Positions 1 to 64,000 of a stretch of 64,000 nucleotides of DNA are shown here, one piece after another. Positions within the stretch are counted from its first letter, which is position 1. Each line of letters opens with the position of its first letter. The translations under genes and the position numbers were made by a program. The notes below the pieces were generated by a model that was given only the letters and a program-made list of their open reading frames with translations, did not search any database and was not told the origin of the DNA. Source of the stretch: a virus; IMG/VR virus record IMGVR_UViG_3300046454_000714, positions 1 to 64,000 of that record; one strand, given 5' to 3'.

Positions 1-264
1 TGCGGCGCCACTCCAGTGCAGGGGTTGCGGCGGCACCGCCGGCCCGTTCGTCACCAAGGACGGCCACTGCGAGGACTGCGCCGACGCCGAGGCTGCACTG
101 CGCAGCGCGCTGGAAGACGGTGGCTGGCTCGACGCCAAGGCCGACCGCCTCATGGGCGCCTACGCCGCCGTCATCCTCGGCCGGACCGCCAGCACGCTCC
201 GCACCGTCCCCGGCTGCGAGAGCGCCGCCCGCATCGTCGACAACACGGCGCGGGGGATGCGCCG

Positions 265-1101
265 ATGACCACCACAGTTGAAGCGCCGGCCGAGGTCGAG
301 CCCGGGATGTACGACATCCCCGCCGCGCTCTACCACAGTGACCCGGTGCCCGGCGGAAGCCTCTCCTCGACCGGCGCCCGGAAGCTGGCCACCGAATGCC
401 CGGCCGCGTTCAAGCACTGGCTCGACAACCCGGAGCCGGCCAAGAAGGAGTTCGACTTCGGCACCGCCGCGCACAAGGTCGTCCTCGATGACGGGCCCGA
501 GCTGGTGCTCGTCGACAAGGAGATCTGGAACACCAACGAGGTCAAAGCGCGCGTCGCCGAGATCCGGGCCGCAGGCAACATCCCGCTCAAGCAGCGCGAC
601 CTCGACAAGGTCCACGCCATGGCCAAGGTGCTGCGCGAACACCCCGAGGCCGCCGAGCTGCTGGAGCCGGGCAGCGGCGTCGCCGAACAGTCCCTGTTCT
701 GGAACGACCACGGCATCTGGCGCCGGGCCCGCATCGACTGGCTGCGCCACGACGGAACGATCGTCGACTACAAGTCGGCGCGGTCGGCGAACCCGTCGAA
801 GCTGGCCAACCACCTCTTCGAAAACGGTTACCACCAGCAGCAGGAGTACTACCGCGACGGCGCCCTGGAACTCGGACTCACCGAGCTCGTCTGCTCGTTC
901 AAGTTCATCTTCCAGGAGAAGGAAGAGCCGTTCCTCGTCTCCGTGATTGAGCTGGACGCTGCCGCCTGCGCCATCGGCCGCCACCTCAACGAGGTCGCCC
1001 TCAACGCCTACGCCCTCTGCCGCCAGTCCGGCGAGTGGCCCGGATATCTGCAGACCCCTCTCATCTCGCCGCCCGCCTGGCTTGAGCGCCAGTACCGCTA
1101 G
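265..1101 (+). CDS. RecE/Exo VIII-like PD-(D/E)XK exonuclease (DUF3799-like)
   Basis: LSSTGARKL, FDFGTAAH, RARIDW..IVDYK, GYHQQQEYY, FIFQEKEEPF motifs; start trimmed to MTTTVE. Confidence 0.85.
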   Translation: MTTTVEAPAEVEPGMYDIPAALYHSDPVPGGSLSSTGARKLATECPAAFKHWLDNPEPAKKEFDFGTAAHKVVLDDGPELVLVDKEIWNTNEVKARVAEIRAAGNIPLKQRDLDKVHAMAKVLREHPEAAELLEPGSGVAEQSLFWNDHGIWRRARIDWLRHDGTIVDYKSARSANPSKLANHLFENGYHQQQEYYRDGALELGLTELVCSFKFIFQEKEEPFLVSVIELDAAACAIGRHLNEVALNAYALCRQSGEWPGYLQTPLISPPAWLERQYR

Positions 1102-1113
1102 GAGATCACCACC

Positions 1114-2088
1114 ATGAACCAGCCCCTCGGCCAGCCCGTCCGTACCGGACGCCAGCAGCCGCAGACCGACGAGTACGACGACGGTCCGTTCACCTTCCGG
1201 CCCGCCACCCGCGACCGCGTGAAGGCCCGCATGTCCATCCAGGGAGTCGCCGGCTGCGGCAAGACCTGGACGGCCCTCAACGTCGCCCACGGCCTCAACG
1301 GTGGTGAGCGGTTCGCTGTCATCGACACCGAGCGCGAGTCCGCCTCGCTGTACCTCGGCGTCAACGGCATCCACTTCGACTCGCTGAACATGCACCGCTA
1401 CGACCCGCGCGACCTCGTCAAGGCGCTCGCCTCCGCCGCACAGGCCGGCTTCGGAACGATCGTCGTCGACTCCCTCTCCCACTTCTGGAAGGGCACCGAC
1501 GGCACCCTCGACCAGGTCGAGAAGGCCAAGTCGAAGTACGGCGGCAACAGCTTCGCGGGGTGGAAGGACGGCACCCCGATGCAGAACGAAATGATCGACG
1601 CCCTCCTGTCGTACCCGGGGCACGTCATCGCGACGATGCGCTCCCACACCGAGTGGGTGCTTCAGGAGAACGACCGCGGGCGTAAGGAGCCCGTCGCGGT
1701 CGGGATGCGCGCCGAGCAGCGCAAGGGCGTCGAGTACGAGTTCAGCATCGTCGCCGAGATGGACATCACCAACCGGATGCGGTTCCTCAAGTCCCGCTGC
1801 CCGGTCTTCCACCAGCAGGTACTGGAGAAGCCGGACGGCATCCAGGACATCGCCAAGCCGCTCCTCGACTGGCTGAACGACGGCACCGAGACCGTCGACT
1901 CGGCCACCTACGTCGACGACGCGCAGGCACAGGACGCCACCGCCGACAGCCTCCTCGCCCTGTACCGCGAGGTCGAGAACCGCGGACTCCTCGCGACGCC
2001 GCTCATGCACCCGGACACCGCCAAGCCGACCAACCTCGGCGCCTACATCAAGGAGCGCGGCATCGCGCTCAAGAACGCCCAGCAGTAG
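1114..2088 (+). CDS. AAA ATPase, Sak4/AAA_24-like recombination protein
   Basis: Walker A GVAGCGKT, IDTE, IVVDSLSH; follows exonuclease. Confidence 0.85.
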   Translation: MNQPLGQPVRTGRQQPQTDEYDDGPFTFRPATRDRVKARMSIQGVAGCGKTWTALNVAHGLNGGERFAVIDTERESASLYLGVNGIHFDSLNMHRYDPRDLVKALASAAQAGFGTIVVDSLSHFWKGTDGTLDQVEKAKSKYGGNSFAGWKDGTPMQNEMIDALLSYPGHVIATMRSHTEWVLQENDRGRKEPVAVGMRAEQRKGVEYEFSIVAEMDITNRMRFLKSRCPVFHQQVLEKPDGIQDIAKPLLDWLNDGTETVDSATYVDDAQAQDATADSLLALYREVENRGLLATPLMHPDTAKPTNLGAYIKERGIALKNAQQ

Positions 2089-2158
2089 CCCGCACATACC
2101 GGAGGCCGGCCCGCGGGCATTGCGGGCCGGCCCCTCGATCCGACAAGGAAACCACGTC

Positions 2159-2449
2159 ATGACCAACCTCTGGCGCCGCGTCCTCGCGGGCCTCACCCAC
2201 ACCGGCCCCGGCTACGACCCCATCCACGACGAGGCCGTCGAGATGCAGACCGCGCTCGGCCTGCTCTCCGACCGCTATCTGCAAATCGCCGACCAGGCCA
2301 GCAGCGAGGCCGCCCGGGCGCGGGCCGTGCAGATCCGGCAGGCCGGCAACGACATCCGGCACACCCTCATCCACGGCCGCATCCCCAGCTACCTGATGGC
2401 CGACGCCGAGCTGGAGCAGTACGGCGCACCCGAGGAGGCGACCCGATGA
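2159..2449 (+). CDS. hypothetical phage protein
   Basis: AAGGA RBS, high GC3, stop overlaps next start. Confidence 0.7.
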   Translation: MTNLWRRVLAGLTHTGPGYDPIHDEAVEMQTALGLLSDRYLQIADQASSEAARARAVQIRQAGNDIRHTLIHGRIPSYLMADAELEQYGAPEEATR

Positions 2450-2841
2450 AGGCGCTCACCGTCAGGCAGCCCTGGAGCGGTGCGATCGCCCATCAGAACA
2501 AGAGGGTCGAGAACCGCACCTGGCCGCTCCCGTCGAAGTACTGGGGCGCCCGCATCCTCATCCACGCCGGAGCCCAGCGGGACCGGTTCGCGGTCGTCTA
2601 CGGAGACCACCTCGACGTGTACTCGGCGATCGTCGCGGTCGCCACCGTGACCGGCTGCCACTACTCGGAGGACGGCCGCTGCTGCGGGCCGTGGGGCGAG
2701 GAGAACGTCTACCACTGGGAGCTGGCCGACGTCACCGCACTGCCCGAGCCGGTCCCGGCCAAGGGGGCGCTCGGGTTCTGGACGCCCGACGAGGAGACCG
2801 TCAACGCCGCACTCCGGCAGGAGACGGGGGTGGCGTGGTGA
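2446..2841 (+). CDS. ASCH domain protein
   Basis: MKALTVRQPW..I....KRVENRTW, ILIHAG, PVPAKGALGFW. Confidence 0.85.
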   Translation: MKALTVRQPWSGAIAHQNKRVENRTWPLPSKYWGARILIHAGAQRDRFAVVYGDHLDVYSAIVAVATVTGCHYSEDGRCCGPWGEENVYHWELADVTALPEPVPAKGALGFWTPDEETVNAALRQETGVAW

Positions 2842-3596
2842 AGCGCTGGTACGTGGGCCAGCCCACGAAACGCGGCGGCGTTCACCCGCCCCGCACCTCC
2901 GTCAACCGGATCGGCGGGCCCTCCTCCGCGATGCGCCGTCAAGGCCAGCGCATCGACGACAAGCAGATCCTCGCCGGTTACGTCCAGCTCAAGCCGGGCG
3001 TCCTCGTCGTCTGGGAGCGCCAGCCCTGGCGCATCCTCTCCGTCGACGAACGGCCCGACGACCTGTGGGGTGACGGGCACGAGGAGCGTTTCGCCAACGA
3101 GGTCGCCACCTGGGAGCGCTGGCGGCGCGGCGACAAGCCGGAACGCGCCACCTGGCGCGAGCGGCCCTTCGTCATCCAGCTCGTACCCGTCGCCGACCCG
3201 AAAGCCACGCCGCGCCACCTCATCGCGCCCGGCGGCCACTCCTGGGACGTGCTGCCCGAGCACTACTCGGTGTGCGTCGCCTGCGGGGAACTCCCGCCCT
3301 GCGCACACGAGGAAGCCGACCGGGAAGCCGACCGGATTGCGGCCCGAAACGACGCACTGATGGACATCCCAGCTGGTCACTGCCTCGGCTGCGGCGAATA
3401 CATCACCGCCCGCCAGAACGCGGCCCGCTTCCCCGGCCCCAACCTGTGGCGCCCCGACCTCCCCGAAAACTCCGCGGTGTTCCACGCCCGACAGGAGTGC
3501 TCCGGCGAAGTCGACCGGTACCGGCGTCAGTGGGAAGCCCGCGGCAACACCGACACCCAGCCCGCGCTGTTCGCCGACGAGGAGAACGCCTCATGA
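2838..3596 (+). CDS. hypothetical protein with Cys/His clusters
   Basis: GTG overlapping upstream stop; CVACGELPPC and CLGCG motifs. Confidence 0.7.
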   Translation: MKRWYVGQPTKRGGVHPPRTSVNRIGGPSSAMRRQGQRIDDKQILAGYVQLKPGVLVVWERQPWRILSVDERPDDLWGDGHEERFANEVATWERWRRGDKPERATWRERPFVIQLVPVADPKATPRHLIAPGGHSWDVLPEHYSVCVACGELPPCAHEEADREADRIAARNDALMDIPAGHCLGCGEYITARQNAARFPGPNLWRPDLPENSAVFHARQECSGEVDRYRRQWEARGNTDTQPALFADEENAS

Positions 3597-3931
3597 CGCA
3601 CATCCAACCCGCCTTCGACGGCCCGCACCTCGCCGCCTCAGCCCCGCCCGCCACCCGCCGCGTCATGGACGACTACGAGGCGTGGGAGTCGATCGTCCGC
3701 CCGCACTACGTGGCCGCCGCCAAAACCGGCGACTCCTTCCTCTTCTGGAAGATCGCCCAAGCCAACGACCTCCCCGAGCCGCCCAACCAGCGCCTCGACT
3801 GGGCACGCCTCGCATCCGCGCTCCACCGCGACCACATCACCCGGCCCGACGGCTTCGGCCTCGCCCGCGATAAGAGCGCCTGCCGTCGCTGGCGGGGGAC
3901 CGTCGAAGCCATGCAGGGGAGGGCGGCATGA
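3593..3931 (+). CDS. hypothetical phage protein
   Basis: ATGA coupling at both ends, GGAG RBS. Confidence 0.7.
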   Translation: MTHIQPAFDGPHLAASAPPATRRVMDDYEAWESIVRPHYVAAAKTGDSFLFWKIAQANDLPEPPNQRLDWARLASALHRDHITRPDGFGLARDKSACRRWRGTVEAMQGRAA

Positions 3932-5451
3932 ACGCCTTCTACGAGGACGATGCCGTCCAGCTGCACCTCGGTGACTGCCTCGACATCCTGCCGACCCTCG
4001 CCGACGCATCCGTCGACGCCGTGGTGACTGACGCGCCCTACGAGATTTCGATGATGAACCGCGCCTGGGACTCGACGGGCATCGCCTACAACGTCGACGT
4101 CTGGCGCCACTGCTGGCGCGTACTGAAGCCCGGCGGCCACCTGCTCGCCTTCGGCGGCACCCGCACCTACCACCGCATGACCGTCGCCATCGAAGACGCC
4201 GGATTCGAGATCCGCGACAGCCTCCACTGGATCTACGGAAGCGGCTTCCCCAAGGGGCAGGACATCGCCAAGTCCATCGACCGGCGCCGCGACGACCGAC
4301 AGCAGGTGCTGCAGGTCACGGCATGGCTGGCTGAGGTCATAGCCGCCACTGGATGGACGACCCGCCAGATGAACGAACTGTTCGGCTTTCAGAGCCAAGC
4401 AGGCCACTGGGTGACACAGGGCGTTGCTGCCGCAGTCCCCACGCCAGAGCAGTGGGTTCGGCTCCGTACCGAGATCGGCTTCGACGACGCCGAGATCCTT
4501 CCCCTGGTCGAGGCGCTGACGGGACGCAAGGGCGAGTTGGGCGAGGCATGGGCCCAGCGCGAGGTGATCGGACGGCGACACGCGGCCGAGCGCAAGAGCG
4601 ATCACCTGTACGGCGACTACAGCGGCGACGACCGGATCACCGCCCCCGCGACCGACGCCGCCCGGAAGTGGCAGGGCTGGAACACAGCGCTGAAACCGGC
4701 GCACGAGCCGATCGTCCTCGCCCGTAAGACAACCGGCTTCAACACGACCGCCGCCAACGTCCTGGAGCACGGCACGGGCGCCCTCCACGTCGACGTCTGC
4801 CGGACCATGGCCGGGCAGGACTACCGCGAGAAGTGCGCGTCCGTCGTCGGCATCGACAGCCCCCGCAACGGCGACACCCTCGGCGAGTGGACCGGGGCCC
4901 GCGAGGACTCCGCACATGCGGCCGGACGGTGGCCGACAAACGTGCTCCTCGGTCACGGGTCCGACTGCGTCGACGGCGGAGACTGTCAGCCCGGATGCCC
5001 CGTCGCGGAGATGGACGCACAGAGCGGCGTCAGCACGAGCCCGACCGGCTCCGTGAAGGGGCAGCGGCGCAGTGGCGGAATCATGGGACAGGCGGCCGGA
5101 AGCAAGATCAGCAACAGTGGCCACGGCGACACTGGAGGCGCATCCCGGTATTTCCCGATCTTCCGGTATGAGGCGAAAGCCCCGAAGGTCGAACGCCCCC
5201 GCCTCGCCGACGGCACCGCGCACACCACGGTCAAGCCGCTCACCCTCATGCGCTGGCTGGTCCGCCTCGTCACCCCGCCCGGCGGAACTGTCCTCGACCC
5301 GTTCGCGGGCTCCGGCACCACGTTGGAGGCCTGCCGACTGGAGAGCTTCCAATCCATCGGCATCGAGAAGGACCCGGCGCACGCCGAACTGTGCAAGATC
5401 CGCCTCGCCAAGCCGTACATGACGGACCTCTTCAGCGGGGGTGCGGCGTGA
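3928..5451 (+). CDS. DNA amino-methyltransferase (m6A/m4C, beta class) with HTH-like insertion
   Basis: GDCLDIL, motif IV variant DAPY, LKPAHEPI, HTTVKP, motif I DPFAGSGTT. Confidence 0.9.
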   Translation: MNAFYEDDAVQLHLGDCLDILPTLADASVDAVVTDAPYEISMMNRAWDSTGIAYNVDVWRHCWRVLKPGGHLLAFGGTRTYHRMTVAIEDAGFEIRDSLHWIYGSGFPKGQDIAKSIDRRRDDRQQVLQVTAWLAEVIAATGWTTRQMNELFGFQSQAGHWVTQGVAAAVPTPEQWVRLRTEIGFDDAEILPLVEALTGRKGELGEAWAQREVIGRRHAAERKSDHLYGDYSGDDRITAPATDAARKWQGWNTALKPAHEPIVLARKTTGFNTTAANVLEHGTGALHVDVCRTMAGQDYREKCASVVGIDSPRNGDTLGEWTGAREDSAHAAGRWPTNVLLGHGSDCVDGGDCQPGCPVAEMDAQSGVSTSPTGSVKGQRRSGGIMGQAAGSKISNSGHGDTGGASRYFPIFRYEAKAPKVERPRLADGTAHTTVKPLTLMRWLVRLVTPPGGTVLDPFAGSGTTLEACRLESFQSIGIEKDPAHAELCKIRLAKPYMTDLFSGGAA

Positions 5452-5582
5452 TGCACACGGTCTTCTCGAACCTGTGGTGGGTGTGGCCCGCCCTGATCTT
5501 CGCCGGTGCGCTCGGCGTCATCGTCGGCGCTGTGCTCAACCGGCGCGCCACCACCCGCCACAACCGCGGGAGGCGGACGTGA
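5451..5582 (+). CDS. small membrane protein
   Basis: Single hydrophobic helix, coupled to neighbours. Confidence 0.55.
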   Translation: MHTVFSNLWWVWPALIFAGALGVIVGAVLNRRATTRHNRGRRT

Positions 5583-5734
5583 ACCCCGAACGCGCCACCG
5601 GCCTCAACGCGCCCGCCAACTGGTACATCAACCAGCTCGCCACCTACGGCTGGCCCGTCCTCGCCATCACCGCCATCGTGCTCATCGCCGCCTGGTGCGG
5701 CCTCGTCGCCTACCTCAACCGGGGGCGGTCATGA
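5579..5734 (+). CDS. small membrane protein
   Basis: GGAGG RBS, GTG start, one TM helix. Confidence 0.6.
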   Translation: MNPERATGLNAPANWYINQLATYGWPVLAITAIVLIAAWCGLVAYLNRGRS

Positions 5735-6039
5735 ACCCCGACCTGTACGCGGCGTGGTTGACCGCCGGCAGCAACCTGCAGCCCGTCGGGGCGTGGCTCG
5801 GCCGGAACTGGATCTGGCTCGGCGCCGCAGTGGTGGCCGCCGGATTCGCCTGGTGGGCGCTGCGGCGGGAACTCCGGGGCGCCGGCGACCAGGTCGCCGC
5901 CATCCTCGCCGACCAGCCCCAGCCCCAGCCCGGCACTGACGCGGGGCTGTACCTCGACTGCGTCGCCATCTACGACGACTGCGACGAACTCGACCGCCTC
6001 CGCGACCTCATCGACCAGCACCGGAAGGAGAAGCCGTGA
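5731..6039 (+). CDS. membrane protein
   Basis: Coupled ATGA start, one TM helix. Confidence 0.65.
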   Translation: MNPDLYAAWLTAGSNLQPVGAWLGRNWIWLGAAVVAAGFAWWALRRELRGAGDQVAAILADQPQPQPGTDAGLYLDCVAIYDDCDELDRLRDLIDQHRKEKP

Positions 6040-6914
6040 CCACCGCCACCGATACCATCCCCGCACACGGCACCGACGCCCGCTACAAGGGCAACCGCAC
6101 CGGCACCCGGCCGCCCTGCCGGTGCAAGCTGTGCCAGCGCGGCCACCGGCGCGCCGACCTGGAACGGGAACTCCGCCGCCAACGCGGCGAACGCAGCCTC
6201 GTTCCCGTCGCCGAAGTCCTGCCGCACATCCTGATGCTGCGAGCGACCGGCATGAGCCAAACCATGATCGCCCGAGAGGCCGGCGTCGCCCAGTCCGCCA
6301 TCTCCTACGTCACCACCGGCCGCAACAAAACCTGCCAGGCGGACGTGGCCCGCCGGATCCTCACCGTCCGGCCGCACCGCTTCGACGGCAACGCCGAACG
6401 CCCCGCCATCGGATCCATCCGACGCGTCCGCGCCCTCTACAGCCTCGGCCACGGGCGCGCCGACATCTCCACACGCAGCGGCCTCAGCATCGCCAGCATC
6501 AGCCTCCTCGCCGAAGCCCGCTGGAACGTCATCGACAACAAGGCGGCCACCGCCCTCGCCGAGACCTACCGGCAACTCGTCCACCAGCGCGGCACCAACT
6601 GGAAGAACGAACGACGGGCCGCCCGCGAAGGCTGGGCGCCACCCGGCGCCTGGGACGACATCGACAACCCCGACTGTGAGCCAGACGCACCAGCCGTCCA
6701 GCTCAACTTCCACGAGCGCGCCCAGCTCCGCCGCGAAGAGATCATCCACTTCGCCTGGCACGGCGACACCCCCGAACAGATCCTCACCCGGCTCGACCAC
6801 GAGGTGTCTATCTCCACCGTCCGCCAGATCGTCCAGGAATGGCGCAGCGGCGAGAAGCGCGTGCGGCCCCAGCAGGAGAAGACGGCCAAGGCCGGGCTGG
6901 GGGCTGCGGCGTGA
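6036..6914 (+). CDS. HTH DNA-binding protein with N-terminal Zn-binding motif
   Basis: HGT..RY...CRCKLC; GMSQTMIAREAGVAQSAIS HTH; GWAPPGAWDDID. Confidence 0.8.
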   Translation: MTTATDTIPAHGTDARYKGNRTGTRPPCRCKLCQRGHRRADLERELRRQRGERSLVPVAEVLPHILMLRATGMSQTMIAREAGVAQSAISYVTTGRNKTCQADVARRILTVRPHRFDGNAERPAIGSIRRVRALYSLGHGRADISTRSGLSIASISLLAEARWNVIDNKAATALAETYRQLVHQRGTNWKNERRAAREGWAPPGAWDDIDNPDCEPDAPAVQLNFHERAQLRREEIIHFAWHGDTPEQILTRLDHEVSISTVRQIVQEWRSGEKRVRPQQEKTAKAGLGAAA

Positions 6915-8458
6915 CGCTCCGCATCGGCTCCCTGTTCACCGGCACCGGCGCCCTCGACCTGGCCGTCATGGACGCCTACGACGCCGACGTCCTCTGGCAC
7001 TCGCAATACGAGCCGCCGGACAAGAAGGGCAAGGAAGACGCCAACCAGTACGCCGCCCGCATCCTCGCCCGCCACTGGCCGACCATCCCCAACCTCGGCG
7101 ACATCACCAAAGTCGACTGGCCGGCCGTCCTCGACGAGCACGGGCCCATCGACATCCTCACCGGCGGCTTTCCCTGCCAAGACGTCTCATCCGCCGGCAA
7201 GCGCGTCGGCCTCGTACCTGATTCCCGCTCCGGACTGTGGAACCACATGGCCCGCGCCATCGCAGTCCTCCAACCACGATTGGTGATCATCGAAAATGTC
7301 GAAGGGCTCCTCTCAGCACCGGCTGCCAGCGACATGGAACCCTGCCCGAACTGTGTGGGAGACCGACACCCTGGGCCTCTACTGCGGGCATGCGGAGCCG
7401 TACTTGGAGACCTGGCCGGCCTCGGGTTCCATGCGGAATGGGCGCGCGTCGCAGCGTCGGAGGTCGGCGCTCCCCACCAGCGCAAACGGGTCTTCGTCTA
7501 CGCCTGGCCCGCTGATGTCGACCCCAGTGGCCTCGGACGGTGGGACCGATCGGGGCTCCTCGGCGGGTTGGGGACTTCGGGACGAGGCGCGGAAGCTGAT
7601 GCCCACCCCGCGGACCTCGGACACGAACGGGATCGGGACGCACGGCGCCGGGGGCATGGACCTGCGGACCGCAGTGTCGATGCTTCCGACGCCCAGAGCG
7701 CGGGATGGGAAGGGTGCGGGCTACGAGGACGATCTGCCGTCAACAGTGAACCGGCTGCTCCCGACGCCCACGGCGTCGAATCCCAACGACGGGGAGTCAT
7801 TGGAGTCCTGGGAGGCCAGGCGGCAGCGGAACCTGGCGAAGGGGATCAACGGGAACGGGCAGGGCACACCGCTCGCGATAGCGGTACGGCAACTGCCGAA
7901 CCCGACTGCCCCACCTGCGGGTGCCCCGAGTCCATCCACGACGCCGGAGGATTCTGCGCTGGCTGCCACGGCTGCACCGATCCCGAACTCGGACGGCCCG
8001 ATGAAGTTGCTGCCAACCCCGGCCGCATCGTTCCCCGGCACGACGGCGAACTTCCGGCCGGACGGGACGCCGTACAGCGAGGGCTACGGGATGACGCTCC
8101 TCGATGCGGTGCGGCTTCTTCCGACGCCCAGGGCGTCGGACAGCGAGAGGACGTCCTCAACCTACGGCCGGGGCAACCCGACCTTGACTGGGGCGATTAC
8201 GGACCCGCCATCCGCCGATGGGAAACAGTCCTCGGACGACGAGCCCCCTGGCCAACCGACGCTCTGGGGCGACTGAGCCCCGTCTTCACCGAATGGCTCA
8301 TGGGCCTCCCTGACGGCTGGGTCACCGACACCCCCGGACTCACCCGCGCCGCCATGCTCCGCGCCCTCGGCAACGGGGTCGTCCGTAGGCAAGCCGTCGC
8401 CGCCATCCGGCTCCTGCACGAGCGGGCCGTCAGTGACGACCAACGGGCCGCCGCATGA
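6911..8458 (+). CDS. DNA cytosine-C5 methyltransferase
   Basis: Motif I SLFTGTG, IV GGFPCQD, VI ENV, VIII PHQRKRVF, C-terminal EWLMGLP and LGNGVV. Confidence 0.92.
   Translation: MTLRIGSLFTGTGALDLAVMDAYDADVLWHSQYEPPDKKGKEDANQYAARILARHWPTIPNLGDITKVDWPAVLDEHGPIDILTGGFPCQDVSSAGKRVGLVPDSRSGLWNHMARAIAVLQPRLVIIENVEGLLSAPAASDMEPCPNCVGDRHPGPLLRACGAVLGDLAGLGFHAEWARVAASEVGAPHQRKRVFVYAWPADVDPSGLGRWDRSGLLGGLGTSGRGAEADAHPADLGHERDRDARRRGHGPADRSVDASDAQSAGWEGCGLRGRSAVNSEPAAPDAHGVESQRRGVIGVLGGQAAAEPGEGDQRERAGHTARDSGTATAEPDCPTCGCPESIHDAGGFCAGCHGCTDPELGRPDEVAANPGRIVPRHDGELPAGRDAVQRGLRDDAPRCGAASSDAQGVGQREDVLNLRPGQPDLDWGDYGPAIRRWETVLGRRAPWPTDALGRLSPVFTEWLMGLPDGWVTDTPGLTRAAMLRALGNGVVRRQAVAAIRLLHERAVSDDQRAAA
7296..8276 (+). 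CDS. nested +1-frame ORF inside the C5-MTase gene (candidate second subunit, LPTP-repeat protein)
   Basis: ATG inside the ENV codons (GAA AAT GTC), GGTGA upstream, high GC3 in this frame over about 7510-7890, seven LPTP-type repeats. Confidence 0.65.
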   Translation: MSKGSSQHRLPATWNPARTVWETDTLGLYCGHAEPYLETWPASGSMRNGRASQRRRSALPTSANGSSSTPGPLMSTPVASDGGTDRGSSAGWGLRDEARKLMPTPRTSDTNGIGTHGAGGMDLRTAVSMLPTPRARDGKGAGYEDDLPSTVNRLLPTPTASNPNDGESLESWEARRQRNLAKGINGNGQGTPLAIAVRQLPNPTAPPAGAPSPSTTPEDSALAATAAPIPNSDGPMKLLPTPAASFPGTTANFRPDGTPYSEGYGMTLLDAVRLLPTPRASDSERTSSTYGRGNPTLTGAITDPPSADGKQSSDDEPPGQPTLWGD

Positions 8459-8540
8459 CCGCCCACCCCCGTCCGCGTGCCGGGCCCTGACACCCATCCC
8501 GCACATCGGCCGGACATGCACCCCAAGGCAGGACATAGCG

Positions 8541-8562
8541 AAGCCCCGCCGTGGCGGGGCTG
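8541..8562. terminator. hairpin between convergent genes
   Basis: AGCCCCGCC-GT-GGCGGGGCT inverted repeat. Confidence 0.5.
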
Positions 8563-8580
8563 GGAGGAGACGAGGTGACG

Positions 8581-9060
8581 TCAGTCGGACTTGACCACGA
8601 GCTCGCGCGTCTCGCCAAGGGCGGCCAGGGCGCGCTCGTAGAAGTCCAGCGACACGATCATGGCGTAGCGCTGCCCGTGGTTGAGCAGAGCAGTCGGCTG
8701 ATCGCGGTGCGCAACAGTGCAGACCACGCTGGTCAGCTTGGGGCGCGCGAGGGACAGCGAAATCTCCCTGACGCCATCCTCTGTCACGACATCTCGGATG
8801 TTCCGTCGGTCCACGCGCGGCGAGTAGATGCGGTTGAACTCGGGGTCTTCCGCACGCACGGCCTCTTCCTCGGTTTTGGCCGCGGTCGGCCGATCGTCGA
8901 ACCACTCCACCTCGCGGCGGGCAACCCGCGGCCACCACTCCTTCAGTTTGGAGTGCTGCTCGAAGCGCACCTCGGGCTGATGGCTGATGCCTATGTACAG
9001 CAAAACGCCGCCCTCGTCGAAGAGTCGGTACAGGGCGGTGCGGTGGTCATCGAGCCACAT
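8581..9060 (-). CDS. GIY-YIG-like domain fused to Phd/YefM-like antitoxin domain
   Basis: ALYRLFD..LLYIGIS...RF.QH N-terminus; EISLSLARPKLTSVV...TALLNHGQRYAMIVSLDFYE C-terminus. Confidence 0.7.
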   Translation of the reverse strand: MWLDDHRTALYRLFDEGGVLLYIGISHQPEVRFEQHSKLKEWWPRVARREVEWFDDRPTAAKTEEEAVRAEDPEFNRIYSPRVDRRNIRDVVTEDGVREISLSLARPKLTSVVCTVAHRDQPTALLNHGQRYAMIVSLDFYERALAALGETRELVVKSD

Positions 9061-9075
9061 GGGCGGTCTCCTCGG

Positions 9076-9339
9076 TCAGGCCGGGGATTCGGCTCCCGGC
9101 TCGGCTTTCTTCCTGCTGGTGACGGTCGGCTCGCGCAGCGGCGCAAGGTCGTACTTGCGGGCAATGCGGCGGATCGTTTCGTAGCTGTAGTCCGTGGCTT
9201 TCGCCACGGCGGCCGGCTTCATGCCGCCACGAAGGGCGTCCACTACGGCCGCCTCGAAGTCCTTCGCGGCGGTCTGCTCGGTCGTTCGCTTCGCGGTGGC
9301 TGCCTGCTTCAGGCGGGTCACGACTTCCTCCTCGGTCAT
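9076..9339 (-). CDS. small HTH regulator
   Basis: GMKPAAVAKATDYSYETIRRIAR; divergent from rep. Confidence 0.75.
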   Translation of the reverse strand: MTEEEVVTRLKQAATAKRTTEQTAAKDFEAAVVDALRGGMKPAAVAKATDYSYETIRRIARKYDLAPLREPTVTSRKKAEPGAESPA

Positions 9340-9358
9340 GGCGGCATGGTCCCACGGC

Positions 9359-9425
9359 GATGTGGCCACATCCAGTTGCACAACAGTAGCCAACATTCAT
9401 GTGGCCAAGTGTATGTTGGCTACTG
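9359..9425. promoter_or_regulatory. operator array in divergent promoter region
   Basis: Palindrome GATGTGGCCACATC (9359-9372) and inverted repeat CAGTAGCCAACAT/ATGTTGGCTACTG (9384-9396/9413-9425). Confidence 0.6.
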
Positions 9426-9516
9426 CGAGATGCGCCAGTCGCATCACTCGCCTCCATGAGGGCTGTCCCAGCGCGGCAGTCAGAGCCAGAGACACCCCTC
9501 CCGAGAGAAGAGACAG

Positions 9517-10389
9517 ATGGGTTACCACCTCCGCCGTCAGTTGCGCGAAGCGCTTGGGCCAGGCGTCACGGGCCTTCAGCGTGCCGTGGCTCTGGAGATT
9601 GCGGACGATGCCAACGAGGACACCCGGCGTAGCTGGGTCGCCCTTGAGGACTTGGCGCGCTGGACCGGCGCCAAGGACGCGGTGGTGGTGCGCAACGCGC
9701 TCAAGCGGCTCGCCGCAGCCGGCTGGGAGTTCCGTACCCCGATCGGCAAGGGGAAGGACGGCCGCACCCTTTACGCCGTACCCGGCACCCGGATGACTTT
9801 CGTCGTTCCCCACTTCGAAGAGGTAGTCACCGCTACCTCTAAGGGGGAGCCACCGCTACCCCAAGGGGGAGCAGGGGCTACCCCTTCTAGGGGTGAAGGG
9901 GTAGCAGGGGCACCTTCAGAAGGTGCCGGGGCTCACTCAGAAGGTGCCGGGGCTACCCCCTTCTCCTCATACTCCTCAGCTCCTCAAGAAGAAGTAGTAG
10001 CTACGCAAGAGGTAGCCGTGGCTACCCCTTTGCCTGCGGTCCGCGAGATCACCGCCGACGAGAAGCTTGAGTTCGGCCGCTTCTGGACCTATCACCCGAA
10101 AAGCAAGGACTACGACAAAACCCTTGAGGCCTGGACCGCTGCCGTCCTCGACGGAGCGGACCCCGTCGCCATCTCTGCTGCCGCCCTCGCCTACGCCCGC
10201 GAGATGGCGAGTGAGCCCTTCCAGTACGTCAAGCACTCCGCCAACTGGCTCAAGCAGCGCCGCTACGCGGACAAGCACGCTCCCGAGCCGGACGCCAACG
10301 GCAGGCCCCAACTCCGCGCCGTCTCCGGCGGCTGGCGCCCCTTCCAGAACCCCGAAGACCAAGACGTCTACGACGCACCCCTCATCTAA
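9517..10389 (+). CDS. phage replication initiator (N-terminal HTH, internal iterons)
   Basis: ALEIADDAN..TRRSW wHTH-type start, FGRFWTYHPK and ANWLKQRRY C-terminal motifs, directly upstream of DnaC-like gene. Confidence 0.8.
   Translation: MGYHLRRQLREALGPGVTGLQRAVALEIADDANEDTRRSWVALEDLARWTGAKDAVVVRNALKRLAAAGWEFRTPIGKGKDGRTLYAVPGTRMTFVVPHFEEVVTATSKGEPPLPQGGAGATPSRGEGVAGAPSEGAGAHSEGAGATPFSSYSSAPQEEVVATQEVAVATPLPAVREITADEKLEFGRFWTYHPKSKDYDKTLEAWTAAVLDGADPVAISAAALAYAREMASEPFQYVKHSANWLKQRRYADKHAPEPDANGRPQLRAVSGGWRPFQNPEDQDVYDAPLI
9819..10031. repeat. iteron-like palindromic repeats (putative phage ori)
   Basis: About 7-8 degenerate copies of AAGGGGTAGC-N4-GCTACCCC at roughly 21-bp spacing inside rep. 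Confidence 0.7.
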
Positions 10390-10397
10390 GGAGCCTC

Positions 10398-11183
10398 ATG
10401 TCCGACGAATGGAGTCCACCTAGCCAGCGCCGCCGCGGCCTCGATCTTGCCGCGCTCGGCGTACCACCCGGCCGCTACGTGCACCCGGAGGTGTCCGAGT
10501 TCCTCGACTTCCCCGGAGGTGACCGCGACGGTGCCGCCCGCATCGAGGCCTACCTTCACCGGGAGGCCGGCCTGGATTCCCTACAGACCGCCGAGGTCGA
10601 GTTCGTTCGCCAGCACTTCCTCAAGTGCGCCGAGGAGCAGCGGCAGAAGTGCATCGCCCACTTCGAAACCAAGGTGCCCCGCCGCTACGCCTCCGCCCAG
10701 CCCAACCCGATCGCCCGCGCCTGGGCGCAGTCCATAGTCACCAACCCCGAGGAGACGCGCTCGCTGCTGGTCGTCGGCCCCACCGGCACCGGCAAGACGC
10801 ACTACGCCTACTCGGTACTCCGTGCAATCGCCGAGACGGGCCGGCCTACCGGATGGGACGCACTCACCGCAGCCGACCTGTACGCCGGCCTCCGGCCCCG
10901 CGCCGGTCGGGACAGCGAGGCCACCTTCGAGTCGATCGCCGGCACGGACGTCCTGTTCGTTGACGACCTCGGGGCGGCGAAGCTCTCCGAGTGGACCGAA
11001 GAGGTCACCTACCGGCTGATCAACCACCGGTACGAGCAGTGCCGCCCCAGCATCTTCACCAGCAACGTCCCCCCGACGCAACTGCGTGACGTCCTCGGTG
11101 AGCGCATTGCCTCCCGCCTCACCGAGATGTGCGAGCGGGTCGCACTCAAGGGTGACGACCGCCGGAAGGGGATGGCGGCGTGA
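10398..11183 (+). CDS. DnaC/IstB-like ATPase (helicase loader)
   Basis: GPTGTGKTH, LFVDDLGA, RYEQCRPSIFTSN, GERIASRL, GDDRR. Confidence 0.9.
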   Translation: MSDEWSPPSQRRRGLDLAALGVPPGRYVHPEVSEFLDFPGGDRDGAARIEAYLHREAGLDSLQTAEVEFVRQHFLKCAEEQRQKCIAHFETKVPRRYASAQPNPIARAWAQSIVTNPEETRSLLVVGPTGTGKTHYAYSVLRAIAETGRPTGWDALTAADLYAGLRPRAGRDSEATFESIAGTDVLFVDDLGAAKLSEWTEEVTYRLINHRYEQCRPSIFTSNVPPTQLRDVLGERIASRLTEMCERVALKGDDRRKGMAA

Positions 11184-11518
11184 ATGCTCCCCTGACCTAC
11201 GACGATGTCCGCGGCCTCAAGCAGGACGGCGAGCTCGGCAAGTTCATCAAGTTCCACATGGGTGAAGCCCAGCGTGCCGCCGCCTACCGCCGCGGTCTGG
11301 TGCTGCGCTACCCGGAACTCGCCGCGAAGCTCGCCCAGCCGCCGATCGGCTTCTCGTCGCCCGAAAAGTGGAACGGCTACATCCCGCCGGCGACCGACTG
11401 CACCGGTGCCATGAACACCGCCCGCTGCCGCCCCGCCCTCATCGCGCTCGTTGCGGAAGCCGAACGGCGCCGCGACCAGCCGAAGGAGACCGCGGCGGAA
11501 CTTGAGGAGGCGGCGTGA
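11180..11518 (+). CDS. hypothetical phage protein
   Basis: GTGA coupling, codon bias. Confidence 0.65.
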   Translation: MNAPLTYDDVRGLKQDGELGKFIKFHMGEAQRAAAYRRGLVLRYPELAAKLAQPPIGFSSPEKWNGYIPPATDCTGAMNTARCRPALIALVAEAERRRDQPKETAAELEEAA

Positions 11519-11697
11519 ACGCCAACCGGCCGCCAGCCCAGCGCCTGCGAGAACTCCGCACCTGGGCTCGCACCGCCGCCTGCTGCCCCACCTGCCAGGT
11601 TGCACCAGGAACGCCCTGCCACCGCGGCGGCACAGCCCTCCCGGGCGGAGCCGTCCACGCCCGCCGCTACCAGGAAGCCGAGGTCACCGCCGCATGA
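11515..11697 (+). CDS. small zinc-finger protein
   Basis: CPTC...PGTPC...VHARR. Confidence 0.65.
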   Translation: MNANRPPAQRLRELRTWARTAACCPTCQVAPGTPCHRGGTALPGGAVHARRYQEAEVTAA

Positions 11698-12029
11698 ACG
11701 CCTATGAGCGCCTGATGGCGGAGGCGGTCCCGACCGGCAGCTTCGGTCGCGCCCGGCCCCCCAAGCGGCAGTGCACCGAACCGGCTCCCCGTTGGACGCC
11801 CGCGGAGCAGGCCGCCCACCGCGCCACCCTCGACGCCGCCCTGGACGGCTTCGAACTGGTCGACGACTACGCCAGCAACAAGCGCGACCGCTACCGCGAG
11901 CAGCGCACACACCTGCGGCTAGTCGCCCCCGCCCCGACCCCGCCGCCCGACACGTGCACCTGCGCCAAGTGCGGCGGCAACCCCGCCAGCCGCGTTGAGC
12001 ACCGACCCCAGGAAGGAACCGCCGCATGA
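11694..12029 (+). CDS. hypothetical phage protein
   Basis: ATGA coupling, MNAYERLMAE start. Confidence 0.6.
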   Translation: MNAYERLMAEAVPTGSFGRARPPKRQCTEPAPRWTPAEQAAHRATLDAALDGFELVDDYASNKRDRYREQRTHLRLVAPAPTPPPDTCTCAKCGGNPASRVEHRPQEGTAA

Positions 12030-12517
12030 CCACCTATCGCCCGACCCGAAGCTGCCCCCACCCCCTGTGTCGCCCGCTCCACCTGATCGCCGCCGCAGGG
12101 GCACTCCTTGCCGTCGCCGCCGTCGCCCCGTACAGCCCGTGGATCCTCGGCCTGCTCGCGGTCGGCGCCCTCTTCTCGGTCGGCATTTACCAGCTCGTGC
12201 ACCGCCAGACCATGGTCGCCAGCGTCAAGGAGGAGCTGAACCAGTCGGTCACGATCACGACCCGTCCGGCGTGGGTGCGCGCTGCGGTCGCCATGGACGT
12301 GATCTGGACTGTGCTCGTTCTGGCGACGCTCGCGTCCGTGCTCACCGACCGTTCGGCCTCCGGCCTGGGGGAGCCGAGCCGCCCCGCGCTGCTGGCGGCT
12401 GTGGCGGTCGGCGTCGCCCTCACCGTGACCGCGGAGGGCCTGCACCGGCGGGCGGTGCGTATCCAGCGGGTTCAGCCCGCCACCCCCGCCCCGCACCGCG
12501 ACAGCACCGCCGCCTAG
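12026..12517 (+). CDS. membrane protein (about 4 TM)
   Basis: Four hydrophobic segments, AAGGA RBS. Confidence 0.65.
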   Translation: MTTYRPTRSCPHPLCRPLHLIAAAGALLAVAAVAPYSPWILGLLAVGALFSVGIYQLVHRQTMVASVKEELNQSVTITTRPAWVRAAVAMDVIWTVLVLATLASVLTDRSASGLGEPSRPALLAAVAVGVALTVTAEGLHRRAVRIQRVQPATPAPHRDSTAA

Positions 12518-12539
12518 CCACCCACCGAAGGAGATCCGC

Positions 12540-12950
12540 ATGAGCAGCCCCGCCACCCAACAGCCCGACACCTTCGACCAGTTCGAGCCGCCCGAGGTTC
12601 GCATCGCCCGCTGGGAGGCCGCCGCGCTTGCTGCTGGCCGCGAGGTCGACCGCAATGCCCTGCGTGCCTACATGGCCGTTGCGGATGCCGAGTTGAAGGC
12701 GCTCGCCGACAACTGGGCCCAGTCCGTTGCCAGCTCCGACATGGAGATCCGTCGGCTGAGGGCCCGCATCTGGTGGTTGGAGCGGCCGATGGTCGAGGCG
12801 AAGCGCAACGAGGTCCGCAGCAGCTACACAGCGCTGATTGCGCAGGCCGAGCAGGACCGCGATCCCGAGGGCAAGTTCGACGTCGAGTGCCGGCTGCGTG
12901 AGCGCGAGGAGCAGTGGGCGGCCGAGGACGCCTCCGCCCCGACCCCGTGA
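12540..12950 (+). CDS. hypothetical coiled-coil protein
   Basis: AAGGAG RBS, codon bias. Confidence 0.7.
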   Translation: MSSPATQQPDTFDQFEPPEVRIARWEAAALAAGREVDRNALRAYMAVADAELKALADNWAQSVASSDMEIRRLRARIWWLERPMVEAKRNEVRSSYTALIAQAEQDRDPEGKFDVECRLREREEQWAAEDASAPTP

Positions 12951-13022
12951 ACGCCGCGACCCGGGCGGGGTGTAGCCGCCCGGGTCTGCCCCGAACCCTA
13001 TCCAGCCGCAAGGGAGCACCTG

Positions 13023-13316
13023 ATGCCTGACCGCACCTCCCGTACCCCGCCTCCCCGCCGCCGCCCGTCGACGCGCAAGTACCTGACCGCCGATGCCGAG
13101 CGGATCATCGCCGACTGCTACCCCGGGCAGGTGCTGGCGGCGGTCATCGAGCGGGCGGTGCGTGCGATGGCGGTGCGGGACGGGCTGCTGACGGCGAAGA
13201 CGGGCAAGCCGCGGGCGGCCGCGAAGGCCCCGTCCGCCGCCCCCAGTTCGCCTCTGGCGGCCTCAGGGCCCGTCGAGGCCCCCCGCGCCCTCCCGGACGC
13301 TCCCGACGGCTCCTAG
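13023..13316 (+). CDS. hypothetical protein
   Basis: GGGAG RBS, codon bias. Confidence 0.55.
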   Translation: MPDRTSRTPPPRRRPSTRKYLTADAERIIADCYPGQVLAAVIERAVRAMAVRDGLLTAKTGKPRAAAKAPSAAPSSPLAASGPVEAPRALPDAPDGS

Positions 13317-13376
13317 GGCCGTTTACGGCTTCCGACTCGATCCACCCCCAACCAACCACCGATCAAGGAGCAGGAC

Positions 13377-13673
13377 ATGACCGTCAACCCGAGCATCACC
13401 ACCGACCGAGTCCTCCAGGAAGTCCTCGCCGAGCGCATCCGGCAGGACGGCCTCTGGGGTGAGCAGAACTGGCACGACTTCGAAGGCATCTCGGTCCTCA
13501 CCGAAGAAGTCGGCGAAGCCGCCAAGGCCGCGAACGAGGCCAACTTCAAGTCGGGCAAGACCCCCGGCGACTACAGCCACCTGCGCGAAGAGCTGATTCA
13601 GGTGGCCGCCGTCGCGGTCAACCACGTCGAGATCATCGACCGCCGGACCGCAGCGAAGGCCGAGGCCGCCTGA
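13377..13673 (+). CDS. MazG-like nucleotide pyrophosphohydrolase
   Basis: LTEEVGEAAKA...LREELIQVAAVA. Confidence 0.8.
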   Translation: MTVNPSITTDRVLQEVLAERIRQDGLWGEQNWHDFEGISVLTEEVGEAAKAANEANFKSGKTPGDYSHLREELIQVAAVAVNHVEIIDRRTAAKAEAA

Positions 13674-13766
13674 TGCCGCGCCACATCCGCGCCACCGCCT
13701 GACTCCCGCCCCGCCCCTGGCCGTCGTCTTCCCGGCGGCGGCCGGCCTCACCCGAAGGAGCACCGT

Positions 13767-15416
13767 GTGACCACCGACCCGCAGACCGCCCGCTACCGCC
13801 ACCGCACCACCGAAGTCGAAGCCGTCCAGTGGACCGGCAGCAACGCCGACGTCCTGCGCGCTTTCTGCGGGCCGGACTTCGACGAGATCGCCCCCGAGGA
13901 CCGCACCGAGAACCCGGACGCTTCCGCCGCCGTGCGGGAGTCGAAGCACGGCACTTGGCGCGGCCTGGAGCCGGGCTACTGGGTGGTGAAGATCGGCGAG
14001 GAGTTCTACGAGGAGTCGCCCGCCGACTTCGCCGCACAGTTCGAGCCCGTCCCGGCGCCCGCCGCCGACCGGGCCGTAGGCGTGGCCGACGCGATCCGCA
14101 CCTTCCCGTTCGACAACTTCGGCATGGACGACGTGTCGTTCGCCCTCGAAGACGACCCCGAGGCGCAGGAGTGGGTGCCTGCGCTCGCCGATGCGGTCCT
14201 TGCCACGCTGCCCGCGACCACCGCGCAGGCAGTCGAGTTGCGGGACTACTGGCATGCGGAGGCGATGAGCGCGACCACCCGCATCATCGAACTGGAAGGC
14301 CAGCTGGAGGAGTCGCGCCGCGCTGCTGCCGAGCCCGCCGCCGACCGGCCCGCCGGGGAGGCGTACCGCCTCGCCGTCTCGGCTGCGCTCCGTCTCGGCA
14401 CGGGGGCTACCTGGGAGGCGATCCGCGACCGGGCCGAAGACCTGACGGCCGAGGTCGCGGAACTGACCGAAGCTCGGCGCCGAGTCCTCGACCGGCCCGC
14501 CGACGAACTACCCGCCACGCCGGATGCAGGCTTCGTGCTGTGGCTGGACGCGTCGGACGGATCAGTTCCCACACACGACGGCATCCGCTGGCCCGACGGC
14601 ACCGCCACGCTGCACCACCGCCACTTCGGGTACACGACCACGCACCCGGACCCCGAGGCTGCCCGGCAGTCGGCGCACGGCAAGCAGGGGCGCCTCGCCT
14701 GGCCCGCGCCCGCCGCCGCGTCTGTCGGGCAGGCAGCACACACCACACGAAGCGCTGGGTGGCGTGCCGTCGTCAGCCCCCGCACCCTGCACGCAATCGC
14801 CGTACACCTGGACGCCCGCGCAGTTTCGATCCTGCGGCCGGAGAGCGACGTGTACGCCGAGTGGCAGGCCGTCGCCGCCGAGCTGCGTCGCATGGCCGAC
14901 GAGACGCAGCAGCAGACCGAGACGCCGTGCGGGCCCGCACCCGACCAGTGCGACCCGGAGACGGGCGAGCCGTGCGACGTCCACGAGGTCGAGCGAGCCC
15001 ACGCCGAAGGCGATCACGAGCACTGCGGCAAGGAGTGCGAGGTCGCGATGCCGTCCGAGCAGCTCCGTAACGCGATCCTCTGCCGCGCCATCCCCGGGTC
15101 GGCCGGGATGCTCGACGAGTTGCTGCGCCGGGCCGCCGTTGTCCCGGCTGGGGCTGGCGAGGACCCGGCACACGAGACGCGCGAGGCCGAGGCGCACCCG
15201 CCGACCCGCACGTGGAAGGTCGAGTCCCCCCGCCGCGACAAATGGGCCAGCTGGGGCGCCACGCACGACGAACGCGTCTGGGCTGCCGCGAGCTACGACG
15301 ACGTCATCGAGATTGCACCCCAGCGTCCGTTCCGCCTCGTCCGCGCCACCACCACCTACGCCGTCGAGGCCGAACACCAGCCCGCCGCCGTGTCCCAGCC
15401 CGGCAAGGAGCACTGA
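13767..15416 (+). CDS. mosaic multi-domain hypothetical phage protein
   Basis: AAGGAG RBS; RYRHR..EVEAVQWTG N-domain plus several short modules. Confidence 0.75.
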   Translation: MTTDPQTARYRHRTTEVEAVQWTGSNADVLRAFCGPDFDEIAPEDRTENPDASAAVRESKHGTWRGLEPGYWVVKIGEEFYEESPADFAAQFEPVPAPAADRAVGVADAIRTFPFDNFGMDDVSFALEDDPEAQEWVPALADAVLATLPATTAQAVELRDYWHAEAMSATTRIIELEGQLEESRRAAAEPAADRPAGEAYRLAVSAALRLGTGATWEAIRDRAEDLTAEVAELTEARRRVLDRPADELPATPDAGFVLWLDASDGSVPTHDGIRWPDGTATLHHRHFGYTTTHPDPEAARQSAHGKQGRLAWPAPAAASVGQAAHTTRSAGWRAVVSPRTLHAIAVHLDARAVSILRPESDVYAEWQAVAAELRRMADETQQQTETPCGPAPDQCDPETGEPCDVHEVERAHAEGDHEHCGKECEVAMPSEQLRNAILCRAIPGSAGMLDELLRRAAVVPAGAGEDPAHETREAEAHPPTRTWKVESPRRDKWASWGATHDERVWAAASYDDVIEIAPQRPFRLVRATTTYAVEAEHQPAAVSQPGKEH

Positions 15417-15417
15417 C

Positions 15418-15645
15418 ATGGCCTGGGCCCACGACCAGCGGAAGCATCCACTCGACGTCGAGTGGATGCTCCAGATCCAGCACAAGCCCGGCGACTGGTG
15501 GCACGACCACACCCGCAACCTCTACTCGCGCCAGAAGGCCTACGCGTTCATGGCCGAGCGGCAGGCCGCCAACCCGACATGCAAGTACCGGCTCATCCGG
15601 ATGACGACCACCTACAAGATCGAACCTAAGACGGTGCGCCCGTGA
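15418..15645 (+). CDS. hypothetical protein
   Basis: AAGGAG RBS; resembles C-terminal module of the upstream gene. Confidence 0.65.
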   Translation: MAWAHDQRKHPLDVEWMLQIQHKPGDWWHDHTRNLYSRQKAYAFMAERQAANPTCKYRLIRMTTTYKIEPKTVRP

Positions 15646-15926
15646 CCGGCGTCGCCGCCTACGTCGCCCTTGTGTTCGTGCTGCCTGCGCTCGCCCTGGG
15701 CCACCACATGGAGGACTTTCCGCCGCTGCTGTGGTGGCGGTGGGCGCGGGCAGCGCGGGGCCGTGGGGGCTGCTGTGCGCCCGCTGGAGCGCTTCAGGGG
15801 GCGTTTCGGCTCCCGGGCGACCTCCGGGCGGCTCCTGGGCCCGCAGAGACGCCCACAGGGCGTCCAGGGCCGAGCTGGGCGCGCGGCGACACCGACCACC
15901 GAACCGACATTGGAGAAGCCGCATGA
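15642..15926 (+). CDS. hypothetical membrane-anchored protein
   Basis: Coupled at both ends. Confidence 0.45.
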   Translation: MTGVAAYVALVFVLPALALGHHMEDFPPLLWWRWARAARGRGGCCAPAGALQGAFRLPGDLRAAPGPAETPTGRPGPSWARGDTDHRTDIGEAA

Positions 15927-16513
15927 CGATCGCAGTCGACTTTGATGGAGTGATCCACGCCTACAGCAAGGGCTGGCAGGACGGCAGCATCTACGACAAG
16001 CCGCTCCCCGACGCGCTCGCCGCTCTCGAACTCCTCATGGAGCGCGACGCCGTGTTCATCCACACCACCCGCAACCCGCGTCAGGTCGCCCGCTGGATCG
16101 AGCGCGAATCCTGGCACGACATCGACTGCACCACCCACCTACCGCGCACCTGGTACGGCCGCCGTAAGCCGTTCTGGAACACGCGCGGCCTGCTACTGGT
16201 CACCAACTGGAAGCTCGCCGCCAACGTCTACATCGATGACCGGGCGCACCGCTTCGAGGCGTGGCCCAAGACCATGGTCGCCCTCGGCGAACCCGCCGAA
16301 CTCTGGCCCGGCCCCCAGGCCGACGTGTGCGACGTCGTATCGGTCGGTGGGGACCGGTGCACCCGCGACGCAGACCACCGGCAGCACTCCTTCGAGATCG
16401 GCGACCCGGTACGCGAGGCCATCCGGCAGGCGCGCGGCGACGACTGGGCGCCACAGACACCGATCACATTCGGGCCGTGCAACGACGAGTTGGACGGCGG
16501 TGAGCAGCGATGA
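15923..16513 (+). CDS. HAD-superfamily hydrolase
   Basis: TIAVDFDGVIH, IHTTR, K.AANVYIDDRA. Confidence 0.85.
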   Translation: MTIAVDFDGVIHAYSKGWQDGSIYDKPLPDALAALELLMERDAVFIHTTRNPRQVARWIERESWHDIDCTTHLPRTWYGRRKPFWNTRGLLLVTNWKLAANVYIDDRAHRFEAWPKTMVALGEPAELWPGPQADVCDVVSVGGDRCTRDADHRQHSFEIGDPVREAIRQARGDDWAPQTPITFGPCNDELDGGEQR

Positions 16514-16992
16514 TCGCCACCGTCATCCTCCTCGCCGGAGGCCGCGAACTCACCGAACCCGGTGTCGTGCCCGGCGCCCTCGCCGACATCGCCTTCAACA
16601 TCGCCGACGGTCCGATCATCGTCCGCCACGGCGCCTGTCCCGGCGAGAACTCCGCCGACCAAGCCGCATCCGACTGGATCAACGAGGTCGGCCACCGGCA
16701 CGGCGTCACCGAAGACCCCATGCCCGCCGACTGGGACCTCTGCGCGCCCAACTGCCCGACCGACCCGGGGCATCGGCGGCGGAAGAAGCCCGGCGACACC
16801 GCACACCCCGGCCTCCTCGACGACTACTGCCCCGGCGCCGGACCCCGCCGCAACGCCGCCATGGTCGCCAAGCTGCCGCGACCCGAGTGGATGGTCGCCT
16901 TCCCGGAGCCCGGCCAGCCCAACTACGGCACCAACGGCTGCATCCGCCTCGCCCAACAAGCGGGCATCACCGTCCGGAGGATCACCACCTGA
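16510..16992 (+). CDS. SLOG/YspA-like (DUF2493) protein
   Basis: LLAGGR, IVRHGAC, ADQAA, AGPRRNAAMV, AFP....GT..CI..A..AGI. Confidence 0.75.
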   Translation: MIATVILLAGGRELTEPGVVPGALADIAFNIADGPIIVRHGACPGENSADQAASDWINEVGHRHGVTEDPMPADWDLCAPNCPTDPGHRRRKKPGDTAHPGLLDDYCPGAGPRRNAAMVAKLPRPEWMVAFPEPGQPNYGTNGCIRLAQQAGITVRRITT

Positions 16993-17324
16993 TGCCGCCC
17001 CGCCTAGCCCAAGACCTCCCCGTCTCCCGCATCGTCGGCGCCCACATCCACGCCCTCCGCACCGCACGCGGCTGGCCCCTCCGCGAAGTCGCGCGACAGA
17101 CCGCGGCAGCAGGGAAGCCGATCGGCTACAGCACCATCGGCCGCATCGAAAACGGCCGCGACCAGCACGAGCCAGCCGTCGCCGTCATCGTCGACGACCT
17201 CGTCGCACTCGCCGCCGTCTTCGGACTCCGACCCGAACAACTCCTCACCGCACCCGACTGCTTCGTTTGCATGGACAACCCGCCGCCCGGGTTCGCCTGC
17301 CGCACCTGCCAAGCCGAAGCGTGA
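16992..17324 (+). CDS. XRE-family HTH regulator
   Basis: LRTARGWPLREVA...YSTIGRIENG. Confidence 0.8.
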   Translation: MPPRLAQDLPVSRIVGAHIHALRTARGWPLREVARQTAAAGKPIGYSTIGRIENGRDQHEPAVAVIVDDLVALAAVFGLRPEQLLTAPDCFVCMDNPPPGFACRTCQAEA

Positions 17325-17373
17325 CCGCCGTCCTCCCGCCCGCCTGCACGACCACACACCACCGGAGACACAC

Positions 17374-17913
17374 ATGACCGCCGCACCCCGCCACTTCCAA
17401 CTCCACCGCGACGCCGACGTCTCAGGCGTCAGCGGCCTCGGCCACGTCGCCGACGGCGTCATCTTCAGCGACGGACACGCCGCCGTCCACTGGCTCGGCC
17501 GCTGGCCCACCACCACCCCGCACCCCGACGGCATCGTCTCCGTCAAGGGCGTCCACGGCCACGGCGGCGCCACCCGCATCGTCCTGCTCGACAGCCCCGA
17601 AGCACGGCTCGCCCGCATTGCCGAAGCCCACAGCGAGCACCTCGGCGACGGCGGCTTCACCTTCGGCGACTGCAACGAATGCGGCCACGTCTGGCCGTGC
17701 CCGACCTACGCATGGGCCACCGCCGAGCGCGACCCGCTCGCCACCTGGGACCCCGCCGACGACGAACCGCAGCTCGAACCGTGCACCGCCTGCCTCCTAC
17801 CGAAAGGCGACGCGCCCGTCGAACGCTGCATCGTCGAAGGCCCGCACGACACGCACGTCACCGCGATGGGGCGGCGTTGGACCGATGCGCACCTGACCAG
17901 CGACCAGCCGTGA
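17374..17913 (+). CDS. hypothetical phage protein
   Basis: GGAG RBS; DVSGVSG.G.VADGV.FSDG motif. Confidence 0.75.
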   Translation: MTAAPRHFQLHRDADVSGVSGLGHVADGVIFSDGHAAVHWLGRWPTTTPHPDGIVSVKGVHGHGGATRIVLLDSPEARLARIAEAHSEHLGDGGFTFGDCNECGHVWPCPTYAWATAERDPLATWDPADDEPQLEPCTACLLPKGDAPVERCIVEGPHDTHVTAMGRRWTDAHLTSDQP

Positions 17914-18080
17914 CCGGCCCGTCCAACCCCCGCCGCGAACACGCCGGCAAGCGAGGCCGCAACTGGGAGACCGTCATCGTCCGCCCCAGCGAAACCGTGG
18001 TCGAAGACGACGATGAGGAACTCGCCCCACCACCGCTCGCCAACCGGGAGACACGACGCGCAGCACGGAGGAAGACATGA
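17910..18080 (+). CDS. small hypothetical protein
   Basis: Coupled at both ends. Confidence 0.5.
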   Translation: MTGPSNPRREHAGKRGRNWETVIVRPSETVVEDDDEELAPPPLANRETRRAARRKT

Positions 18081-18331
18081 CCGAGCAACCCGCATCCACA
18101 GCACCGCCCGTCGAGCAGCGGCTGGCCACACTCCGGGCCGCCTGCATCAGCCTCACCGCCCGCGGCTTCGACAGCCTGTCCGCGACCTGGGTCCTCCAAC
18201 TCCTCGACGGCCCGACCGAAGCAGCCGCCACCCGCGCCACCCCGTGCCCGGCCTGCTCGCGCGCCGACCAGGCCGGACTTGCACCCGCCGAACAGCACCC
18301 CGCCTGCGTCGATGAGGAGCACGGCCCATGA
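18077..18331 (+). CDS. hypothetical protein
   Basis: GGAGG RBS, coupling. Confidence 0.6.
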   Translation: MTEQPASTAPPVEQRLATLRAACISLTARGFDSLSATWVLQLLDGPTEAAATRATPCPACSRADQAGLAPAEQHPACVDEEHGP

Positions 18332-18696
18332 CCTTCCCACCCGTCCCCGTCGACACCCACCGGTGGGACGGCACCCGCAACCTCCCCGCCTGGCTCGACC
18401 GGCACCATCACTGGGACGGCCCCCGGCTCGTCATCCACACCCTCGACGGTGATGCCCGCCCCCAGCCTGGGTGGACGTTCATTCACTGGTCGGACGATGC
18501 TGTCGCCGTCTGCACACCGCGGATCGCCGACCGCGAGTACGGGCCCGACGGGCCGTGGGTGCGGGCGGAGCGCGCCGAGGCCGTCATCGGCCGGGTGCAG
18601 GACGCGGCAGCCCTCCACCGGCAGCGGCCGTTCAGCACCGCAGAGCTGTATGCCGTGATCGAAGGCGCCCTCGCCGCACCTCAGGAGACCCCGTGA
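18328..18696 (+). CDS. hypothetical protein
   Basis: GAGGAG RBS, coupling. Confidence 0.65.
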   Translation: MTFPPVPVDTHRWDGTRNLPAWLDRHHHWDGPRLVIHTLDGDARPQPGWTFIHWSDDAVAVCTPRIADREYGPDGPWVRAERAEAVIGRVQDAAALHRQRPFSTAELYAVIEGALAAPQETP

Positions 18697-18971
18697 CCTA
18701 CATCGACACCGCCCGCACCGCCCTCGAAGCCCGATGCCCCGGCCAGGACCCCGCCATCCTCGACCTGTACCTGCTCCTCGCCCTGATCAAAGGCGCCGAG
18801 GTGACACTCCGGGATGTTCACGACGCGTGGGCTGTGTGGCGGTCACGGAGCCGGCCCGGCCACCCGTTGATCGTTCCCTTCGAGCAGCTCACCCCAGACG
18901 TACAAGACCTTGACCGGCCCTTCGCCGACGCCATCGCATCCGCCGCACCCGACGAGGAGTACGCACGATGA
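18693..18971 (+). CDS. hypothetical protein
   Basis: AGGAG RBS; LYLLLAL.KG...DVHDAW motif. Confidence 0.7.
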   Translation: MTYIDTARTALEARCPGQDPAILDLYLLLALIKGAEVTLRDVHDAWAVWRSRSRPGHPLIVPFEQLTPDVQDLDRPFADAIASAAPDEEYAR

Positions 18972-19399
18972 CCGACATCCAGCAGATCCGCCCGCAGACC
19001 ACCGACGAGCAGCTCAAGGAGTTGTTCAGCCGCACCGCGAAGCTCAACGACGCGATGTCCGCACTTCTCGACCCCAGGTGGGGCGCCAACGTCGGCATCC
19101 TCCCCAAGGATCACCCGCTGTACCCGAAGGCGCTGGAGCCCCTCCCGAGCGCCTTCGGCCACAAGGTGAGCAAGCAGGAGCAGGCCGCGCCCGTCGACTG
19201 GCAGGCCGTCGTCCAGCGGCGCGAGCGCGAGCTGAAGGAGGTCGGCGAGGCGCGGCATCGAGCCGAGGCCGCCATCGCTCGCGTGCGCCAGCTGGCCGCC
19301 GAGCAGCAAACCGAGGGCACGAACGGCGAACCGTGCGACGCCGACACGCTCTGGCCGTCCGAAATCCTCGCCGCCCTCGACCAGCGCAAGGAGGGCTGA
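18968..19399 (+). CDS. hypothetical protein
   Basis: GAGGAG RBS, coupling. Confidence 0.65.
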   Translation: MTDIQQIRPQTTDEQLKELFSRTAKLNDAMSALLDPRWGANVGILPKDHPLYPKALEPLPSAFGHKVSKQEQAAPVDWQAVVQRRERELKEVGEARHRAEAAIARVRQLAAEQQTEGTNGEPCDADTLWPSEILAALDQRKEG

Positions 19400-19401
19400 C
19401 A

Positions 19402-20244
19402 ATGCCCACACCCGACGAGCGGCGGGAAGCAGCCGAACGCGACATGCTCGCCGTCTACCCGCCGGACGCCGAACGCAGTGACATCGGCACCGAGTTCGTC
19501 CGGCAGATCGACCACCCGAACGAGGAAGGCGTTGCAGCCTGGGAGACGGACCTCGCCGGAGAGAACACCGCGCTGTGGAACGAACTCCACCGCCGCGACA
19601 CCGAGTCCGACACTCCCGAGCTGACCGCCGAGGAGGCCCGCGATCTCGCCGACGACCTCGGTCTCCAGCTCTACCGGGCGCAGGATGCCCTCGCGTTCAT
19701 CGAGGAGTGCTGCGTGATCGCCGAGCGGTCGGGGCGCACGATCACCGTGGCCGATGTGCGGACGTGGCTGAAGGGTGCGCAGTGCGGGCGGCAGCTGGCG
19801 ACCGACGGGCTCGACGTCGACCCCGCCGCGCCGCCGGTGCACCTCGTCACCTGGACCGGGGCCGCGAACAACGGCGAAGAATGTCCGCGAACAACCCCGG
19901 ACAACTCCGTCGCCAGGAGCGATGCGGCGGACAACTCGGCGCTGCGGGAGCAGTTGATCACGGCCATTCGCAGCGAGACGCACTCCGGCAAGGGCCCGTT
20001 CGCTGAAGTGCCGCGCATCGCCGACGCCGTACTCGCCGTCATTCGCCCCCTCGGCAAGTTCCTCGGCGACATGCACCGTGACGCCGAAGCCGACCTGTCC
20101 CGCGTCATCGACCTGTATGAACAGTGGTGCAAGGACGGGCCGCCACCCCTCGGCACATCCGTCAGCCGGTGGTGGGATCGGCGACTCGTCGAACTGCGGC
20201 ACGCGATCGTTGAGCCCGTCGACCCGCCCAAGGCTCAGCAGTGA
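19402..20244 (+). CDS. hypothetical protein
   Basis: AAGGAGG RBS, codon bias. Confidence 0.7.
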   Translation: MPTPDERREAAERDMLAVYPPDAERSDIGTEFVRQIDHPNEEGVAAWETDLAGENTALWNELHRRDTESDTPELTAEEARDLADDLGLQLYRAQDALAFIEECCVIAERSGRTITVADVRTWLKGAQCGRQLATDGLDVDPAAPPVHLVTWTGAANNGEECPRTTPDNSVARSDAADNSALREQLITAIRSETHSGKGPFAEVPRIADAVLAVIRPLGKFLGDMHRDAEADLSRVIDLYEQWCKDGPPPLGTSVSRWWDRRLVELRHAIVEPVDPPKAQQ

Positions 20245-20396
20245 GTGACCGCCCGCACTGGCTGGCCGAGGAGATCCGCGTCCAACGCGGCGCCGCCCTC
20301 ATCTGCATCGCGCTCGCGGGGCTGACACTCCTCAACTGGACGCTCACCGCCCTGCTCTGGATCCTCCACCACACCCTCTGACCGACAGGAGATCTG

Positions 20397-20675
20397 ATGA
20401 GCCGCAACGTCCGCCTCAGCAAGGAACTCGCCGCCCAGATCCGTGCCGCCGCCGCCAAACTCGACGTCACCGACCTGCCCGCGGACGCCGACAGCGCGCA
20501 GGAGATCATCCTGGACCTTCACGACGCTGTCGTCGAACTCCGGGCACCGATCCGCGCCCTCCTCGAAGCAGCCACCGCAGACGGCGACGAAGACATGCGC
20601 GAGGTGCCCGCCAACGCGGACCGGGCGCTGCGACGGCTCGCCAACGAACTGGCGCACGCGGCGGAAGAGGACTGA
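20397..20675 (+). CDS. hypothetical protein
   Basis: AGGAG RBS, codon bias. Confidence 0.7.
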   Translation: MSRNVRLSKELAAQIRAAAAKLDVTDLPADADSAQEIILDLHDAVVELRAPIRALLEAATADGDEDMREVPANADRALRRLANELAHAAEED

Positions 20676-20696
20676 GGCGGGACCGAGAGACGGCGA

Positions 20697-20727
20697 AGCC
20701 CCGCACCATCAGGTGCGGGGCTCTTTT
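20697..20727 (+). terminator. intrinsic terminator ending the early operon
   Basis: AGCCCCGCACC-ATCA-GGTGCGGGGCT followed by CTTTT. Confidence 0.75.
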
Positions 20728-20818
20728 GCGTGCACGCAGCCTTGGCCACTCTTGGCCATTCGTGGCCAGCGTTCCGCTAGCCTCGTGTACAAGTCGTGTA
20801 CAGACCCGGGAGGCGACG

Positions 20819-21103
20819 ATGAGCGACCAGCCGTGGACCATCGAGCGGATCTGCGACGCGCTCGGCAACCCGACGCTCGCCCAACGGTTCCTGGGGGAGA
20901 TCAACCGGGCGCCGGCCTACGACCTCCTCGGCGTCTTCGCCAAGTGGCAGGGCATCGCCGAACGCACCCTCGCCGCCGTCGCCCGCGGCAAGGAGATCGC
21001 CGAACACGAGGCCCGCGGCGAAGAGCCCCCCGGCGAGTGGATCGACGTCACCGACCGCGTTCTCGCGGACGCTGCCCGAAACCGGGCCCAAGGCGCCGCC
21101 TGA
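20819..21103 (+). CDS. putative antitoxin (DUF6247-like)
   Basis: GGAGG RBS; small helical protein upstream of a RelE-like ORF. Confidence 0.55.
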   Translation: MSDQPWTIERICDALGNPTLAQRFLGEINRAPAYDLLGVFAKWQGIAERTLAAVARGKEIAEHEARGEEPPGEWIDVTDRVLADAARNRAQGAA

Positions 21104-21121
21104 CCTGCTTGGGTAGAAGCC

Positions 21122-21364
21122 GTGTACCGGCTTCTCTGCGATGAACCCCTCCTGGCCATCTGGGACAGCCTCCCCGACGACGCCAGTCGGCAGCTCACCG
21201 CCGCACTCTCCGACGTCTGCCACGAGCCGTACATCGAGACGGAACCCTGGGGCGTCGACGACGGCATCAACCGCATCCTCGAACGGCCACTGATCGCAGT
21301 CCGGCTCGCCGTCAACGAGCAAGCCCGCACCGTGCGCATCTACGCCATCGAATACCGGCACTGA
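21122..21364 (+). CDS. putative RelE/ParE-fold toxin
   Basis: 80 aa; YRL...WDSLP...L...L..V..EP...V.L.V.EQARTVRIYAI pattern. Confidence 0.55.
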   Translation: MYRLLCDEPLLAIWDSLPDDASRQLTAALSDVCHEPYIETEPWGVDDGINRILERPLIAVRLAVNEQARTVRIYAIEYRH

Positions 21365-21368
21365 ACAA

Positions 21369-21407
21369 CGAAGGGCCCTGCTGCGGACGGCGCAGCAGGG
21401 CCCTTCG
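21369..21407. terminator. bidirectional terminator hairpin
   Basis: CGAAGGGCCCTGCTGCG...CGCAGCAGGGCCCTTCG between convergent genes. Confidence 0.75.
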
Positions 21408-21417
21408 TCATGTTCGG

Positions 21418-21660
21418 CTACGCGGCTTCCTCCACTGCCGGCTTCTTCCCGGCGAGCACTTGCCGGACCCAGCCTTCCGACAGGCCGAGTCGTGCGGCCA
21501 GCTCCTCGACGGTCACCCCGCGCTGGTGCGCCCCGCGCAGGGCTGCGTTCCGTCGGGCTTTCAGCCGCTCGGCTGCTGCTTCACCGGCCAGCGTGTGCTC
21601 CAGCATGACCGCCAGTCGCAGCAGTAGTCGGCCCGCCGCGTTGTCCCACCTACGCCTCAC
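21418..21660 (-). CDS. small HTH protein
   Basis: GVTVEELAARLGLSEGWVRQVL. Confidence 0.7.
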   Translation of the reverse strand: MRRRWDNAAGRLLLRLAVMLEHTLAGEAAAERLKARRNAALRGAHQRGVTVEELAARLGLSEGWVRQVLAGKKPAVEEAA

Positions 21661-21783
21661 GCATGCCCCCTGTCATGATCGCGCCACCCCGCATGTAGGC
21701 CACGGTCGGGGGAGTGCGCAGCTGCCGCAAGGGCGCAAACGGCGCCACCCCGCCCGTGCTTTACGGCCGGGGCGGGAGGGGCG

Positions 21784-22086
21784 TCAGGTGGGAGATCCGC
21801 CGTCCTCGAACAGCATCGGGTCCGCGACCGGCCGGCCCGTGCCGAGATAGGTCGCCTCCCCGCCGTCGTACCGGCCGCCATGCTGTTCGACGATCGCCGC
21901 GACCTCCCGGTGGCGCGCTATGAGGTGGTCGATGCTGACGTCCCGGCCCGCCAGCAGCAGCCAGTCGGTGCTGTCCGGCAGCGGCTCACGGACGCGGGTC
22001 ACGAAGTCGGGCAGCTCCTGGGCGCAGCGGCGCGCGGTGGCCTCATCGGGGAAGTAGGCCCAGTGGGTGTACGGGATGTTGCTCAT
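21784..22086 (-). CDS. RraB-like (RNase E inhibitor fold) protein
   Basis: HWAYFPDEATARR...GGRYDG motifs; AAGGA RBS. Confidence 0.6.
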   Translation of the reverse strand: MSNIPYTHWAYFPDEATARRCAQELPDFVTRVREPLPDSTDWLLLAGRDVSIDHLIARHREVAAIVEQHGGRYDGGEATYLGTGRPVADPMLFEDGGSPT

Positions 22087-22108
22087 GCGTCGTTGATCCT
22101 TTCGTTGG

Positions 22109-22897
22109 TCATCGAGGGAACCTGATCAACCAGGCAGGCAGCGGCTTGTCGTCGCTGTGGTAGTGCTGAAGCGCGTACTTGAAGCTGAGGAGATCCACCT
22201 CGCGCACCGAGCGCAGAGCCTCTGGATCCTCCCGGCCCAACTGGGCGAGCGCTCGCTGCCGCTTATCCCGGTACACCTGCGGGCGCTTCCGCTCGAACTG
22301 CAGCAGCAGGCGGCGCACCTTGTCGTCGTTGAGCTTGTTCGCCGCCGCGTACAGCTGCTCCAAATCCGGCGGCAATTCGATCTCGCGCGCGACCTCGCCC
22401 GCGCGAGCGGCAGCGAGTGCGGTGGAGGATTTGCCTGCTTCTTCTTGCTGCTGGTTCGTCTTGTTAAACCCCGTGTTGTTAAAGAGTTCCTGGTCTTCGG
22501 GACTACTGAAGTCTGGAGGTTCTGAATCCTGGAACTCCTGGGAATCCGTACCTCCAGGCCGACCTGCATAGATGGGCTGATCGCAGATGTACGTCTCCGT
22601 CCGCCACCTCTGCCCACCCGGCGCCGGATCCTTCACCTCGATCCGCTCATGCTTCAGGTAGCCCTTCCGCTCCAGCTCCTGCATCGCCTTCCGCATCGCG
22701 TCCCGGCCCTCGACATCCGGATCGCCGGCACGCTTGGCCGCGTCCATCAGCATCTTGAACGTCATGTGGTAGCCGTCGGGGTAGCTGAGCAGGTCGACGA
22801 GCAGGCCCTTGGCGCGCCAACTCAGGCGCTGGCCCTGCGCGGTGGTGTTCGCCACCGGCACCCAGCCGCCGTCCGGCATCGTCCGTATCGTCCTCAC
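22109..22897 (-). CDS. second replication initiator-like wHTH protein
   Basis: N....RLSWRAKGLLVDLLS.PDG...AMQELERKGYL; central low-complexity repeats then AT-rich tract. Confidence 0.7.
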   Translation of the reverse strand: MRTIRTMPDGGWVPVANTTAQGQRLSWRAKGLLVDLLSYPDGYHMTFKMLMDAAKRAGDPDVEGRDAMRKAMQELERKGYLKHERIEVKDPAPGGQRWRTETYICDQPIYAGRPGGTDSQEFQDSEPPDFSSPEDQELFNNTGFNKTNQQQEEAGKSSTALAAARAGEVAREIELPPDLEQLYAAANKLNDDKVRRLLLQFERKRPQVYRDKRQRALAQLGREDPEALRSVREVDLLSFKYALQHYHSDDKPLPAWLIRFPR

Positions 22898-23033
22898 TGG
22901 ACCCCACCCGCCTGATGGCGGATGCGAGCACAGCCGTGTAGCTTCAAAGGGAACCTCAAGGGATCTGGCGGGCCACCGACCCGCTGATTCAGAAACGGCC
23001 GGGCCTCCACAGCCCGGCCGTTCGCATGTCCGG

Positions 23034-23315
23034 CTACGCCTTCGGCAGCGTGATGTACTCGGCGGCTTCCAGCTCGGCCAGCAACTCGTCGAGATCCTCG
23101 GGTTCGCCCCCGCGAGCGCGGCGCTTCGACTCCGCCGCCTTCGCCGCGTCGAGATCGAAGTCGCCGTTCCTGGCGATCAATTCCATCAGGAGAGCGCGGC
23201 TCGCCATCGACAGGGAGTGGTTCCACACGATGGCATTCGGAATGCCGACATGCCCCTCCTCAACCTCGTCCTGCTCCACACCCTCGAAGCAGGCGGGACT
23301 CAATGTGATCTGCAC
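23034..23315 (-). CDS. small wHTH-like protein
   Basis: IPNAIVWNHSLSMASRALL...LAELEAAEYI; GAGG RBS. Confidence 0.6.
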   Translation of the reverse strand: MQITLSPACFEGVEQDEVEEGHVGIPNAIVWNHSLSMASRALLMELIARNGDFDLDAAKAAESKRRARGGEPEDLDELLAELEAAEYITLPKA

Positions 23316-23394
23316 GAATGCTTCCTCTCGGTTGGCACTATGAGAACGACCGGGCGGGGTGAATCCCGCCCGGTCGCTGGTGCTTTCTCGCTGC

Positions 23395-23838
23395 TCAGAC
23401 GGCAGTTGCGATCGCCAGACGCGCGGTACGGGCCATCTCCTTCATCCGCATCGCGAACGCGATCAGCTCATCGGCCGCCTCGTCCGTCATGTCCGGGGTC
23501 AGGTAGGCCTCGCGGGAGCCGTCCGTCACGGTAACGGCCGCGACGCGCAGACGCGGATCGTCGGCCGTCGGGTCCGAGTAGAGCTGCGCATACACCTCGA
23601 ACGCCGAGTACAAGTCGTCGGTCATCGTCGGCACCTGCACGCAGTCCGGGGTGCCGCGGTGACTGATGTCCTCGACCGCGGCGACACGCTCAGCGACGTG
23701 ATCAAGGACGCAGAAGTTCGGGTCCGAGATCTGGACCGTCTGGACGCGGCCCGGCCGGCCGATCGACGCCGGGACGAAACGCGGCGGGGGAGTGGCGGAC
23801 GTCGCGGGGGCAGGGATGGCGCAGCTTGCTACAGTCAT
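23395..23838 (-). CDS. hypothetical protein
   Basis: GAGG RBS, codon bias. Confidence 0.65.
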   Translation of the reverse strand: MTVASCAIPAPATSATPPPRFVPASIGRPGRVQTVQISDPNFCVLDHVAERVAAVEDISHRGTPDCVQVPTMTDDLYSAFEVYAQLYSDPTADDPRLRVAAVTVTDGSREAYLTPDMTDEAADELIAFAMRMKEMARTARLAIATAV

Positions 23839-23932
23839 GTCAGACCTCTCAGGCGTGAGTGGGTTGCTGATCAGCGGCTGGTACCGCTGGTTGAACTGGC
23901 CGGGCGTTGGTAGCGCCCGGCCGTTCGCGTTC

Positions 23933-24511
23933 CTACTGCGGAAGCGATCGGGGCTTCGGTGTCTCGACCGCCTTGTTCGCGGCCCGGACGAGGGCGCCGA
24001 AGGCCTGATGGCTCATCTCCTCTCGAAGGATCTGCACGATCACAGAGGGCTGGTCCAGCGGCACGAGGGCGGCCCTGGGGTCGGGGCTGAACAGCGCCTT
24101 GTTGTACTTCCGCCACCGACGTAGCTCCTCGTGGAGCTGCTCGCGGTCGACGAGGATGTCGACCAGAGGATCCCGCTGATTTCGCATGAACCATGCACGG
24201 TGGAAGTAGCCCCTGAACCAGCCGCCAGGACCGCTACCAAACGGCGGGTGGATGTCAGGGTTTTCCAGCTGCCCAAGAGCGGTGTTGCACCAGCGGCAGA
24301 TCAGACCGCGCACGGCAGCATTGCCGTAGTGGTGGTCATGGTCGATGACGAGTCCCCGACGTGCGCCCTCTTGCGGCGGTTGGCCGCACGCTTCGCAGTT
24401 CCCACCGCTCCGCTCCCAGAGGGCCTCGAAGTCCTCGCACGTGAGCGCGTAAGTCTTGTGCGTATGGCAGTCGATGCCACTCTCGTGCTTCGACTTCCGT
24501 CGCAAATGCAT
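23933..24511 (-). CDS. endonuclease VII family protein
   Basis: Y.LT.EDF......CEACG, IDHDH...VRGLIC..CN..LG; GGAGG RBS. Confidence 0.85.
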   Translation of the reverse strand: MHLRRKSKHESGIDCHTHKTYALTCEDFEALWERSGGNCEACGQPPQEGARRGLVIDHDHHYGNAAVRGLICRWCNTALGQLENPDIHPPFGSGPGGWFRGYFHRAWFMRNQRDPLVDILVDREQLHEELRRWRKYNKALFSPDPRAALVPLDQPSVIVQILREEMSHQAFGALVRAANKAVETPKPRSLPQ

Positions 24512-24532
24512 GCATCCTCCATGATCACCCTC

Positions 24533-24548
24533 ACTTGGATATCCAAGT
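24533..24548. promoter_or_regulatory. palindromic operator ACTTGGATATCCAAGT (putative GntR site)
   Basis: Perfect 16-bp palindrome identical to the core of the site at 25996-26017. Confidence 0.75.
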
Positions 24549-24625
24549 TGGCGCTCCGAAAGTAGCGCGGCTGTCGCGGAGCGTGCAAGTAGTGCGACGA
24601 ACTGGATGGTGGGTACCGTCACGGC

Positions 24626-25045
24626 ATGGGGTTGACGGATCAGGAGTTGCGCTCACGGTTCGCGCAGGCCAAGGTGCTTCGCCTCGGGACCGTCGACGCG
24701 GCCGGCAAGCCACACCTTGTGCCCGCCACCTTCGCCCTCGTCGGCGACGTCGTGGCCATTGCGGTCGACCACAAGCCGAAGCGGCACACCAACCTGAAGC
24801 GTCTTCGTAACGTCGAGGAGAACCCCGCCGTGACGCTCCTCGTTGACCACTTCGAAGAGGACTGGGACCGGCTCTGGTGGGTGCGCGCGGATGGCGATGC
24901 TCGTGTGATCCAAAATGAACTTGCATACGAACTTGTAGATGCATTGGTAGACAAGTACGAGCAGTATCGCGAGCGTCGCCCCTCCGGACCGGTGATTGAA
25001 ATTCACGTAAACCGCTGGTCAGGGTGGGTGGCCAAGCAGGAGTAG
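24626..25045 (+). CDS. PPOX-class (F420-dependent-like) oxidoreductase
   Basis: LGTVDAAGKPHLVP, VDHKPK...LKRLRN..ENP.V.LLVDH..EDW..LWWVRADG. Confidence 0.85.
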   Translation: MGLTDQELRSRFAQAKVLRLGTVDAAGKPHLVPATFALVGDVVAIAVDHKPKRHTNLKRLRNVEENPAVTLLVDHFEEDWDRLWWVRADGDARVIQNELAYELVDALVDKYEQYRERRPSGPVIEIHVNRWSGWVAKQE

Positions 25046-25102
25046 ACGCATCGCGGTGACATCCGGTTACGCTCACTTGCGTAACCATCCGACAGGAGAG
25101 TG

Positions 25103-25879
25103 ATGACACCGAACCCGGCACGAGAGCACCCCTACGAGAGGGTCGCCAACGAATTGCGCGCGGAGATCCTCAGGGGAGACCTCGCGCCCGGCGCGAAGCT
25201 GCCGTCCGAAAATGACCTCAAGGACCGCTTCGGCGTCACGCGGGCCACGGCGCGGAAGGGCATCGCCCTTCTCCGCATGGAAGGCCTCGTCACCTCGTTC
25301 CAGGGGAAAGGCGCGTTCGTCCGCGAGCGCCCGCACGTGAGCATGCGTCAGACCGGCAGCATCTACCGTGCGCGCCGATCGACTGGCGAGGCGAACTACA
25401 ACGCCGAGGCGAAGGCGCAGGGGCAGAGGCCCAAGCAGGTGATTCGCGAGGTCGTCGAGACGGACGCGCCGGAGAAGGTCGCGGACCGTTTCGGCGTCGA
25501 GCCCGGCGCTCCGGTGGTAGTCCGCCGCCTGCTGTTTACGGTCGACGACCAGCCCATGCAGCTCTGCGATAGCTACTACGAGCGCTCCCTTGCGGCTGGC
25601 ACGCCGCTTGCCGAGGCCAGGCTCATCAAGGGTGGCGCCAACTCGTTCATCGAAAACCCGGACGGGCCGATCGGTCGACGCATCGTCCAGTTCATCGAAG
25701 ACCTCGACATCCGGATGCCGTACCCGCACGAGATCGAGCTACTCGACATCCCGGCTGGCGTGCCCGTGGCGAAGGTGATGCGCACCGCTTACGACTCGGC
25801 GGGCGACGTCCTGGAAGTGCTCGACTCGATTGTTCCGTGCGATCGGCACACCTTCCGATACGTGATCGATGTGCCGTAG
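25103..25879 (+). CDS. GntR/HutC-family regulator with UTRA domain (KorSA-like)
   Basis: PY..VA..LR..I..G...PG.KLPSE..L...FGV.R.T.R, GKGAFVR; UTRA C-domain. Confidence 0.92.
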   Translation: MTPNPAREHPYERVANELRAEILRGDLAPGAKLPSENDLKDRFGVTRATARKGIALLRMEGLVTSFQGKGAFVRERPHVSMRQTGSIYRARRSTGEANYNAEAKAQGQRPKQVIREVVETDAPEKVADRFGVEPGAPVVVRRLLFTVDDQPMQLCDSYYERSLAAGTPLAEARLIKGGANSFIENPDGPIGRRIVQFIEDLDIRMPYPHEIELLDIPAGVPVAKVMRTAYDSAGDVLEVLDSIVPCDRHTFRYVIDVP

Positions 25880-25899
25880 TTCCTGCTCACGCTGCTGAT

Positions 25900-25931
25900 G
25901 CCCTCAACCGCCTTGCGGTTGGGGGCTTTTT
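25900..25931 (+). terminator. intrinsic terminator after GntR
   Basis: GCCCTCAACCGC-CTT-GCGGTTGGGGGC followed by TTTTT. Confidence 0.75.
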
Positions 25932-25995
25932 CGTTGCGCCCGGGCTTGTCGCAGCACTTGCATACCCAAGCTGCACTGGCTACGGTTGCACCAGT

Positions 25996-26017
25996 CGAAC
26001 TTGGATATCCAAGTTCG
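25996..26017. promoter_or_regulatory. 22-bp palindromic operator CGAACTTGGATATCCAAGTTCG
   Basis: Perfect palindrome ahead of the transfer operon; degenerate copy ACTTGCATACCCAAG at 25956-25970. Confidence 0.8.
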
Positions 26018-26057
26018 GAAACCAAGTCCTGACCTGCCCAAATGACCGGAGGCCTCT

Positions 26058-26315
26058 GTGCCCACGCCCAACGACGAACTCGCTGAAGAGCTCGCCCTGT
26101 TGCAGGGCGCGCTCAAGCCGGCAGAGGTCGCCAAGCTCCTGAAGGTCCACTCCGCGACCGTCTACCGCCTGATCGCCAGCGGTGAGTTGCCCTCCATCCG
26201 GATCGGCAGCGGCACCAAGCGCCGCACCGGCCTGAAGGTCCCGCAGTCCGCCGTCATCAAGTACCTGCGCAGCTCCCGTACCGCCCCGGCCCTGCCCGCC
26301 ACGGAGGTGGCCTGA
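26058..26315 (+). CDS. excisionase-like HTH_17 protein
   Basis: LKPAEVAKLLKVHSATVYRLIASGELPSIRIG. Confidence 0.85.
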   Translation: MPTPNDELAEELALLQGALKPAEVAKLLKVHSATVYRLIASGELPSIRIGSGTKRRTGLKVPQSAVIKYLRSSRTAPALPATEVA

Positions 26316-26316
26316 C

Positions 26317-26634
26317 ATGCCGATCACCACCGCAACCCCGCCCCGCACCCCGCAGTTCCACTACGCGTCGATGCGCAACGCCGAGCAGTCGGCCCGCAGC
26401 ATCTCGACGCAGTTGTCGGTGCGCGGCTTCCTCACCGGTCTCGCCGATGAGACATCGGCCGCCGAGTTCGCCAAGCTGAAGGCGACCCGCACCAGCTACT
26501 ACTTGCTCGCCCTGGCGCACCGGAACGCGGCCCGCCGCCTGGAGCGCGGCCAGCGCATCCGGTCCCGTGTCGAGCGGATCGTGCGGCCGGTTGTCCGTGG
26601 CGCGCTGCGAGTCGGCCGGGCGGTGACGGCATGA
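26317..26634 (+). CDS. hypothetical protein
   Basis: GGAGG RBS, coupling. Confidence 0.65.
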   Translation: MPITTATPPRTPQFHYASMRNAEQSARSISTQLSVRGFLTGLADETSAAEFAKLKATRTSYYLLALAHRNAARRLERGQRIRSRVERIVRPVVRGALRVGRAVTA

Positions 26635-26846
26635 GCACCGCAACCGCCGCCCCGGCCCTGACCCTCGCCGTGAACGTGTACCGGACTGCGTCGGCTCGTA
26701 CCGCGGAACTGTCGGCGGTCACGGATTCCCGCGACCTGACGCCGGGCGAGTCCGACTACCTGGCCCACGCGCAGGACATGCTGGCCGCCGCCAAGGCGAC
26801 CCTCGTCCGCGCCGGCCGCCTCGACCTCATCGGGGTGGTGGCATGA
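26631..26846 (+). CDS. hypothetical protein
   Basis: Coupled at both ends. Confidence 0.6.
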   Translation: MSTATAAPALTLAVNVYRTASARTAELSAVTDSRDLTPGESDYLAHAQDMLAAAKATLVRAGRLDLIGVVA

Positions 26847-27079
26847 GCCCCGCCGACGTTGCCGCGCACATCGCGGCCCAGGGCCCGGTTCGCACCCGCC
26901 CCGTCGCAACTCCGCAGCGCACGGTCCTGGAGCGTTTCCCGGCTGGCGCCCCGCGGGGCCAGTGGCCGGCGGAGTCCTTCGCCGCGGACCGTCGCCGCGA
27001 GGGTGTTCCGGCCCGCGTGGTCATGGACCTCAACTCGGACGCGTTCCTCGTGATCGTCGAGGCCGGTGATCCCCGATGA
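26843..27079 (+). CDS. hypothetical protein
   Basis: Coupled; RFPAGAPRGQWPAE motif. Confidence 0.65.
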   Translation: MSPADVAAHIAAQGPVRTRPVATPQRTVLERFPAGAPRGQWPAESFAADRRREGVPARVVMDLNSDAFLVIVEAGDPR

Positions 27080-27252
27080 GCTTCCCGATCCCGGACCCGT
27101 CGCCGGAGGAGGAGTTGGCGGCCAGCGTGGACGACATCTTCCTCGGCTGGTGGCCCGACGACTTGATGGCCATCGTCCGCGCCCCGTACACGGGTGGCGC
27201 CCTCGCCGCCTATGCGCACATCGACGGCGGCAAGTACCTGCCGCCGGAGTAG
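27076..27252 (+). CDS. small hypothetical protein
   Basis: ATGA coupling, 58 codons with high GC3 (below ORF-track cut-off). Confidence 0.5.
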   Translation: MSFPIPDPSPEEELAASVDDIFLGWWPDDLMAIVRAPYTGGALAAYAHIDGGKYLPPE

Positions 27253-27356
27253 CGCCCCCAAGACCGCCGCGGGTGGGTCGACAACCCCCCGTCCCCGCCC
27301 GCGGTGCCCAACCCCGCCCCACCCCATCCGCTCCTGCTGACCAGAGAGGCTCCGTC

Positions 27357-27596
27357 ATGTCTTCCACCGCCCACCCCACCGCCCAGTCGGCCCCGGCGAC
27401 GGCCACCGTCGAGCTCTTCTGGGTGATGACCGTACAGACGGCCGACGGTCGCGTGAACACCCGGACCGCCGTGCTCACGGTCCCGGTCGGGTTCACCCGC
27501 GCCGAGGCGTTCGGGTACGTCTTCGCGCAGTTCAAGGAGGCCTACGGCAGCCCACTCACGGTCCTTTTCTTCGACCTCGCCGAGAACAAGATCTAG
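27357..27596 (+). CDS. hypothetical protein
   Basis: GAGG RBS, codon bias. Confidence 0.65.
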   Translation: MSSTAHPTAQSAPATATVELFWVMTVQTADGRVNTRTAVLTVPVGFTRAEAFGYVFAQFKEAYGSPLTVLFFDLAENKI

Positions 27597-27641
27597 CTCC
27601 GCCCCACCCCCACTGCTCCTGCTGATCCGAAAGGGATCCCC

Positions 27642-27875
27642 ATGTCTCCGTTCGTCCTGTCCGACGCCGATCTGGCCGTCACGACCCAGCTGGCCGCGCG
27701 CCGTCGGGAGCGCACCACGGTCGCGGATGCGTTCACCGAGTTGTTCGGCGACGACTTCACCCGCGCCCTGTACCGGGAGACCACGTATGCGGTGCCGGAT
27801 TCGGAGCGGCAGACGTGCCCGGTGCACCAGGACTGGCGGATGGACTGCCAGCACCTGCACCTGAAGGCCGCCTGA
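27642..27875 (+). CDS. hypothetical protein with CPVH..W..DC motif
   Basis: RBS, codon bias. Confidence 0.65.
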   Translation: MSPFVLSDADLAVTTQLAARRRERTTVADAFTELFGDDFTRALYRETTYAVPDSERQTCPVHQDWRMDCQHLHLKAA

Positions 27876-28027
27876 TGTCCGGCCGGAAGCGCGACGACGC
27901 GCCGCCGAAGCCCCCGCCGACGCCCGACCCCGCCGCAGTCGCCCGCGCCAAGCGTGAAGCGGACGCCCTGCGCACGACAGCCCGGGAGCTGCCGGAGATC
28001 GACCCCGCCGACGCCAAGTACTGGTAG
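27875..28027 (+). CDS. small hypothetical protein
   Basis: TGATG coupling. Confidence 0.5.
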   Translation: MSGRKRDDAPPKPPPTPDPAAVARAKREADALRTTARELPEIDPADAKYW

Positions 28028-28053
28028 CCAACCCCGCCCCGAGAGAGGACGCC

Positions 28054-28251
28054 ATGTCTCGCTTCACAGTCACCCGCCGCGGCGCATCCGGCCCCGGCGA
28101 GGGCGGCCAGTACACGTACAGCACCCGCGCCGACAGCCCCGCCGAGGCGGTCGCCAAGACCGCCGCCAAGGCGGAGCGGCTGCATCACCGCATCAACCGG
28201 GGCGGCACCGTCCTCGACCCGGAACCCACCGACATCACCCGCATCGACTAG
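28054..28251 (+). CDS. hypothetical protein
   Basis: GAGGA RBS. Confidence 0.65.
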   Translation: MSRFTVTRRGASGPGEGGQYTYSTRADSPAEAVAKTAAKAERLHHRINRGGTVLDPEPTDITRID

Positions 28252-28261
28252 GGAGCCCGCC

Positions 28262-28528
28262 ATGTCCAAGCCTTCCTGGCTACCGAGCCAGCTCGCCGAC
28301 CGCGCCAGCGCCGCCGACGCCCTTGGTGCCGCAGCCGACCAGTCCAACCTGTGCCGCAGCATCGCCGACGGCCTGCACGCCCAAGGTCGCGACCACTACG
28401 GCGACCCGACCCACACGGCGGCCGTCGTCGAAAGCCACCGGCTCGGCGAGATCGCGGAGGCGCACGGCTTCAACGGCCAGGACGTCATGGACGAAGCCGC
28501 CCGGCGCCGCGGCCTGACCACCACCTAG
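28262..28528 (+). CDS. hypothetical protein
   Basis: GGGAG RBS. Confidence 0.65.
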   Translation: MSKPSWLPSQLADRASAADALGAAADQSNLCRSIADGLHAQGRDHYGDPTHTAAVVESHRLGEIAEAHGFNGQDVMDEAARRRGLTTT

Positions 28529-28643
28529 ACGCCGTGGTGCGGGTCACCATCCCCCGGCCCGCGCCACGGCCTGCACGCCCATCCACCCCACCCGCGGGTG
28601 GGGGCGCGCACCGCACCAACCCTTCAATCCGAGGAGATACCGC

Positions 28644-28811
28644 ATGACAAGCACTGAGTGGGACGCGATGGAACTCGGCGGACAAAACCGGTCCGCGTCG
28701 GGCGTGACCGAAGGCCCCGACGGCGACTTCACGGCCGTCGCCGACTCGGCCGAAGCCGAGCTGAGCGCCCAGTTCGGCGGGCGCTGGGCGGTGCTGGGCG
28801 ACGAGCGCTGA
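28644..28811 (+). CDS. small hypothetical protein
   Basis: GAGGAG RBS, 55 codons. Confidence 0.55.
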   Translation: MTSTEWDAMELGGQNRSASGVTEGPDGDFTAVADSAEAELSAQFGGRWAVLGDER

Positions 28812-28995
28812 ACCCCTGATCGCCGGGCGCGGGTCTCCCCCGTCTCGTGTCCGGCTCGCCGCGCTGGCGGGCGTCAACGGCTCCCCGCCGTTCCGCCAGC
28901 GCGGCCCAAGCCCCGGCCTGGCCGAACGCGGGCCACGCATCAACCGCAGACCGGGGCGCGCACCACCACCGACCGCCAAACCGAGAGGACCCCGC

Positions 28996-29148
28996 ATGAC
29001 ACGCAAGAACGAGGACGTCGACTTGACCACCCCGGAGAACGTCGCCAAGGGCCAGAAAGTCTACGACCGCATCGTCGCAGGCGAAATCCCCGCCGGGAAG
29101 GTCGGCCCGACGCTCGACGCCACCTACGGCCGCAAGCGCAAGGCCTGA
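28996..29148 (+). CDS. small hypothetical protein
   Basis: GAGGA RBS, 50 codons. Confidence 0.55.
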   Translation: MTRKNEDVDLTTPENVAKGQKVYDRIVAGEIPAGKVGPTLDATYGRKRKA

Positions 29149-29152
29149 GCCG

Positions 29153-29299
29153 ATGGCCCGCAAGGAGTGCGCGCAGTGCGTGGAGCACGCCCGCCTGCAC
29201 TCCGGCAACTGGCTCGGCATCGGGCGTGACAACGATCCGTGCCCGCCCTGTGAAGACCACGCCCGCAATGGGTGCGGCCTGGACCGCAAGGAGAAGTAG
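29153..29299 (+). CDS. small Cys/His protein (pRL2-8-like)
   Basis: ECAQC..H...H.......CPPCEDH..NG. Confidence 0.55.
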   Translation: MARKECAQCVEHARLHSGNWLGIGRDNDPCPPCEDHARNGCGLDRKEK

Positions 29300-29925
29300 T
29301 GCCAGGCAAGGCGAAGGACATTACAGGCGTGAAGTTCGGGCGCTTCCTGGTCGTCAAGCGAGACGGAAGCAACAGGGACGGTTCTGCGCGCTGGGAATGC
29401 GTCTGTGACTGCGGCACCCGCAAGACGGTCGGCGGCCGGGAGCTTTGGCGAGGAAGGACCATCTCTTGCGGATGCCTCAACGCGGAGATACTCGCCAACC
29501 GCGCCAGGACGCACGGAATGAGCGGCCATCCGGCGTACCAGTCGTGGGTGGAGATGCGCACCCGGTGCCACAACTCCAGCAGAGACAGCTACCAGGACTA
29601 CGGCGGTCGCGGCATTCGAGTCTGTGACCGCTGGCGCGATTCGTTCGAGAGCTTCTGGGCCGACATGGGGTCCACCTATGAGCCCGGCCTGACGATCGAC
29701 CGGATCGACGTGAACAAGGGCTACGAGCCCGGCAACTGTCAGTGGGCGACCCGTAAGCAGCAGAACCGAAACACCCGCCGCAACATGATGATCCAGTTTC
29801 GCGGTGAAACGCGCTGTCTTGGCGAGTGGTGCGAGCTGCTTGACCTTCCCTACCACTCGATCTACACGCGCCTCAGTCGCGGCTGGCCAGTCGAACGAGC
29901 CCTGACCGAACCGATCCACCGCTGA
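29299..29925 (+). CDS. HNH homing endonuclease
   Basis: DITG.KFG, WECVCDCG, SCGC, THGMS, YGGRGI.VC.RW, TIDRIDVNKGYEPGNCQWAT. Confidence 0.9.
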   Translation: MPGKAKDITGVKFGRFLVVKRDGSNRDGSARWECVCDCGTRKTVGGRELWRGRTISCGCLNAEILANRARTHGMSGHPAYQSWVEMRTRCHNSSRDSYQDYGGRGIRVCDRWRDSFESFWADMGSTYEPGLTIDRIDVNKGYEPGNCQWATRKQQNRNTRRNMMIQFRGETRCLGEWCELLDLPYHSIYTRLSRGWPVERALTEPIHR

Positions 29926-30007
29926 CCAGCTGCCCGATCCGCCCGTCTCGCACGGGCGGTGAGGGGAACCGCGCCAGCGCTTCCCACCCCAACCCGAGAG
30001 GAATCCC

Positions 30008-30178
30008 ATGGCATTCGGACGCAAGGCCGCCGAGAAGCTCGACTCCGCCGCCGCCGCACTCCACAAGGTCGGCGGGAAGGCCGGAGACGCCGTCGCCAAC
30101 ACCATCCTTGCCCCCGCCCGCTCCCGCATCAACGAGTCCTGCACCAACTGCGACAAGGGCAAGTGCAAGACCCACTGA
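30008..30178 (+). CDS. small hypothetical protein
   Basis: GAGGA RBS, C-terminal CxxC..C..H. Confidence 0.55.
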   Translation: MAFGRKAAEKLDSAAAALHKVGGKAGDAVANTILAPARSRINESCTNCDKGKCKTH

Positions 30179-30207
30179 CCGAACCAACCCCCGAGAGGAG
30201 CCCCCCC

Positions 30208-30720
30208 ATGCAGGTCAACACCTACGCCATCGGCCCGGCCCGACGCCCCGTCCTGGACCGGGTGTGCGCCATCGCCGACCAGGCCGCCGCGCTCGTCGAG
30301 AACGAGATGGGCGTGCGCCTGCACGGGGTGGAACTCCTCGTCACCGACACCTACTTCACCCGCCGCCTCGCCGGTGACGACGACGGCCTGTACGGCTGCA
30401 CCTTGTACGGCCTCGACCGGGTCCTCGCCGTCGTCAACGCCCAAGCCCACCTCACCGATCCGGCCGAGGTCGACAAGACCGTCATTCACGAACTCGTGCA
30501 CGCCGCGCAAATGCTGCGACCGGGCGTGCGGCGGGTCGAAAAGTTCCGCACCGACGAAGCCCTGTCCCGGCTCCCGGCCCCAGCCCTGGAGCAGTACGAC
30601 GCGTGGTGGGACGACAGCGAAGCCCAGGCCTGCGAGCTGGAGCGCCTCGCCGCCCACCTCGACCCCACCGCTGGGCCCGTTCGTATGGCCCGGCGCACAC
30701 CCATCCACACCATCGCCTGA
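30208..30720 (+). CDS. putative zinc metallopeptidase
   Basis: TVIHELVHAAQ (HExxH) plus downstream E; GAGGAG RBS. Confidence 0.65.
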   Translation: MQVNTYAIGPARRPVLDRVCAIADQAAALVENEMGVRLHGVELLVTDTYFTRRLAGDDDGLYGCTLYGLDRVLAVVNAQAHLTDPAEVDKTVIHELVHAAQMLRPGVRRVEKFRTDEALSRLPAPALEQYDAWWDDSEAQACELERLAAHLDPTAGPVRMARRTPIHTIA

Positions 30721-30737
30721 CCCGAGAGGAGCCCGTC

Positions 30738-31034
30738 ATGCACGCCTATCTGATCACCGCGAAGCCCGGCCGGCTGCACCTCGCTGCCCGGTTCGCGGGC
30801 CGGTGGGCGCTGCGGGCCCTCGCCCTGACCGTCATGTGCGCGCTGGGGGCGGTCGTGTTCGCGGTCCGCTTCGCACGCCCGGTCATCAACTACGCGGCCA
30901 CCCGCATGGCGTGGCTGGAGCTGTGGGCCGCCTCGGTGACCGGGATCGGGCCGCTCGGGGCCGCTTTCGGCGCTGGGTTCACCGACGAACTCATCAAGGA
31001 ATTCCACCGCGCCCGCACCGGCGCGCCCGCCTGA
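30738..31034 (+). CDS. membrane protein
   Basis: GAGGAG RBS, hydrophobic segments. Confidence 0.65.
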   Translation: MHAYLITAKPGRLHLAARFAGRWALRALALTVMCALGAVVFAVRFARPVINYAATRMAWLELWAASVTGIGPLGAAFGAGFTDELIKEFHRARTGAPA

Positions 31035-31046
31035 GAGGAGCACCGC

Positions 31047-31502
31047 ATGAAGAAGTACAGCGTGACCTGGCCGGTACGCCCGTCCGGCACCTACAGCGTC
31101 TATGCCCACGCCATCGACCCTACCGACGCGGTCCGTGCCGCCGCCGAACGGGACATGCCGACCGCGCCCGGCTACACCCTCGCCTTCGACTATGAGCCGG
31201 AGGTGTGGCGCCTCAAGTGGCCGTACCGGATGCGCTCGCAGCACGTTGCAGGCCCCGAGTTCCAGGACGAGGTGGACGGCGAGGTCGGCTTCACGCCGGA
31301 GCCGCTCGATCTGAACGCGATCGCCGCCGACGTCGTGTCCGTGATCCGCGTCTGCGACGCCCACGACCACTGCAAGGACGTGACCCGAACTGCAGTCGGC
31401 CAGATCGTCGGCAACCTGATCCCGGCCGAGGCTGAGCGAGTCCTGGCCATCGTCGCCGCCGAGACCAGCGAGATCAACGCGTACACGGGCGGGTGGGCCT
31501 GA
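31047..31502 (+). CDS. hypothetical protein
   Basis: GAGGAG RBS. Confidence 0.65.
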   Translation: MKKYSVTWPVRPSGTYSVYAHAIDPTDAVRAAAERDMPTAPGYTLAFDYEPEVWRLKWPYRMRSQHVAGPEFQDEVDGEVGFTPEPLDLNAIAADVVSVIRVCDAHDHCKDVTRTAVGQIVGNLIPAEAERVLAIVAAETSEINAYTGGWA

Positions 31503-31708
31503 TGCCGATCACGTTCCGTAAGAGCTTCCGGATCCTGCCCGGCGTCCGCGTCAACGTCAGCCGGAACAGCCGGTCGATCACGTTCGGCGGCAAGAACACG
31601 CCGCACTACACGCGCAGCAGCACCGGCCGCCGCACCACGTCGTGGAACCTCCCCGGCGGATTCGGCTGGCGCAAGACCACGACCCGACGCAGCCGAGGAG
31701 GCCGCTGA
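31502..31708 (+). CDS. DUF4236-like protein
   Basis: FRKSFRILPGVRVNVS..S.S.T.G. Confidence 0.75.
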   Translation: MPITFRKSFRILPGVRVNVSRNSRSITFGGKNTPHYTRSSTGRRTTSWNLPGGFGWRKTTTRRSRGGR

Positions 31709-31709
31709 C

Positions 31710-31919
31710 ATGCGTTTTCTCGCCGCCCTGAACGGCCGGTACACGCTCCGCCAGTCGGCTCTGATCCTGCTGCCGACCATCGCCATGCTGCTCGTCGCGC
31801 AGTCCATCGCGATGGCGGCCGGTGCCGGTCACTTGCCCGCAGAGGTGATCGCCCTGACTGCCACCTTCGGCACCTTCTTCGCGATGACGACCGTCATCAA
31901 CCGCCGCACCCGCACCTGA
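31710..31919 (+). CDS. small 2-TM membrane protein (Spd-like)
   Basis: GAGGAGG RBS, two TM helices. Confidence 0.65.
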   Translation: MRFLAALNGRYTLRQSALILLPTIAMLLVAQSIAMAAGAGHLPAEVIALTATFGTFFAMTTVINRRTRT

Positions 31920-31941
31920 ACCGAGAGGACACCGAACCGTC

Positions 31942-33291
31942 ATGACCGTCAGCCCGCCCCAGACGAACGGCCACAAGCGGCCGGCCCTGCCCGTAATCGG
32001 GGACTGGCGGCCGGTCACACCCCAGCCCGAGCCCGTCGAGGAACAGCGCAGCCCGGAGCCGGCCCCCGTTGAGACGCCGGAACTGGTCGCCAAGGCGCAG
32101 GCCGAGGCAATCCGCGCCCAAGCGTGGGCCGACGCCGAAGCCAGGCGGATCGCCGCCGAGGCTGAAGCGGACGCGGTGCGCGTCAAGGCGGAGGAGGAGG
32201 CGCGCAAGCTGCGGCTCGTCAACGACCGCGCCGAGCGCCGGGCTCGCGAGGAAGAAGCTGCGTCCGAGGAGCGCATCGCCGAGTCCAACCGGCGCCGCGA
32301 CGAGGCCGAGCGGGCCCGCATCGCCGCCGCCCACCAGGCCCGGATCGACGAGCAGGTTGAGGCCCAGAAGGCGAAGGTCGTCGCCAAGGCGGACAAGAAG
32401 TGGCGCGGCTGGGCCATCGCCTTCTACACCCTGTGCGCCGCCGTCGCCCTACCGGTCCAGATCTCCGCGTTCTGGGACGAGCGCAAGCCGTGGATGGCCG
32501 GCGCCCCTGTCCTTCTGGAGATCGCCGCTCTCGTTGTCGCGTTCGGTACCGCCGCCGCGGTGGCGAACAAGCGCCCGCACTGGCACTTCCGTCTGATCAC
32601 CTGGGTGCTCGCGTTCATCGCGGCCAGCGTCAACCTGTGGCACGGCATGCAGGAGTTCGACCCGGCAACCGCCGTCGGTACCGCGCTCGCCTCCGTGTTC
32701 GGGCCCGGCGTGTGGGACCTGCATGAGCACGGGCGGATCCGTAAGCGCGACGGCGTGCCGACCCGGCGGGAGCGGAAGGCGCAGGAGAGGGCGGCGAAGG
32801 ACGAGGTCAAGCGGGCAGCTGCCGAAGAGGCACAGCGCGCCGCCGAGAAGGAGGCTGCAGCCAAGGCCGCCGAGGAGGCTGCGAGGAAGCTCGCCGATCG
32901 TCGCGCGAAGCTCTTCTCGAAGGTGTGGGAGCACGCCGAGAAGCTCGCCACGGATCTTGGCGAGACAGCCGTGACCGAGGCCATCTGGGAGCGCGCCAAG
33001 CTCGACGTCGAGGGCGCGCGGCCGGGCGAGTCGGCGGAGGTTTTCCGCATGCGTAACGCCGCCGAAGCGAGGGTCTCGGCGGCCCGCGAGAAGCGCTCCG
33101 TGAGCGGATCAACACAGCAGGTCGCTTCGCAAGTGCTCGGCTCCAAGATGCCTCGCGTCTACAACCCGCCCGCACGCCCCGGACGGCGCACCAAGGGCGA
33201 CGTGAAATACGCGCCTGGCGCCAGCCGTCAGGCATCCATCGCGGCCCGTGAAGCCGTCGCCAAGAAGACCGCCCAGAAGGACCCGTCATGA
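31942..33291 (+). CDS. SpdB2/DUF2637-like spread membrane protein
   Basis: Coiled coil, about 4 TM, coiled coil; directly upstream of and coupled to TraB. Confidence 0.65.
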   Translation: MTVSPPQTNGHKRPALPVIGDWRPVTPQPEPVEEQRSPEPAPVETPELVAKAQAEAIRAQAWADAEARRIAAEAEADAVRVKAEEEARKLRLVNDRAERRAREEEAASEERIAESNRRRDEAERARIAAAHQARIDEQVEAQKAKVVAKADKKWRGWAIAFYTLCAAVALPVQISAFWDERKPWMAGAPVLLEIAALVVAFGTAAAVANKRPHWHFRLITWVLAFIAASVNLWHGMQEFDPATAVGTALASVFGPGVWDLHEHGRIRKRDGVPTRRERKAQERAAKDEVKRAAAEEAQRAAEKEAAAKAAEEAARKLADRRAKLFSKVWEHAEKLATDLGETAVTEAIWERAKLDVEGARPGESAEVFRMRNAAEARVSAAREKRSVSGSTQQVASQVLGSKMPRVYNPPARPGRRTKGDVKYAPGASRQASIAAREAVAKKTAQKDPS

Positions 33292-35387
33292 GCCTCGACA
33301 TGAACCCGGAACTCCCGCCCGGCTGGGACCTGACGAAGGTCATTCCCGGTGAGCTCGAAGTCCCCGACGACCTGTCCGGGGAACTCGACGACGACATCGC
33401 GCCCGGCATGCTCCTGCCCTACGAGCCGCGGCTGCCCGTCCTGCGGAAGACCGGGTCGGCGGCCATGGTCGTCGCCGCCACGACCGGGCGCGCGGTCGGA
33501 CTGTCGGCGCGCGGCGGCTGGACGGCGACCCGCTGGTTCGTCGCCGGCGCCCGCGCCGTCTCCTACCTCGGTTGGCGCTATGTCCGCACGCACGACTACC
33601 AGGAGGAGATCGGCGGCGTCACCTCGTCGGCCGACCACCGGCGCAACGTCGACCTCCGACACCGGCGGTGGAAATTCCTCGGGTGGGCGGCCGGCGCGAC
33701 GGCGGCGCTCAATCTGGCCGGCTGGTGGGCGCTCGTTGCCCAGGCCGGGATGGCCGCTTCGGACTCGTGGTGGATCACGCCGGGCGTGCTCGCCCTGTCC
33801 GTGGCCGCCGCCGTCAGCTGGTACGGGCGCTACCGGCTCGGCAACCCAGGCCTCGCGCCCGAGCAGGCGATGGCGGACCAGGACGACCCGGAGTCGGATG
33901 AGCCGTTCCCGCTCGGCGTATGCCAGTCGCCGAGCCAAGTCGAAGAGTGCGTGTCCCGCGCACTCGCCTGGGAAGGCATCGGCACCCGCGCGGTTCGCGT
34001 GCTCGGCTACCGCGGCTGGGGCTGGGAGATCGACGTCATCCTCAAGGGCGCGGCGCCGGAGCAGGTCAACGCCGTGATGAGCAAGCTGGACTCCCACTTC
34101 GGCATCGGCAAGGGGCAGACCCTCTGCGAGCCGGACCCGGAGGACAACTCGCACCTCACGCTGCGTCTCGTGCAGTCGGATCCGTTCGCCGACATGCCCC
34201 GCCCGGCCGTGCACTCGCCGAACAGTCTGTCCGTGAAGGATGCGGTGGTGTACGGCCGCTGCATGGACGGCACTCTCTTCGAGGCGCGCCTGCGCGGAAT
34301 GTTCATGATGATCATCGGTTCGTCCGGGTCGGCGAAGACCAAGGGCGCACTGCGCTGCCTCGCCGAGGTCATCACCGCATGCCGGGACGCCATCGCCATC
34401 GAGATGGACCCGGTCAAGGACGGAATCCGCGAGTTCTCCGAGGTCATGGCGCTGCCGCCGATCCGCGGGCCGAAGGAGTGCACGGAGAAGCTGCGCTGGC
34501 TGCGCGATATCGCGTCGGCCCGCAACCAGGTGAAGTCGGCCAAGGAGATGGGGGACCTGTGGGAGCCCACCCCCGAAGAGCCCGCCATCTTCGGCATCGT
34601 TGACGAGTTCATCTTCCTGCCGCGCGAGGCGAAGGAGCTCGCCATTGAGATCCTCCGCATCGGGCGCGAGACCGGCGTCTACCTCCTCTTCGCCGCCCAG
34701 GAAGCCACGCAGGACTCCCTCGGCGACGCCATCGCCAGCGCCGTCACCTACCGGGTGATGCTCGCCGCGCGCAGCGAGGACATCCCCCTCGTCCTGGGCA
34801 AGGGGGCTTCCGCGATGGGCTACCGCCCGGACCGGTTGCGCCCGGCCGTCGATGACGAGCGGGTGTACGACGCCGGCAAGTTCTACGTCGCCGGCCCCGG
34901 CTTCGACCGGCCGGTGTTGTGGCGGTGGAACCGGTTCGAGCGCGACCAGATCCGGCAGGCGGTCAAGGACCGCAAGGACGCCGGCCGCCCTTGGTTCGAC
35001 CATGCCAGCCTTGCCGCCGCCAACCTGCTGCACGTGATCCGTCGGGACGGGGTGGCGGGTGGGGCCTCTCTGGCTGACCGCCTCGTTGCCCTCGATGAGC
35101 AGGGCGGCGTGGAGGACGCGGCGGTGGTCGCCGTCCTGCTTCGGGCCTTCGGCGGCAAGACGTTCCTGCCGACGACCGAGGAACTGCTTCCCGCGCTTGC
35201 CGACGCAGGCGTCCAGATGGATGCGAATGGTCTTGCCCAGCTCTTCCGGAAGCATGCCCCGTCGGTGACTGCGAGCCGTCAGGAGTGGGATGGCCGGCCG
35301 CAGGTCCGCGGCTGGTCCCGGGAGTCCGTCGAGCAGGCCGCAGCAGGGCTGTTGGACCCGGCTATGGCCCGTCTACGGGCCGCCTAA
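33288..35387 (+). CDS. traB: TraB-like FtsK/SpoIIIE conjugal DNA translocase
   Basis: Two N-terminal TM helices, Walker A variant GSSGSAKT, Walker B GIVDEF, GRETGVYLLFAAQ, C-terminal wHTH ending ..VRGW. Confidence 0.8.
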   Translation: MSLDMNPELPPGWDLTKVIPGELEVPDDLSGELDDDIAPGMLLPYEPRLPVLRKTGSAAMVVAATTGRAVGLSARGGWTATRWFVAGARAVSYLGWRYVRTHDYQEEIGGVTSSADHRRNVDLRHRRWKFLGWAAGATAALNLAGWWALVAQAGMAASDSWWITPGVLALSVAAAVSWYGRYRLGNPGLAPEQAMADQDDPESDEPFPLGVCQSPSQVEECVSRALAWEGIGTRAVRVLGYRGWGWEIDVILKGAAPEQVNAVMSKLDSHFGIGKGQTLCEPDPEDNSHLTLRLVQSDPFADMPRPAVHSPNSLSVKDAVVYGRCMDGTLFEARLRGMFMMIIGSSGSAKTKGALRCLAEVITACRDAIAIEMDPVKDGIREFSEVMALPPIRGPKECTEKLRWLRDIASARNQVKSAKEMGDLWEPTPEEPAIFGIVDEFIFLPREAKELAIEILRIGRETGVYLLFAAQEATQDSLGDAIASAVTYRVMLAARSEDIPLVLGKGASAMGYRPDRLRPAVDDERVYDAGKFYVAGPGFDRPVLWRWNRFERDQIRQAVKDRKDAGRPWFDHASLAAANLLHVIRRDGVAGGASLADRLVALDEQGGVEDAAVVAVLLRAFGGKTFLPTTEELLPALADAGVQMDANGLAQLFRKHAPSVTASRQEWDGRPQVRGWSRESVEQAAAGLLDPAMARLRAA

Positions 35388-35493
35388 CCCCCGTCTTTGC
35401 CCCGTCTATGGCCCGACTAGGCGATCAAGAGAAGCCGCAGGTAGCCGGGCCATAGACGGGTCTTAGTCGGGCCAAAGACGGCCCATAGACACC
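35357..35493. repeat. clt-like array: 6 direct + 5 inverted copies of CCCGTCTATG-like unit, 11-bp period
   Basis: Direct copies start at 35357, 35368, 35379, 35390, 35401, 35412; inverted copies at 35440, 35451, 35462, 35473, 35484. Confidence 0.85.
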
Positions 35494-35537
35494 CTATTGA
35501 TCCACATATGCGAAGTTCTTGAGAGGGAGTCCCGATC

Positions 35538-36173
35538 ATGGCAGCGAAGCGTCCCGCAAGGCGGCAGCCGGCCCGCCGCAAAGCCCCGGCGCGCCGCCGC
35601 ACCACCGCGACCGCCACCCGACGGAAACACCCCGCCCGACGCGTCAAAATCCCCCGCAAAGGACCGCTCACCGCCCGCCTCGGCAACTGGCTCGTCCTGC
35701 GAGTCATCGCCCCCATGGTCGACACCCGGCGGGATGAGATCCGCTCCCGCAAGGACGCCGCGATCCTCCGCGCCACCCACGAGGGCTGCAAGGTCTGCCA
35801 CGGCAACGGACAGATCTTCACCAAGGGCAAGGACGGCTCCTTCACCGGATCGAAGCCCTGCACGGCCAAGCCGACCAAGGAGAAGGTCTCCCGCTGGGAG
35901 GTCAACAAGGCCGCCCGCATGGGGGGCGACCGGCGGACCGGACTCATTGGCTACTCGTGCCCCTGCGGCAAGAAGGAGAAGCCCCGCTACCGCGACGCCA
36001 AGGAAGCCACCAAGGCCCTGCGCGGCCACGAGAAGCAGAAGCACGGCGGCAAGAGCGTCGGCGGCACCTGGTACGCACAGCAGACCGCGGCGGCAGCCCT
36101 CGCCCCCTCGCAGCCCGCACCCGCACCCAAGACCAGCATGCGTAAGGCGCCGGCGAAGGCAGGCACCCCGTGA
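35538..36173 (+). CDS. basic hypothetical protein with Zn-binding motifs
   Basis: GGGAG RBS; C..C.GNG and CPCG...H...H. Confidence 0.7.
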   Translation: MAAKRPARRQPARRKAPARRRTTATATRRKHPARRVKIPRKGPLTARLGNWLVLRVIAPMVDTRRDEIRSRKDAAILRATHEGCKVCHGNGQIFTKGKDGSFTGSKPCTAKPTKEKVSRWEVNKAARMGGDRRTGLIGYSCPCGKKEKPRYRDAKEATKALRGHEKQKHGGKSVGGTWYAQQTAAAALAPSQPAPAPKTSMRKAPAKAGTP

Positions 36174-36373
36174 CCCCGACTCTTCTGTGCCCGCGCGGCT
36201 GCGGAACCGGCTTCGCCTCGATCACCAACGAGTTCGAGCCGCTCCAAGGCCGCGGCAACAACGGCATGGCGATCATGACCGTCACCGGCGAATGCAACGG
36301 CTGCGGACTCCTCTGCGACAACGAGATCGAAGGCCGACTCGAAGAACTCACCATCGTCACCCGAAACGGATAG
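36170..36373 (+). CDS. small Zn-ribbon protein
   Basis: CPRGCG...CNGCG; coupled. Confidence 0.55.
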   Translation: MTPTLLCPRGCGTGFASITNEFEPLQGRGNNGMAIMTVTGECNGCGLLCDNEIEGRLEELTIVTRNG

Positions 36374-36396
36374 CCCACCCGAAGGAGACCCGCACC

Positions 36397-36885
36397 ATGC
36401 TCGACCTGCCCGAGCCGAAGCCCACCGCCACCGCGACCGGGCAGGACCGCAACGCCATCATCGACCAGCGCGCCGACCAGTTCCTCGCCGCCATCAACGA
36501 CGCCGCAGCCACCTACTACCGCGACGACAGCCCGACCCCCACCGTCGGCACCACCCCACCCGTACCCCAGCCCGGCCGGCCGCCGATGAGCCAGAGAGCC
36601 ACCGACGCCAGCGCGTTGATGCTGTCCGGCGGCATCGCCTCCGTGTTCGTCAGCGGCGGCATCAGCCTCATCCTCTGGTCGTCCGGGCACGCCGATTCGA
36701 CCGTCATCGCCTGGATGAGTGCTGGCCCGCCCATGGCCTTCCTGTCGCTGAAAGCCCTCATCAAGGGCGTCAAGCGCGCGACCGTACCCGACATCCACGT
36801 GCACAACTACAGCGGGCCCGTCACCCAGCACCACCGCACCTCGAACAACCGCAGCATCTGGAACAAGAACATCAACAGCCAGTGA
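36397..36885 (+). CDS. SpdD-like 2-TM membrane protein
   Basis: AAGGAG RBS; Pro-rich segment, 2 TM, HVHNYSGPV.Q tail. Confidence 0.65.
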   Translation: MLDLPEPKPTATATGQDRNAIIDQRADQFLAAINDAAATYYRDDSPTPTVGTTPPVPQPGRPPMSQRATDASALMLSGGIASVFVSGGISLILWSSGHADSTVIAWMSAGPPMAFLSLKALIKGVKRATVPDIHVHNYSGPVTQHHRTSNNRSIWNKNINSQ

Positions 36886-36897
36886 AGGAGCCCCGCC

Positions 36898-37143
36898 ATG
36901 TTCCATCCCGAGCTCGGCCCGATCGCCCGCCTGTTCATCGCCGTCGCCGTGTTCGCCCCGTCGCTGTCCGCCGGATACGCCGTGACCGTCGCCCTGATGG
37001 CGGTCGGCGTGCCGGAGATTGTCGCCGCGGTTCCGGCGGCGCTCACCGCCCTCGCCGGGATTCTCGCCCTCACCTACGGCGCCGAGTCCCTCGCCAACTG
37101 GCGGGCCGACGCGGTCGCCACGAAGGGAGCAGCGGGCGCCTGA
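36898..37143 (+). CDS. small membrane protein
   Basis: AAGGAG RBS, two TM helices. Confidence 0.65.
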   Translation: MFHPELGPIARLFIAVAVFAPSLSAGYAVTVALMAVGVPEIVAAVPAALTALAGILALTYGAESLANWRADAVATKGAAGA

Positions 37144-37335
37144 TCAGCCAGCGACAGAGCCCCAGCCTTCCTCGGCCGGGGCTTTCGTCGTATCGGGTAC
37201 GGCGCGCGCCATCCACCGTCCGTCGGTGAGGCATTTCGGCGGCATGTGGGGTGCGAGGCCCAGCGACAGCAGCAGCTGGTAGCCCTCGGCGGTCTCCGCC
37301 TCGTCGTCGCCCTGCACGGTGAAACGTAAGGCCAT
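37144..37335 (-). CDS. small hypothetical protein
   Basis: Open frame, RW.ARA motif. Confidence 0.5.
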   Translation of the reverse strand: MALRFTVQGDDEAETAEGYQLLLSLGLAPHMPPKCLTDGRWMARAVPDTTKAPAEEGWGSVAG

Positions 37336-37388
37336 GACGGCAGTGTGGCGCGGGCGGTGGGGGAGCGGGGCGGGAATCGGGAAGCGGG

Positions 37389-37664
37389 CTACTCGGCTGG
37401 CGGGTCGGCCCGTTTGCCCGTGGTGCGCCCCTTGGCGATCTGGTGGGCGCGGACGCGGTGGACTCCCAGCTCCTTGCCGATCTGGTCGTAGCTGAGCCCG
37501 GTCTCGTGCATCTCCTGAACGGCGCCCTGCCGGATCTCCTGGAGCCAGTGCTGTAGCTCAGGGATCGCTTGGAGCGCAGCCCCGACGCTCTTGGCGCGCT
37601 CGGTCGGATCTCCCTGCTCGGCAAGGTGCTTGAGGTTCTCGAAGGGGCTCGGCGGCGTCGTCAT
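37389..37664 (-). CDS. HTH regulator (probably leaderless)
   Basis: GLSYDQIGKELGVHRVRAHQIAKG; TACAAT box just upstream of ATG. Confidence 0.8.
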   Translation of the reverse strand: MTTPPSPFENLKHLAEQGDPTERAKSVGAALQAIPELQHWLQEIRQGAVQEMHETGLSYDQIGKELGVHRVRAHQIAKGRTTGKRADPPAE

Positions 37665-37670
37665 GGATCG

Positions 37671-37714
37671 ATTGTAAGGGGTGGCTTGACGATTGCAAGG
37701 GGACCCCTTACGAT
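37671..37714. promoter_or_regulatory. overlapping divergent sigma70-type promoters with operator repeats
   Basis: + strand TTGACG-17-TACGAT (37686-37714); - strand TTGCAA-16-TACAAT (37698-37671); repeated AAGGGG..C(C/T)T. Confidence 0.75.
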
Positions 37715-37750
37715 TGAGGCATCGCCAAGGGAACCAGCAGGGGAGACGGC

Positions 37751-38071
37751 ATGAAGACCAAGGCCCGCATCGACTGGACGAATGTCGTCAACTTCGACAA
37801 CTACGGCAGCTTCTGGGGATACGACACCGTCGAAGACGCCGAGATCGGCATCGAGCAGGCCCAGATCATCGGTCAAGACATCGACGAGTGGCATGCCACC
37901 GACCGCAGCGGACTCCTCATGCGGATCGTCCGGATCGCCGACCCCGAGTTCCTCGACACCATCGCCATCTTCCCCGCCGAGTGCACCGACTGCGGCGCCC
38001 CCGTCACGTCGGTCAAGTGGGTCACCGACGAGCACCACGCCAAGTGCCCCCGGCGGGACCCGAACTTCTGA
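37751..38071 (+). CDS. hypothetical protein
   Basis: GGGGAG RBS; C-terminal CxxC..H..C. Confidence 0.7.
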   Translation: MKTKARIDWTNVVNFDNYGSFWGYDTVEDAEIGIEQAQIIGQDIDEWHATDRSGLLMRIVRIADPEFLDTIAIFPAECTDCGAPVTSVKWVTDEHHAKCPRRDPNF

Positions 38072-38135
38072 CCCGCCCCGCCCGGCCTTTCGAGGCCGGG
38101 CCCCACCACCGAACCGCCGCGCTCAAGGAGTTCCG

Positions 38136-38546
38136 TTGACTGTCGCCGACCTGAAGTCGTTTCCCGAGTCCAGCGTCCCCGCCGCCTTCGATCGCGGTCA
38201 CCTGCACAGCCCGGACATGGGCTACATGCAGTACGCCCTGAAAGGGCGCTACGACTACCGGCCCGGCAACGATTTCGAGCCCATGGCGGAGGCCCCGCGC
38301 GGCGACGCTAAGGCGTGGGCCTGGTGGTGGCGCAACACCGCGCGGATCGACGTACCCGACTACCTCGGGCTGCACGTCGGCGACGAGATCACCATCCGCC
38401 ACGTGATTTCCACGGGCCCTGGTGTCGTGATCGAGACCCACCGATGCGGCGCCGTAGTCCGCTACCCGATGCCCAAGGGCGCCAACAAGCCGCACGACGA
38501 GATGTACGTCCGCCGCCGCAACTGCTCCGGCCACTGGTACCCGTAG
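38136..38546 (+). CDS. hypothetical protein
   Basis: AAGGAG RBS, TTG start. Confidence 0.65.
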   Translation: MTVADLKSFPESSVPAAFDRGHLHSPDMGYMQYALKGRYDYRPGNDFEPMAEAPRGDAKAWAWWWRNTARIDVPDYLGLHVGDEITIRHVISTGPGVVIETHRCGAVVRYPMPKGANKPHDEMYVRRRNCSGHWYP

Positions 38547-38555
38547 GAGGTTGCC

Positions 38556-38831
38556 GTGATCGCCCGCCCGCCGTACACCATCCCGGTCCCGGATGCGGTC
38601 GCCGACCTCGCCGCCCGGCAACTCCCCGGCCGGGTGCTCGAAGCCGTCGACGAGGCCGGACTGTGCGGGCGACTGCTCACCGGACGGACGCTGGCCGCCT
38701 GCCCGGCTGTGGTCCGCGCCGAACCCGCGATACGGCTGCACGCCCGACTCGCGTGGGCCAACAAACGACTCGCCGCCCACAACCCGGGGCTCGTACACGG
38801 CTGGGGCGACCTGCCCGGCCTCAACCGATAG
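38556..38831 (+). CDS. hypothetical protein
   Basis: AGGAGG RBS. Confidence 0.6.
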   Translation: MIARPPYTIPVPDAVADLAARQLPGRVLEAVDEAGLCGRLLTGRTLAACPAVVRAEPAIRLHARLAWANKRLAAHNPGLVHGWGDLPGLNR

Positions 38832-38840
38832 GAACGCCTG

Positions 38841-39383
38841 ATGGCCGACGAGAAGACGCCCAAGCAGCTCAAAGCAGAACAACTCCAGCAGCAAGCCGAC
38901 CGACTCTCAGCCGAAGCGCAACAGCGGAGTGAGCGCGCGCACGGCATGTACGGCCGGTTCGCTGGTGGCCAGCCGCTCCTCTCTGGCCATCACTCGTACC
39001 GCAGCGCCCGCCGCGCCAAGGATCGCGCTGACGCCGCCTCCGACCGTGCCATCGACGCTTACAAGGCGGCCGAGAGCGCCCAAGCGAAGGCGAAGTGGGC
39101 GAAGGCGGACGCCGACGCGCGAGCCGAGATAACCGACACCGTCGCCACCCGGTCCCGGCCTTGGGAGCCCACCGACTTCCAGGTCGGCGACATCGTCACC
39201 GTCCGCGTCTTCGAGACGAGCACCAGCACCTACCGCGTCAAGCGGGTCAACAAGAAGACGCTCACCCTCGATGGCGGCGGAGGCGGATGGGACGACCCCA
39301 AGCGCGAATACGACCGCGTACTCTCCCGCACCCGCGACGGTGCCACCATCACCAACCCTGCCGAAACGGAGGACGTTCAGTGA
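38841..39383 (+). CDS. DUF3560-like protein
   Basis: GQPLL.GHHS...ARR; V.RVNKKT. Confidence 0.75.
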   Translation: MADEKTPKQLKAEQLQQQADRLSAEAQQRSERAHGMYGRFAGGQPLLSGHHSYRSARRAKDRADAASDRAIDAYKAAESAQAKAKWAKADADARAEITDTVATRSRPWEPTDFQVGDIVTVRVFETSTSTYRVKRVNKKTLTLDGGGGGWDDPKREYDRVLSRTRDGATITNPAETEDVQ

Positions 39384-39796
39384 TCCGCGAAGACCGATTC
39401 CTGATCAGCCGCAAGCCGTTCGCTATCGACCTGTCCACCGTCACCGGCAGCCAGCACCCACGCGGTGATCTCTACGCCTTCAGCGGCACCGCGAACGCCG
39501 TCTGGTTCCGGCGGCAGGGCGGCGTCACAAAGGCCTGCCTCGGCTTGCTGAAGTTGTGGAGCCACTACCTGCCGGCCCCGCTCAACCTCGACGACCCGCA
39601 CGCGGTCCTGTCCGCCGACCTCGACGGCCGCTACGGCGGTGACTGCCACGGCCGGTGGGACGGCGAACGGTACTGGGGCGCGCAAGAACCCTTCGTGCAG
39701 TCGCTCCACCTGACCCTGCTCGAACCGATGCTCGCCAACTATCCGGCAATCCCCGACGGCCACGACGGCTGGTGGACGTTCCAGGAACCCCGGTGA
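39380..39796 (+). CDS. hypothetical protein
   Basis: GGAGG RBS, coupling. Confidence 0.65.
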   Translation: MIREDRFLISRKPFAIDLSTVTGSQHPRGDLYAFSGTANAVWFRRQGGVTKACLGLLKLWSHYLPAPLNLDDPHAVLSADLDGRYGGDCHGRWDGERYWGAQEPFVQSLHLTLLEPMLANYPAIPDGHDGWWTFQEPR

Positions 39797-40197
39797 CCGC
39801 CCCGACCGAGCCTGCCCCGGCGCCCATACCGGAGCCGCCCGCTTCGACCGCTGGTGGGGCGACCGCGACATCAACCGAGACGAGAACTGACGTGCAGACC
39901 ATCCGCGACATCCAGGCCGCAGCCTGGGAAAACAAGCTCGCGAAAGGCTTCAACATCAGCGACGTGGCCTTGGAGTTCGGCCTCCTAACCGCCGAAATCG
40001 GCGAAGCCTTCACCGCCTGGCGCAAAGACCTCCCCGACTACGGGGAAGAACTCGCCGACATCTTCCTCTACCTCGTCGCCGTAGCGGAAATGACCGGCAT
40101 CGACCTCGCCGACGCCGTCACGCACAAGATGGCGATCAACGCCGCCCGCACCTACCGGGCCAACCACAACGGTGTACCCATCCGAGACGAGGACTGA
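39793..40197 (+). CDS. MazG-like nucleotide pyrophosphohydrolase (start may be 39892)
   Basis: LLTAEIGEAF...GEELADIFLYL...K..IN..R.Y. Confidence 0.8.
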   Translation: MTAPTEPAPAPIPEPPASTAGGATATSTETRTDVQTIRDIQAAAWENKLAKGFNISDVALEFGLLTAEIGEAFTAWRKDLPDYGEELADIFLYLVAVAEMTGIDLADAVTHKMAINAARTYRANHNGVPIRDED

Positions 40198-40199
40198 GC

Positions 40200-40412
40200 A
40201 TGCCGATCCCCGAACACGATCTCTACGCCCCGTGTCCCCACGAGAAGCCGCGCACCGAGTGCAGGGAGCAGAGCTGCCGCGACTACCTGCGCGCCGTCGA
40301 GGCCGAGGAATACGTGCGCGCCGACAACTCGGCCGAGGCGTGGGAAGAGGACTGGGACAGCTCGCCGCAACTCGGCGGCATGGGCGAAGAACTGCGACAG
40401 GGGGACCAATGA
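40200..40412 (+). CDS. hypothetical protein
   Basis: GAGGA RBS, coupling. Confidence 0.55.
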   Translation: MPIPEHDLYAPCPHEKPRTECREQSCRDYLRAVEAEEYVRADNSAEAWEEDWDSSPQLGGMGEELRQGDQ

Positions 40413-40651
40413 CCGCCGACCCGTTCAACATCCCGACGGGCCCGATCAACTTCGAGCCCCTCGACTACCGGCCGTCCGCCGAGCAAGAGGCCATCCTCCG
40501 CAGCATCCTCGCCGCTGCCGAAGTCGAGCTGGGCGCCTACGACGAACGGATCCTGCGATGGCTCGCGCAGTTCGCGGACTGGGGGACGTTCGCCGTCATC
40601 GCATCGTGGATCGCGCGGGCGGCAGACCCGACCACGAAGGAGACCTCATGA
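40409..40651 (+). CDS. hypothetical protein
   Basis: Coupled; LGAYDERIL.WL motif. Confidence 0.65.
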   Translation: MTADPFNIPTGPINFEPLDYRPSAEQEAILRSILAAAEVELGAYDERILRWLAQFADWGTFAVIASWIARAADPTTKETS

Positions 40652-41142
40652 CCGCCGCCTGGCCGTTCGGCGACGACGCCGACGAACACGACCCGCTGAC
40701 CAAGCTCCGCATCCCCGTCACCGGCGCCCACCCGATGTGGCGGTACATCGCCACCTTCGACCGCGACTCGGAGGCGCGGCCCACCGACCTCGAAGCGCAG
40801 CAACTCGCCTCCTACATCGAGCAGTACAAGGTCTACTTCTTCGGTGCCGACGGCTGGTACAAGCGCAAGCTGGAAGAGAAGCCGTTGGACGTCGACGCGG
40901 TCACGAGGATCTTCCACAAGTGGGGCGACGGCGACTGGTCCTACCGGATCGACACCTGGCAGTACGGGGCGTTCTGGATTCCGGTCGCGCCACGTCTGCG
41001 GCTCGGCCAGCACGACGACGCCAAGGTCGGACCGCTCACCCTCGTCCAGGTCATGGACCGCGACAAGCGCATGCACACCGAATACCCCAGCAAGGACTGG
41101 GCGGAATGGAAGGCCGCACACCCGGAGGTGTTCCCGACATGA
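40648..41142 (+). CDS. hypothetical protein
   Basis: AAGGAG RBS, coupling. Confidence 0.7.
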   Translation: MTAAWPFGDDADEHDPLTKLRIPVTGAHPMWRYIATFDRDSEARPTDLEAQQLASYIEQYKVYFFGADGWYKRKLEEKPLDVDAVTRIFHKWGDGDWSYRIDTWQYGAFWIPVAPRLRLGQHDDAKVGPLTLVQVMDRDKRMHTEYPSKDWAEWKAAHPEVFPT

Positions 41143-41369
41143 GCAAGATGCTGCCGATCGGCGCGAGGGTCCGCGTCACCCCGATCACCATCACCCACCT
41201 CGACGGAACCTCCAGCACCGACGAGCCGTACAACGCCGTCATCGTCGGCTACGACATGGGCCGCACCAAGTACCGCCTCGACAGGGAAATCTGGGACGGC
41301 CTCTACGCCACCGGCGGCCACACCTGGGCATTCCGAAAGGAAGTCGCTGCAGCGGGAGACGCCCCGTGA
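41139..41369 (+). CDS. hypothetical protein
   Basis: GGAGG RBS, coupling. Confidence 0.65.
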   Translation: MSKMLPIGARVRVTPITITHLDGTSSTDEPYNAVIVGYDMGRTKYRLDREIWDGLYATGGHTWAFRKEVAAAGDAP

Positions 41370-41445
41370 ACCGCCCCCCGTCCGCGAAAGCCGCCGTTGC
41401 CGGGCTGCTCGCCTGGGAACAGCGGGCGACGAGGAAGCCGCGCAC

Positions 41446-41637
41446 ATGACCCTGATCCACACCCACGCCGACGACCTGCGCCTTGGCGATGTCATCGTCC
41501 ACGCTGACGGCGAAACCACCGTCCGCGAACTCGACCGCAGCGCCCCACCCGCCATCGTCGTCAACCCCGGCAGCAGCGACCAGATGAGCGGCTACCTGTG
41601 GGAACGCGTGCAAGTCCGGCGCGAGGAGCAGCCGTGA
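41446..41637 (+). CDS. hypothetical protein
   Basis: GAGGA RBS; ADDLRLGDVI. Confidence 0.6.
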   Translation: MTLIHTHADDLRLGDVIVHADGETTVRELDRSAPPAIVVNPGSSDQMSGYLWERVQVRREEQP

Positions 41638-41855
41638 CTGCCCCCGCCCCGACGCTCGCCGACGAATACCCGATCCCGGGCGTCCGGTTCGAGAACGGCC
41701 GCACCGAACACCACGTCCGCCGGCCCGAGGAGCAGCGGTGGTGGGACCTGCTGCACGCCGCCTGCGGGAAGAGCGGATACCGGGCGACCGGGTACGTCGT
41801 CGGGGCGGTCCGGGACTGCCGGGGATGCGCGCTGGCTGTGGAGTGCGGCACCTGA
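41634..41855 (+). CDS. hypothetical protein
   Basis: GAGGAG RBS, coupling. Confidence 0.55.
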   Translation: MTAPAPTLADEYPIPGVRFENGRTEHHVRRPEEQRWWDLLHAACGKSGYRATGYVVGAVRDCRGCALAVECGT

Positions 41856-41946
41856 CTGCGCCAATGGCCCACCGTGTCAACGGCGTGCAGCATCATTGGC
41901 TCAGTAGTGCCCCCGTTCCCCGCACCACCGCCGGAGGAGCTGCACC

Positions 41947-42654
41947 ATGCACGACCACACCCCCGACGACGACGGCTACATCTGGCCGACATGCGTCACC
42001 CCTCGCTGCGGCCGACAGTTGTGGGCCGACGAGCTTGACCGGTGGGCGTGCCGGCCCTGCGGCGACATCACCTTGACCCGCATCGCTGAACTCCCCGCCC
42101 TGTTCCGGCAGCTCGACACGACGGCCGCCCTGATGCGCGGCGCCCGACGCCCGGGCGGTGGCGGCTCGGGCTCGAAGACGCCGCCGATCCCGCCCCGGCT
42201 CGAAGTCCTCTCCCTGGTCGGCCCTGGCGGTGTGGCGGCCCGCCTGTCGGCGATCGAGGACGCCTGGCGGAAGGTGCTCGACTGGACGGTCTCACCGTGG
42301 CGCGGCTCCCCGGCGCAGGCCGTGCCGCAGCTCGCCAAGTTCGTGGGCGACAACCTGTTGTGGGCGTGCGGTAGTTACGAGGAGGTCGGGCAGGACATCG
42401 ACGACCTGCGCAGGCTGCACGGCGAGATGAAGGCCATCGTCGACGACGAGCGGCGGCCCGGGCGGGTGCAGATCGGCAACTGCCCTGTGCGCCTCGACGA
42501 CGGGCCGTGCTGGACGCCGCTCACCGCCCGCGCCGACAGTCACCGCGTCCACTGCCCGGGCTGCAAGACGAAGTGGGAGACGATCGGGGAGTGGCGGGAA
42601 CTGCGGGCCGCGCAAGAAGCCGTGCTCGCCGAAGCGGCAGGAGTCGCGGCGTGA
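41947..42654 (+). CDS. Zn-binding phage protein (possible late regulator)
   Basis: GGAGGAG RBS; N- and C-terminal Cys pairs (C...C, C..C, CP...C, CPGC..W). Confidence 0.7.
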   Translation: MHDHTPDDDGYIWPTCVTPRCGRQLWADELDRWACRPCGDITLTRIAELPALFRQLDTTAALMRGARRPGGGGSGSKTPPIPPRLEVLSLVGPGGVAARLSAIEDAWRKVLDWTVSPWRGSPAQAVPQLAKFVGDNLLWACGSYEEVGQDIDDLRRLHGEMKAIVDDERRPGRVQIGNCPVRLDDGPCWTPLTARADSHRVHCPGCKTKWETIGEWRELRAAQEAVLAEAAGVAA

Positions 42655-42884
42655 CGGATCGCAATGAGGCTCGGCAGCGACTGATCGAGACTCTCAACGA
42701 AGAGCACAACCCCTCCTACTTCGGCGACGATTCACGCGATGCCGAGCGGCTCGTCAACGACTTCGCCCACGAACTCGCCGAGCAGATCCGCAACGCACCC
42801 GAGCCCTCCCAGGCATGGGACGACCACTACTTCAAGGGCGAGGAAAACGCAGCGAATCTGATCGACCCAGAGGTGCAGCCATGA
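42651..42884 (+). CDS. hypothetical protein
   Basis: AGGAG RBS, coupling. Confidence 0.65.
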   Translation: MTDRNEARQRLIETLNEEHNPSYFGDDSRDAERLVNDFAHELAEQIRNAPEPSQAWDDHYFKGEENAANLIDPEVQP

Positions 42885-43078
42885 GTGAGCGATCCGAGAA
42901 CTTCATCTGGACCAGCGGCATCCTGGCCCTCGGCCTCGCTGGCTTGGGCACCGGGGCGTGGGTGACTACAGTCGGAGGCAGGTACATCGCCCCGGGCGCA
43001 CTGGCCGTACTCTGTGGAATCTTCCTGGTCTTCATGGCCTTCGCGGGGCGGCGACACGAAGACGGTGTTGGATCGTGA
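42881..43078 (+). CDS. small 2-TM membrane protein
   Basis: GAGGTG RBS, hydrophobic. Confidence 0.6.
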   Translation: MSERSENFIWTSGILALGLAGLGTGAWVTTVGGRYIAPGALAVLCGIFLVFMAFAGRRHEDGVGS

Positions 43079-43302
43079 GCGACGACTTCGTAGCCCGCTA
43101 CTACCAGTACCACCGGCTCCACGAAATGCCCTGCGAGGACATCGAGGACGCGATCGGCTTCCTCGCCGCAGGAGTCGACAATGGGAAATGCGTTCCGGAG
43201 GACGTCACCCAGCCAGACGGGACCGTGGTCCTGGACCATGCGCAGACCCTCAGGCGCATCGAGGCGATGCTCGAAGAGTGGCATCAGGAGTCGACCGCAT
43301 GA
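43075..43302 (+). CDS. hypothetical protein
   Basis: Coupled at both ends. Confidence 0.6.
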   Translation: MSDDFVARYYQYHRLHEMPCEDIEDAIGFLAAGVDNGKCVPEDVTQPDGTVVLDHAQTLRRIEAMLEEWHQESTA

Positions 43303-43682
43303 GCCAGATAGCCGATTTCCTCCGCGCCCGCTACGCCGAGGATGCGACTGCGGTCCGGGCGAACTGGAACGGCAAGGGCATCACCTCCGAGCGATACCAC
43401 GGCACACCCATCGACCCGGTACGCCTCCTCGACGACATCGAGGCCAAGGTCGCGCTCGTCGACGACCTGCTTGCCGAGCGGCATGAAGTCGTGGACGGCG
43501 ACTGCTGGTACACATGCGCCGCCGCAACCGAGGAACGGGACGGCGGGACAACCTGCGACGACGATCGGCTCGGCAAGCCCTGCGACTGCGGACGCGACGA
43601 CCGCGTCAACCGACGACTCGCCATCTTGGCCCGGCAGTTCGCCGGGCACCCGGATCACAAGGGGGAGGAGTGGGCGCCGTGA
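43299..43682 (+). CDS. DUF6221-like protein
   Basis: IADFLRAR..ED...DP.RLL.DIEAK...LA..F..HPD....W.P. Confidence 0.7.
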   Translation: MSQIADFLRARYAEDATAVRANWNGKGITSERYHGTPIDPVRLLDDIEAKVALVDDLLAERHEVVDGDCWYTCAAATEERDGGTTCDDDRLGKPCDCGRDDRVNRRLAILARQFAGHPDHKGEEWAP

Positions 43683-43954
43683 CAGCCCCGCCGTGGGGTC
43701 ATAAGCCGCCGCCCGTCGACGACGTCACCACCTACTGGAACAGCGCGCCGCCCAGCATGTCACCACGCTGCGGCTACTGGCTCACACGCCACCACGACGG
43801 CACCTGGCGGGCCAACCGGTGGATCCGGTGCGAGGGATATCACGCGGCAGCCGAACGGCTCGGGGTGTGGATCTGGGAGTACCTGCATGTGCTCCGGCCG
43901 CTCTTCGGCGAGGGCGATGCGGCGTCACTGACCTGCGCAAAGGCCCGCGAATAG
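43679..43954 (+). CDS. hypothetical protein
   Basis: GAGGAG RBS, coupling. Confidence 0.5.
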   Translation: MTAPPWGHKPPPVDDVTTYWNSAPPSMSPRCGYWLTRHHDGTWRANRWIRCEGYHAAAERLGVWIWEYLHVLRPLFGEGDAASLTCAKARE

Positions 43955-44043
43955 ATCCAAAAGCCGGTAGAATTGGGGCAGTTGAGACCCCGGCGACCGT
44001 GCGACCGGTCCCGGGGCGTGGCCGACCTTCAGAGGAGATCGAC

Positions 44044-44865
44044 ATGGGTCAGGGTAACGCCTTCACCCCGCAATCAATCAAAGATCAACACGCAGGGATT
44101 CGCCGCAGCGTCGCCCCGCTGCTAGCGATGATCGACACAGAAGACCCAGCCTTCAAGCACATCGCTGCGGCGCTGGAATCCATGAAGACGGCAGGTGTCG
44201 AACTCGACGAGGCGGCCATCTCGATCGCCGTGAAGCTCGGCAAGCAGAAGTACACCGAGGCGCAGCCGGAGGCGTGGAAGAAGCGGCACAACGAGCCGGA
44301 GCGCAAGTCCATCGTCTACTACATCCGGCGAGGCGACCTCATAAAGATCGGCACAACAGTCGACCCGTTCCGCCGCTTCAGCGGTCTGCGCCCCGACGAA
44401 ATCCTCGCCTTCGAGCCAGGAGGGCCAGAGCTGGAAGCATCGCGGCATCGCCAGTTCAGCGCATGCCGAGTCACCAAGAGGGGCGAGTACTTCCGCCCGA
44501 GCGCTGCCCTGAAAGGCCACATCGAGAGCCTGCGCGAACAGCACGGACCGCCGGACCCTGCGTGGCCCACCGTCGCAACCCTCGGCTCGGGAAGCATTCG
44601 CAAGAAGCAGCCAGTTGAGCTTCCGGAACCCACGACAGGCGAGATGGCCACCGCCCCCCAAGCGGCCAAGCTGCTCAACATGAGCGTCAGCACCATCCAC
44701 GGCTGGGCACATCGAGGCGTCATCAAGGCCGCCGGTAAGGACGTTCACGGCCGCCCCAAGTACTTCGTCGAGCAGATGAGGTTCCTGATCGACAAGAACC
44801 GATCCTGGATGAACCACCGACCCCGCCGGGCGGCCGGTGACCAGGAAGTTCAGTCAGTGGCTTGA
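44044..44865 (+). CDS. T5orf172/MUG113-type GIY-YIG domain plus C-terminal MerR-like HTH
   Basis: VYYI..GDLIKIG.T...RR, E...HRQF...R...GEYF; TAPQAAKLLNMS.STI.GW. Confidence 0.8.
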   Translation: MGQGNAFTPQSIKDQHAGIRRSVAPLLAMIDTEDPAFKHIAAALESMKTAGVELDEAAISIAVKLGKQKYTEAQPEAWKKRHNEPERKSIVYYIRRGDLIKIGTTVDPFRRFSGLRPDEILAFEPGGPELEASRHRQFSACRVTKRGEYFRPSAALKGHIESLREQHGPPDPAWPTVATLGSGSIRKKQPVELPEPTTGEMATAPQAAKLLNMSVSTIHGWAHRGVIKAAGKDVHGRPKYFVEQMRFLIDKNRSWMNHRPRRAAGDQEVQSVA

Positions 44866-44923
44866 CAAGCCGGACTGTAAGTCCAATTCTTGATCGTGGA
44901 ACACGAGTCACATCACGCTTCTG

Positions 44924-44953
44924 GAGCCCCCGCCGAATCAATGGCGGGGGCTC
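44924..44953 (+). terminator. hairpin downstream of a TTGACA box (possible late promoter-terminator)
   Basis: GAGCCCCCGCC-N8-GGCGGGGGCTC; TTGACA at 44862. Confidence 0.5.
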
Positions 44954-44975
44954 TCGCGTTGCCTGGGGAGGTGAC

Positions 44976-45257
44976 GTGGTCGCCTACCCGAACCCTGACC
45001 GGCTTGAGATTCACTTCGCTCAGCTCACAGGCAGCCGCGAACTCGGAGACCTCTGGGAAGCGGCCCGCGTCGCCGAGGTGAAGCCGGGAACGATTCGCGT
45101 CTGGGTCACGCGCGGAAAGATCGCGCCAGTCCTCGACGGTGAGGCAGGACAGTACTTCCACCTCCCCACCGTGCGACAGGCAGCAGAAGGCGGAGCCAAG
45201 CACCGGCCCGCCGACCCCGCAGCCAACAGTCGCGGCCCCCACGCCCACGCCGCCTGA
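44976..45257 (+). CDS. MerR-like HTH DNA-binding protein
   Basis: EAARVAEVKPGTIRVWVTRGKI; GGAGG RBS. Confidence 0.75.
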   Translation: MVAYPNPDRLEIHFAQLTGSRELGDLWEAARVAEVKPGTIRVWVTRGKIAPVLDGEAGQYFHLPTVRQAAEGGAKHRPADPAANSRGPHAHAA

Positions 45258-45477
45258 CGGCCCCCAACTCCTGCGCGGCGGTGCGCAGGCCGGGCCTTGA
45301 AGCGCTCAGCGCTCGGCCCACACGTCCGCCCCGGCCCTCAGCGGGAAGCCGGGGCGGACGAAGACCACAGACCGGGGCTGGCCGCTCACTCCGAGCCCCG
45401 AACGTCCCGCCGTCCACCCCTACGCCGGGCGGCGGGACTTGACCACCACCACCAACACCACAACTGCAGGAGTCGGA

Positions 45478-45699
45478 ATGACCATCCAGACCAACACATA
45501 CGAAGCCCGCATCGACGAGCCCGGTAATGGCGTCAAGACCAAGAAGGTCGACGCCGCGTACTTCGCCCTCGAAGACCGGCTCATCGAGTTCAAGGACACC
45601 GACCACAAGACCGTGTACGCCGTCCGCTGGGACCTCTTGCTCTCCGTCGAACGTGTAGAACTCACAGGCGGCCCGGTTCTGGCCGACTCCACGAACTAG
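45478..45699 (+). CDS. hypothetical protein
   Basis: AGGAG RBS, codon bias. Confidence 0.65.
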   Translation: MTIQTNTYEARIDEPGNGVKTKKVDAAYFALEDRLIEFKDTDHKTVYAVRWDLLLSVERVELTGGPVLADSTN

Positions 45700-46014
45700 G
45701 CGCGGGGCGCCCGTCGCTCGGAACCCATGCTCCGGGCGACGGGCCCCACCAGCCCTGAGGGACGCCATGCGCCGGACTGTCATCACCGCCCTGTTCGTCC
45801 TCGCCTGGATGGTCGGCCCCGTCGTCCACATCGCCGACGGGCCCGTCGCGCCCCGGCCGGTACTCGACGCGCCACACGGCGCCCGCCCGTAAGGAGACCG
45901 CCGTGGCCGACGAACACGTCCTCACCGTCACCGTCGAAGCATCCGGCGAAGTCACCCCCGCACCCCAGAAGCCCGACGCCGTCGAGCCCACCACGGAAGA
46001 CGAGGAACTGACCG

Positions 46015-46413
46015 ATGGCTGAAGGACTCTCCACCACCCTGGTCTCCAACTGGCTCAACACCCTGCGCGCCGCAGGTGCGGCCTTCGGCCCGGTCGCCGC
46101 CGAGTACGCACAGCTCCACACCGCCAACCCGGGGGCGGCCGGCACGACGGCGATCAGCGCTGGCTCCGCGACCCGCGTCATCTTCACGCACGCCGCGTCG
46201 TCCGCCGGCTCCGCGCTCGCGCTCACCGGCACCAACCCGGCGTGGACCAACGGCGGGACGAGCGAGACCCTCACGGACATCTCCGTGTGGACCGCGGTGA
46301 CCGGCGGAACGTTCCTGTACTCGGTGGCGCTCACCGCGAGTAAAGCTTGGGCGTCTGCGGACACCTTCACTTTGCAATCTTTGGGCGTCAGCCTCGCCGC
46401 TCAAGCTTCATGA
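46015..46413 (+). CDS. putative virion structural protein
   Basis: YAQLHTANPG..GT, ISVWTA.TGGTFL motifs typical of small tail/fibre proteins. Confidence 0.7.
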   Translation: MAEGLSTTLVSNWLNTLRAAGAAFGPVAAEYAQLHTANPGAAGTTAISAGSATRVIFTHAASSAGSALALTGTNPAWTNGGTSETLTDISVWTAVTGGTFLYSVALTASKAWASADTFTLQSLGVSLAAQAS

Positions 46414-46451
46414 TCCTTAAGGTGGCATAGCGGCGGATCGGAGACGTCGCC

Positions 46452-47951
46452 ATGACGACCTTCACCGACGACTTCAACAGGGCCGACGGAAGCCCAGGCG
46501 CCAACTGGACTGCCGTGTCCGGCACCTGGTCGATCGTCTCCAACCAGCTCTCCTCGGGGTCCGCAGGCGGCACCATCGTCATCCGCGCGACCGGCGCAAT
46601 GGCCACCAACGACAACAGCACACAGATCACGATCGCTGCGACCGCAGCGCTCAGTCACGGCGTGTTCTGCCGCGGTAACACGGGCTTCACGCAGGGCTAT
46701 CTGTGGCGCAACGACGGCACGAGCTGGAACCTCTTCTCGAACGTGGGCGGCAGCTTCACCTCCATCGGCTCCTTCGCCGGAGCAGCCGTCGCAGGCGACA
46801 TCGCCAAGGTCCAGGCGATCGGATCGACGATCACCGGCTACGTCAACGGCGTCGCCCGCGTCACCGTCACCAACACGGCCGTCACCACCGGTACGACCGT
46901 CGGCATTCGCGCCGAGTCGAGCAACTCGCTGAGGTTCGACAACTTCACCGGCGCTGACGCCACCTCCGGAGTCTCCGGCGATGCGGCACTGGCTGCCACC
47001 GCCACGCTCTCCGCAACCGGCACCCGCTCCACCAGTGGTGACGCGGCCCTGGCCTCCACCGCAGCCTTCACCGCGGCGGGCGTGCGGTCCACCACTGCCG
47101 ACGCAGCCCTCAACACGACGGCCACCCTGGCCGCTTCGGGAATCCGTACCACAGCAGGCGATGCGGCACTCACGGCCACAGCCAGCCTCACCGCATCCGG
47201 GGTGCGCACCACCAGTGGCGACAGCGGACTGACCGCCACGGCCAGCCTCACCGCCAGCGGAACCCGCTCGACATCCACCGGCGCGGCCCTCGCCGCAACG
47301 GCAGCCCTGACTGCGAGCGGAGCCGTAACCACCAACGGCGACGCCGCCCTTGCAGCGACGGCAACCCTGACCGCCGCCGGGCAGCGGACGACGGCCGGCG
47401 ATACCGCCCTCACCGCCACCGCATCGTTCACGGCGGACGGGCAGCGCACCACTACCGCCGACGCGGGCCTCGCAGCCACCGCCTCCCTATCCGCGAGTGG
47501 CACCCGCAGCGCCGCGGCCGACGCCAGCCTCGCCGCAACGGCAGACCTGACCGCGCAGGGACAGGTCACCCACAATGCTGCCGCCGCCCTCGCAGCCACA
47601 GCCACCTTCACGGCCGACGGAAGCATCGGCGCGGCGCCAGTCGCCGGGGACGCCGCCCTGAACGCGGCGGCCACCTTCACTGCGGCCGGTATCCGGACGG
47701 CATCTGCGGCAGCCAGCCTCACCGTGACCGCGGCACTCACCGCAGCAGGCACCACGACGCTCGCAGGCACGGCAGGCATTGCCGTCACGGCCACGCTCAC
47801 AGCGAGCGGGACAGTGCAGTCCGCCCACGACGACATCGACGTCACCGTTGGCGCTCCCTACAGCCCGTGGTCCGTCGGTGCTCCGCAGCGTGAGGCGTGG
47901 CCCGTGGCCGAACCGCAGCACGCACCCTGGCTCGTCGGCCAACCCCAGTGA
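46452..47951 (+). CDS. putative virion fibre: lectin-like head plus Ala/Thr repeat shaft
   Basis: FTDDFNRAD...W....G.W.I, YVNG, FDNF domain followed by about 14 20-aa repeats. Confidence 0.7.
   Translation: MTTFTDDFNRADGSPGANWTAVSGTWSIVSNQLSSGSAGGTIVIRATGAMATNDNSTQITIAATAALSHGVFCRGNTGFTQGYLWRNDGTSWNLFSNVGGSFTSIGSFAGAAVAGDIAKVQAIGSTITGYVNGVARVTVTNTAVTTGTTVGIRAESSNSLRFDNFTGADATSGVSGDAALAATATLSATGTRSTSGDAALASTAAFTAAGVRSTTADAALNTTATLAASGIRTTAGDAALTATASLTASGVRTTSGDSGLTATASLTASGTRSTSTGAALAATAALTASGAVTTNGDAALAATATLTAAGQRTTAGDTALTATASFTADGQRTTTADAGLAATASLSASGTRSAAADASLAATADLTAQGQVTHNAAAALAATATFTADGSIGAAPVAGDAALNAAATFTAAGIRTASAAASLTVTAALTAAGTTTLAGTAGIAVTATLTASGTVQSAHDDIDVTVGAPYSPWSVGAPQREAWPVAEPQHAPWLVGQPQ
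46977..47822 (+). repeat. about 14 x 60-bp degenerate coding tandem repeat
   Basis: Unit GDAALAATATLTA.G.RTT. Confidence 0.8.
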
Positions 47952-47962
47952 AGGCGGTGGAC

Positions 47963-48262
47963 ATGCAACTCCCCGCCACCACCACCGAGTTCATCCACGT
48001 CCCCGTCACCCCACCGGTCGGAGTCGACGTCACCGGCACCCCGCCCAAGCTGGCAATCCTGCCCGTGTCCAATCGGGCCAACCCGGCGGCCGGCGACTGG
48101 ATGACCGGGACGTGGGGCGCCGGACCGGAAGCGTTGCTCCTCGTCGGACCCGACGGTGGGGCGGTCGCGCTCACCGTCGGCGACTACCGGGTCTACGTGT
48201 CCTTCGATCCGCCCGGCAGCGAAAACATCGTCCGCCAGTCCGGCTACCTCAGCATCACCTGA
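47963..48262 (+). CDS. putative Ig-like virion protein
   Basis: LLVGPDGG...L..GDY.VYV......E. Confidence 0.65.
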   Translation: MQLPATTTEFIHVPVTPPVGVDVTGTPPKLAILPVSNRANPAAGDWMTGTWGAGPEALLLVGPDGGAVALTVGDYRVYVSFDPPGSENIVRQSGYLSIT

Positions 48263-48279
48263 ACGCCCACCCCATCACG

Positions 48280-48354
48280 CCTGCGGCCAGCTACCGCAGG
48301 AAGGAAACCCCGGCGTTCCTGGCGCCGGGGTTTCCGCACACCCAGGAGACGAAC
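48280..48354 (+). promoter_or_regulatory. structured leader element, copy 1
   Basis: Hairpin CTGCGG-CCAGCTA-CCGCAG then 13-bp hairpin with loop TTCCTGG complementary to CCAGGAG (SD). Confidence 0.6.
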
Positions 48355-48957
48355 ATGGCCCGCATGCAGATCCTCCAACTCCCCGCAGGTGCCGGAGACG
48401 ACCGGCCGCCCTTCGTGCTCGTCGTCGACGAGTACCAGCCCCGGCGCTACGTTCTCGGCACCGGCCAGACCGAGCAGATCGTCGGCGAGTTCGACGGCAT
48501 TGCCGAACGCATCGGCGCCCGCGCTGTGCTCACCTTCGTCGAAACCGTCGACATCCCTGCCAGCGAGAACGCCGTACAGGCCGAACCCCTGTCGCACGTC
48601 GACGACTTCACGGACCTCAGCGAAGCCAAGCAGCTGATCGTTGCGTGCGACGAGGCCCGCATGTGGGCGCGTCACGGCTACGAGATCGGCCAACGCCACT
48701 GCGGCTGGTCAGACCACGGCGTCGCACCCGACTGGCTCACCGAAGGCTGGCCGTACAGCTTCGACTCCTGCGAACACCTCAAGCAGGCTGCGGAGTTGGA
48801 TGAAGCCGTCACCCGCGTGCGTGCCGTGTCGACCGAGCCGGAGGCCATGAACGCCCATCAGGAGCGGGCCGACGTCTGGAGGAACGGCTACGAACTCGGT
48901 GTCCTCGCGGCGAAGTCCGCCCTTCGACCGCGCAACGAGCCGACGGCGAAGCCGTGA
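48355..48957 (+). CDS. hypothetical protein
   Basis: AGGAG RBS; MARMQILQLP..PFVLVVD. Confidence 0.7.
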   Translation: MARMQILQLPAGAGDDRPPFVLVVDEYQPRRYVLGTGQTEQIVGEFDGIAERIGARAVLTFVETVDIPASENAVQAEPLSHVDDFTDLSEAKQLIVACDEARMWARHGYEIGQRHCGWSDHGVAPDWLTEGWPYSFDSCEHLKQAAELDEAVTRVRAVSTEPEAMNAHQERADVWRNGYELGVLAAKSALRPRNEPTAKP

Positions 48958-49403
48958 GAAACGGCATGATGCCGTCCACCGCAGCACTCGCAGCCACCTT
49001 CTGGGCGCTCGTCGGCTGGGCGCTCGTCGCCCTAGCGGTCGCCTCGCAGTTCAGCGGGAACCCAATCGCCGTCAGCGACACCGTCGGCGCAGGCGCAGGG
49101 GCGCTGGTCTTCAACTGTTTCGCATGGATCGCATGGACCAGTCGAACGAGGCCTACTCCCGCGCTGCCGCCGCGCCCGAACTACACGACGATCGCCGTCC
49201 TCGAACACGACCTGCTCGGCATCCCGCCCGAGCCCGGAACGGTGGCAGCCGCCGTCATCGGGTTGCGCAAGGCGGTCGCGAACTGCACGGCACACCAGCC
49301 CGTCGACCTCACCACGCTCGGCCAGGTCGGACGGCGAGGCGTGTGCACGCGCTGCGGATGCGACATGGTGCAGAACGGCGACGGCGAATGGGCCAAGACG
49401 TGA
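48954..49403 (+). CDS. membrane protein
   Basis: Two TM helices, coupling. Confidence 0.6.
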   Translation: MRNGMMPSTAALAATFWALVGWALVALAVASQFSGNPIAVSDTVGAGAGALVFNCFAWIAWTSRTRPTPALPPRPNYTTIAVLEHDLLGIPPEPGTVAAAVIGLRKAVANCTAHQPVDLTTLGQVGRRGVCTRCGCDMVQNGDGEWAKT

Positions 49404-49651
49404 AGAAGCGCAAGGCGCCCAACCGGCAGCTCCGCGGACCGCGCGCCACACTGCCCCGCACCGAGACGCCCGAGCCACCGCCATGCGGACCCAACCCGTA
49501 CCCCGAAGTCAGCAGCGACCCATGGTGGGCGCACAACAGCCACGCCTGCACCTGCTGGCACCAGCACGACGAATGCCCATGCAGCCTCGCAGCCCACGAA
49601 GCGAGCCACCTCGCAGCCGACTGCCCCTGCAAGTTCTACGGAGAACGATGA
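49400..49651 (+). CDS. Cys/His-rich hypothetical protein
   Basis: Coupled at both ends. Confidence 0.5.
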   Translation: MKKRKAPNRQLRGPRATLPRTETPEPPPCGPNPYPEVSSDPWWAHNSHACTCWHQHDECPCSLAAHEASHLAADCPCKFYGER

Positions 49652-49953
49652 CCGCCAACCCGGCAGGCCTCACCTACACCCTCCACGTCGCCACGACAGA
49701 CGGACGCCTCGCCATGGTCGACATCACCGACGCCGTCACCCGCGCCCACTTCGTAGTCACCCAGCCCGACGGCACACTCGGCATCACCGGCATCCACGAC
49801 GCACTACCCGGAGACGCCGACGCCAGCGCCGCCCACCGCATCATGCTCGTCACCTGCCAGAACCCGGCAGGCAACGGCCAAGTCCCCATCGCCGTCGACC
49901 CCGAAGCCGCGCGAGTGCTCGACGTCATCGAGGCGCAGCGGGCCAACGCCTGA
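49648..49953 (+). CDS. hypothetical protein
   Basis: GGAG RBS, coupling. Confidence 0.6.
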   Translation: MTANPAGLTYTLHVATTDGRLAMVDITDAVTRAHFVVTQPDGTLGITGIHDALPGDADASAAHRIMLVTCQNPAGNGQVPIAVDPEAARVLDVIEAQRANA

Positions 49954-50029
49954 CGCTGACCTGATCAGTCACCTCACGTCGGCCAACCACTAACCCCCAA
50001 GCCGGACAGACTGCGGACGGGGGAGCGCG

Positions 50030-50212
50030 ATGGATACCGAGACGCGAGTGTGCACGTTCCTCGCTGCCGCCTCCTGGCTTGTGGCCGTAGTCGCTCTCAT
50101 CGATTGGGCTCTGGGCAACTCGACCGCTCCCGCAGGGATCGTCACCTTCGCTCTCGTGGGCGCAGTCCTGACCCTTGTAGCGGTGACGCTGCGGAAGCAG
50201 GACGGGCGCTGA
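50030..50212 (+). CDS. small 2-TM membrane protein
   Basis: GGGGAG RBS, two hydrophobic helices. Confidence 0.55.
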   Translation: MDTETRVCTFLAAASWLVAVVALIDWALGNSTAPAGIVTFALVGAVLTLVAVTLRKQDGR

Positions 50213-50601
50213 TGCCCAGACGAACCGGATGGCGCGTCTGCTCAACACCCGACTGCCCCGAGTTCAGTGACAAGGGCGGACGCTGCGACGACCACCGTCG
50301 CGAAGCTGAACAACGGCGAGGCACCGCACGACAGCGCGGCTACACCGGCGAACACGAGACCAGGTTCCGGCCCGCAGTCCTAGCCCGCGACCCCATCTGC
50401 GTCTGCCCCGGCTGCAACCAGTGCACCATCCCCGGCGAATGCTGCGACCGCGCCAGCATCCACGCAGACCACTGGCCCATCGACCGACGCGACCTCGTCG
50501 CACAAGGCCTCGACGCCAACGACCCCAAGCACGGCCGCGGCCTCTGCCCCCACTGCCACGGCAGCGCCACCGCCCAACACCAAGGGCCCTGGTTCACCTA
50601 G
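50212..50601 (+). CDS. HNH endonuclease (terminase-associated type)
   Basis: C....C......RC..H, TARQRGY, VL.RDP.C, ADH, GLC..CH..T. Confidence 0.85.
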   Translation: MPRRTGWRVCSTPDCPEFSDKGGRCDDHRREAEQRRGTARQRGYTGEHETRFRPAVLARDPICVCPGCNQCTIPGECCDRASIHADHWPIDRRDLVAQGLDANDPKHGRGLCPHCHGSATAQHQGPWFT

Positions 50602-50604
50602 CAC

Positions 50605-50677
50605 CCTGCGGCCAGCTACCGCAGACAGGACGCCCCGAGCCTCCCGGCCCGGGGCGTCCGCCATTCCGGGAGACGGC
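50605..50677 (+). promoter_or_regulatory. structured leader element, copy 2
   Basis: Identical 20-mer CCTGCGGCCAGCTACCGCAG, second hairpin with loop CTCCCGG complementary to CCGGGAG. Confidence 0.6.
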
Positions 50678-51202
50678 ATGACCAGCACAACGCGTGCGCG
50701 CATCACCACCTGTACCAAGCCCGGATGCGGCCGACCTCATCGGGCCCGAGGCCTGTGCTCCACCTGCTACAACCGCACGTACCAACCCAACCGGCACGCT
50801 GCCGTGCCCACCACGTGCACCGCATGCGGCGCCTCGATGCGGCGGCCACGCAAGGCCGACCGCCGGCCCACCTGCTCCATAGCCTGCCGCCGCATCGTGC
50901 AGTTCGGACCAGCAGCCGCACGGACAGGCAGCTACGACTGGAGCACTGATGCGGCGAAGCGGGCAGAGCTTGCCGGCGCCGCGGTCATCGACCGGTTCGA
51001 CCGACTCCAGGTCTTCGAGCGCGACGGCTGGGTCTGCTACCGGTGCGAGCGGTCGACCGACCCGGACGCCTCCCCGTTCGACGTGACGAGCCCGACCGTC
51101 GACCATGTCGTGCCGCTATCGAAGGGCGGCGAGCACACCCTGGCCAACGTCCGCTGCTGCTGCCTGGGCTGCAACAGCTCCAAGCAGGACCACGCAGCGT
51201 AG
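50678..51202 (+). CDS. HNH endonuclease
   Basis: ARGLC..CY, VFERDGWVC..C, TVDHVVPLSKGGEHT..NV...C..CN..K. Confidence 0.9.
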   Translation: MTSTTRARITTCTKPGCGRPHRARGLCSTCYNRTYQPNRHAAVPTTCTACGASMRRPRKADRRPTCSIACRRIVQFGPAAARTGSYDWSTDAAKRAELAGAAVIDRFDRLQVFERDGWVCYRCERSTDPDASPFDVTSPTVDHVVPLSKGGEHTLANVRCCCLGCNSSKQDHAA

Positions 51203-51403
51203 CCAAAGCCGTGGCTGAGGGTGGGGGGTTGGGGTATCGATCCGGACAAATCCGGACCTTCGGGGAGGGACCTCGGAATCCATACGGGTCGCCAAATTCA
51301 AACGATCTTCGACGTGATCTTCAAGTGTGACCCTCTGTGACATTCGCCGTGCCGCAACGGCAGGCGTGAGTGCGTGCCGCAACGGCACTGAGGAGTGATC
51401 GAT

Positions 51404-51859
51404 ATGCCCGCCAATGGACCACTGCCGAAGGACCCCGGTCAGCGACGCCGGCGCAACGCCGACTTCGTAGCACCGACGACCCTTCCGGCCGACGGGCCTG
51501 ACGGACCGACCCCTGAACTGCCAGGCGGCCACGACTACGACAGTCGCACGCTCGCCTGGTACGAGACGTGGCGGAACAGCCCGCAGGCTGCAACGTTCCT
51601 GATGACGGACTGGCAGCGGCTGCACATGCTGGCCGAGCTGGTTCAGCAGTACTGGGAGGAACCCAGGAAGGATCTGCTCTCGGAGATCCGGCTGAATGAG
51701 GCTTCCCTCGGAGGCACGGCCGCAGACCGCATTCGGCTTCGCTGGACCGTTGCCGAGCCGGACATCGAGCCCGCTGTACGCCGTTCTGCCGGCGCCCGCG
51801 GTGGGGCTTCTCGCCGTGACCGGGTTCTGAAGGTCGTCGATGGCCAGGCGGATAGCTGA
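51404..51859 (+). CDS. terS: terminase small subunit
   Basis: GP.PK....RRRN, WYETWR.SPQA, EIRL.E..LG.T..DR.RLR; position. Confidence 0.85.
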   Translation: MPANGPLPKDPGQRRRRNADFVAPTTLPADGPDGPTPELPGGHDYDSRTLAWYETWRNSPQAATFLMTDWQRLHMLAELVQQYWEEPRKDLLSEIRLNEASLGGTAADRIRLRWTVAEPDIEPAVRRSAGARGGASRRDRVLKVVDGQADS

Positions 51860-53459
51860 CCCGGACCGCTTCACCTCGCTCGGCTTCGAGGCCATCGACT
51901 GGATCGAGCACTACCTCTGCCACGGGCCCGGCGACGTACAGGGCGAGCCGTTGCTCATCGACGACGAGATGGCCGCCTTCATCGCCAAGGCTTACCAGCT
52001 CGACCCGGTGACGGGCCGCCGCAAGGTCAACCGTGCGTTCCTGTCCCGACCGAAGGGCCGGGCCAAGAGCGAACTCGCCGGCGCGCTGGTGTGTTTTGAG
52101 GCCCTGGGGCCGTGCCGCTTCGACGGCTGGGATGCCGAGAGCGACCCGGTAGGCCGCGCACAGGTGTACCCGTTCATCCGCTGCCTCGCGACGGAAGAGA
52201 ACCAGGCGGGCAACACCTACGACAACGTCACCGCGATGCTGGAGCACCTCGTCGAGAACTTCGGCGACGAGTTCCCAGGCATCGACTTGGGTCGTTCGGC
52301 GCAGACATCGAGCCGCATCTTCATCGAGGGCGGCGGCGAGATCGTGCCGTCGACATCGTCGGGCGCGGCCAAGGATGGTGGCAAGGAGACGTTCGCCGTC
52401 TTCGATGAGATCCACCTCTACGTCCATCCCGAGTTGCGGGCGATGCACAAGACGGTGCGCCGCAACCTGGTGAAGCGGCGCAGGGCCGAGCCGTGGTCGC
52501 TGGAGACATCGACGATGTATGCGGTCGGCGAGAACTCGGTAGCTGAGGCGACGCACGAGTACCACAAGGCGGTCGTCTCGGGCCGGGTGCGCGACGGCGG
52601 CCTGCTCTTCGACCACCGCGAGGCCCCGCACGTCGAGGATCTGCACGACGACGACCAGCTCATGCCCGCGCTGGAGTTCGTGTACGGCGACGCGGCGAAG
52701 TGGATGGACCTGGAGCGGATCGCCAGCGACATGCGCGAGCCCGACACCGATCCGGCAGACGCCCGGCGCTACTTCCTCAACCAGCCCGGCACTGCCTCGG
52801 CGAAGGCCTTCGACCCGGGCCGCTGGCGGGAGTTGGCGGACTCGCGCTTCATCGTTCCGGCGAAGGAAGCGATCTCGATCGGCTTCGACGGCTCGAAGTG
52901 GAGCGACTCAACGGGCTTTGTGGCAACCCAGCTGGATACGGGCCACCAATGGGTGCTCGGCGTCTGGGAGTCGCCGGCGAACAAGCAGGAAGCCGAGTCG
53001 TGGGAAGTCCCTGAGGTCGAGGTCAACGCCGTCCTGGATGACGCGATGAACACGTGGCGGGTCGTGCGCCTGTACGCGGACCCGGCGTACTACGAGGAGA
53101 CGATCGCGGGCTGGGCCGGCAAGTACGGCCCGAAGGTGGTCACCGAGTGGTGGACGCACCGGCGCCGGCAGATGGCGTTCGCCCTGCGCGCGTACAAGAC
53201 GGCGATGACGGGCGGCGAGCTGTCGCACGACGGCAGTGACGCCTTCGCACGGCACATCGCCCAGGCGGTGAAGCGGAACGCGGGTGTGAAGGACGACGAG
53301 GGCAAGCCGATGTGGGTGATCCAGAAGGATCGCCACGATTCGCCCCGAAAGATCGACCTCGCGATGGCGGGCTGCCTGTCCTGGGAGGCCAGGCGGGACG
53401 CGATCAAGGCGGGCGGCAACGAGCCGCCGCGCTCCCGGAAAACAACTGTGATGCGCTGA
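51840..53459 (+). CDS. terL: terminase large subunit
   Basis: RPKGRAKSE, Walker B VFDE.H, RRYFLNQ, IGFDGS..SDST, KIDLAMA. Confidence 0.95.
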   Translation: MARRIADPDRFTSLGFEAIDWIEHYLCHGPGDVQGEPLLIDDEMAAFIAKAYQLDPVTGRRKVNRAFLSRPKGRAKSELAGALVCFEALGPCRFDGWDAESDPVGRAQVYPFIRCLATEENQAGNTYDNVTAMLEHLVENFGDEFPGIDLGRSAQTSSRIFIEGGGEIVPSTSSGAAKDGGKETFAVFDEIHLYVHPELRAMHKTVRRNLVKRRRAEPWSLETSTMYAVGENSVAEATHEYHKAVVSGRVRDGGLLFDHREAPHVEDLHDDDQLMPALEFVYGDAAKWMDLERIASDMREPDTDPADARRYFLNQPGTASAKAFDPGRWRELADSRFIVPAKEAISIGFDGSKWSDSTGFVATQLDTGHQWVLGVWESPANKQEAESWEVPEVEVNAVLDDAMNTWRVVRLYADPAYYEETIAGWAGKYGPKVVTEWWTHRRRQMAFALRAYKTAMTGGELSHDGSDAFARHIAQAVKRNAGVKDDEGKPMWVIQKDRHDSPRKIDLAMAGCLSWEARRDAIKAGGNEPPRSRKTTVMR

Positions 53460-53474
53460 CGACGGGGGTGACCT

Positions 53475-54860
53475 ATGGCCCTCGATCTGGAACCGGATGC
53501 CTGGTTGAAGCGGCTGATCCACTGCCATGACGGTGACCTGCCGCAGTTGAGGCTGATGGACAGCTACTACGAGGGCACGCAGCCTCTGTCGTATTTGGCT
53601 CCGGAGATTCAGTCGGAACTCTCGGACCGGATGCGCCAACTGGTCATCAACTGGCCGCAGTTGGTCGTGGATGCCTTGGATGAGCGTCTGGACGTCGAGG
53701 GCTTCCGGTACGCGGACTCCGAGACGACCGCGGCGGATCTGTGGGACGTGTGGCAGGCCTCCGACATGGACGAGGGTTCGCAGCAGGCCCACGTGGATGC
53801 TCTGGCCCTGAAACGCTCCTACGTGATCATCGGCGCGAATGAGGACGACGAGGCGAACCCGATCGTGACCGCGGAGTCGGCGCTGGAGGTGTTCGCGGAG
53901 AGGGATCCGCGGACTCGCCAGGTGGTGGCGGCGGTGAAGCGTTGGGATGAGCCGTCGGCGGCCGGGTCGGCGCCGGTGAAGTGGGCGACGCTGTATCTGC
54001 CGAATGCGCGGATGACGTTCGAGCAGCAGAAGGGCGCTTGGGTCGAGGTCGACCGGGATGAGCACAACCTCGGCGAGGTGCTGGTTGTTCCGTTGGCGAA
54101 CCGGCCGCGACTGCGGCACCTGGATGGCACGTCCGAACTCCGCTCGGTCATCCCGATCTCGGACGCGGCCTGCAAGATCGCCTCGGACATGATGGTCAGC
54201 GCGGAGTATCACGCGATGCCGCGCCGGTGGGCGACGGGCATGTCGCGTGACGACTTCGCCGACGAGAACGGGCAACCGCTGGGCGCGATGTCGGCGCTGG
54301 CAGGCCGCATGTGGACGAACGAGAGCAACGAGGTGAAGTTCGGGCAGTTCCAGGAGGCCCAGCTCTCCAACTTCCACGAAACGATCAACGTTCTCGCCCG
54401 CCTGGTGGCCGCGATCACGGGCCTGCCTCCCGCATTCCTCGGCCTGGCGACGGATCAGCCTCCGTCTGCGGATGCGATCCGCGCGTCGGAGGCCCGCCTG
54501 GTGAAGCGCGCGGAGCGCCGTCAGCGTGCGTTCGGCGAAGCCTGGGAGCGGGTCATGCGCCTCGTTCTCCTGGTGCGGGACGGCGAGTTGGACCCGCGGA
54601 CCCGCAAGCTCGAAACCGTGTGGCGGGATCCGTCGACGCCGACGTTCGCGCAGAAGGCCGACGCGGTCGTCAAGCTGCACGCCTCCGGCATTCTGCCGAC
54701 GGAGCAGGCGTGGGAGGACTTGGGCTACAGCGCAGTGCAGCGGGCCCGGATGCGGGGCATGCAGGACGATGCCCTGACCCGGATGACGGCCATGGACCTG
54801 CACCAGATGTCGACAGCCCAGGATCCGGCGCCCGTTGAGGCGCCTCCCGTCGGCGGCTGA
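53475..54860 (+). CDS. portal protein (SPP1 gp6-like)
   Basis: YYEG.QPL, NWP.LVVDA..ERL, SADAIRA.E..LV. Confidence 0.92.
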   Translation: MALDLEPDAWLKRLIHCHDGDLPQLRLMDSYYEGTQPLSYLAPEIQSELSDRMRQLVINWPQLVVDALDERLDVEGFRYADSETTAADLWDVWQASDMDEGSQQAHVDALALKRSYVIIGANEDDEANPIVTAESALEVFAERDPRTRQVVAAVKRWDEPSAAGSAPVKWATLYLPNARMTFEQQKGAWVEVDRDEHNLGEVLVVPLANRPRLRHLDGTSELRSVIPISDAACKIASDMMVSAEYHAMPRRWATGMSRDDFADENGQPLGAMSALAGRMWTNESNEVKFGQFQEAQLSNFHETINVLARLVAAITGLPPAFLGLATDQPPSADAIRASEARLVKRAERRQRAFGEAWERVMRLVLLVRDGELDPRTRKLETVWRDPSTPTFAQKADAVVKLHASGILPTEQAWEDLGYSAVQRARMRGMQDDALTRMTAMDLHQMSTAQDPAPVEAPPVGG

Positions 54861-54862
54861 TC

Positions 54863-56854
54863 GTGGCCGTCGAGACGCAGGCGCACCAGGACATCATCGA
54901 CGCCTATGGCCGGTCTCAGCAGCGGGCTGTCATCCAGACGACGGTGACGCTGCAGCGGCTGTGGAAGGAGCTTGCGGCCACGGATCTCTCACGGTCGTGG
55001 CTCGGGGGTCTGGGTGCGGCGATGGTGCGGGCCGTGTCGGCCGGCCAGTTGGTGGCGGCGTCGACGGGCCAGAAGTACATCGAGGCGATGGTCCGCGGGG
55101 ATGGGCTGGGCAACAACTACATGGAGCAGGCGTCGCATGTCGACGCCCGCTCGTTCTCGGGTGCCGCGTCGGACGGCCGGGCGCTGGACAGCCTGCTGTA
55201 TCTGCCGGTGATTCGCACGAAGACGCTGATCGGTAACGGGCTGACGTTGCAGGAGGCGATGCTCGGCGGCAGGGCCCAGCTCTTGCAGGTGGCCGCTTCG
55301 GAGGTCGCGGATGCGGGCCGTGGTGCGGCCAGTGTGTCGATGATCGCGAACCGGTCGGTGACGGGCTACGTGCGGACTGTCCGCTCGGGGGCCTGTGCGC
55401 GGTGCGCGATTCTCGCTGGCCGCTGGTACCGGTGGAATGCCGACTTCGAACGGCACAAGAGGTGCTTCCCCGCCGGTGTCGTCGTGTCAGGCCCGCGCAC
55501 GCTGGCGGCCACGCGGCGGCGGTATGAGGGGGAACTCGTCATCCTCACGACGGCGAGTGGCCAGGAGCTCCCCGCCACCGGCAATCACCCGATACTGACG
55601 CGACGCGGCTGGGTCGCTGCCAATCTCATCCAGGAAGGCGACGAGGTAGTCCGCAGCCTCCGGCCGGAGGGCGCTGCGCCCCTCGTAGTCCCAGATCATC
55701 AGCAGATGCCATCCCGCATCGAGGATGTATGGGCTACGGAGAGCGTGGCGGGCGTGCTTCGCGGCGTGCCAACCACCGCCGAGGATTTCCACGGCGACGG
55801 AGGCCACGGCGAAGTCGACGTTGTAGGGCCCAACCGCTTTCTGTGGGGTGAAGTCGAGGCAGCGCTCGCGCAGCATCTGGGCGAAGAGGTCCTCACCGTC
55901 GGAGCGTTGGGCTCGATCGGCATTCCGCTCTCGGCTCAGCGCGGCCACTTTGAGCGTGTCACCGGAGATCGGTTTGCCGCGGACGGCGTCATGGGCGGCC
56001 TGCGTGATCCTGGCCCGCTCCTCGGGGCTGGCCTTGGACATGCGCAGGGCATTGGCTTCAGCGCGGTCGCGGAGATGCGTCCCGGCCTGCTTGAGGTGGC
56101 GCCGCACGACGCCTCGCATGACGCCATAGCGGATGGATATGGACTGTTCGCTCTCTCCGCTCTCGTAGGCGGCAACGAGTTCAGCGGTGGGGAGATCTAT
56201 GGCGCAGGGCCGCGGTGGGATGCCGCGGGCCTGGCGGGCTCGATGGAAGACGCTGAGCGAGATGCCCGAGTTGGCCGCGAGCTCCTTGAGCGGCTCGCCG
56301 GACAGGTAGAGCTCGATCGCGTGGTCGAGGCGCGCAGGGTCAGTTGGTCCGGGCATGTGTATGACCTCAATTCGACAGAGGGCTGGTTCAACGCGAACGG
56401 CCTAATCGTATCTAACTGTCAGTGCTACGGGGTGCCAGCTACAGAGGCTCGCCCGGGCCGTCACACGAACCCGATGTCGTTCTTTCAGGGTCTGTCGCGC
56501 GCGGAGCAGGATCGCCGGTTCACGATCGGCGGCGCGGAGGCGATCCGGAACGGCGCCGACATCTACTCGGTGGTGAACGCGGGCCGTTCGACGATCACGC
56601 TGGACGCCTACGGCAAGAAGGTCGTGGCGACGCTCGAAGGCACGACGAAGCGCGGCGCGTTCTACCAGCAGATGCTGCGTGAGGCCGAGCAGCGCACCGG
56701 GCAGAGGTTCGCCCGGAACGGCTACGACCTGGAGCGTGGCCTGCCCCGCTTTCACCTGCGGACGCCACGGCTCACGCCCGGCGAGATCCTGCGTCTCTCG
56801 GATGACCGTAACGAGCTGATCCGCCTGCTACGGCGTTTCGGCTACCTGTCGTAG
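54863..56854 (+). CDS. MuF/gp7-like minor head protein containing an intein
   Basis: After portal; C.RC.ILAGR.Y and F.RH.R|CQC motif split by a Hint insertion. Confidence 0.85.
   Translation: MAVETQAHQDIIDAYGRSQQRAVIQTTVTLQRLWKELAATDLSRSWLGGLGAAMVRAVSAGQLVAASTGQKYIEAMVRGDGLGNNYMEQASHVDARSFSGAASDGRALDSLLYLPVIRTKTLIGNGLTLQEAMLGGRAQLLQVAASEVADAGRGAASVSMIANRSVTGYVRTVRSGACARCAILAGRWYRWNADFERHKRCFPAGVVVSGPRTLAATRRRYEGELVILTTASGQELPATGNHPILTRRGWVAANLIQEGDEVVRSLRPEGAAPLVVPDHQQMPSRIEDVWATESVAGVLRGVPTTAEDFHGDGGHGEVDVVGPNRFLWGEVEAALAQHLGEEVLTVGALGSIGIPLSAQRGHFERVTGDRFAADGVMGGLRDPGPLLGAGLGHAQGIGFSAVAEMRPGLLEVAPHDASHDAIADGYGLFALSALVGGNEFSGGEIYGAGPRWDAAGLAGSMEDAERDARVGRELLERLAGQVELDRVVEARRVSWSGHVYDLNSTEGWFNANGLIVSNCQCYGVPATEARPGRHTNPMSFFQGLSRAEQDRRFTIGGAEAIRNGADIYSVVNAGRSTITLDAYGKKVVATLEGTTKRGAFYQQMLREAEQRTGQRFARNGYDLERGLPRFHLRTPRLTPGEILRLSDDRNELIRLLRRFGYLS
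55463..56416 (+). mobile_element. intein (318 aa)
   Basis: Block A CFPAG, block B TGNHPILT..GW...L..GD.V, block F HVYDL, block G ANGLIVSN followed by +1 Cys. Confidence 0.9.
55487..56356 (-). CDS. antisense-encoded HTH + DUF559/Vsr-like endonuclease inside the intein
   Basis: GAGGT SD 7 nt before ATG; two HTH repeats; S.GE..F...L...F.PQ..VGPY.VDFA...VAVEI.GGGWH...L..GW..L.IW; GC3 bias on this strand. Confidence 0.8.
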   Translation of the reverse strand: MPGPTDPARLDHAIELYLSGEPLKELAANSGISLSVFHRARQARGIPPRPCAIDLPTAELVAAYESGESEQSISIRYGVMRGVVRRHLKQAGTHLRDRAEANALRMSKASPEERARITQAAHDAVRGKPISGDTLKVAALSRERNADRAQRSDGEDLFAQMLRERCLDFTPQKAVGPYNVDFAVASVAVEILGGGWHAAKHARHALRSPYILDAGWHLLMIWDYEGRSALRPEAADYLVAFLDEIGSDPAASRQYRVIAGGGELLATRRREDDEFPLIPPPRGRQRARA

Positions 56855-56933
56855 CCCGCAGGCCGCCGCATCACGACCCAAGTTTGGCCGCGCGCAAGGC
56901 GCGGTCTCTGATCCCGCAATGGGAGTTCCATCC

Positions 56934-57674
56934 ATGAGTGCGACTCGTACCCGCTGGCTGCCCGCTGCTCAGAGCGTGGGCTGGTTCCGGCTCAACCGTC
57001 ACGAAGACCCCGACCCCGCCGACCCGGAGCCTGCTCCGGACCCGGCAGCCGATCCGGCAGATCCGGATCCCGAGCCTGACCCGGCAGGCGACCCGGCGGA
57101 CCCCGAGCCTGATCCGGAGCCTGAAGGCGCGGACAAACTCGGCGATGAGGGCAAGAAGGCTCTCGACCGGATGAAGGCCGAGCGTGCCGCGGCCAAGAAG
57201 ACTGCCGCTGCCGAGAAGAAGCGCGCCGACGACCTTGCACGCAAGGTGCAGGAGTTCGAGGACGCGCAGAAGTCTGAGGCGGAAAAGCTCGCGGCGAAGG
57301 TCGAACGGTCTGCCCAGCGGGAGGCCAAGGCGACCGCGCGTGCCGTGGCGGCCGAAGTGCGGGCCGCGGCCGGCGAGTTCGCCGACCCGGGCGACGCCGT
57401 GGATGTGCTGATGCGCGACCCCAGCCAGTACGTCGACGCGGACGGCGAGATCGACATGGACGCCATCGAGACGGCCCTGACGGATCTGCTGGGCCGGAAG
57501 CCGCACTGGAAGAAGCCTGAGCCGGCCGCCCCGGTGGTTGAGCCGAAGCAGAAGCTGAAGCCGGATCCGGGCCAGGGCTCGCGTGGCGCTCCGGCTCCCG
57601 TGGACTACCGCACCGCCTCGAAGGAAGAGGTCGCTGCGGAGCTCGGCAAATTCGGCTACCGGCAGCGCGTGTGA
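56934..57674 (+). CDS. capsid scaffolding protein
   Basis: Asp/Pro-rich N-terminus, LG..GKKAL..MK.ER coiled coil, KPH, PDP.QG. Confidence 0.85.
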   Translation: MSATRTRWLPAAQSVGWFRLNRHEDPDPADPEPAPDPAADPADPDPEPDPAGDPADPEPDPEPEGADKLGDEGKKALDRMKAERAAAKKTAAAEKKRADDLARKVQEFEDAQKSEAEKLAAKVERSAQREAKATARAVAAEVRAAAGEFADPGDAVDVLMRDPSQYVDADGEIDMDAIETALTDLLGRKPHWKKPEPAAPVVEPKQKLKPDPGQGSRGAPAPVDYRTASKEEVAAELGKFGYRQRV

Positions 57675-57862
57675 TCACGGTCCGGGCCCGGTTGGGCGGC
57701 GGACGCACCTCGATTGAGGTGTCCGGTCACGACGAGCCTGCTGCTGGGGGTCGCGTCTGCGCCGCCGTGACGGCCATCACCCAAACCGCGCTGCTGGGCC
57801 TGGATCAGTACGCCCAGCAGTACCCGGACCAAGTGTCCATAGAGATCATCACTGAGGAGTGA
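57671..57862 (+). CDS. Prp-like (DUF464) cysteine protease
   Basis: IEVSGH.......VCAAV.AI.QT..LGL; coupled between scaffold and capsid. Confidence 0.75.
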   Translation: MITVRARLGGGRTSIEVSGHDEPAAGGRVCAAVTAITQTALLGLDQYAQQYPDQVSIEIITEE

Positions 57863-57864
57863 GA

Positions 57865-59196
57865 ATGACCCCCACCATGTCCGCGGTTCGCCCGCGGCTC
57901 CACCGCGCCCCGCGGCCGTGGTTCAAGCTGGACCGGCACGCCGGTGTCCGGCCGTCCCTGCCCGCCGGCATCCAGGCGATGCTGCAGAACGGCATCCTCG
58001 ACCGTGTCTTCCGCGACGCGCTGGTGCCGAACTTCCTGTTCCCTCAGATCGCAGACGCTGAGCCGTGGATGGGCGGGCTGGGCGACACGAAGACGTTCAC
58101 CCGCAAGGGTCTGCTCGCCCCGGTGACGACTCCGGTGACGGGTTCGGACCCGTCGGCGGCGACGTACAGCATCGAGCAGTGGTCCGTGACGATGGACCAG
58201 TACGCGAACTCGATGGACACCAACATGCTCGGCTCGGCGATGGCGCTGGCCAGCAAGTTCCTGGCGGACGTCGAGAACCTGGGCATCAACGCCGGGCAGA
58301 CCATCAACCAGGTGGCCCGCAACAAGCTGTACAAGGCGTATGCGGGCGGCCGGACCTGGGTGACCACGGCCGGCTCCTCGGACACGTCGATGATCGTCAA
58401 CTCGACGGACGGCTTCACCACCGTCATGGTCAACGGCGTCCCGACCGCCGTGTCCGCGTCGAACCCGCTGACCGTGTCGGTCGCGGGTGTCGCGAACACG
58501 GTGACCGGCGTCAACACCGGCACCAGCACGCTGACCCTGGGCACCGCCCGGGTGGATGTCGCCGGTGACTACGTGACCGCGGCGAACGCCCCGGTCTCGG
58601 TCCGGGCGACCGGTAACTCGCCCTACGACCTGTCGTCGTCGAACGTCGTGACGTTCGCGAACTTCCGGGCCGCGGTGGCGCGTCTGCGGAAGATGGCGGT
58701 TCCGACGGTGGGCGGCTACTACGTCGCCCACATCGACCCGGACACGGAGGCGCAGCTTTTCGCGGACGCCGACTTCAAGCAGGCCCTTCAGGGCCGCGTG
58801 GACTCGCCGATCTACACGGAGCTGTCCATTGGCCGGTTCGCGGGCATCGACTGGGTGCGCAACCTGGAGGCGCCGACCATCACCAACGGCGGCTCTGCGG
58901 GCACCCTGACGGTGCACCGGCCGATCGTGCTGGGTGCGAACGCGCTGATGTCGGCGCCGTTCGAGGGCACCAACACCCTTCTCGCCGGTACCGGCGTCGA
59001 GGACGTGCCGGAGATCCGCACCATCAACGCCGCCCCCGGTGTGGACGTCACCCTGCTGGTGCGCCCGGCGCAGGACCGGCTGCAGCAGGTCATCGCCTCG
59101 ACCTGGTCGTGGGTCGGCGACTACGGCGTTCCGTCGGACGCGGGCACGGGCGACGCGGCGCTGTACAAGCGCGGCGTCGTCATCGAGCACGCCTGA
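57865..59196 (+). CDS. major capsid protein
   Basis: Position after scaffold, size, central Thr/Val-rich insertion; GAGGAG RBS. Confidence 0.85.
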   Translation: MTPTMSAVRPRLHRAPRPWFKLDRHAGVRPSLPAGIQAMLQNGILDRVFRDALVPNFLFPQIADAEPWMGGLGDTKTFTRKGLLAPVTTPVTGSDPSAATYSIEQWSVTMDQYANSMDTNMLGSAMALASKFLADVENLGINAGQTINQVARNKLYKAYAGGRTWVTTAGSSDTSMIVNSTDGFTTVMVNGVPTAVSASNPLTVSVAGVANTVTGVNTGTSTLTLGTARVDVAGDYVTAANAPVSVRATGNSPYDLSSSNVVTFANFRAAVARLRKMAVPTVGGYYVAHIDPDTEAQLFADADFKQALQGRVDSPIYTELSIGRFAGIDWVRNLEAPTITNGGSAGTLTVHRPIVLGANALMSAPFEGTNTLLAGTGVEDVPEIRTINAAPGVDVTLLVRPAQDRLQQVIASTWSWVGDYGVPSDAGTGDAALYKRGVVIEHA

Positions 59197-59268
59197 CCCC
59201 GTCTCCCTCCGGCGTGGACAACCCTGTCCGTCCGCGCCGGAGGGCCTTCAGGAAGGAAGGAGAGCAGC

Positions 59269-59637
59269 ATGCGCGTGCGCGTACTGCAGCCGACGCGGTC
59301 GTATTGGAACTACGAGGTCCGCGAGTTCGGCGAGGGCGACGAGCTGGAGGGCGACCTCGCCCGCCATCTCGCCGCGAATGCCCCGGAGGGGGCTGTGAAG
59401 GTTACCGAGGCAGATCCGGAGCCCGAGCCGGAGCCGGAGGCGCCCGCCGAACCGCCCGAGGTGTCGGACCCGGGCGGCGATGAGCCGCCGGTGGACGGCA
59501 CCATCGACGACCTCATGGCCTGGGTGAACGACGACCGTGAGCGTGCCGTGCAGGCGCTGGCGGCGGAGCAGGCGAAGGACAAGCCGCGCAGCACCGTGGT
59601 GAAGCGGTTGACGGCGATGGCCGGCACCGAGGAGTAG
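59269..59637 (+). CDS. head-associated protein
   Basis: TIDDLMAWV..D..RA..AL.AE.....PRST. Confidence 0.7.
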   Translation: MRVRVLQPTRSYWNYEVREFGEGDELEGDLARHLAANAPEGAVKVTEADPEPEPEPEAPAEPPEVSDPGGDEPPVDGTIDDLMAWVNDDRERAVQALAAEQAKDKPRSTVVKRLTAMAGTEE

Positions 59638-59649
59638 AGGGGGCCCGTC

Positions 59650-60279
59650 ATGTCCCCGACTCCTCTCGCCACGCAGACGGACCTTGAGGCCGCACTGCAG
59701 CGGACGTTGGACCCGGCGCAGGCGGCGATGGCTCTGCGTCGGGCGTCGGCGCGGGTGCGGAAGTACTGCCGCCAGGACTTCACGCTCGTCGAGAACCAGA
59801 CCATCACCCTGCCGGGTGGCGGGCGGGTGCTGCGGATTCCCCAACGGCCTCTGGTCGTTGATGACACGCATCCGCTGACGGTGGTCGAGCTGTTCGGGAT
59901 CTCCAATCAGGAGTACACGGCGCTGGAGGGCCGGGACTTCACGCGCATCGGCAGCGAGCTGACCCGCGGCGAAGCCTGGTGGGCGCCAACCAGACTGATG
60001 GGCTGGCCATTCATGCGACCCATGGGGATCTGGGCGCAACGCGTCCGGGTCACCCACAGCCACGGCGACGGCGAGGTCCCGGACGACGTCCTCGATGTCG
60101 TGCTCGATCTGGCGCAGATGAACATGACCAACCCGCAGGGCCTGCGCTCGGAGTCGATCGACGACTACCAGCGCACGTTCGCCTCCGAGACCATCGGCGG
60201 CGCACTGCTGACCGCGGACCACAAAGAGGCGCTGCGGCAGTACCGCGGCGGCTCGTTCTCCGTGGCGCCGGTGACCTGA
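59650..60279 (+). CDS. head-to-tail adaptor
   Basis: LAT..DL...L, AS..VR.YC, NP.GL.SE.IDDY. Confidence 0.8.
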   Translation: MSPTPLATQTDLEAALQRTLDPAQAAMALRRASARVRKYCRQDFTLVENQTITLPGGGRVLRIPQRPLVVDDTHPLTVVELFGISNQEYTALEGRDFTRIGSELTRGEAWWAPTRLMGWPFMRPMGIWAQRVRVTHSHGDGEVPDDVLDVVLDLAQMNMTNPQGLRSESIDDYQRTFASETIGGALLTADHKEALRQYRGGSFSVAPVT

Positions 60280-60686
60280 TGACGGCCATCGACATCCAGC
60301 CTCTGCTCGCTGCGGGCCGCAACGCCCACAATCAGCTGCTGGTGGATACCTGCACCATCAGCCGGCCGGGGGCGCCGACGCTCAACCGCACCACAAGCGT
60401 TCTCACTCCGGGTTCGCCGACGGTCCTGTATTCGGGTGCCTGCCGGCTGAAGCCCCAGCGCGTCCCGAGGAACGAGGAGGCGGGGGAGCGGCTGACGGTG
60501 GTGGCCCGCTACGAGGTGGCTCTGCCGTTCGCGTCACTGGCCACCGACTCACTGCAGACCGGCGACACGGTGACGATCACGGCGTCCGGGGACACCAGGC
60601 TTGTCGGCGAGGTGTTCGCGGTGATGGCTGTCGACTTCAGCAGCACCGCGACGGCCTGGCGGATCACTGTCGAAGCGGCCACGTGA
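60279..60686 (+). CDS. head closure protein (DUF6093-like)
   Basis: DTCTI.R, YSG.CRL, GD.VTIT. Confidence 0.75.
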   Translation: MTAIDIQPLLAAGRNAHNQLLVDTCTISRPGAPTLNRTTSVLTPGSPTVLYSGACRLKPQRVPRNEEAGERLTVVARYEVALPFASLATDSLQTGDTVTITASGDTRLVGEVFAVMAVDFSSTATAWRITVEAAT

Positions 60687-60699
60687 CAGGGGGCGGCCG

Positions 60700-61110
60700 A
60701 TGACGACTCCTGCCGTCCTGCCGCACGTCGACGCGGTCACGGCCGCGCTCGAAACGGCTGGCCTGGTGGTCTACGTCGGCGGGGCACCCCCCGGCGTCTC
60801 CCCGACCGCCACCACCCCGTATGTCGTCCTCTACCCCGAGCCGGGCCGCGCGATGACTGCGTCGCTCGGCGACAACCGGACCGATTTCTCTGCTGTCGTC
60901 CAGCTGACGTGTGTGGGTCTGACGGCGGCGCAGGCCATGTCGGTGTCCGACCGGGCCATCGCCGCGCTGTCTGTCGTCCTGGCGGTCGCCGGGCGCGCGT
61001 CCTGGAAGCCGGAGTCCCTCGACGGGCAGCCGGTGCAGCGGGATGACGACGTAGTCCCGCCCAACTACTACGCACCCAGCCGGTACCGGCTGCGCTCAAT
61101 CCCCCTGTAG
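60700..61110 (+). CDS. tail terminator
   Basis: PYVVLYP, QLTCVG, V.RDDDV.PP. Confidence 0.75.
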   Translation: MTTPAVLPHVDAVTAALETAGLVVYVGGAPPGVSPTATTPYVVLYPEPGRAMTASLGDNRTDFSAVVQLTCVGLTAAQAMSVSDRAIAALSVVLAVAGRASWKPESLDGQPVQRDDDVVPPNYYAPSRYRLRSIPL

Positions 61111-61122
61111 AGGAGTTCCTCC

Positions 61123-61452
61123 ATGGCAACCCTGACCACTCAGGTCATCAGCCTCGCGGGCCTCGGCGTGACTTACGGTGCCGCCGCCGCCTCGACGAAG
61201 GTCATCTGTGACGAGCGGACGTTCTTGCACGTCAAGAACGCCGCCGGTTCCAGCATGACCGTCACCCTGTCGTCGACCGCGAAGGTCCGCAGCCAGGCGG
61301 CGGCGGATGTCGTCGTCACCGTCCCGGCCACCACCGGCGACATGATGATCGGCCCCATCACGAAGGATCTGTTCGCCGGCGTCTCGGACGGCCTGGCCGC
61401 GGTCGCCTACTCGTCGACGACGTCGGTCACTGTCGCTGCCGTGCGCATCTGA
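61123..61452 (+). CDS. small structural protein
   Basis: FLHVKN, V.VPA.....IGP, YS.TTSVTVA. Confidence 0.7.
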   Translation: MATLTTQVISLAGLGVTYGAAAASTKVICDERTFLHVKNAAGSSMTVTLSSTAKVRSQAAADVVVTVPATTGDMMIGPITKDLFAGVSDGLAAVAYSSTTSVTVAAVRI

Positions 61453-61475
61453 CCCTCACCCGCCCCGTCTCGCCC

Positions 61476-61498
61476 GCCCCGCTGCCCGGGGCTTTTTT
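61476..61498 (+). terminator. intrinsic terminator-like hairpin
   Basis: GCCCC-GCTGCCC-GGGGC followed by TTTTTT. Confidence 0.55.
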
Positions 61499-61517
61499 CA
61501 TGCCCTGAGGAGGGTTC

Positions 61518-61997
61518 ATGTCTGACCTGATCAGCGATGGCAACACGAAGGTTTCGTGGGTGGGGTCCATCGCGAACATCAACGCGCCCACGACCACGGA
61601 GTTGAACGGCGGCTCCGACTGGACGCTGCGGATCACCCCGGACGGCCTGAAGGCCGACCCGGCGACCGCGGACGTCGACACCAGCTCACTCGGCTCGACG
61701 TTCACGACCAACCAGCCCGGCCGCCGCTCCTACACGGTGGAGGTCACGTTCAAGCGCGGCTCGACCACGATCGAAGACCAGCCGTACACGACGCTGACGT
61801 ACAACACCTCCGGCTACCTGGTGGTCCGCCGCGGTTCCGCGTTCGCGACCGCCTACGCTTCCGCGGACAAGGTCGAGGTGTACCCGGTGACCGCGGGTGA
61901 GGCGCAGAACATCGCCCCGGCCGCCAACGAGGTCTCGAAGTTCATGAGTCCGCTCAAGGTCACCTCGGACCCGGCGACGAGGGCCATCGTCGCCTGA
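61518..61997 (+). CDS. major tail protein
   Basis: DG.TKV.WV..IA...APT..ELN.G, GYLVVRRG, VEVYPV. Confidence 0.85.
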   Translation: MSDLISDGNTKVSWVGSIANINAPTTTELNGGSDWTLRITPDGLKADPATADVDTSSLGSTFTTNQPGRRSYTVEVTFKRGSTTIEDQPYTTLTYNTSGYLVVRRGSAFATAYASADKVEVYPVTAGEAQNIAPAANEVSKFMSPLKVTSDPATRAIVA

Positions 61998-62473
61998 TGC
62001 CTGACATCTCGGAGCTCTTGGCAGGGGCGTCGCCGCGCGAGGTCACCGTGCAGGTGTGTCTTGCGGGCGACGTGGGCGCCGAACTTCAGGCGCTGGAAGC
62101 AGAGTTGGGCGAGTTGGGGGAGTGGCATTCGACGTCGCTGGGTGAAGTAAACCCGGCCTACGAGCTGCAGGAGCGCCTCACGGTGGCGCGCGAGCGGGCG
62201 CGGGAGGCTGCGGTCGAGTTCCGGTTCCGGGCGCTCGGGCATCGCGCCTACAGCAACCTACTGGCCGCCCATCCGGCGCCGGAGGGCTCGAAGGAGCCGT
62301 ATGACGCGGGGACGTTTCTGCCCGCAGTCCTGGCAGTCTGCTGTGTGGAGCCGTCGCTGACTCCGGCGCAGGTGGACCGGTTGCTGGACGTCGTCAACGA
62401 CGGCACCGCGCGGACCCTGTTCGCCGCGGCGCTCGCGGTGAACGAGGAGCCGAGCCCTGTCCCTTTCTCGTAG
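61997..62473 (+). CDS. tail assembly chaperone (short form)
   Basis: After major tail; ends PVPFS* at a slippery site. Confidence 0.85.
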   Translation: MPDISELLAGASPREVTVQVCLAGDVGAELQALEAELGELGEWHSTSLGEVNPAYELQERLTVARERAREAAVEFRFRALGHRAYSNLLAAHPAPEGSKEPYDAGTFLPAVLAVCCVEPSLTPAQVDRLLDVVNDGTARTLFAAALAVNEEPSPVPFS

Positions 62474-62826
62474 CCCGCCTGCGGGATCACCGGTTCCCGT
62501 ACCGGCGGGAAGTCGAGGCGGCCCGGGCGTGGAGTATCCCGCGCAGCATCCTCCTCGGCCGCCCGCAGCCGAGTCCCGGTGAGCCGTTGTGGCTGCCGGA
62601 AGACCGCTGGTGGGCGATGGCTCTGATGGAGGCCGAGTCGGGGCTGTGCGGGGACTGCGGGCATTCGCTCGCGGAGTCGACGCATGCCGACAACGAGTAC
62701 GCCTACGACGCGTCGATCACGAAATGCCATGCCTGTCTGGCCGGTGCACGCCGGGTGGCGGCGCATCAGGAAGACGGCGGCAAGACCGAGGGCCTGAAGG
62801 TCTCCGTATTTCGAAGGGAGTCGTGA
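62461..62826 (+). CDS. tail assembly chaperone -1 frameshift extension
   Basis: C CCT TTC heptamer at 62461-62467; -1 frame open to 62826 with W...DR..A.A....CG.CG and C.AC. Confidence 0.8.
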   Translation, partial: PFLVARLRDHRFPYRREVEAARAWSIPRSILLGRPQPSPGEPLWLPEDRWWAMALMEAESGLCGDCGHSLAESTHADNEYAYDASITKCHACLAGARRVAAHQEDGGKTEGLKVSVFRRES

Positions 62827-63203
62827 TGGCGGGTATCGACGTGATCGGCCTCACCGTGGTCGTGGACGACCTGGGGACCTTCGCGGAGCGACTGAGGGTG
62901 AACGTGGGGAAGGCCGTCACGGTCACCAGCCGGAAGGTGCGGGATGACGCGCGCAGCCGGATCCGGGGCCGCAAGTACTTGCCCGCCTACCCGTATTCGA
63001 TCACCTACGACGTCAAGGTCACGCCTGTGGGTGTCGAGGGCGAGATCGGCCCGGACAAGGGCCGGTCACAGGGCCCTCTCGGCAACATCATCGAGTACGG
63101 CACCAGCAAGAACGCACCCATTCCACACCTCGGCCCCGCACTGGATGCGAACGCCGAAGACCTGGTCACCGGCATCGAAATCGCCGTGCACCAGGCCATG
63201 TAA
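62826..63203 (+). CDS. HK97 gp10-like tail completion protein
   Basis: SITYD, GEIGPD, EYGTSKN.P.PHLGPA. Confidence 0.8.
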   Translation: MAGIDVIGLTVVVDDLGTFAERLRVNVGKAVTVTSRKVRDDARSRIRGRKYLPAYPYSITYDVKVTPVGVEGEIGPDKGRSQGPLGNIIEYGTSKNAPIPHLGPALDANAEDLVTGIEIAVHQAM

Positions 63204-63227
63204 CAGCACGTGAAGGACAGGGAACCC

Positions 63228-63830
63228 ATGACCACTTCGAGCAGGAAGCCGCCCGCGCGTCGGGCTGCGAAGCCCGCGCTGACGTTTGCCGACGTCCGCG
63301 CCAAGATTCAGCGGCCCCGGCGGGTCGTCGAACTCATCATGGACTCGACGGCCTCCGCAGAGCTCGACGCGTTCGATGCTCTGCTGGAGCGGGCGCAGCG
63401 CCACGACGAGACTCACGGCACGGAGACGGTGCGCGACGTCGCGAAGCAGTTGCAGGAGGTGGAGGCGCGGGCCGAGGAGTCCCGGGTGCGCTTCACCCTC
63501 GAAGCGATCACGCACCGGGCATATCAGGCCCTGCGGGCGGAGCATCCGCCGACGAAGGAGCAGATCGAAAGGGCTGCTGCGGCTGGCGGTGGCGAGGAAC
63601 CGGCATTCGATGGGGACACCTTCGCCCCGGCGCTCGTCGAAGCTCAACTGGTCGAGCCCAAGCCTGCCGACCAGGCGGAGTTCGCCGAGTTCTGGGACCA
63701 CCTGTCTGACGGCCAGCTCCTGCGGCTGTGGAACGCGGCGTTGCAACTCCAGTTCCAGTCCGGTGAGCTCGGGCCGCCGTCGCAGGCCGCCGCCGACATC
63801 CTGCGCTCCTTCGGGATGGCCACCGGCTGA
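63228..63830 (+). CDS. second tail-assembly-chaperone-like protein
   Basis: VRFTLEAITHRAYQALRAEHPP..FDGDTFAPAL resembles the 61997 product. Confidence 0.75.
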   Translation: MTTSSRKPPARRAAKPALTFADVRAKIQRPRRVVELIMDSTASAELDAFDALLERAQRHDETHGTETVRDVAKQLQEVEARAEESRVRFTLEAITHRAYQALRAEHPPTKEQIERAAAAGGGEEPAFDGDTFAPALVEAQLVEPKPADQAEFAEFWDHLSDGQLLRLWNAALQLQFQSGELGPPSQAAADILRSFGMATG

Positions 63831-63860
63831 CAGGACCATGTTCGGCCGGGGTGGGTGTCG

Positions 63861-63998
63861 TTACGGGCGCCACTCCTCGTGGTATCCCGGCCGGTCGGCG
63901 TAGGGCATGGCGAGTAGGCGCACCGTTGCGCAGGGGTACTGCGCTGGGAAGTGGTTGCAGATGTGGCAGTCCATGACGGTGCCGCCGCCGCTACCGGT
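63861..63998 (-). CDS. DUF6221-like protein, 3' end only (truncated by window)
   Basis: Reverse strand reads ..CHIC.....YPCATVRLLAMPYADRPGYHEEWRP*. Confidence 0.65.
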   Translation of the reverse strand, partial: TGSGGGTVMDCHICNHFPAQYPCATVRLLAMPYADRPGYHEEWRP

Positions 63999-64000
63999 TG

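What the first reader, a model, noticed from the sequence alone, without database searches (positions are those of the whole stretch)
6911..8458. Dual-coding C5-methyltransferase with a nested 326-aa +1-frame ORF of LPTP repeats
Seen: both frames stay open for about 980 bp. The nested ATG sits inside motif VI (GAA AAT GTC). The GC3-biased frame switches: nested frame over about 7510-7890, MTase frame over about 7900-7990 (a CxxCxC..H..CxxCxxC cluster), nested frame again afterwards. The nested product has seven (L/M)PTP.AS(D/N)-like units. Known: M.EcoHK31I is a heterodimer whose beta subunit is encoded in an alternative frame inside the alpha gene. Inference: a second subunit supplying modular target-recognition repeats, or a frameshift-assembled enzyme.
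Basis: partly seen in the sequence, partly recalled or inferred. Interest (0 to 1): 0.75.

Follow-up and report, generated by a model that had tools for sequence, protein, structure and literature searches.

The report
Two-frame phage cytosine methyltransferase gene
One stretch of this actinophage genome is most likely read in two overlapping frames to make two chains of one DNA cytosine methyltransferase, a layout kept in many relatives and annotated inconsistently in the five phage records I checked.

Summary
Frame F0 (6911-8458) carries C5-methyltransferase motifs I-VIII and IX-X, separated by 223 Gly/Ala/Arg/Asp-rich codons. A +1 ORF (7296-8276) starts at an ATG inside the ENV motif. It encodes a conserved 72-aa head ("O") and LLPTP-led units.

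It is neither chance nor sequencing error. Of 99 related loci, 91 have motifs IX-X in the catalytic frame. All 91 keep that frame free of stops, although 32 stops were expected over 32 genome loci. The variable codon position switches frame where the coding frame is predicted to switch. The ENV Asn is AAT in 22 of 22 such loci, against 2 of 70 Asn codons elsewhere. Independent metagenome contigs show no indel inside the gene.

Best reading (0.68): alpha is F0 read straight through. Beta is the nested product and supplies the target-recognition part in trans. One cassette (7907-7993) is instead selected in F0, as a Cys/His cluster. A frameshift-assembled single chain is disfavoured.

The closest known case is M.EcoHK31I, but the labour is divided differently. 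The units behave as shuffled modules, and multispecificity is inferred only. Earlier notes of this scan describe the same layout on other DNA.

The parts
6911..8458 (+). Alpha ORF (frame F0), 515 codons plus stop, from GTG 6911, which overlaps the upstream ORF's stop as GTGA. It runs: catalytic part, out-of-frame spacer, motifs IX-X.
   Evidence: PF00145 scores 89.6 bits (cut-off 22) on residues 28-223 of the 539-aa ORF only.
6911..7516 (+). Alpha N part, motifs I-VIII: FTGTG at 6935-6949, PCQ at 7172-7180, ENV at 7292-7300, QRKR at 7478-7489.
   Evidence: The profile of single-chain relatives matches M.HhaI residues 12-176 over this part only.
7282..7288 (+). GGTGATC, 7 nt upstream of the nested ATG. 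It may act as a ribosome-binding stretch. That it complements the 16S rRNA 3' tail is recalled, not from a call.
   Evidence: GTGATC lies in the 12 nt before the Glu codon in 22 of 22 ATG-in-ENV loci. It also encodes Val-Ile of motif VI, so this is weak evidence.
7296..8276 (+). Beta ORF (nested, +1 frame), 326 aa: O head plus LLPTP-led units plus a tail that overlaps the start of alpha's C part.
   Evidence: Relatives: 879 proteins at E <= 0.001 among 8000 scored candidates; 3370 cluster representatives in the exhaustive search. No Pfam or PDB match. phrog_1008 positions 68-215.
7296..7511 (+). O head of beta (72 aa), encoded over alpha's motifs VI-VIII. This is true dual coding.
   Evidence: invariant W14, W21, T39, W40, P41, S43, G44, R47, G49; the nested frame dominates selection at F0 codons +11 to +34 after ENV; the +1 frame of this region is not O-like in single-chain relatives.
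7512..8198 (+). Unit region of beta, with unit starts at 7512, 7596, 7680, 7755, 8007 and 8115. In F0 the same DNA is the Gly/Ala/Arg/Asp-rich spacer of alpha (7517-8185, 223 codons, no stop).
7907..7993 (+). Cys/His cassette selected in F0 (CPTCxC..H..CxGC..CTDPELG). In beta it reads as a Pro/Ala/Ser/Thr-rich linker.
   Evidence: F0 GC3 is higher here; 7 distinct copies in 6 loci, with F0 position 3 the most variable (0.284 against 0.149 and 0.174). A 59%-identical second copy in L010 keeps the Cys and His residues.
8186..8458 (+). Alpha C part, motifs IX-X: TEW at 8288-8296, GNG at 8369-8377, stop at 8456-8458. Beta's last 26 codons (8199-8276) overlap its start.
   Evidence: (phrog_1008 positions 203-328).

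Best explanation
The locus encodes a two-chain DNA (cytosine-5) methyltransferase from one stretch of DNA read in two frames.

Alpha is F0, 6911-8458. It is translated straight through: motifs I-VIII, then about 223 residues that are mostly the out-of-frame reading of beta's units, then motifs IX-X. That middle stretch probably acts as a loop. It holds one cassette (7907-7993) that really is selected in F0, a Cys/His cluster that may bind a metal.

Beta is the +1 frame, 7296-8276. It starts on its own at the ATG formed by the AAT Asn codon of ENV. Its 72-aa O head is encoded over motifs VI-VIII. In single-chain relatives O sits directly after motif VIII, so I infer that it docks beta onto the catalytic domain. 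The six or seven LLPTP-led units that follow take the place of the target-recognition domain, between motif VIII and motif IX, and are supplied in trans.

The enzyme is probably an orphan phage methylase that protects phage DNA from host restriction.

Shown here: both frames are conserved and selected where stated, F0 is kept open, the start codon is conserved, and the units are exchanged as cassettes. Inferred: that both chains are made, that they bind each other, and that the units read DNA.
For: (1) Conserved layout. One search examined 99 related loci. In 91 of them motifs IX-X lie in the catalytic frame, and none of the 91 has a stop in that frame between the two parts. 51 have all LLPTP-type starts in +1, as the window does. 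40 have some in F0. 5 have IX-X in +1, with F0 ending earlier. 3 end before a C part.

(2) F0 openness is selected. One search covered 16 window-type loci: the window, phage Darolandstone and 14 IMG/VR loci. All are open, with P(open) under synonymous-codon shuffling between 0.002 and 0.595 (window 0.011). In 32 genome loci there are 0 stops against 32.4 expected in sum, while the third frame has 54. Where the units are in frame with N, the minus-1 frame does carry stops (L019 one, L021 two).

(3) Frame-specific selection. For the unit at 7755 (15 distinct copies), diversity at nested positions 1/2/3 is 0.136/0.098/0.372. In 18 Streptomyces orthologues the most variable position switches from F0 position 3 to F0 position 1 exactly over the +1-encoded unit, then back. 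Within the window-type overlap, F0 codons +11 to +34 after ENV vary most at the nested third position.

(4) Own start. ENV uses AAT in 22 of 22 loci whose nested ORF begins there. Other Asn codons upstream are AAC 68 and AAT 2.

(5) O is a real domain. It follows motif VIII in frame in the single-chain proteins P0121, P0123, P0124 and P0129 and in loci L021 and L103. In those loci the +1 reading of motif VII is not O-like.

(6) Relatives split the enzyme in annotated form. Arthrobacter phage Andrew gp43 and gp44 overlap by 239 nt. phrog_1008 matches the nested product at positions 68-215 and the F0 C-terminus at 203-328.

(7) Not an assembly artefact. Contigs of four other metagenome runs cover 6800-8584 with no indel inside the gene.

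(8) Feasibility. C5 methyltransferase fragments cut between motif VIII and the TRD complement in vivo, and M.AquI and M.EcoHK31I are natural two-chain enzymes (PMC3404938, passages).
Against: There is no protein-level, ribosome-profiling or RNA evidence.

The ribosome-binding match is weak and also encodes Val-Ile. The consensus scan found no promoter-like site in 6700-8700.

In the 18 Streptomyces orthologues with a short +1 ORF, the part of +1 that overlaps motifs VII-VIII shows no selection signal of its own; F0 position 3 stays the most variable. So where beta starts in that class is uncertain.

An alpha chain with a 223-residue Gly/Ala/Arg/Asp-rich insert might be unstable.

How O came to overlap motifs VI-VIII is unexplained. 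Single-chain relatives encode O separately, and I found no trace of a duplication.

Beta has no solved or modelled relative. The profile search of PDB gave one hit, at E 0.13. The Atlas model of the homologue P0024 has pLDDT 0.55.
Confidence: 0.68

Rival explanations
1. Frameshift-assembled single chain. Ribosomes read F0 through motif VIII, slip +1 to read the units, then slip -1 near 8190 to read motifs IX-X. The product would be an ordinary one-chain methyltransferase.
For: Single-chain relatives with the order N-O-units-C exist. One metagenome protein, P0055, has motifs VI-VIII in frame with units. In the 40 loci with a short +1 stretch, only one or two units would need recoding.
Against: This model needs F0 open only up to the first slip, yet F0 is kept free of stops through the whole unit region. 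It needs the +1 frame open only after motif VIII, yet that frame opens at ENV with a conserved ATG and a selected O head, which a ribosome coming from F0 could not read. No X XXY YYZ heptamer lies within 120 nt of the return junction in 18 of 18 loci. At that junction the last unit and the conserved LDWG..Y of the C part use the same nucleotides, so one slip would lose one of them. Two low-efficiency slips would also give little product.
Confidence: 0.1
2. Beta is made, but it is not the recognition subunit of this enzyme. It could be a regulator or inhibitor of alpha, or a separate DNA-binding or anti-defence protein that merely shares the DNA.
For: Beta has no family or structural assignment. 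The Cys/His cassette shows that alpha's spacer is not wholly without function.
Against: In single-chain and Andrew-type relatives the same O head and units are covalently part of the methyltransferase, between motif VIII and motif IX, where the TRD lies. Alpha on its own has no recognisable TRD.
Confidence: 0.12
3. Beta is extended by a -1 slip into motifs IX-X, giving an Andrew-type C-terminal half. The F0 product past motif VIII would then be irrelevant.
For: Five relatives encode exactly that C-terminal half in one frame (L002, L030, L040, L049, L092), as do phages Ovechkin and Geodirt.
Against: Selection for an open F0 is unexplained under this model. There is no slippery site, and the junction is an overlap.
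Confidence: 0.05
4. Artefact or decaying gene. Compensating sequencing indels, or a frameshifted pseudogene in GC-rich DNA where off-frame ORFs are common.
For: The window is 69% G+C, and long off-frame ORFs abound around the gene.
Against: The same frame pattern recurs in 91 of 99 related loci from phages and from many actinobacterial genomes. Each segment shows purifying selection in its expected frame. Contigs from four other runs carry no indel inside the gene.
Confidence: 0.02

Closest known systems
M.EcoHK31I (E. coli, YGGCCR). Seen in PMC2836561 (passages) and PMC3404938 (passages). Lee, Kam and Shaw 1995 seen only as a cited reference.
   Same: A two-chain C5 methyltransferase whose beta chain is encoded entirely inside the alpha gene in another reading frame. 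Silencing beta's starts with changes silent in alpha is the established test.
   Different: There alpha holds motifs I-VIII, X and the TRD, and beta holds motif IX. Here alpha holds I-VIII, IX and X, while beta holds an anchor head plus the TRD-position units. Here beta's start overlaps motifs VI-VIII, alpha carries a long out-of-frame spacer kept open by selection, and the arrangement spans a family with 3370 cluster representatives. I did not test sequence relatedness of the two beta chains, because no M.EcoHK31I sequence was on hand.
M.AquI (CYCGRG). Seen in PMC3404938 (passages). Karreman and de Waard 1990 seen only as a cited reference.
   Same: Natural split in the variable region: one chain with motifs I-VIII, another with the rest of the variable region and motifs IX-X. 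Relatives such as Arthrobacter phage Andrew gp43/gp44 and phages Ovechkin and Geodirt have this division.
   Different: In the window motifs IX-X are back in the catalytic frame. In all these relatives the two genes overlap by about 200-240 nt in different frames. I have not seen such an overlap described for M.AquI in the passages I read.
Multispecific C5 methyltransferases of Bacillus phages (SPR, phi3T, rho11, H2). Seen in PMC8936443 (Discussion passage). Wilke et al. 1988 seen only as a cited reference.
   Same: Several non-identical recognition modules in tandem between motif VIII and motif IX, in a phage orphan methylase. Here there are 192 unit sub-types. Each of the 26 commonest occurs once per protein, and 262 proteins show 214 distinct unit orders.
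   Different: The Bacillus enzymes are single chains. Here the units are shorter (mostly 25-49 aa), share an LLPTP lead, lie on a separate chain, and have no tested specificity.
ShiLan-type hidden out-of-frame HNH inserts in actinophage methylase genes. Seen in PMC11855218 and PMC9957025 (abstracts and passages).
   Same: A second ORF in another frame inside an actinophage methylase gene. The host frame stays free of stops across it and is thought to be read through as a loop.
   Different: Those papers treat the insert as a selfish homing-endonuclease insertion. Here the nested ORF encodes part of the enzyme itself. I did not compare the sequences.
PHROG family phrog_1008, annotated 'DNA methyltransferase'
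   Same: It matches both the nested product (E 1.6e-23, profile positions 68-215) and the F0 C-terminus (E 1.8e-32, positions 203-328).
   Different: The family models one protein (head, units, motifs IX-X). In the window that protein is divided between two frames.

Membership tests
DNA (cytosine-5) methyltransferase (Pfam PF00145) | Score above the Pfam gathering cut-off | tested here: met
   89.6 bits against a cut-off of 22, but only residues 28-223 align (profile positions 2-161 of 324).
DNA (cytosine-5) methyltransferase (Pfam PF00145) | Motifs I (FxGxG), IV (PCQ), VI (ENV), VIII (QxRxR), IX and X (GNG/AV) in canonical order in one frame. The motif names are recalled. | tested here: met
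   FTGTG, PCQ, ENV, QRKR, TEWLMGLPDGW and GNGV are all in F0.
DNA (cytosine-5) methyltransferase (NCBIfam TIGR00675 dcm) | Score above the curated cut-off | tested here: not met
   84.6 bits against a cut-off of 100.65. The C-terminal half of the model is not matched by F0.
M.EcoHK31I-type nested two-chain methyltransferase | Beta ORF lies wholly inside the alpha ORF in another frame | tested here: met
   7296-8276 lies inside 6911-8458, in the +1 frame.
M.EcoHK31I-type nested two-chain methyltransferase | Alpha carries the TRD and beta carries motif IX | tested here: not met
   motif IX is in F0. The TRD-position units are in the nested frame.
M.EcoHK31I-type nested two-chain methyltransferase | Both chains are required for methylation | not testable with these tools
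   This needs expression assays. The complex and fold predictors were closed.
M.AquI-type split methyltransferase | Motifs IX-X lie on the second chain together with the distal variable region | tested here: not met
   the C part is in F0 in the window. The feature is met in relatives L002, L030, L040, L049, L092, L104 and L105.
Multispecific phage C5 methyltransferases | Tandem, non-identical recognition modules between motif VIII and motif IX | tested here: inconclusive
   The modular, once-per-protein, shuffled units fit. Whether each one recognises a target was not tested.
Multispecific phage C5 methyltransferases | More than one target sequence is methylated | not testable with these tools
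   This needs bisulfite, EM-seq or nanopore methylome data.
Programmed ribosomal frameshift gene | Conserved slippery site at the frame junction, with the zero frame closed downstream | tested here: not met
   0 of 18 loci have an X XXY YYZ heptamer in phase; the zero frame is kept open rather than closed.

The most novel reading that the evidence does not exclude
Beta is a detachable, combinatorial specificity subunit. Each LLPTP-led unit would be an independent target-recognising module, so one catalytic alpha chain methylates several sequences. Phages would re-tool their anti-restriction spectrum by swapping cassettes in a region that must stay readable in two frames at once. The second frame is used for alpha's own Cys/His cassette. 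This would be a natural, modular, split multispecific C5 methyltransferase, spread over a family with thousands of cluster representatives in Actinobacteria and their phages.
Probability: 0.3. Interest if true: 0.85.

Novelty: new variant of a known kind. Interest (0 to 1): 0.7.

Why it matters
If the two-chain reading holds, one of the commonest methyltransferase types of Actinobacteria and actinophages is a dual-coding gene. Records annotate it inconsistently. Among the five phage records I opened, it is filed as one long gene (Darolandstone, Philonius), as two genes with the second start placed too late (Ovechkin), with the catalytic half left out (Geodirt), or as an overlapping pair (Andrew).

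It would make nested-gene C5 methyltransferases a widespread design rather than the single enzyme named in the papers I read. It would give a clean natural case of long same-strand overlap with alternating frame-specific selection. It would also offer a naturally split enzyme with a separate specificity chain, of the kind that has been engineered for targeted methylation (PMC2836561, passages).

It also bears on phage-host conflict. Near-identical phages differ only in their cassette sets.

Tried and rejected
Sequencing artefact: rejected.

O as a mere by-product of conserved motif VII: rejected for the window type. The +1 reading of motif VII is not O-like in single-chain loci (L103 i-E 3.1, L021 no hit), against 5.6e-37 in the window and 7.5e-07 in L085. 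Selection is nested-frame-dominated at F0 codons +11 to +34. For the short-ORF class it stays open.

Origin of single-chain forms by duplication of the overlap: no trace found. No motif VI-VIII-like reading appears in other frames of the O region of L021 or L103. A viral scan found nothing. The metagenome scan returned only a 33% relative, L103.

Single-linkage clustering of units merged 818 of 929 into one family and was uninformative. It was replaced by greedy clustering at 60% identity.

The whole-overlap position statistic was ambiguous (0.166/0.133/0.237), because two allelic forms were mixed. It was replaced by the sliding analysis.

Families and structures: nothing for beta in Pfam or NCBIfam, in PDB by sequence (P0083, no hit at E <= 1) or by profile (one hit at E 0.13). 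The Atlas gave only unnamed clusters.

Consensus scan: 0 promoter-like and 0 terminator-like sites.

No RNA holder listed, so nothing can be said on expression.

Literature: searches found no description of this layout or of LLPTP units in methyltransferases. Searches gave the related papers cited above. Supplementary files were not consulted.
Full report
WHAT IS THERE. The window is part of an 87.5-kb IMG/VR virus record with 69% G+C. Frame F0 holds an ORF at 6839-8458. Homology starts at GTG 6911, which overlaps the stop of the upstream helix-turn-helix ORF as GTGA. F0 carries motif I (FTGTG, 6935), IV (PCQ, 7172), VI (ENV, 7292-7300) and VIII (QRKR, 7478). After 223 codons rich in Gly, Ala, Arg and Asp (116 of 223) it carries motif IX (TEWLMGLPDGW, 8288) and motif X (GNGV, 8369). 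Pfam PF00145 matches only residues 28-223 of the 539-aa ORF. A +1 ORF at 7296-8276 (326 aa) starts at the ATG formed by GAA AAT GTC. It has no Pfam, NCBIfam or PDB match. GC3 favours F0 up to about 7230, the nested frame over 7290-7470 and 7500-7860, F0 over 7889-7978, the nested frame over 7979-8250, and F0 afterwards.

THE NESTED FRAME ENCODES A REAL, WIDESPREAD PROTEIN. tblastn of the nested product finds 167 phage records, all under genes annotated as DNA methylase or methyltransferase or their neighbours. By organism they are Mycobacterium 82, Arthrobacter 40, Gordonia 33, Propionibacterium 6, Streptomyces 5 and one other. The word-indexed protein search gives 879 hits among 8000 scored candidates, and none of the 120 listed has a Pfam domain. 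The exhaustive search gives 3370 cluster representatives at E <= 0.001, 950 at 1e-10 and 49 at 1e-30. An alignment of 19 homologues shows a conserved 72-residue head, which I call O, with invariant W14, W21, T39, W40, P41, S43, G44, R47 and G49. Behind it lie units led by LLPTP that are present or absent as whole blocks.

FOUR GENE LAYOUTS IN ONE FAMILY. I fetched 19 viral loci, 80 genome loci, mostly Streptomyces, Amycolatopsis, Lentzea and Nocardiopsis, and five phage records. One search classified 99 loci. It left out L003 (the window's own copy), L017 (a truncated duplicate of L016) and L022 (no catalytic part).
- In 91 loci motifs IX-X lie in the catalytic frame. None of these has a stop in that frame between the two parts.
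- 51 of the 91 have all LLPTP-type starts in +1, which is the window layout. Streptomyces phage Darolandstone gp38 is one of them.
- 40 of the 91 have a short +1 ORF (commonly 119 aa: O remnant plus one unit), with further units in F0.
- 5 loci have motifs IX-X in +1, with F0 ending after motif VIII. Arthrobacter phage Andrew gp43/gp44, annotated as two genes overlapping by 239 nt, is one of them.
- 3 loci end before a C part.
Phages Ovechkin and Geodirt are of the Andrew type, and Philonius is of the short-ORF type. Single-chain forms also exist, with O directly after motif VIII, then units, then motifs IX-X. They are the proteins P0121, P0123, P0124 and P0129 and the loci L021 and L103. phrog_1008 models the head-units-IX-X protein. 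In the window it matches the nested product at profile positions 68-215 and the F0 C-terminus at 203-328.

IS F0 OPEN BY CHANCE? No. I shuffled synonymous codons of the nested frame between motif VIII and the C part. This leaves F0 open in 1.1% of trials for the window, and in 0.2% to 59.5% across 16 window-type loci, all of which are open. The third frame carries the expected number of stops. In 32 further genome loci F0 has 0 stops against 32.4 expected in sum, and the third frame has 54. These loci are related, so the numbers are not independent probabilities, but the direction is uniform. In loci where the units are in frame with the catalytic part, the minus-1 frame does carry stops (L019, L021).

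WHICH FRAME IS SELECTED WHERE?
- For the unit at 7755 (15 distinct copies), pairwise diversity at nested positions 1/2/3 is 0.136/0.098/0.372.
- In 18 gaplessly comparable Streptomyces orthologues of the short-ORF class, the most variable position is F0 position 3 everywhere except nt 1981-2100 of the loci. That stretch is exactly the +1-encoded unit. There F0 position 1 (the +1 third position) reaches 0.27-0.28, against 0.02-0.05 for the other two positions.
- In eight distinct window-type loci the overlap is interleaved. Selection is F0-dominated at ENV and at motif VIII, nested-frame-dominated at F0 codons +11 to +34 (the W..W..E part of O), and both positions are low over motif VII, which is also WPASGSMRNG in the nested frame.
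- The cassette at 7907-7993 behaves the other way. Seven distinct copies in six loci vary most at F0 position 3 (0.284). They keep C-P-T-C-x-C, His and the later Cys residues, including a 59%-identical second copy in L010. The nested reading there is a Pro/Ala/Ser/Thr-rich stretch.

START OF BETA. In 21 of the 99 loci, and in the window, the first start of the +1 ORF is the ATG inside ENV. In those 22 loci the ENV Asn codon is AAT in 22 of 22. Other Asn codons upstream in F0 are AAC 68 and AAT 2. Loci with AAC start the +1 ORF at other codons, for example a GTG 22 nt after ENV. GTGATC precedes the ATG in all 22, but it also encodes Val-Ile of motif VI, so I give it little weight.

RETURN JUNCTION. 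The last unit in +1 and the conserved LDWG.Y.PAI.RWE of the C part use the same nucleotides. Different last units abut the same C part. No X XXY YYZ heptamer in phase lies from 120 nt before to 40 nt after the junction in 18 of 18 loci. F0 has no start codon near the C part. Beta stops 81 nt into the C part, just before motif IX. So motifs IX-X can be reached only by reading F0 through.

MODULARITY. I split 262 of 270 fetched proteins at LLPTP-type leads, which gave 929 units, mostly 25-49 aa. At 60% identity they fall into 192 sub-types. Each of the 26 commonest occurs exactly once per protein, and there are 214 different unit orders. The window and locus L007 are identical base for base over the blocks from 6911 to 7390 (1-2 differences per 60-nt block to about 7510), and nearly identical from 8150 onwards. 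Between those points they differ by whole cassettes. An 84-nt unit and the Cys/His cassette are absent from L007, and two other units are present there. The net length difference is 3 nt. This is the pattern of exchangeable modules, as in the multispecific Bacillus phage enzymes (PMC8936443, Discussion passage). Specificity itself was not tested.

ARTEFACT CHECK. Contigs of four other rhizosphere metagenome runs (X4-X7, from four studies that may belong to one campaign) tile 6800-8584. They show no insertion or deletion inside 6911-8458. The only listed indel is at 8531. One contig in X6 replaces 7483-7595 by 23 other letters, a net change of -90 nt, which is a multiple of three.

MECHANISM. 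I conclude that two chains are made. Alpha runs I-VIII, spacer with Cys/His cassette, IX-X. Beta is O plus units. Beta stands in for the target-recognition domain, and O is the likely docking piece, because in single-chain relatives it is the segment fused to motif VIII. Fragment complementation of C5 methyltransferases cut between motif VIII and the TRD, and the natural two-chain enzymes M.AquI and M.EcoHK31I, show such assembly is feasible (PMC3404938, passages). Shown: conservation, frame-specific selection, stop avoidance, start-codon conservation and cassette exchange. Inferred: translation of both frames, binding, DNA recognition and anti-restriction use. There is no restriction gene next to the methylase. 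The neighbours give only weak helix-turn-helix, GIY-YIG and Phd-like matches below Pfam cut-offs.

WHAT SPEAKS AGAINST, OR IS MISSING. There are no protein or RNA data. No promoter-like site was found. For the short-ORF class, the part of +1 that overlaps motifs VII-VIII shows no separate selection.

COMPARISON AND NOVELTY. The gene layout is that of M.EcoHK31I, with beta nested in another frame of alpha (PMC2836561, passages). The division of labour differs: there beta carries motif IX, and here it carries the head and the TRD-position units. The Andrew-type relatives resemble M.AquI. The read-through of an out-of-frame insert recalls the ShiLan hidden HNH elements of other actinophage methylases (PMC11855218 and PMC9957025, abstracts and passages). 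My searches found no description of this layout. Earlier notes of this scan describe the same layout on other DNA. They are not independent evidence. One of them led me to the ShiLan papers. I rate it a new variant of a known kind.

Noticed in passing
L020:1895-3145 (IMG/VR locus) and protein P0027: A LAGLIDADG homing-endonuclease ORF sits in the +1 frame between ENV and motif VII, fused upstream of the O head. F0 stays free of stops through the roughly 390-nt insert and resumes with motifs VII-VIII.
   Followed up: partly
proteins P0122, P0138, P0140, P0148: Single-chain relatives of 759-843 aa carry Hint and intein-type Pfam domains (PF13403, and in P0148 also PF07591 and PF14528) beside PF00145.
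   Followed up: no
L105 (Gordonia phage Geodirt), L104 (Mycobacterium phage Ovechkin), L106 (Mycobacterium phage Philonius): Annotation is inconsistent. In Geodirt only the +1 C-terminal half is annotated and the catalytic half is not. Ovechkin gp70 is started about 450 nt downstream of the start of its open frame. Philonius is one long gene with an unannotated 172-aa +1 ORF.
   Followed up: partly
window 7310-7400 and loci L004, L006, L001: There are two alternative forms of the motif VI-VII linker. One reads DMEPCPNCVGD.H in F0, the other GLGLDAEALEEE-like. In the nested frame both keep the W..W..E..WP.SG pattern.
   Followed up: partly
window 8581-9060, minus strand: A 159-aa ORF downstream has weak GIY-YIG (E 0.003) and Phd/YefM antitoxin (E 0.0016) matches. 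Both are below the Pfam cut-offs.
   Followed up: no
window 6036-6914: The upstream 292-aa ORF has weak helix-turn-helix matches. Its stop overlaps the methyltransferase start as GTGA, which suggests coupled translation.
   Followed up: no
protein P0055 (JGI metagenome): This gene call has motifs VI-VIII in frame with the units, and its frame changes again near the C part. It is either a natural fused variant or an assembly error. I did not see the DNA.
   Followed up: no

Follow-up and report, generated by a model that had tools for sequence, protein, structure and literature searches.

An operon in the early region of a Streptomyces phage probably encodes a native cassette for double-stranded DNA translocation of the Streptomyces plasmid/AICE type, in which a TraB-like motor reads a clt-like repeat array. 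We put the probability of this reading at about 0.6, an estimate that jointly covers the carrier as a temperate, integrase-bearing Streptomyces siphophage of ~87.5–90 kb, the cassette as native to its early region, and the array and a 699-aa translocase as a TraB-clt pair, with actual transfer a proposal. Alignments indicate that traB and the array are replaced as one unit among phages with near-identical flanks. This covariation of array and translocase is the new result; a phage with a tra locus already has a precedent in pZL12.

The DNA analysed (the window) covers the initial 64 kb of IMG/VR virus record IMGVR_UViG_3300046454_000714, whose full length is 87.5 kb. The record is classed as a virus (G000), one relative (G001) as a provirus, and another (G002) as having direct terminal repeats; both relatives are 100% complete by CheckV. 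The record holds terminase, portal and tape-measure genes and, at 86584–87525, a tyrosine integrase gene. The portal is of SPP1 type (3.2e-49), the TerL match is weak, and one ORF stays open for 1762 aa.

Anatomy of the cassette

The block under study, 25103–37143, is flanked upstream by a PD-(D/E)XK nuclease, an AAA_24 protein, methylases and an IstB-like loader, and downstream by the terminase and then the portal. Its features, with the nearest operator-like site, are as follows.

24533–24549, no strand: first copy of a perfect operator-like palindrome, same sequence as at 25998–26015
25103–25879, plus: GntR/UTRA (HutC-type) regulator (Pfam GntR 2.4e-19, UTRA 1.2e-20)
25956–26015, no strand: palindrome copies just 5' of the rightward operon, one degenerate (25956–25972), one perfect (25998–26015)
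26058–26315, plus: HTH_17 (excisionase/MerR-type) small DNA-binding protein, operon gene 1 (Pfam 6e-12)
26317–29299, plus: about 12 small ORFs of 48–105 aa without a predicted membrane helix (ORF list)
29299–29925, plus: HNH homing endonuclease inside the operon (phrog_374, 5.6e-72)
30208–30720, plus: 170-aa protein with an HExxH motif, seen in its sequence
30738–31034, plus: conserved 98-aa membrane protein, core gene 1 (hydrophobic segment at residues 25–43)
31047–31919, plus: three small proteins, of 151 aa, 71 aa (very basic) and 69 aa (two membrane helices)
31942–33291, plus: 449-aa SpdB2-like protein (four hydrophobic helices at 159–260)
33288–35387, plus: 699-aa TraB-like dsDNA translocase (AF2 model, profiles, Foldseek)
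35357–35419, plus: forward array, six octamer units at an exact 11-bp period
35420–35441, no strand: 22-bp spacer ending in CGCAGG
35442–35490, minus: reverse array with the same 11-bp period, 4.5 octamer units that are reverse complements of the forward ones
35538–36173, plus: 211-aa very basic protein (53 Lys plus Arg) with Cys pairs, 3' of the array
36170–36373, plus: 67-aa Cys-rich protein, 97% identical in locus L095
36397–36885, plus: 162-aa membrane protein, pZL12.70c homologue (phrog_19266, 2.2e-47)
36898–37143, plus: 81-aa protein with three hydrophobic helices, final gene of the rightward operon

Almost all features named in the sequence-only reading are borne out by this inventory: a tailed-phage carrier with phage genes on both sides of the block, an Xis-like HTH protein, a train of small ORFs, Spd-like membrane proteins, a repeat array right after the translocase, and an overall anatomy (GntR regulator, SpdB2-like protein, TraB-like pump, clt-like array) like that of a plasmid module. 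Three of its claims need trimming. The extent of the block is right in that the parts are in place, but the conserved core spans only 30.7–36.9 kb and an HNH endonuclease sits inside the operon; this gene is a passenger, and our reading does not depend on it. The KorSA-like GntR regulator with palindromic operators has the expected domains and palindromes, but it is not conserved in the cassette. The TraB-like FtsK translocase has the FtsK fold, but falls short of the curated TraB family and of Pfam FtsK_SpoIIIE. Its inference that the prophage spreads both as virions and from hypha to hypha we treat as a proposal.

The 16-bp perfect palindrome occurs twice, its first copy between a leftward EndoVII gene (23933–24511) and a rightward PNPOx-GntR pair. 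The GntR/UTRA domain type is shared with the TraR/KorA/KorSA regulators of Streptomyces plasmids, and the protein is 28–29% identical to the GntR proteins beside the tra operon in plasmid NZ_CP029602 and in pZL12. It was found, at 28–34% identity, in one of five viral and four of 16 genome loci, and is not a conserved member of the cassette. The small ORFs at 26317–29299 are likewise mostly unmatched in these loci, with sparse matches, and the HExxH protein, for which SprT-like and M76 matches are sub-threshold only, is kept in some relatives (89–96% identical in L003, L004 and L095).

Kyte-Doolittle analysis predicts five membrane proteins (30738–31034, 31710–31919, 31942–33291, 36397–36885 and 36898–37143), one of them with an SpdB2-like architecture, as that architecture is defined in the excerpted text of PMC4447253. 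In this 449-aa protein, an Ala-rich, charged N-terminal part and a basic C-terminal part enclose four hydrophobic helices. Its membrane core is 33% identical (E 5e-15) to a DUF2637-annotated protein upstream of the NZ_CP029602 TraB, and its stop codon overlaps the traB start (ATGA), an arrangement for translational coupling. It matched nothing in Pfam even at E<=10. Nor did tblastn at E<=1e-5 find a match in 50,697 phage records, so it is not close to the SpdB2 homologues of phiC31 and VWB.

The 699-aa protein begins with weakly hydrophobic helices, continues with an FtsK-fold motor and ends in a winged-helix-like domain. Its AF2 model matches the E. coli FtsK motor (Foldseek E 5.2e-13, TMt 0.63), then TcpA and EssC/EccC, and its Walker A and Walker B motifs (the latter reading VDEF) align to those of FtsK. 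Profile searches place it more loosely. It matches phrog_12531 at 2.4e-69, a PDB profile search gave only E 0.005, Pfam FtsK_SpoIIIE gave no match at E<=0.01, and the best NCBIfam family, plasmid_TraB, scored 35.6 bits against a cut-off of 800. By profile, then, the protein lies outside the curated plasmid TraB family, although it is 30–35% identical to Streptomyces plasmid proteins, one of them on NC_006912. In the window protein and in a related set of translocases (group B), Ala replaces the canonical Gly before the Walker A Lys, which is kept in group C and in the BE-type phage, plasmid and pZL12 proteins; the ATPase activity may therefore be altered. The winged-helix assignment is weak, with a best Foldseek E of 0.09 and a best VIA Z of 5.5, where ~8 counts as clear.

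The array comprises 11 octamers at an 11-bp period (35357–35490) in two opposed blocks of 5.7 forward and 4.5 reverse units. The first three forward units overlap the final codons and stop of traB, and the CGCAGG element of the spacer recurs beside arrays of most motif types. Within the 64-kb window the exact octamer occurs three times, each time inside the array, which also holds eight of 49 one-mismatch copies. Because these copies cluster there while the one-mismatch total for the window is at chance level (49 against 45.7 expected), the array is not a chance feature.

Just 3' of the array, the 211-aa basic protein, present in all five viral and 14 of 16 genome loci, matched nothing in Pfam, PHROG or NCBIfam and has an Atlas lead only (0.87). 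The 162-aa membrane protein is 42% identical to pZL12 58006–58455 and occurs in nine of 16 genome loci; its homologue pZL12.70c is the gene directly downstream of the pZL12 tra gene.

Conservation, and exchange of traB with its array

The synteny check that the sequence-only reading called for comes out positive. The core is syntenic in all five relatives from IMG/VR and, for the most part, in 16 genome loci. Some of these loci are on complete chromosomes; the relatives lie on large contigs, of which three (8.4–8.9 Mb) carry the label chromosome. Its location between shared phage genes is the same in 5/5 viral and 13–16/16 genome relatives. The 98-aa membrane protein and the SpdB2-like protein each occur in 5/5 viral and 13/16 genome loci, and the very basic 71-aa protein in 8/16 genome loci. 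Overall, the module is intact in 20 of 21 relatives, and also in L095 and L096. The array was found in 20 of 21 relatives (the exception, L027, has a truncated gene) and in six of seven further loci (all but L092). Motif density reaches 23–51 per kb at the traB stop against 0.4–5.0 per kb elsewhere in each locus, and motif spacings are mostly 10–12 nt or multiples of 11. Even portal relatives with no or only a weak translocase match carry a counterpart: all five tested keep an ORF of 693–923 aa with an FtsK_SpoIIIE-like stretch, only one of the five above the Pfam cut-off, and in the four that were placed (G006, G007, G009, G011) it lies 13–20 kb upstream of the portal, the syntenic place.

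Within this fixed position, the octamer changes along with the C-terminal part of the translocase, and at least five motif types exist. Group B proteins are 50–58% identical to the window protein in their N-terminal part but only 22–28% identical over the last 110 aa, and their array reads TGCTCR. Groups A and C have related C-termini and different octamers, and further array types, CCCGGAC or CGGTAGAG, are paired with other C-termini. The closest view of an exchange comes from relative G005, whose flanks are 90–97% identical to the window in nucleotides and whose traB is 74.9% identical, while 35048–35525, spanning the C-terminal domain and the array, is wholly unalignable.

Neighbouring genes do not follow the same pattern. 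The gene upstream of TerL is 99% (G005) and 95% (G012) identical where the arrays differ, and only 28–33% identical in G001 and G002, which share the window's array. Similarly, the downstream 211-aa basic protein is 97% (G005) and 88% (G012) identical across differing arrays. By these identities, array type tracks neither gene. Covariation with the TraB C-terminus is the behaviour expected of a clt, and the variety of specificity types suggests that selection acts against pumping the DNA of a rival.

Comparison with known systems

The precedent named in the sequence-only reading, the plasmid-phage hybrid pZL12 (phage ZL12; GQ919031, 90,435 bp), is real. It too is a tailed-phage genome of similar size with an FtsK-like tra gene (pZL12.71c), preceded by large and membrane proteins in an operon headed by a divergent GntR, with the homologue of the window's 162-aa protein just downstream. 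Its tra locus we take to be named traA-traC. Nevertheless, a tblastn search at E<1e-4 matched only 12 of 159 predicted proteins and did not match the two translocases to each other, which points to a different lineage. pZL12, annotated as circular, encodes ParA and ParB, whereas the window phage has a tyrosine integrase, no ParAB seen, and relatives in chromosomes. Moreover, pZL12 has no array directly after tra, but one of 9-bp period ~800 bp further on. In the excerpted text of PMC3583192, pZL12 transfer is reported to require the tra gene together with two genes next to it.

The TraB/clt systems of plasmids and AICEs (pSVH1, pIJ101, pJV1, pWTY27) have three things in common with the window: an FtsK-like pump anchored in the membrane; short direct and inverted repeats that form a clt at or over the tra 3' end; and a GntR regulator and Spd membrane proteins in one operon. 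Plasmid NZ_CP029602 likewise has opposed arrays, of CTCTAC, directly after its traB. The CCCGGAC motif of one phage type presumably resembles the pSVH1 octamer. Three differences stand out: the window protein is far from the curated family and deviant in Walker A; it is carried by a complete tailed phage instead of a plasmid or AICE; and its arrays are strictly phased at 11 bp in two opposed blocks. According to the excerpts of PMC3583192 and PMC4447253, 16 bp of traA belong to the pWTY27 clt, and the TraB wHTH reads 8-bp clt repeats.

Among deposited phages, the nearest homologues (30–37% identity, E ~1e-55 to 1e-60, 89 phage records) are the FtsK-like translocases of 120–136 kb Streptomyces phages such as Jay2Jay and Coruscant, which belong to the same phrog_12531 family but keep the canonical Walker A. 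In Jay2Jay, the one record of the 89 that we inspected, the gene stands alone among tRNA genes, with no SpdB2-like match in the 17.6-kb locus and no TRF array in 3.6 kb around the gene. The family thus also works outside a conjugative setting. For actinophages phiC31 and VWB, the excerpted literature raises the same idea of spread through SpdB2 homologues; as described there, they have an SpdB2-like gene only, and neither a TraB-like pump nor a clt.

The FtsK/KOPS/dif system offers a further parallel. FtsK uses a C-terminal winged-helix-type domain to read polar 8-bp words that converge on a central point, and the window similarly combines an FtsK-fold motor, a putative winged-helix-type reader and polar 8-bp words. 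Unlike KOPS, however, the words in the window are packed into a single 134-bp cluster on a mobile element rather than forming a chromosome-wide skew, and unlike dif, the array centre has no demonstrated recombination site.

Alternative readings and proposed mechanism

The cassette could instead be a fragment of an independent AICE or plasmid inserted in the prophage and moving, or once moving, by itself. Its genes do look like the transfer module of an AICE, and the GntR is followed by an HTH of excisionase type. As the sequence-only reading had claimed, though, the block has no recognisable integrase or att sites: integrase families are absent from the proteins scanned (10 each against Pfam, NCBIfam and PHROG, with some of the smallest ORFs outside these scans), and the longest flanking direct repeat is 13 nt, the level of a control of ~180 random region pairs (176 tallied; mode 13–14 nt). 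The GC profile has no step at either end of the block. With no int or att of its own and an identical position in relatives, even where the translocase is of another type, the module evidently belongs to the phage, and we consider an inserted fragment highly improbable. The repeats might also serve something other than the translocase: packaging (as the small terminase's pac or cos site), the downstream basic protein (as its operator), replication (as an iteron origin) or the end of transcription (as a terminator). The array region lies between two genes, the inverted arrays fold as ssDNA into a strong hairpin (-39 kcal/mol, z -5.4), and phased short-repeat arrays are also known at origins and pac sites. 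Such roles are nonetheless very unlikely, since array type follows the traB 3' part and is independent both of the candidate small terminase upstream of TerL and of the basic protein, and the region shows no intrinsic-terminator pattern or T-run.

Two other readings keep the motor and change its purpose. The pump could read the opposed arrays as FtsK reads polar KOPS pointing to dif, clearing or delivering a replicating or excised genome through septa as these close in vegetative growth or sporulation. Each compartment or spore would thereby receive a copy, with no movement between individuals. The FtsK fold, the arrays pointing to a central spacer with a short conserved element, the failure to find ParAB in the parts scanned and the direct terminal repeats of G002, as expected of a free or circular form, all fit such vertical segregation. 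Yet the partners (SpdB2-like, small membrane and pZL12.70c-like proteins) are typical of plasmid spreading modules, and quick specificity swaps among near-identical phages fit competition between elements better. In addition, the integrase, provirus G001 and the chromosome-labelled relatives suggest integrated copies, which, if so, would pass on with the chromosome and need no such device. We regard segregation as unlikely. Alternatively, the protein might alter host septation, development or DNA handling, or bar rival DNA from entering, with the adjacent repeats serving merely for its autoregulation or loading. In PHROGs the family is listed under 'moron, auxiliary metabolic gene and host takeover', the 120–136 kb phages carry homologues, in Jay2Jay lacking array and SpdB2-like partner, and the excerpted text of PMC10117723 suggests that phage ftsK, parB and ssgA manipulate Streptomyces development. 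But a host-directed protein needs no private 11-unit site exchanged together with its DNA-reading end, the exact octamer is confined to the array within the window, and the conserved coupling to a four-helix membrane protein points to a channel. Host manipulation or exclusion is therefore quite unlikely.

For the preferred TraB-clt reading, we propose the following mechanism, in which the palindromes, the gene order, the translocase fold and the coupling of the SpdB2-like gene to traB are observed. The GntR/UTRA regulator would bind the two identical palindromes and hold both the rightward operon (26058–37143) and the leftward operon off until relieved. The operon would then yield small membrane proteins, the four-helix SpdB2-like protein and the translationally coupled FtsK-fold ATPase, whose winged-helix-like C-terminal part may read the 11 octamers on one helix face, given their 11-bp period. 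We infer this reading step from the covariation and from the exchange of gene and array as a unit. As pSVH1 TraB/SpdB2 and the pZL12 tra locus suggest by analogy, the ring could then drive the double-stranded phage genome, once excised or while replicating, along a channel in a membrane or cross-wall, so that it reaches the neighbouring compartment of the hypha or another hypha in contact with it. Neither ParAB nor a plasmid-type Rep was found in the parts scanned. An integrated element would need excision and replication before transfer.

Spread of phage DNA within a mycelium explains the cassette as well as conjugation proper does, because the Jay2Jay homologue has neither an SpdB2-like neighbour nor, in the 3.6 kb scanned, an adjacent array. 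If the proposal is true, the DNA of a ~90-kb temperate phage may move between hyphal cells without virus particles.

A putative transfer operon at a fixed place in the phage genome

The module sits in a temperate Streptomyces phage known from a virus record of 87,527 bases, the first 64,000 of which (the window) have a G+C content of 64–72%. A codon model derived from the record's own sequence called about 159 genes, on the + strand nearly throughout. Early genes upstream of the module encode a PD-(D/E)XK nuclease, an AAA_24 protein, N6 and C5 methylases and an IstB-like loader. The module's main parts and the landmarks around it are as follows:

31942–33291: SpdB2-like protein, 449 aa
33288–35387, + strand: FtsK-like pump (traB), 699 aa
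35357–35490: octamer array overlapping the traB stop codon
35538–36173: basic downstream protein, 211 aa
51840–53459: TerL, weak match
53475–54860: SPP1-type portal, Pfam 3.2e-49
64367–69655: ORF open for 1762 aa
86584–87525: tyrosine integrase, at the right contig end

Close to this integrase are a further integrase fragment and a serine resolvase. Both contig ends fall inside ORFs and share at most 12 nt, with no terminal overlap, so a few kb (about 2.5 kb) may be missing. Close relatives in IMG/VR measure 86.6–90.6 kb; one of them is classed as a provirus, another carries direct terminal repeats, and CheckV rates both 100% complete. In a collection of 50,697 deposited phage records there is no close phage: megablast of window positions 25–45 kb gave no match, and the best portal match, phage Kromp, is 60% identical. 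Element DNA occurs in 24 DNA sequencing runs, all of them 2023 rhizosphere or root metagenomes; no RNA sequencing run is listed among those that contain it. Elsewhere in the genome, the gene after the portal (54863–56854) has a sub-threshold match to an intein-splicing domain (Pfam 2.4e-6). There are also two distinct Endonuclease VII genes (23933–24511 and genome positions 79990–80469; Pfam 1.4e-15 and 1.3e-16), one adjoining the GntR operator and the other the serine resolvase.

Several lines of evidence indicate that the module belongs to the phage and is not an insertion. The sequence-only reading had described a conjugation block, from a GntR regulator to a TraB-like translocase with its repeat array, set among phage early genes, with no integrase or att repeats recognised for it. 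Every item it listed is present. No integrase family appears among the block proteins scanned, flanking direct repeats are of chance length, and the core lies between shared phage genes in all five IMG/VR relatives. In these relatives, whose pumps are 60–91% identical to that of the window, a 98-aa membrane protein, the SpdB2-like protein, the pump and the 211-aa protein are present in 5/5. The same four occur in 13, 13, 16 and 14, respectively, of 16 species-representative genome loci, three of which are on complete chromosomes of 8.4–8.9 Mb; in some of the 16, terminase and portal follow within 10 kb downstream. The pump is intact (641–704 aa) in all relatives except one truncated copy. The GntR regulator has the domain type and palindromes ascribed to it but is not part of the conserved core, occurring in 1/5 relatives and 4/16 genome loci at 28–34% identity.

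The truncated copy is on the Streptomyces albidocamelliae chromosome (NZ_CP106795.1), where only the C-terminal half of the pump, residues 345–695, matches (about 10000–11600 of locus L027), with no array behind it. On the opposite strand, the same place holds an integrase 80% identical to that of the element. This locus may be a decayed or rearranged copy.

We also considered whether the block is an AICE. By the criteria of Ghinet et al. 2011 (PMC3218068), such an element has, within 30–60 kb flanked by att repeats, an integrase, a Rep protein of the RepSA, RepAM or Prim-Pol kind and a Tra protein that matches PF01580. Here the Tra protein falls below PF01580, no att-like repeats surround the block, and RepSA, RepAM and Prim-Pol are absent among the proteins scanned. 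Moreover, the sole integrases lie some 50 kb away at the phage end, in an element with a full virion module. We rejected the reading of the block as an inserted AICE.

The pump, its membrane partner and the regulator

The pump has the fold of a DNA translocase of the FtsK type but stands outside the curated TraB family. Its best NCBIfam family is still plasmid_TraB (NF041214), at 35.6 bits (E 3.9e-9) against an equivalog cut-off of 800. Pfam, including PF01580, gave no match at E≤0.01, and PHROG 12531 (‘FtsK/SpoIIIE-like’) matched at 2.4e-69. A PDB search with a profile of 28 pump homologues reached FtsK chains at just E 0.005, with the Walker A and B segments aligned. An AF2 model (mean pLDDT 63.7, the N-terminal 200 residues at low confidence) matched the FtsK motor (2ius) at Foldseek E 5.2e-13 and TMt 0.63, followed in rank by the conjugation coupling protein TcpA and type VII secretion ATPases. 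As modelled, then, the pump contains a motor domain of the FtsK/SpoIIIE type that carries both Walker motifs, A and B.

The two ends of the pump are less clearly assigned. At the N-terminus, three weakly hydrophobic segments (56–74, 133–157 and 160–178; Kyte-Doolittle 1.07–1.27) are helical in the model, at low confidence. The last 129 residues (571–699), folded alone, reach pLDDT 82 with a helix-helix-helix-hairpin topology. Their nearest structures are nearly all winged-helix proteins, with low scores (Foldseek E 0.09, VIA Z 5.5), and the fold search returned nothing at E≤0.001. Covariation of this region with the octamer, described below, speaks indirectly for it as a candidate DNA-reading domain. 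FtsK gamma is not among the VIA matches listed for this domain, an absence that does not exclude it. Within Walker A (window 34317–34340, residues 344–351), Ala replaces the canonical Gly before Lys, as it does in the group-B relatives defined below; the Gly is kept in group C and in the plasmid, pZL12 and BE-type phage homologues. To judge from the motif, ATPase behaviour may be altered in the Ala-bearing pumps.

The 449-aa protein has the predicted architecture and operon position of an SpdB2-type protein. SpdB2 is described as having a coiled-coil N-terminal part, then four transmembrane helices and finally a C-terminal domain (PMC4447253). Here, hydrophobic segments at 159–177, 190–208, 218–236 and 242–260 separate a charged N-terminal part from a basic C-terminal part, and the stop codon overlaps the traB start (ATGA). 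In a BLASTP comparison the membrane core is 33% identical over 109 aa (E 5e-15) to a protein that RefSeq annotates as ‘DUF2637 domain-containing’ and that plasmid NZ_CP029602 encodes upstream of its TraB homologue. Pfam gave no match to the 449-aa protein even at E≤10, and tblastn against the phage records gave none either. The SpdB2-like gene is reshuffled independently of the pump, since identity runs in opposite directions: 33% for the SpdB2-like protein at two loci whose pumps are 91% identical (L003 and L004), and 77% in the IMG/VR relative G005, whose pump is 66% identical.

The rest of the operon is largely without named families. Pfam, NCBIfam and PHROGs returned nothing for the 449-aa, 211-aa, 98-aa, 151-aa and 170-aa proteins, and the protein Atlas gave a sole lead for the 211-aa protein, at 0.87, to an unnamed cluster. 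The regulator beside the operon combines a GntR HTH with a UTRA domain, and palindromes precede both operons; its domains, position and repeated putative operators are those of the TraR/KorA/KorSA type. An HNH homing endonuclease (29299–29925; phrog_374, 5.6e-72) is encoded within the operon and directly preceded by a 48-aa Cys-rich ORF; tblastn found no match to the endonuclease in 28 relative loci. After the operon, at 37389–37750, a leftward gene for a 91-aa HTH protein is separated from a rightward gene by an 86-bp gap holding a 20-nt inverted repeat (37663–37682 / 37703–37722) and a tandem 21-nt repeat. In its layout this region looks like a second, Cro/CI-style switch.

Pump and octamer array change together

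The array at the traB stop codon comprises 11 octamer units with an 11-bp period. The 64 kb contain three exact copies of the octamer, each of them inside the array. Copies with one mismatch number 49 across the window against a shuffled expectation of 45.7, and 8 of the 49 fall inside 134 bp. Confinement of the exact copies and this clustering argue that the array is not due to chance. It has the clustered repeats of about 8 bp, at or near a tra gene, that characterise a clt, the plasmid transfer site read by TraB, and we regard it as a candidate clt. A scan of 35200–35700 for sigma-70 promoters and terminators found nothing.

Reading the 175 bases around the pump stop codon in 21 relatives revealed opposed arrays phased at about 11 bp in 20 of them; an array is also present in six of seven loci of a further set. 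The octamers fall into families: CCGTCT (type A) in the window and nine relatives, TGCTCR (type B) in eight and CCCGGY in three. Motif density is 23–51 per kb at the pump stop versus 0.4–5.0 per kb in the rest of the locus. Compared with the window, group-B pumps are 50–58% identical in the N-terminal part and 22–28% in the last 110 residues. Across the aligned sequences, octamer family thus tracks the C-terminal end of the pump.

In G005, which is near-isogenic with the window, flanking genes on both sides match those of the window at 94–100% protein and 90–97% DNA identity, while traB is 74.9% identical and 35048–35525, comprising the C-terminal domain and the array, is unalignable; its array is of type B. 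A second relative, G012, is near-isogenic with the window and repeats the pattern with an array of type C. Both patterns imply that traB and array were exchanged as a single unit.

The same relatives bear on other uses of the array. If it were a pac site for the terminase, its type should follow the presumed small-terminase gene just upstream of TerL. That gene is 99% (G005) and 95% (G012) identical despite the other arrays, and only 28–33% identical in two relatives that share the array type of the window (G001 and G002). Nor does array type follow the basic downstream protein, 97% (G005) and 88% (G012) identical, as it should if the array were that protein's operator. We rejected both readings and return to a pairing of pump and octamers as protein and site, which we consider likely.

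A search by portal extended the pattern to more distant phages. It yielded 52 loci, with 13 large contigs tested for the pump and three matching. All five of the no-match or weak-match contigs examined encode an alternative ORF of 693–923 aa with an FtsK_SpoIIIE-like stretch (one of five above the Pfam cut-off), which in the four placed lies 13–20 kb upstream of the portal, a syntenic position. Behind four of these ORFs stands an array built from a different octamer, CCCGGAC or CGGTAGAG; no array was seen after that of contig G009 (locus L092). There, the ORF of 858 aa (3535–6111 of the locus, as oriented here) resembles FtsK weakly over one stretch (E 1.8e-4) and is immediately preceded by a 681-aa ORF; the portal is 91% identical.

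Two details of the arrays vary among relatives. The 22-bp spacer at 35420–35441 occurs as its reverse complement (17/22 by eye) in locus L005, where the traB stop is at 12079, as if it had been turned round where it stands between the opposed arrays. A CGCAGG(T) element adjoins the arrays of most motif types; in locus L091 it is inverted (GACCTGCG).

A candidate route for particle-free spread

Streptomyces plasmids offer a mechanistic precedent: TraB and Spd proteins of pSVH1 are reported to move double-stranded DNA across a membrane or cross-wall (PMC4447253). From the anatomy, fold, synteny and covariation observed here, we infer binding, pumping and a biological route for the phage. On the phage genome, the C-terminal domain of the pump would recognise the phased octamers, and the pump ring, with the SpdB2-like and small membrane proteins, would then drive the phage's double-stranded DNA through a membrane or cross-wall. 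We put the probability that the module moves the phage genome from cell to cell at roughly 0.6. The module reading itself is supported as far as computation reaches, apart from the two points of curated TraB membership and the GntR regulator's place in the core.

The kind of element is already known from pZL12, a 90-kb plasmid-phage with ParAB whose tra locus is needed for transfer according to authors who cite it. Both genomes carry a tra locus within a phage genome, and the loci are analogous and have one gene in common, for the membrane protein just downstream of tra (36397–36885 here, pZL12.70c there). In all, only 12 of the element's 159 proteins are shared with pZL12. ParA and ParB of pZL12 have no match in the element, and ParAB is absent among the roughly 50 proteins scanned with Pfam, a set that leaves aside about 100 small ones. 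In pZL12 (locus L009, 7799–7838), an array of 9-bp period and 4.6 copies lies about 800 bp downstream of tra, past pZL12.70c. Plasmid NZ_CP029602 (locus L002, 21590–21750) has four to five CTCTAC units right after its TraB homologue, then inverted GTAGAG, an opposed layout like that of the phage. What is new is that integrating phages carry the module in syntenic position across a lineage, and that pump and site form an exchangeable specificity cassette; the literature searched contained no description of a prophage lineage with a TraB-clt cassette or of specificity swapping.

Other phages carry parts of this machinery. For the SpdB2 homologues of phiC31 and VWB, Thoma et al. suggested a role in spreading phage DNA. 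BE-type phages (120–136 kb Streptomyces phages such as Jay2Jay) encode FtsK-like proteins homologous to the pump at 30–37% identity in 89 records; in the single record inspected the gene is solitary, and a TRF scan showed no array beside it. FtsK-like phage genes have been suggested to manipulate host development (PMC10117723). Chiefly because of these lone homologues and this suggestion, we retain rival readings beside cell-to-cell movement.

Plant viruses offer a parallel for particle-free spread in their movement proteins. More tentatively, and with the odds against so broad a claim, the TraB/SpdB2 channel could be a regular second infection route for the whole lineage of temperate Streptomyces phages of about 90 kb, carrying the double-stranded genome between compartments and between hyphae with no need of particles. 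The DNA-reading end of the pump and its octamer would then form an exchangeable specificity cassette, of which at least five types are seen here and by which each phage moves its own genome and not that of a co-resident rival, and the lone BE-type homologues would be the same device at work in infection.

Streptomyces grow as connected hyphae, and to our knowledge the mechanism by which phages pass their internal cross-walls is unknown. The present findings extend the single case of pZL12 to a lineage whose examined members range from proviruses and complete free genomes to copies found in sequenced chromosomes of Streptomyces, and in which the relatives tested all keep an FtsK-like pump at the same place. 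Natural phage pairs nearly identical but for traB and array make binding specificity, particle-free transfer and cross-mobilisation testable by swaps. If transfer takes place, the conjugative elements behind gene flow among antibiotic producers would include prophages, host ranges judged by plaques would underestimate the reach of these phages, and the cassettes would provide orthogonal pairs of protein and site with which large DNA could be moved between actinomycetes.
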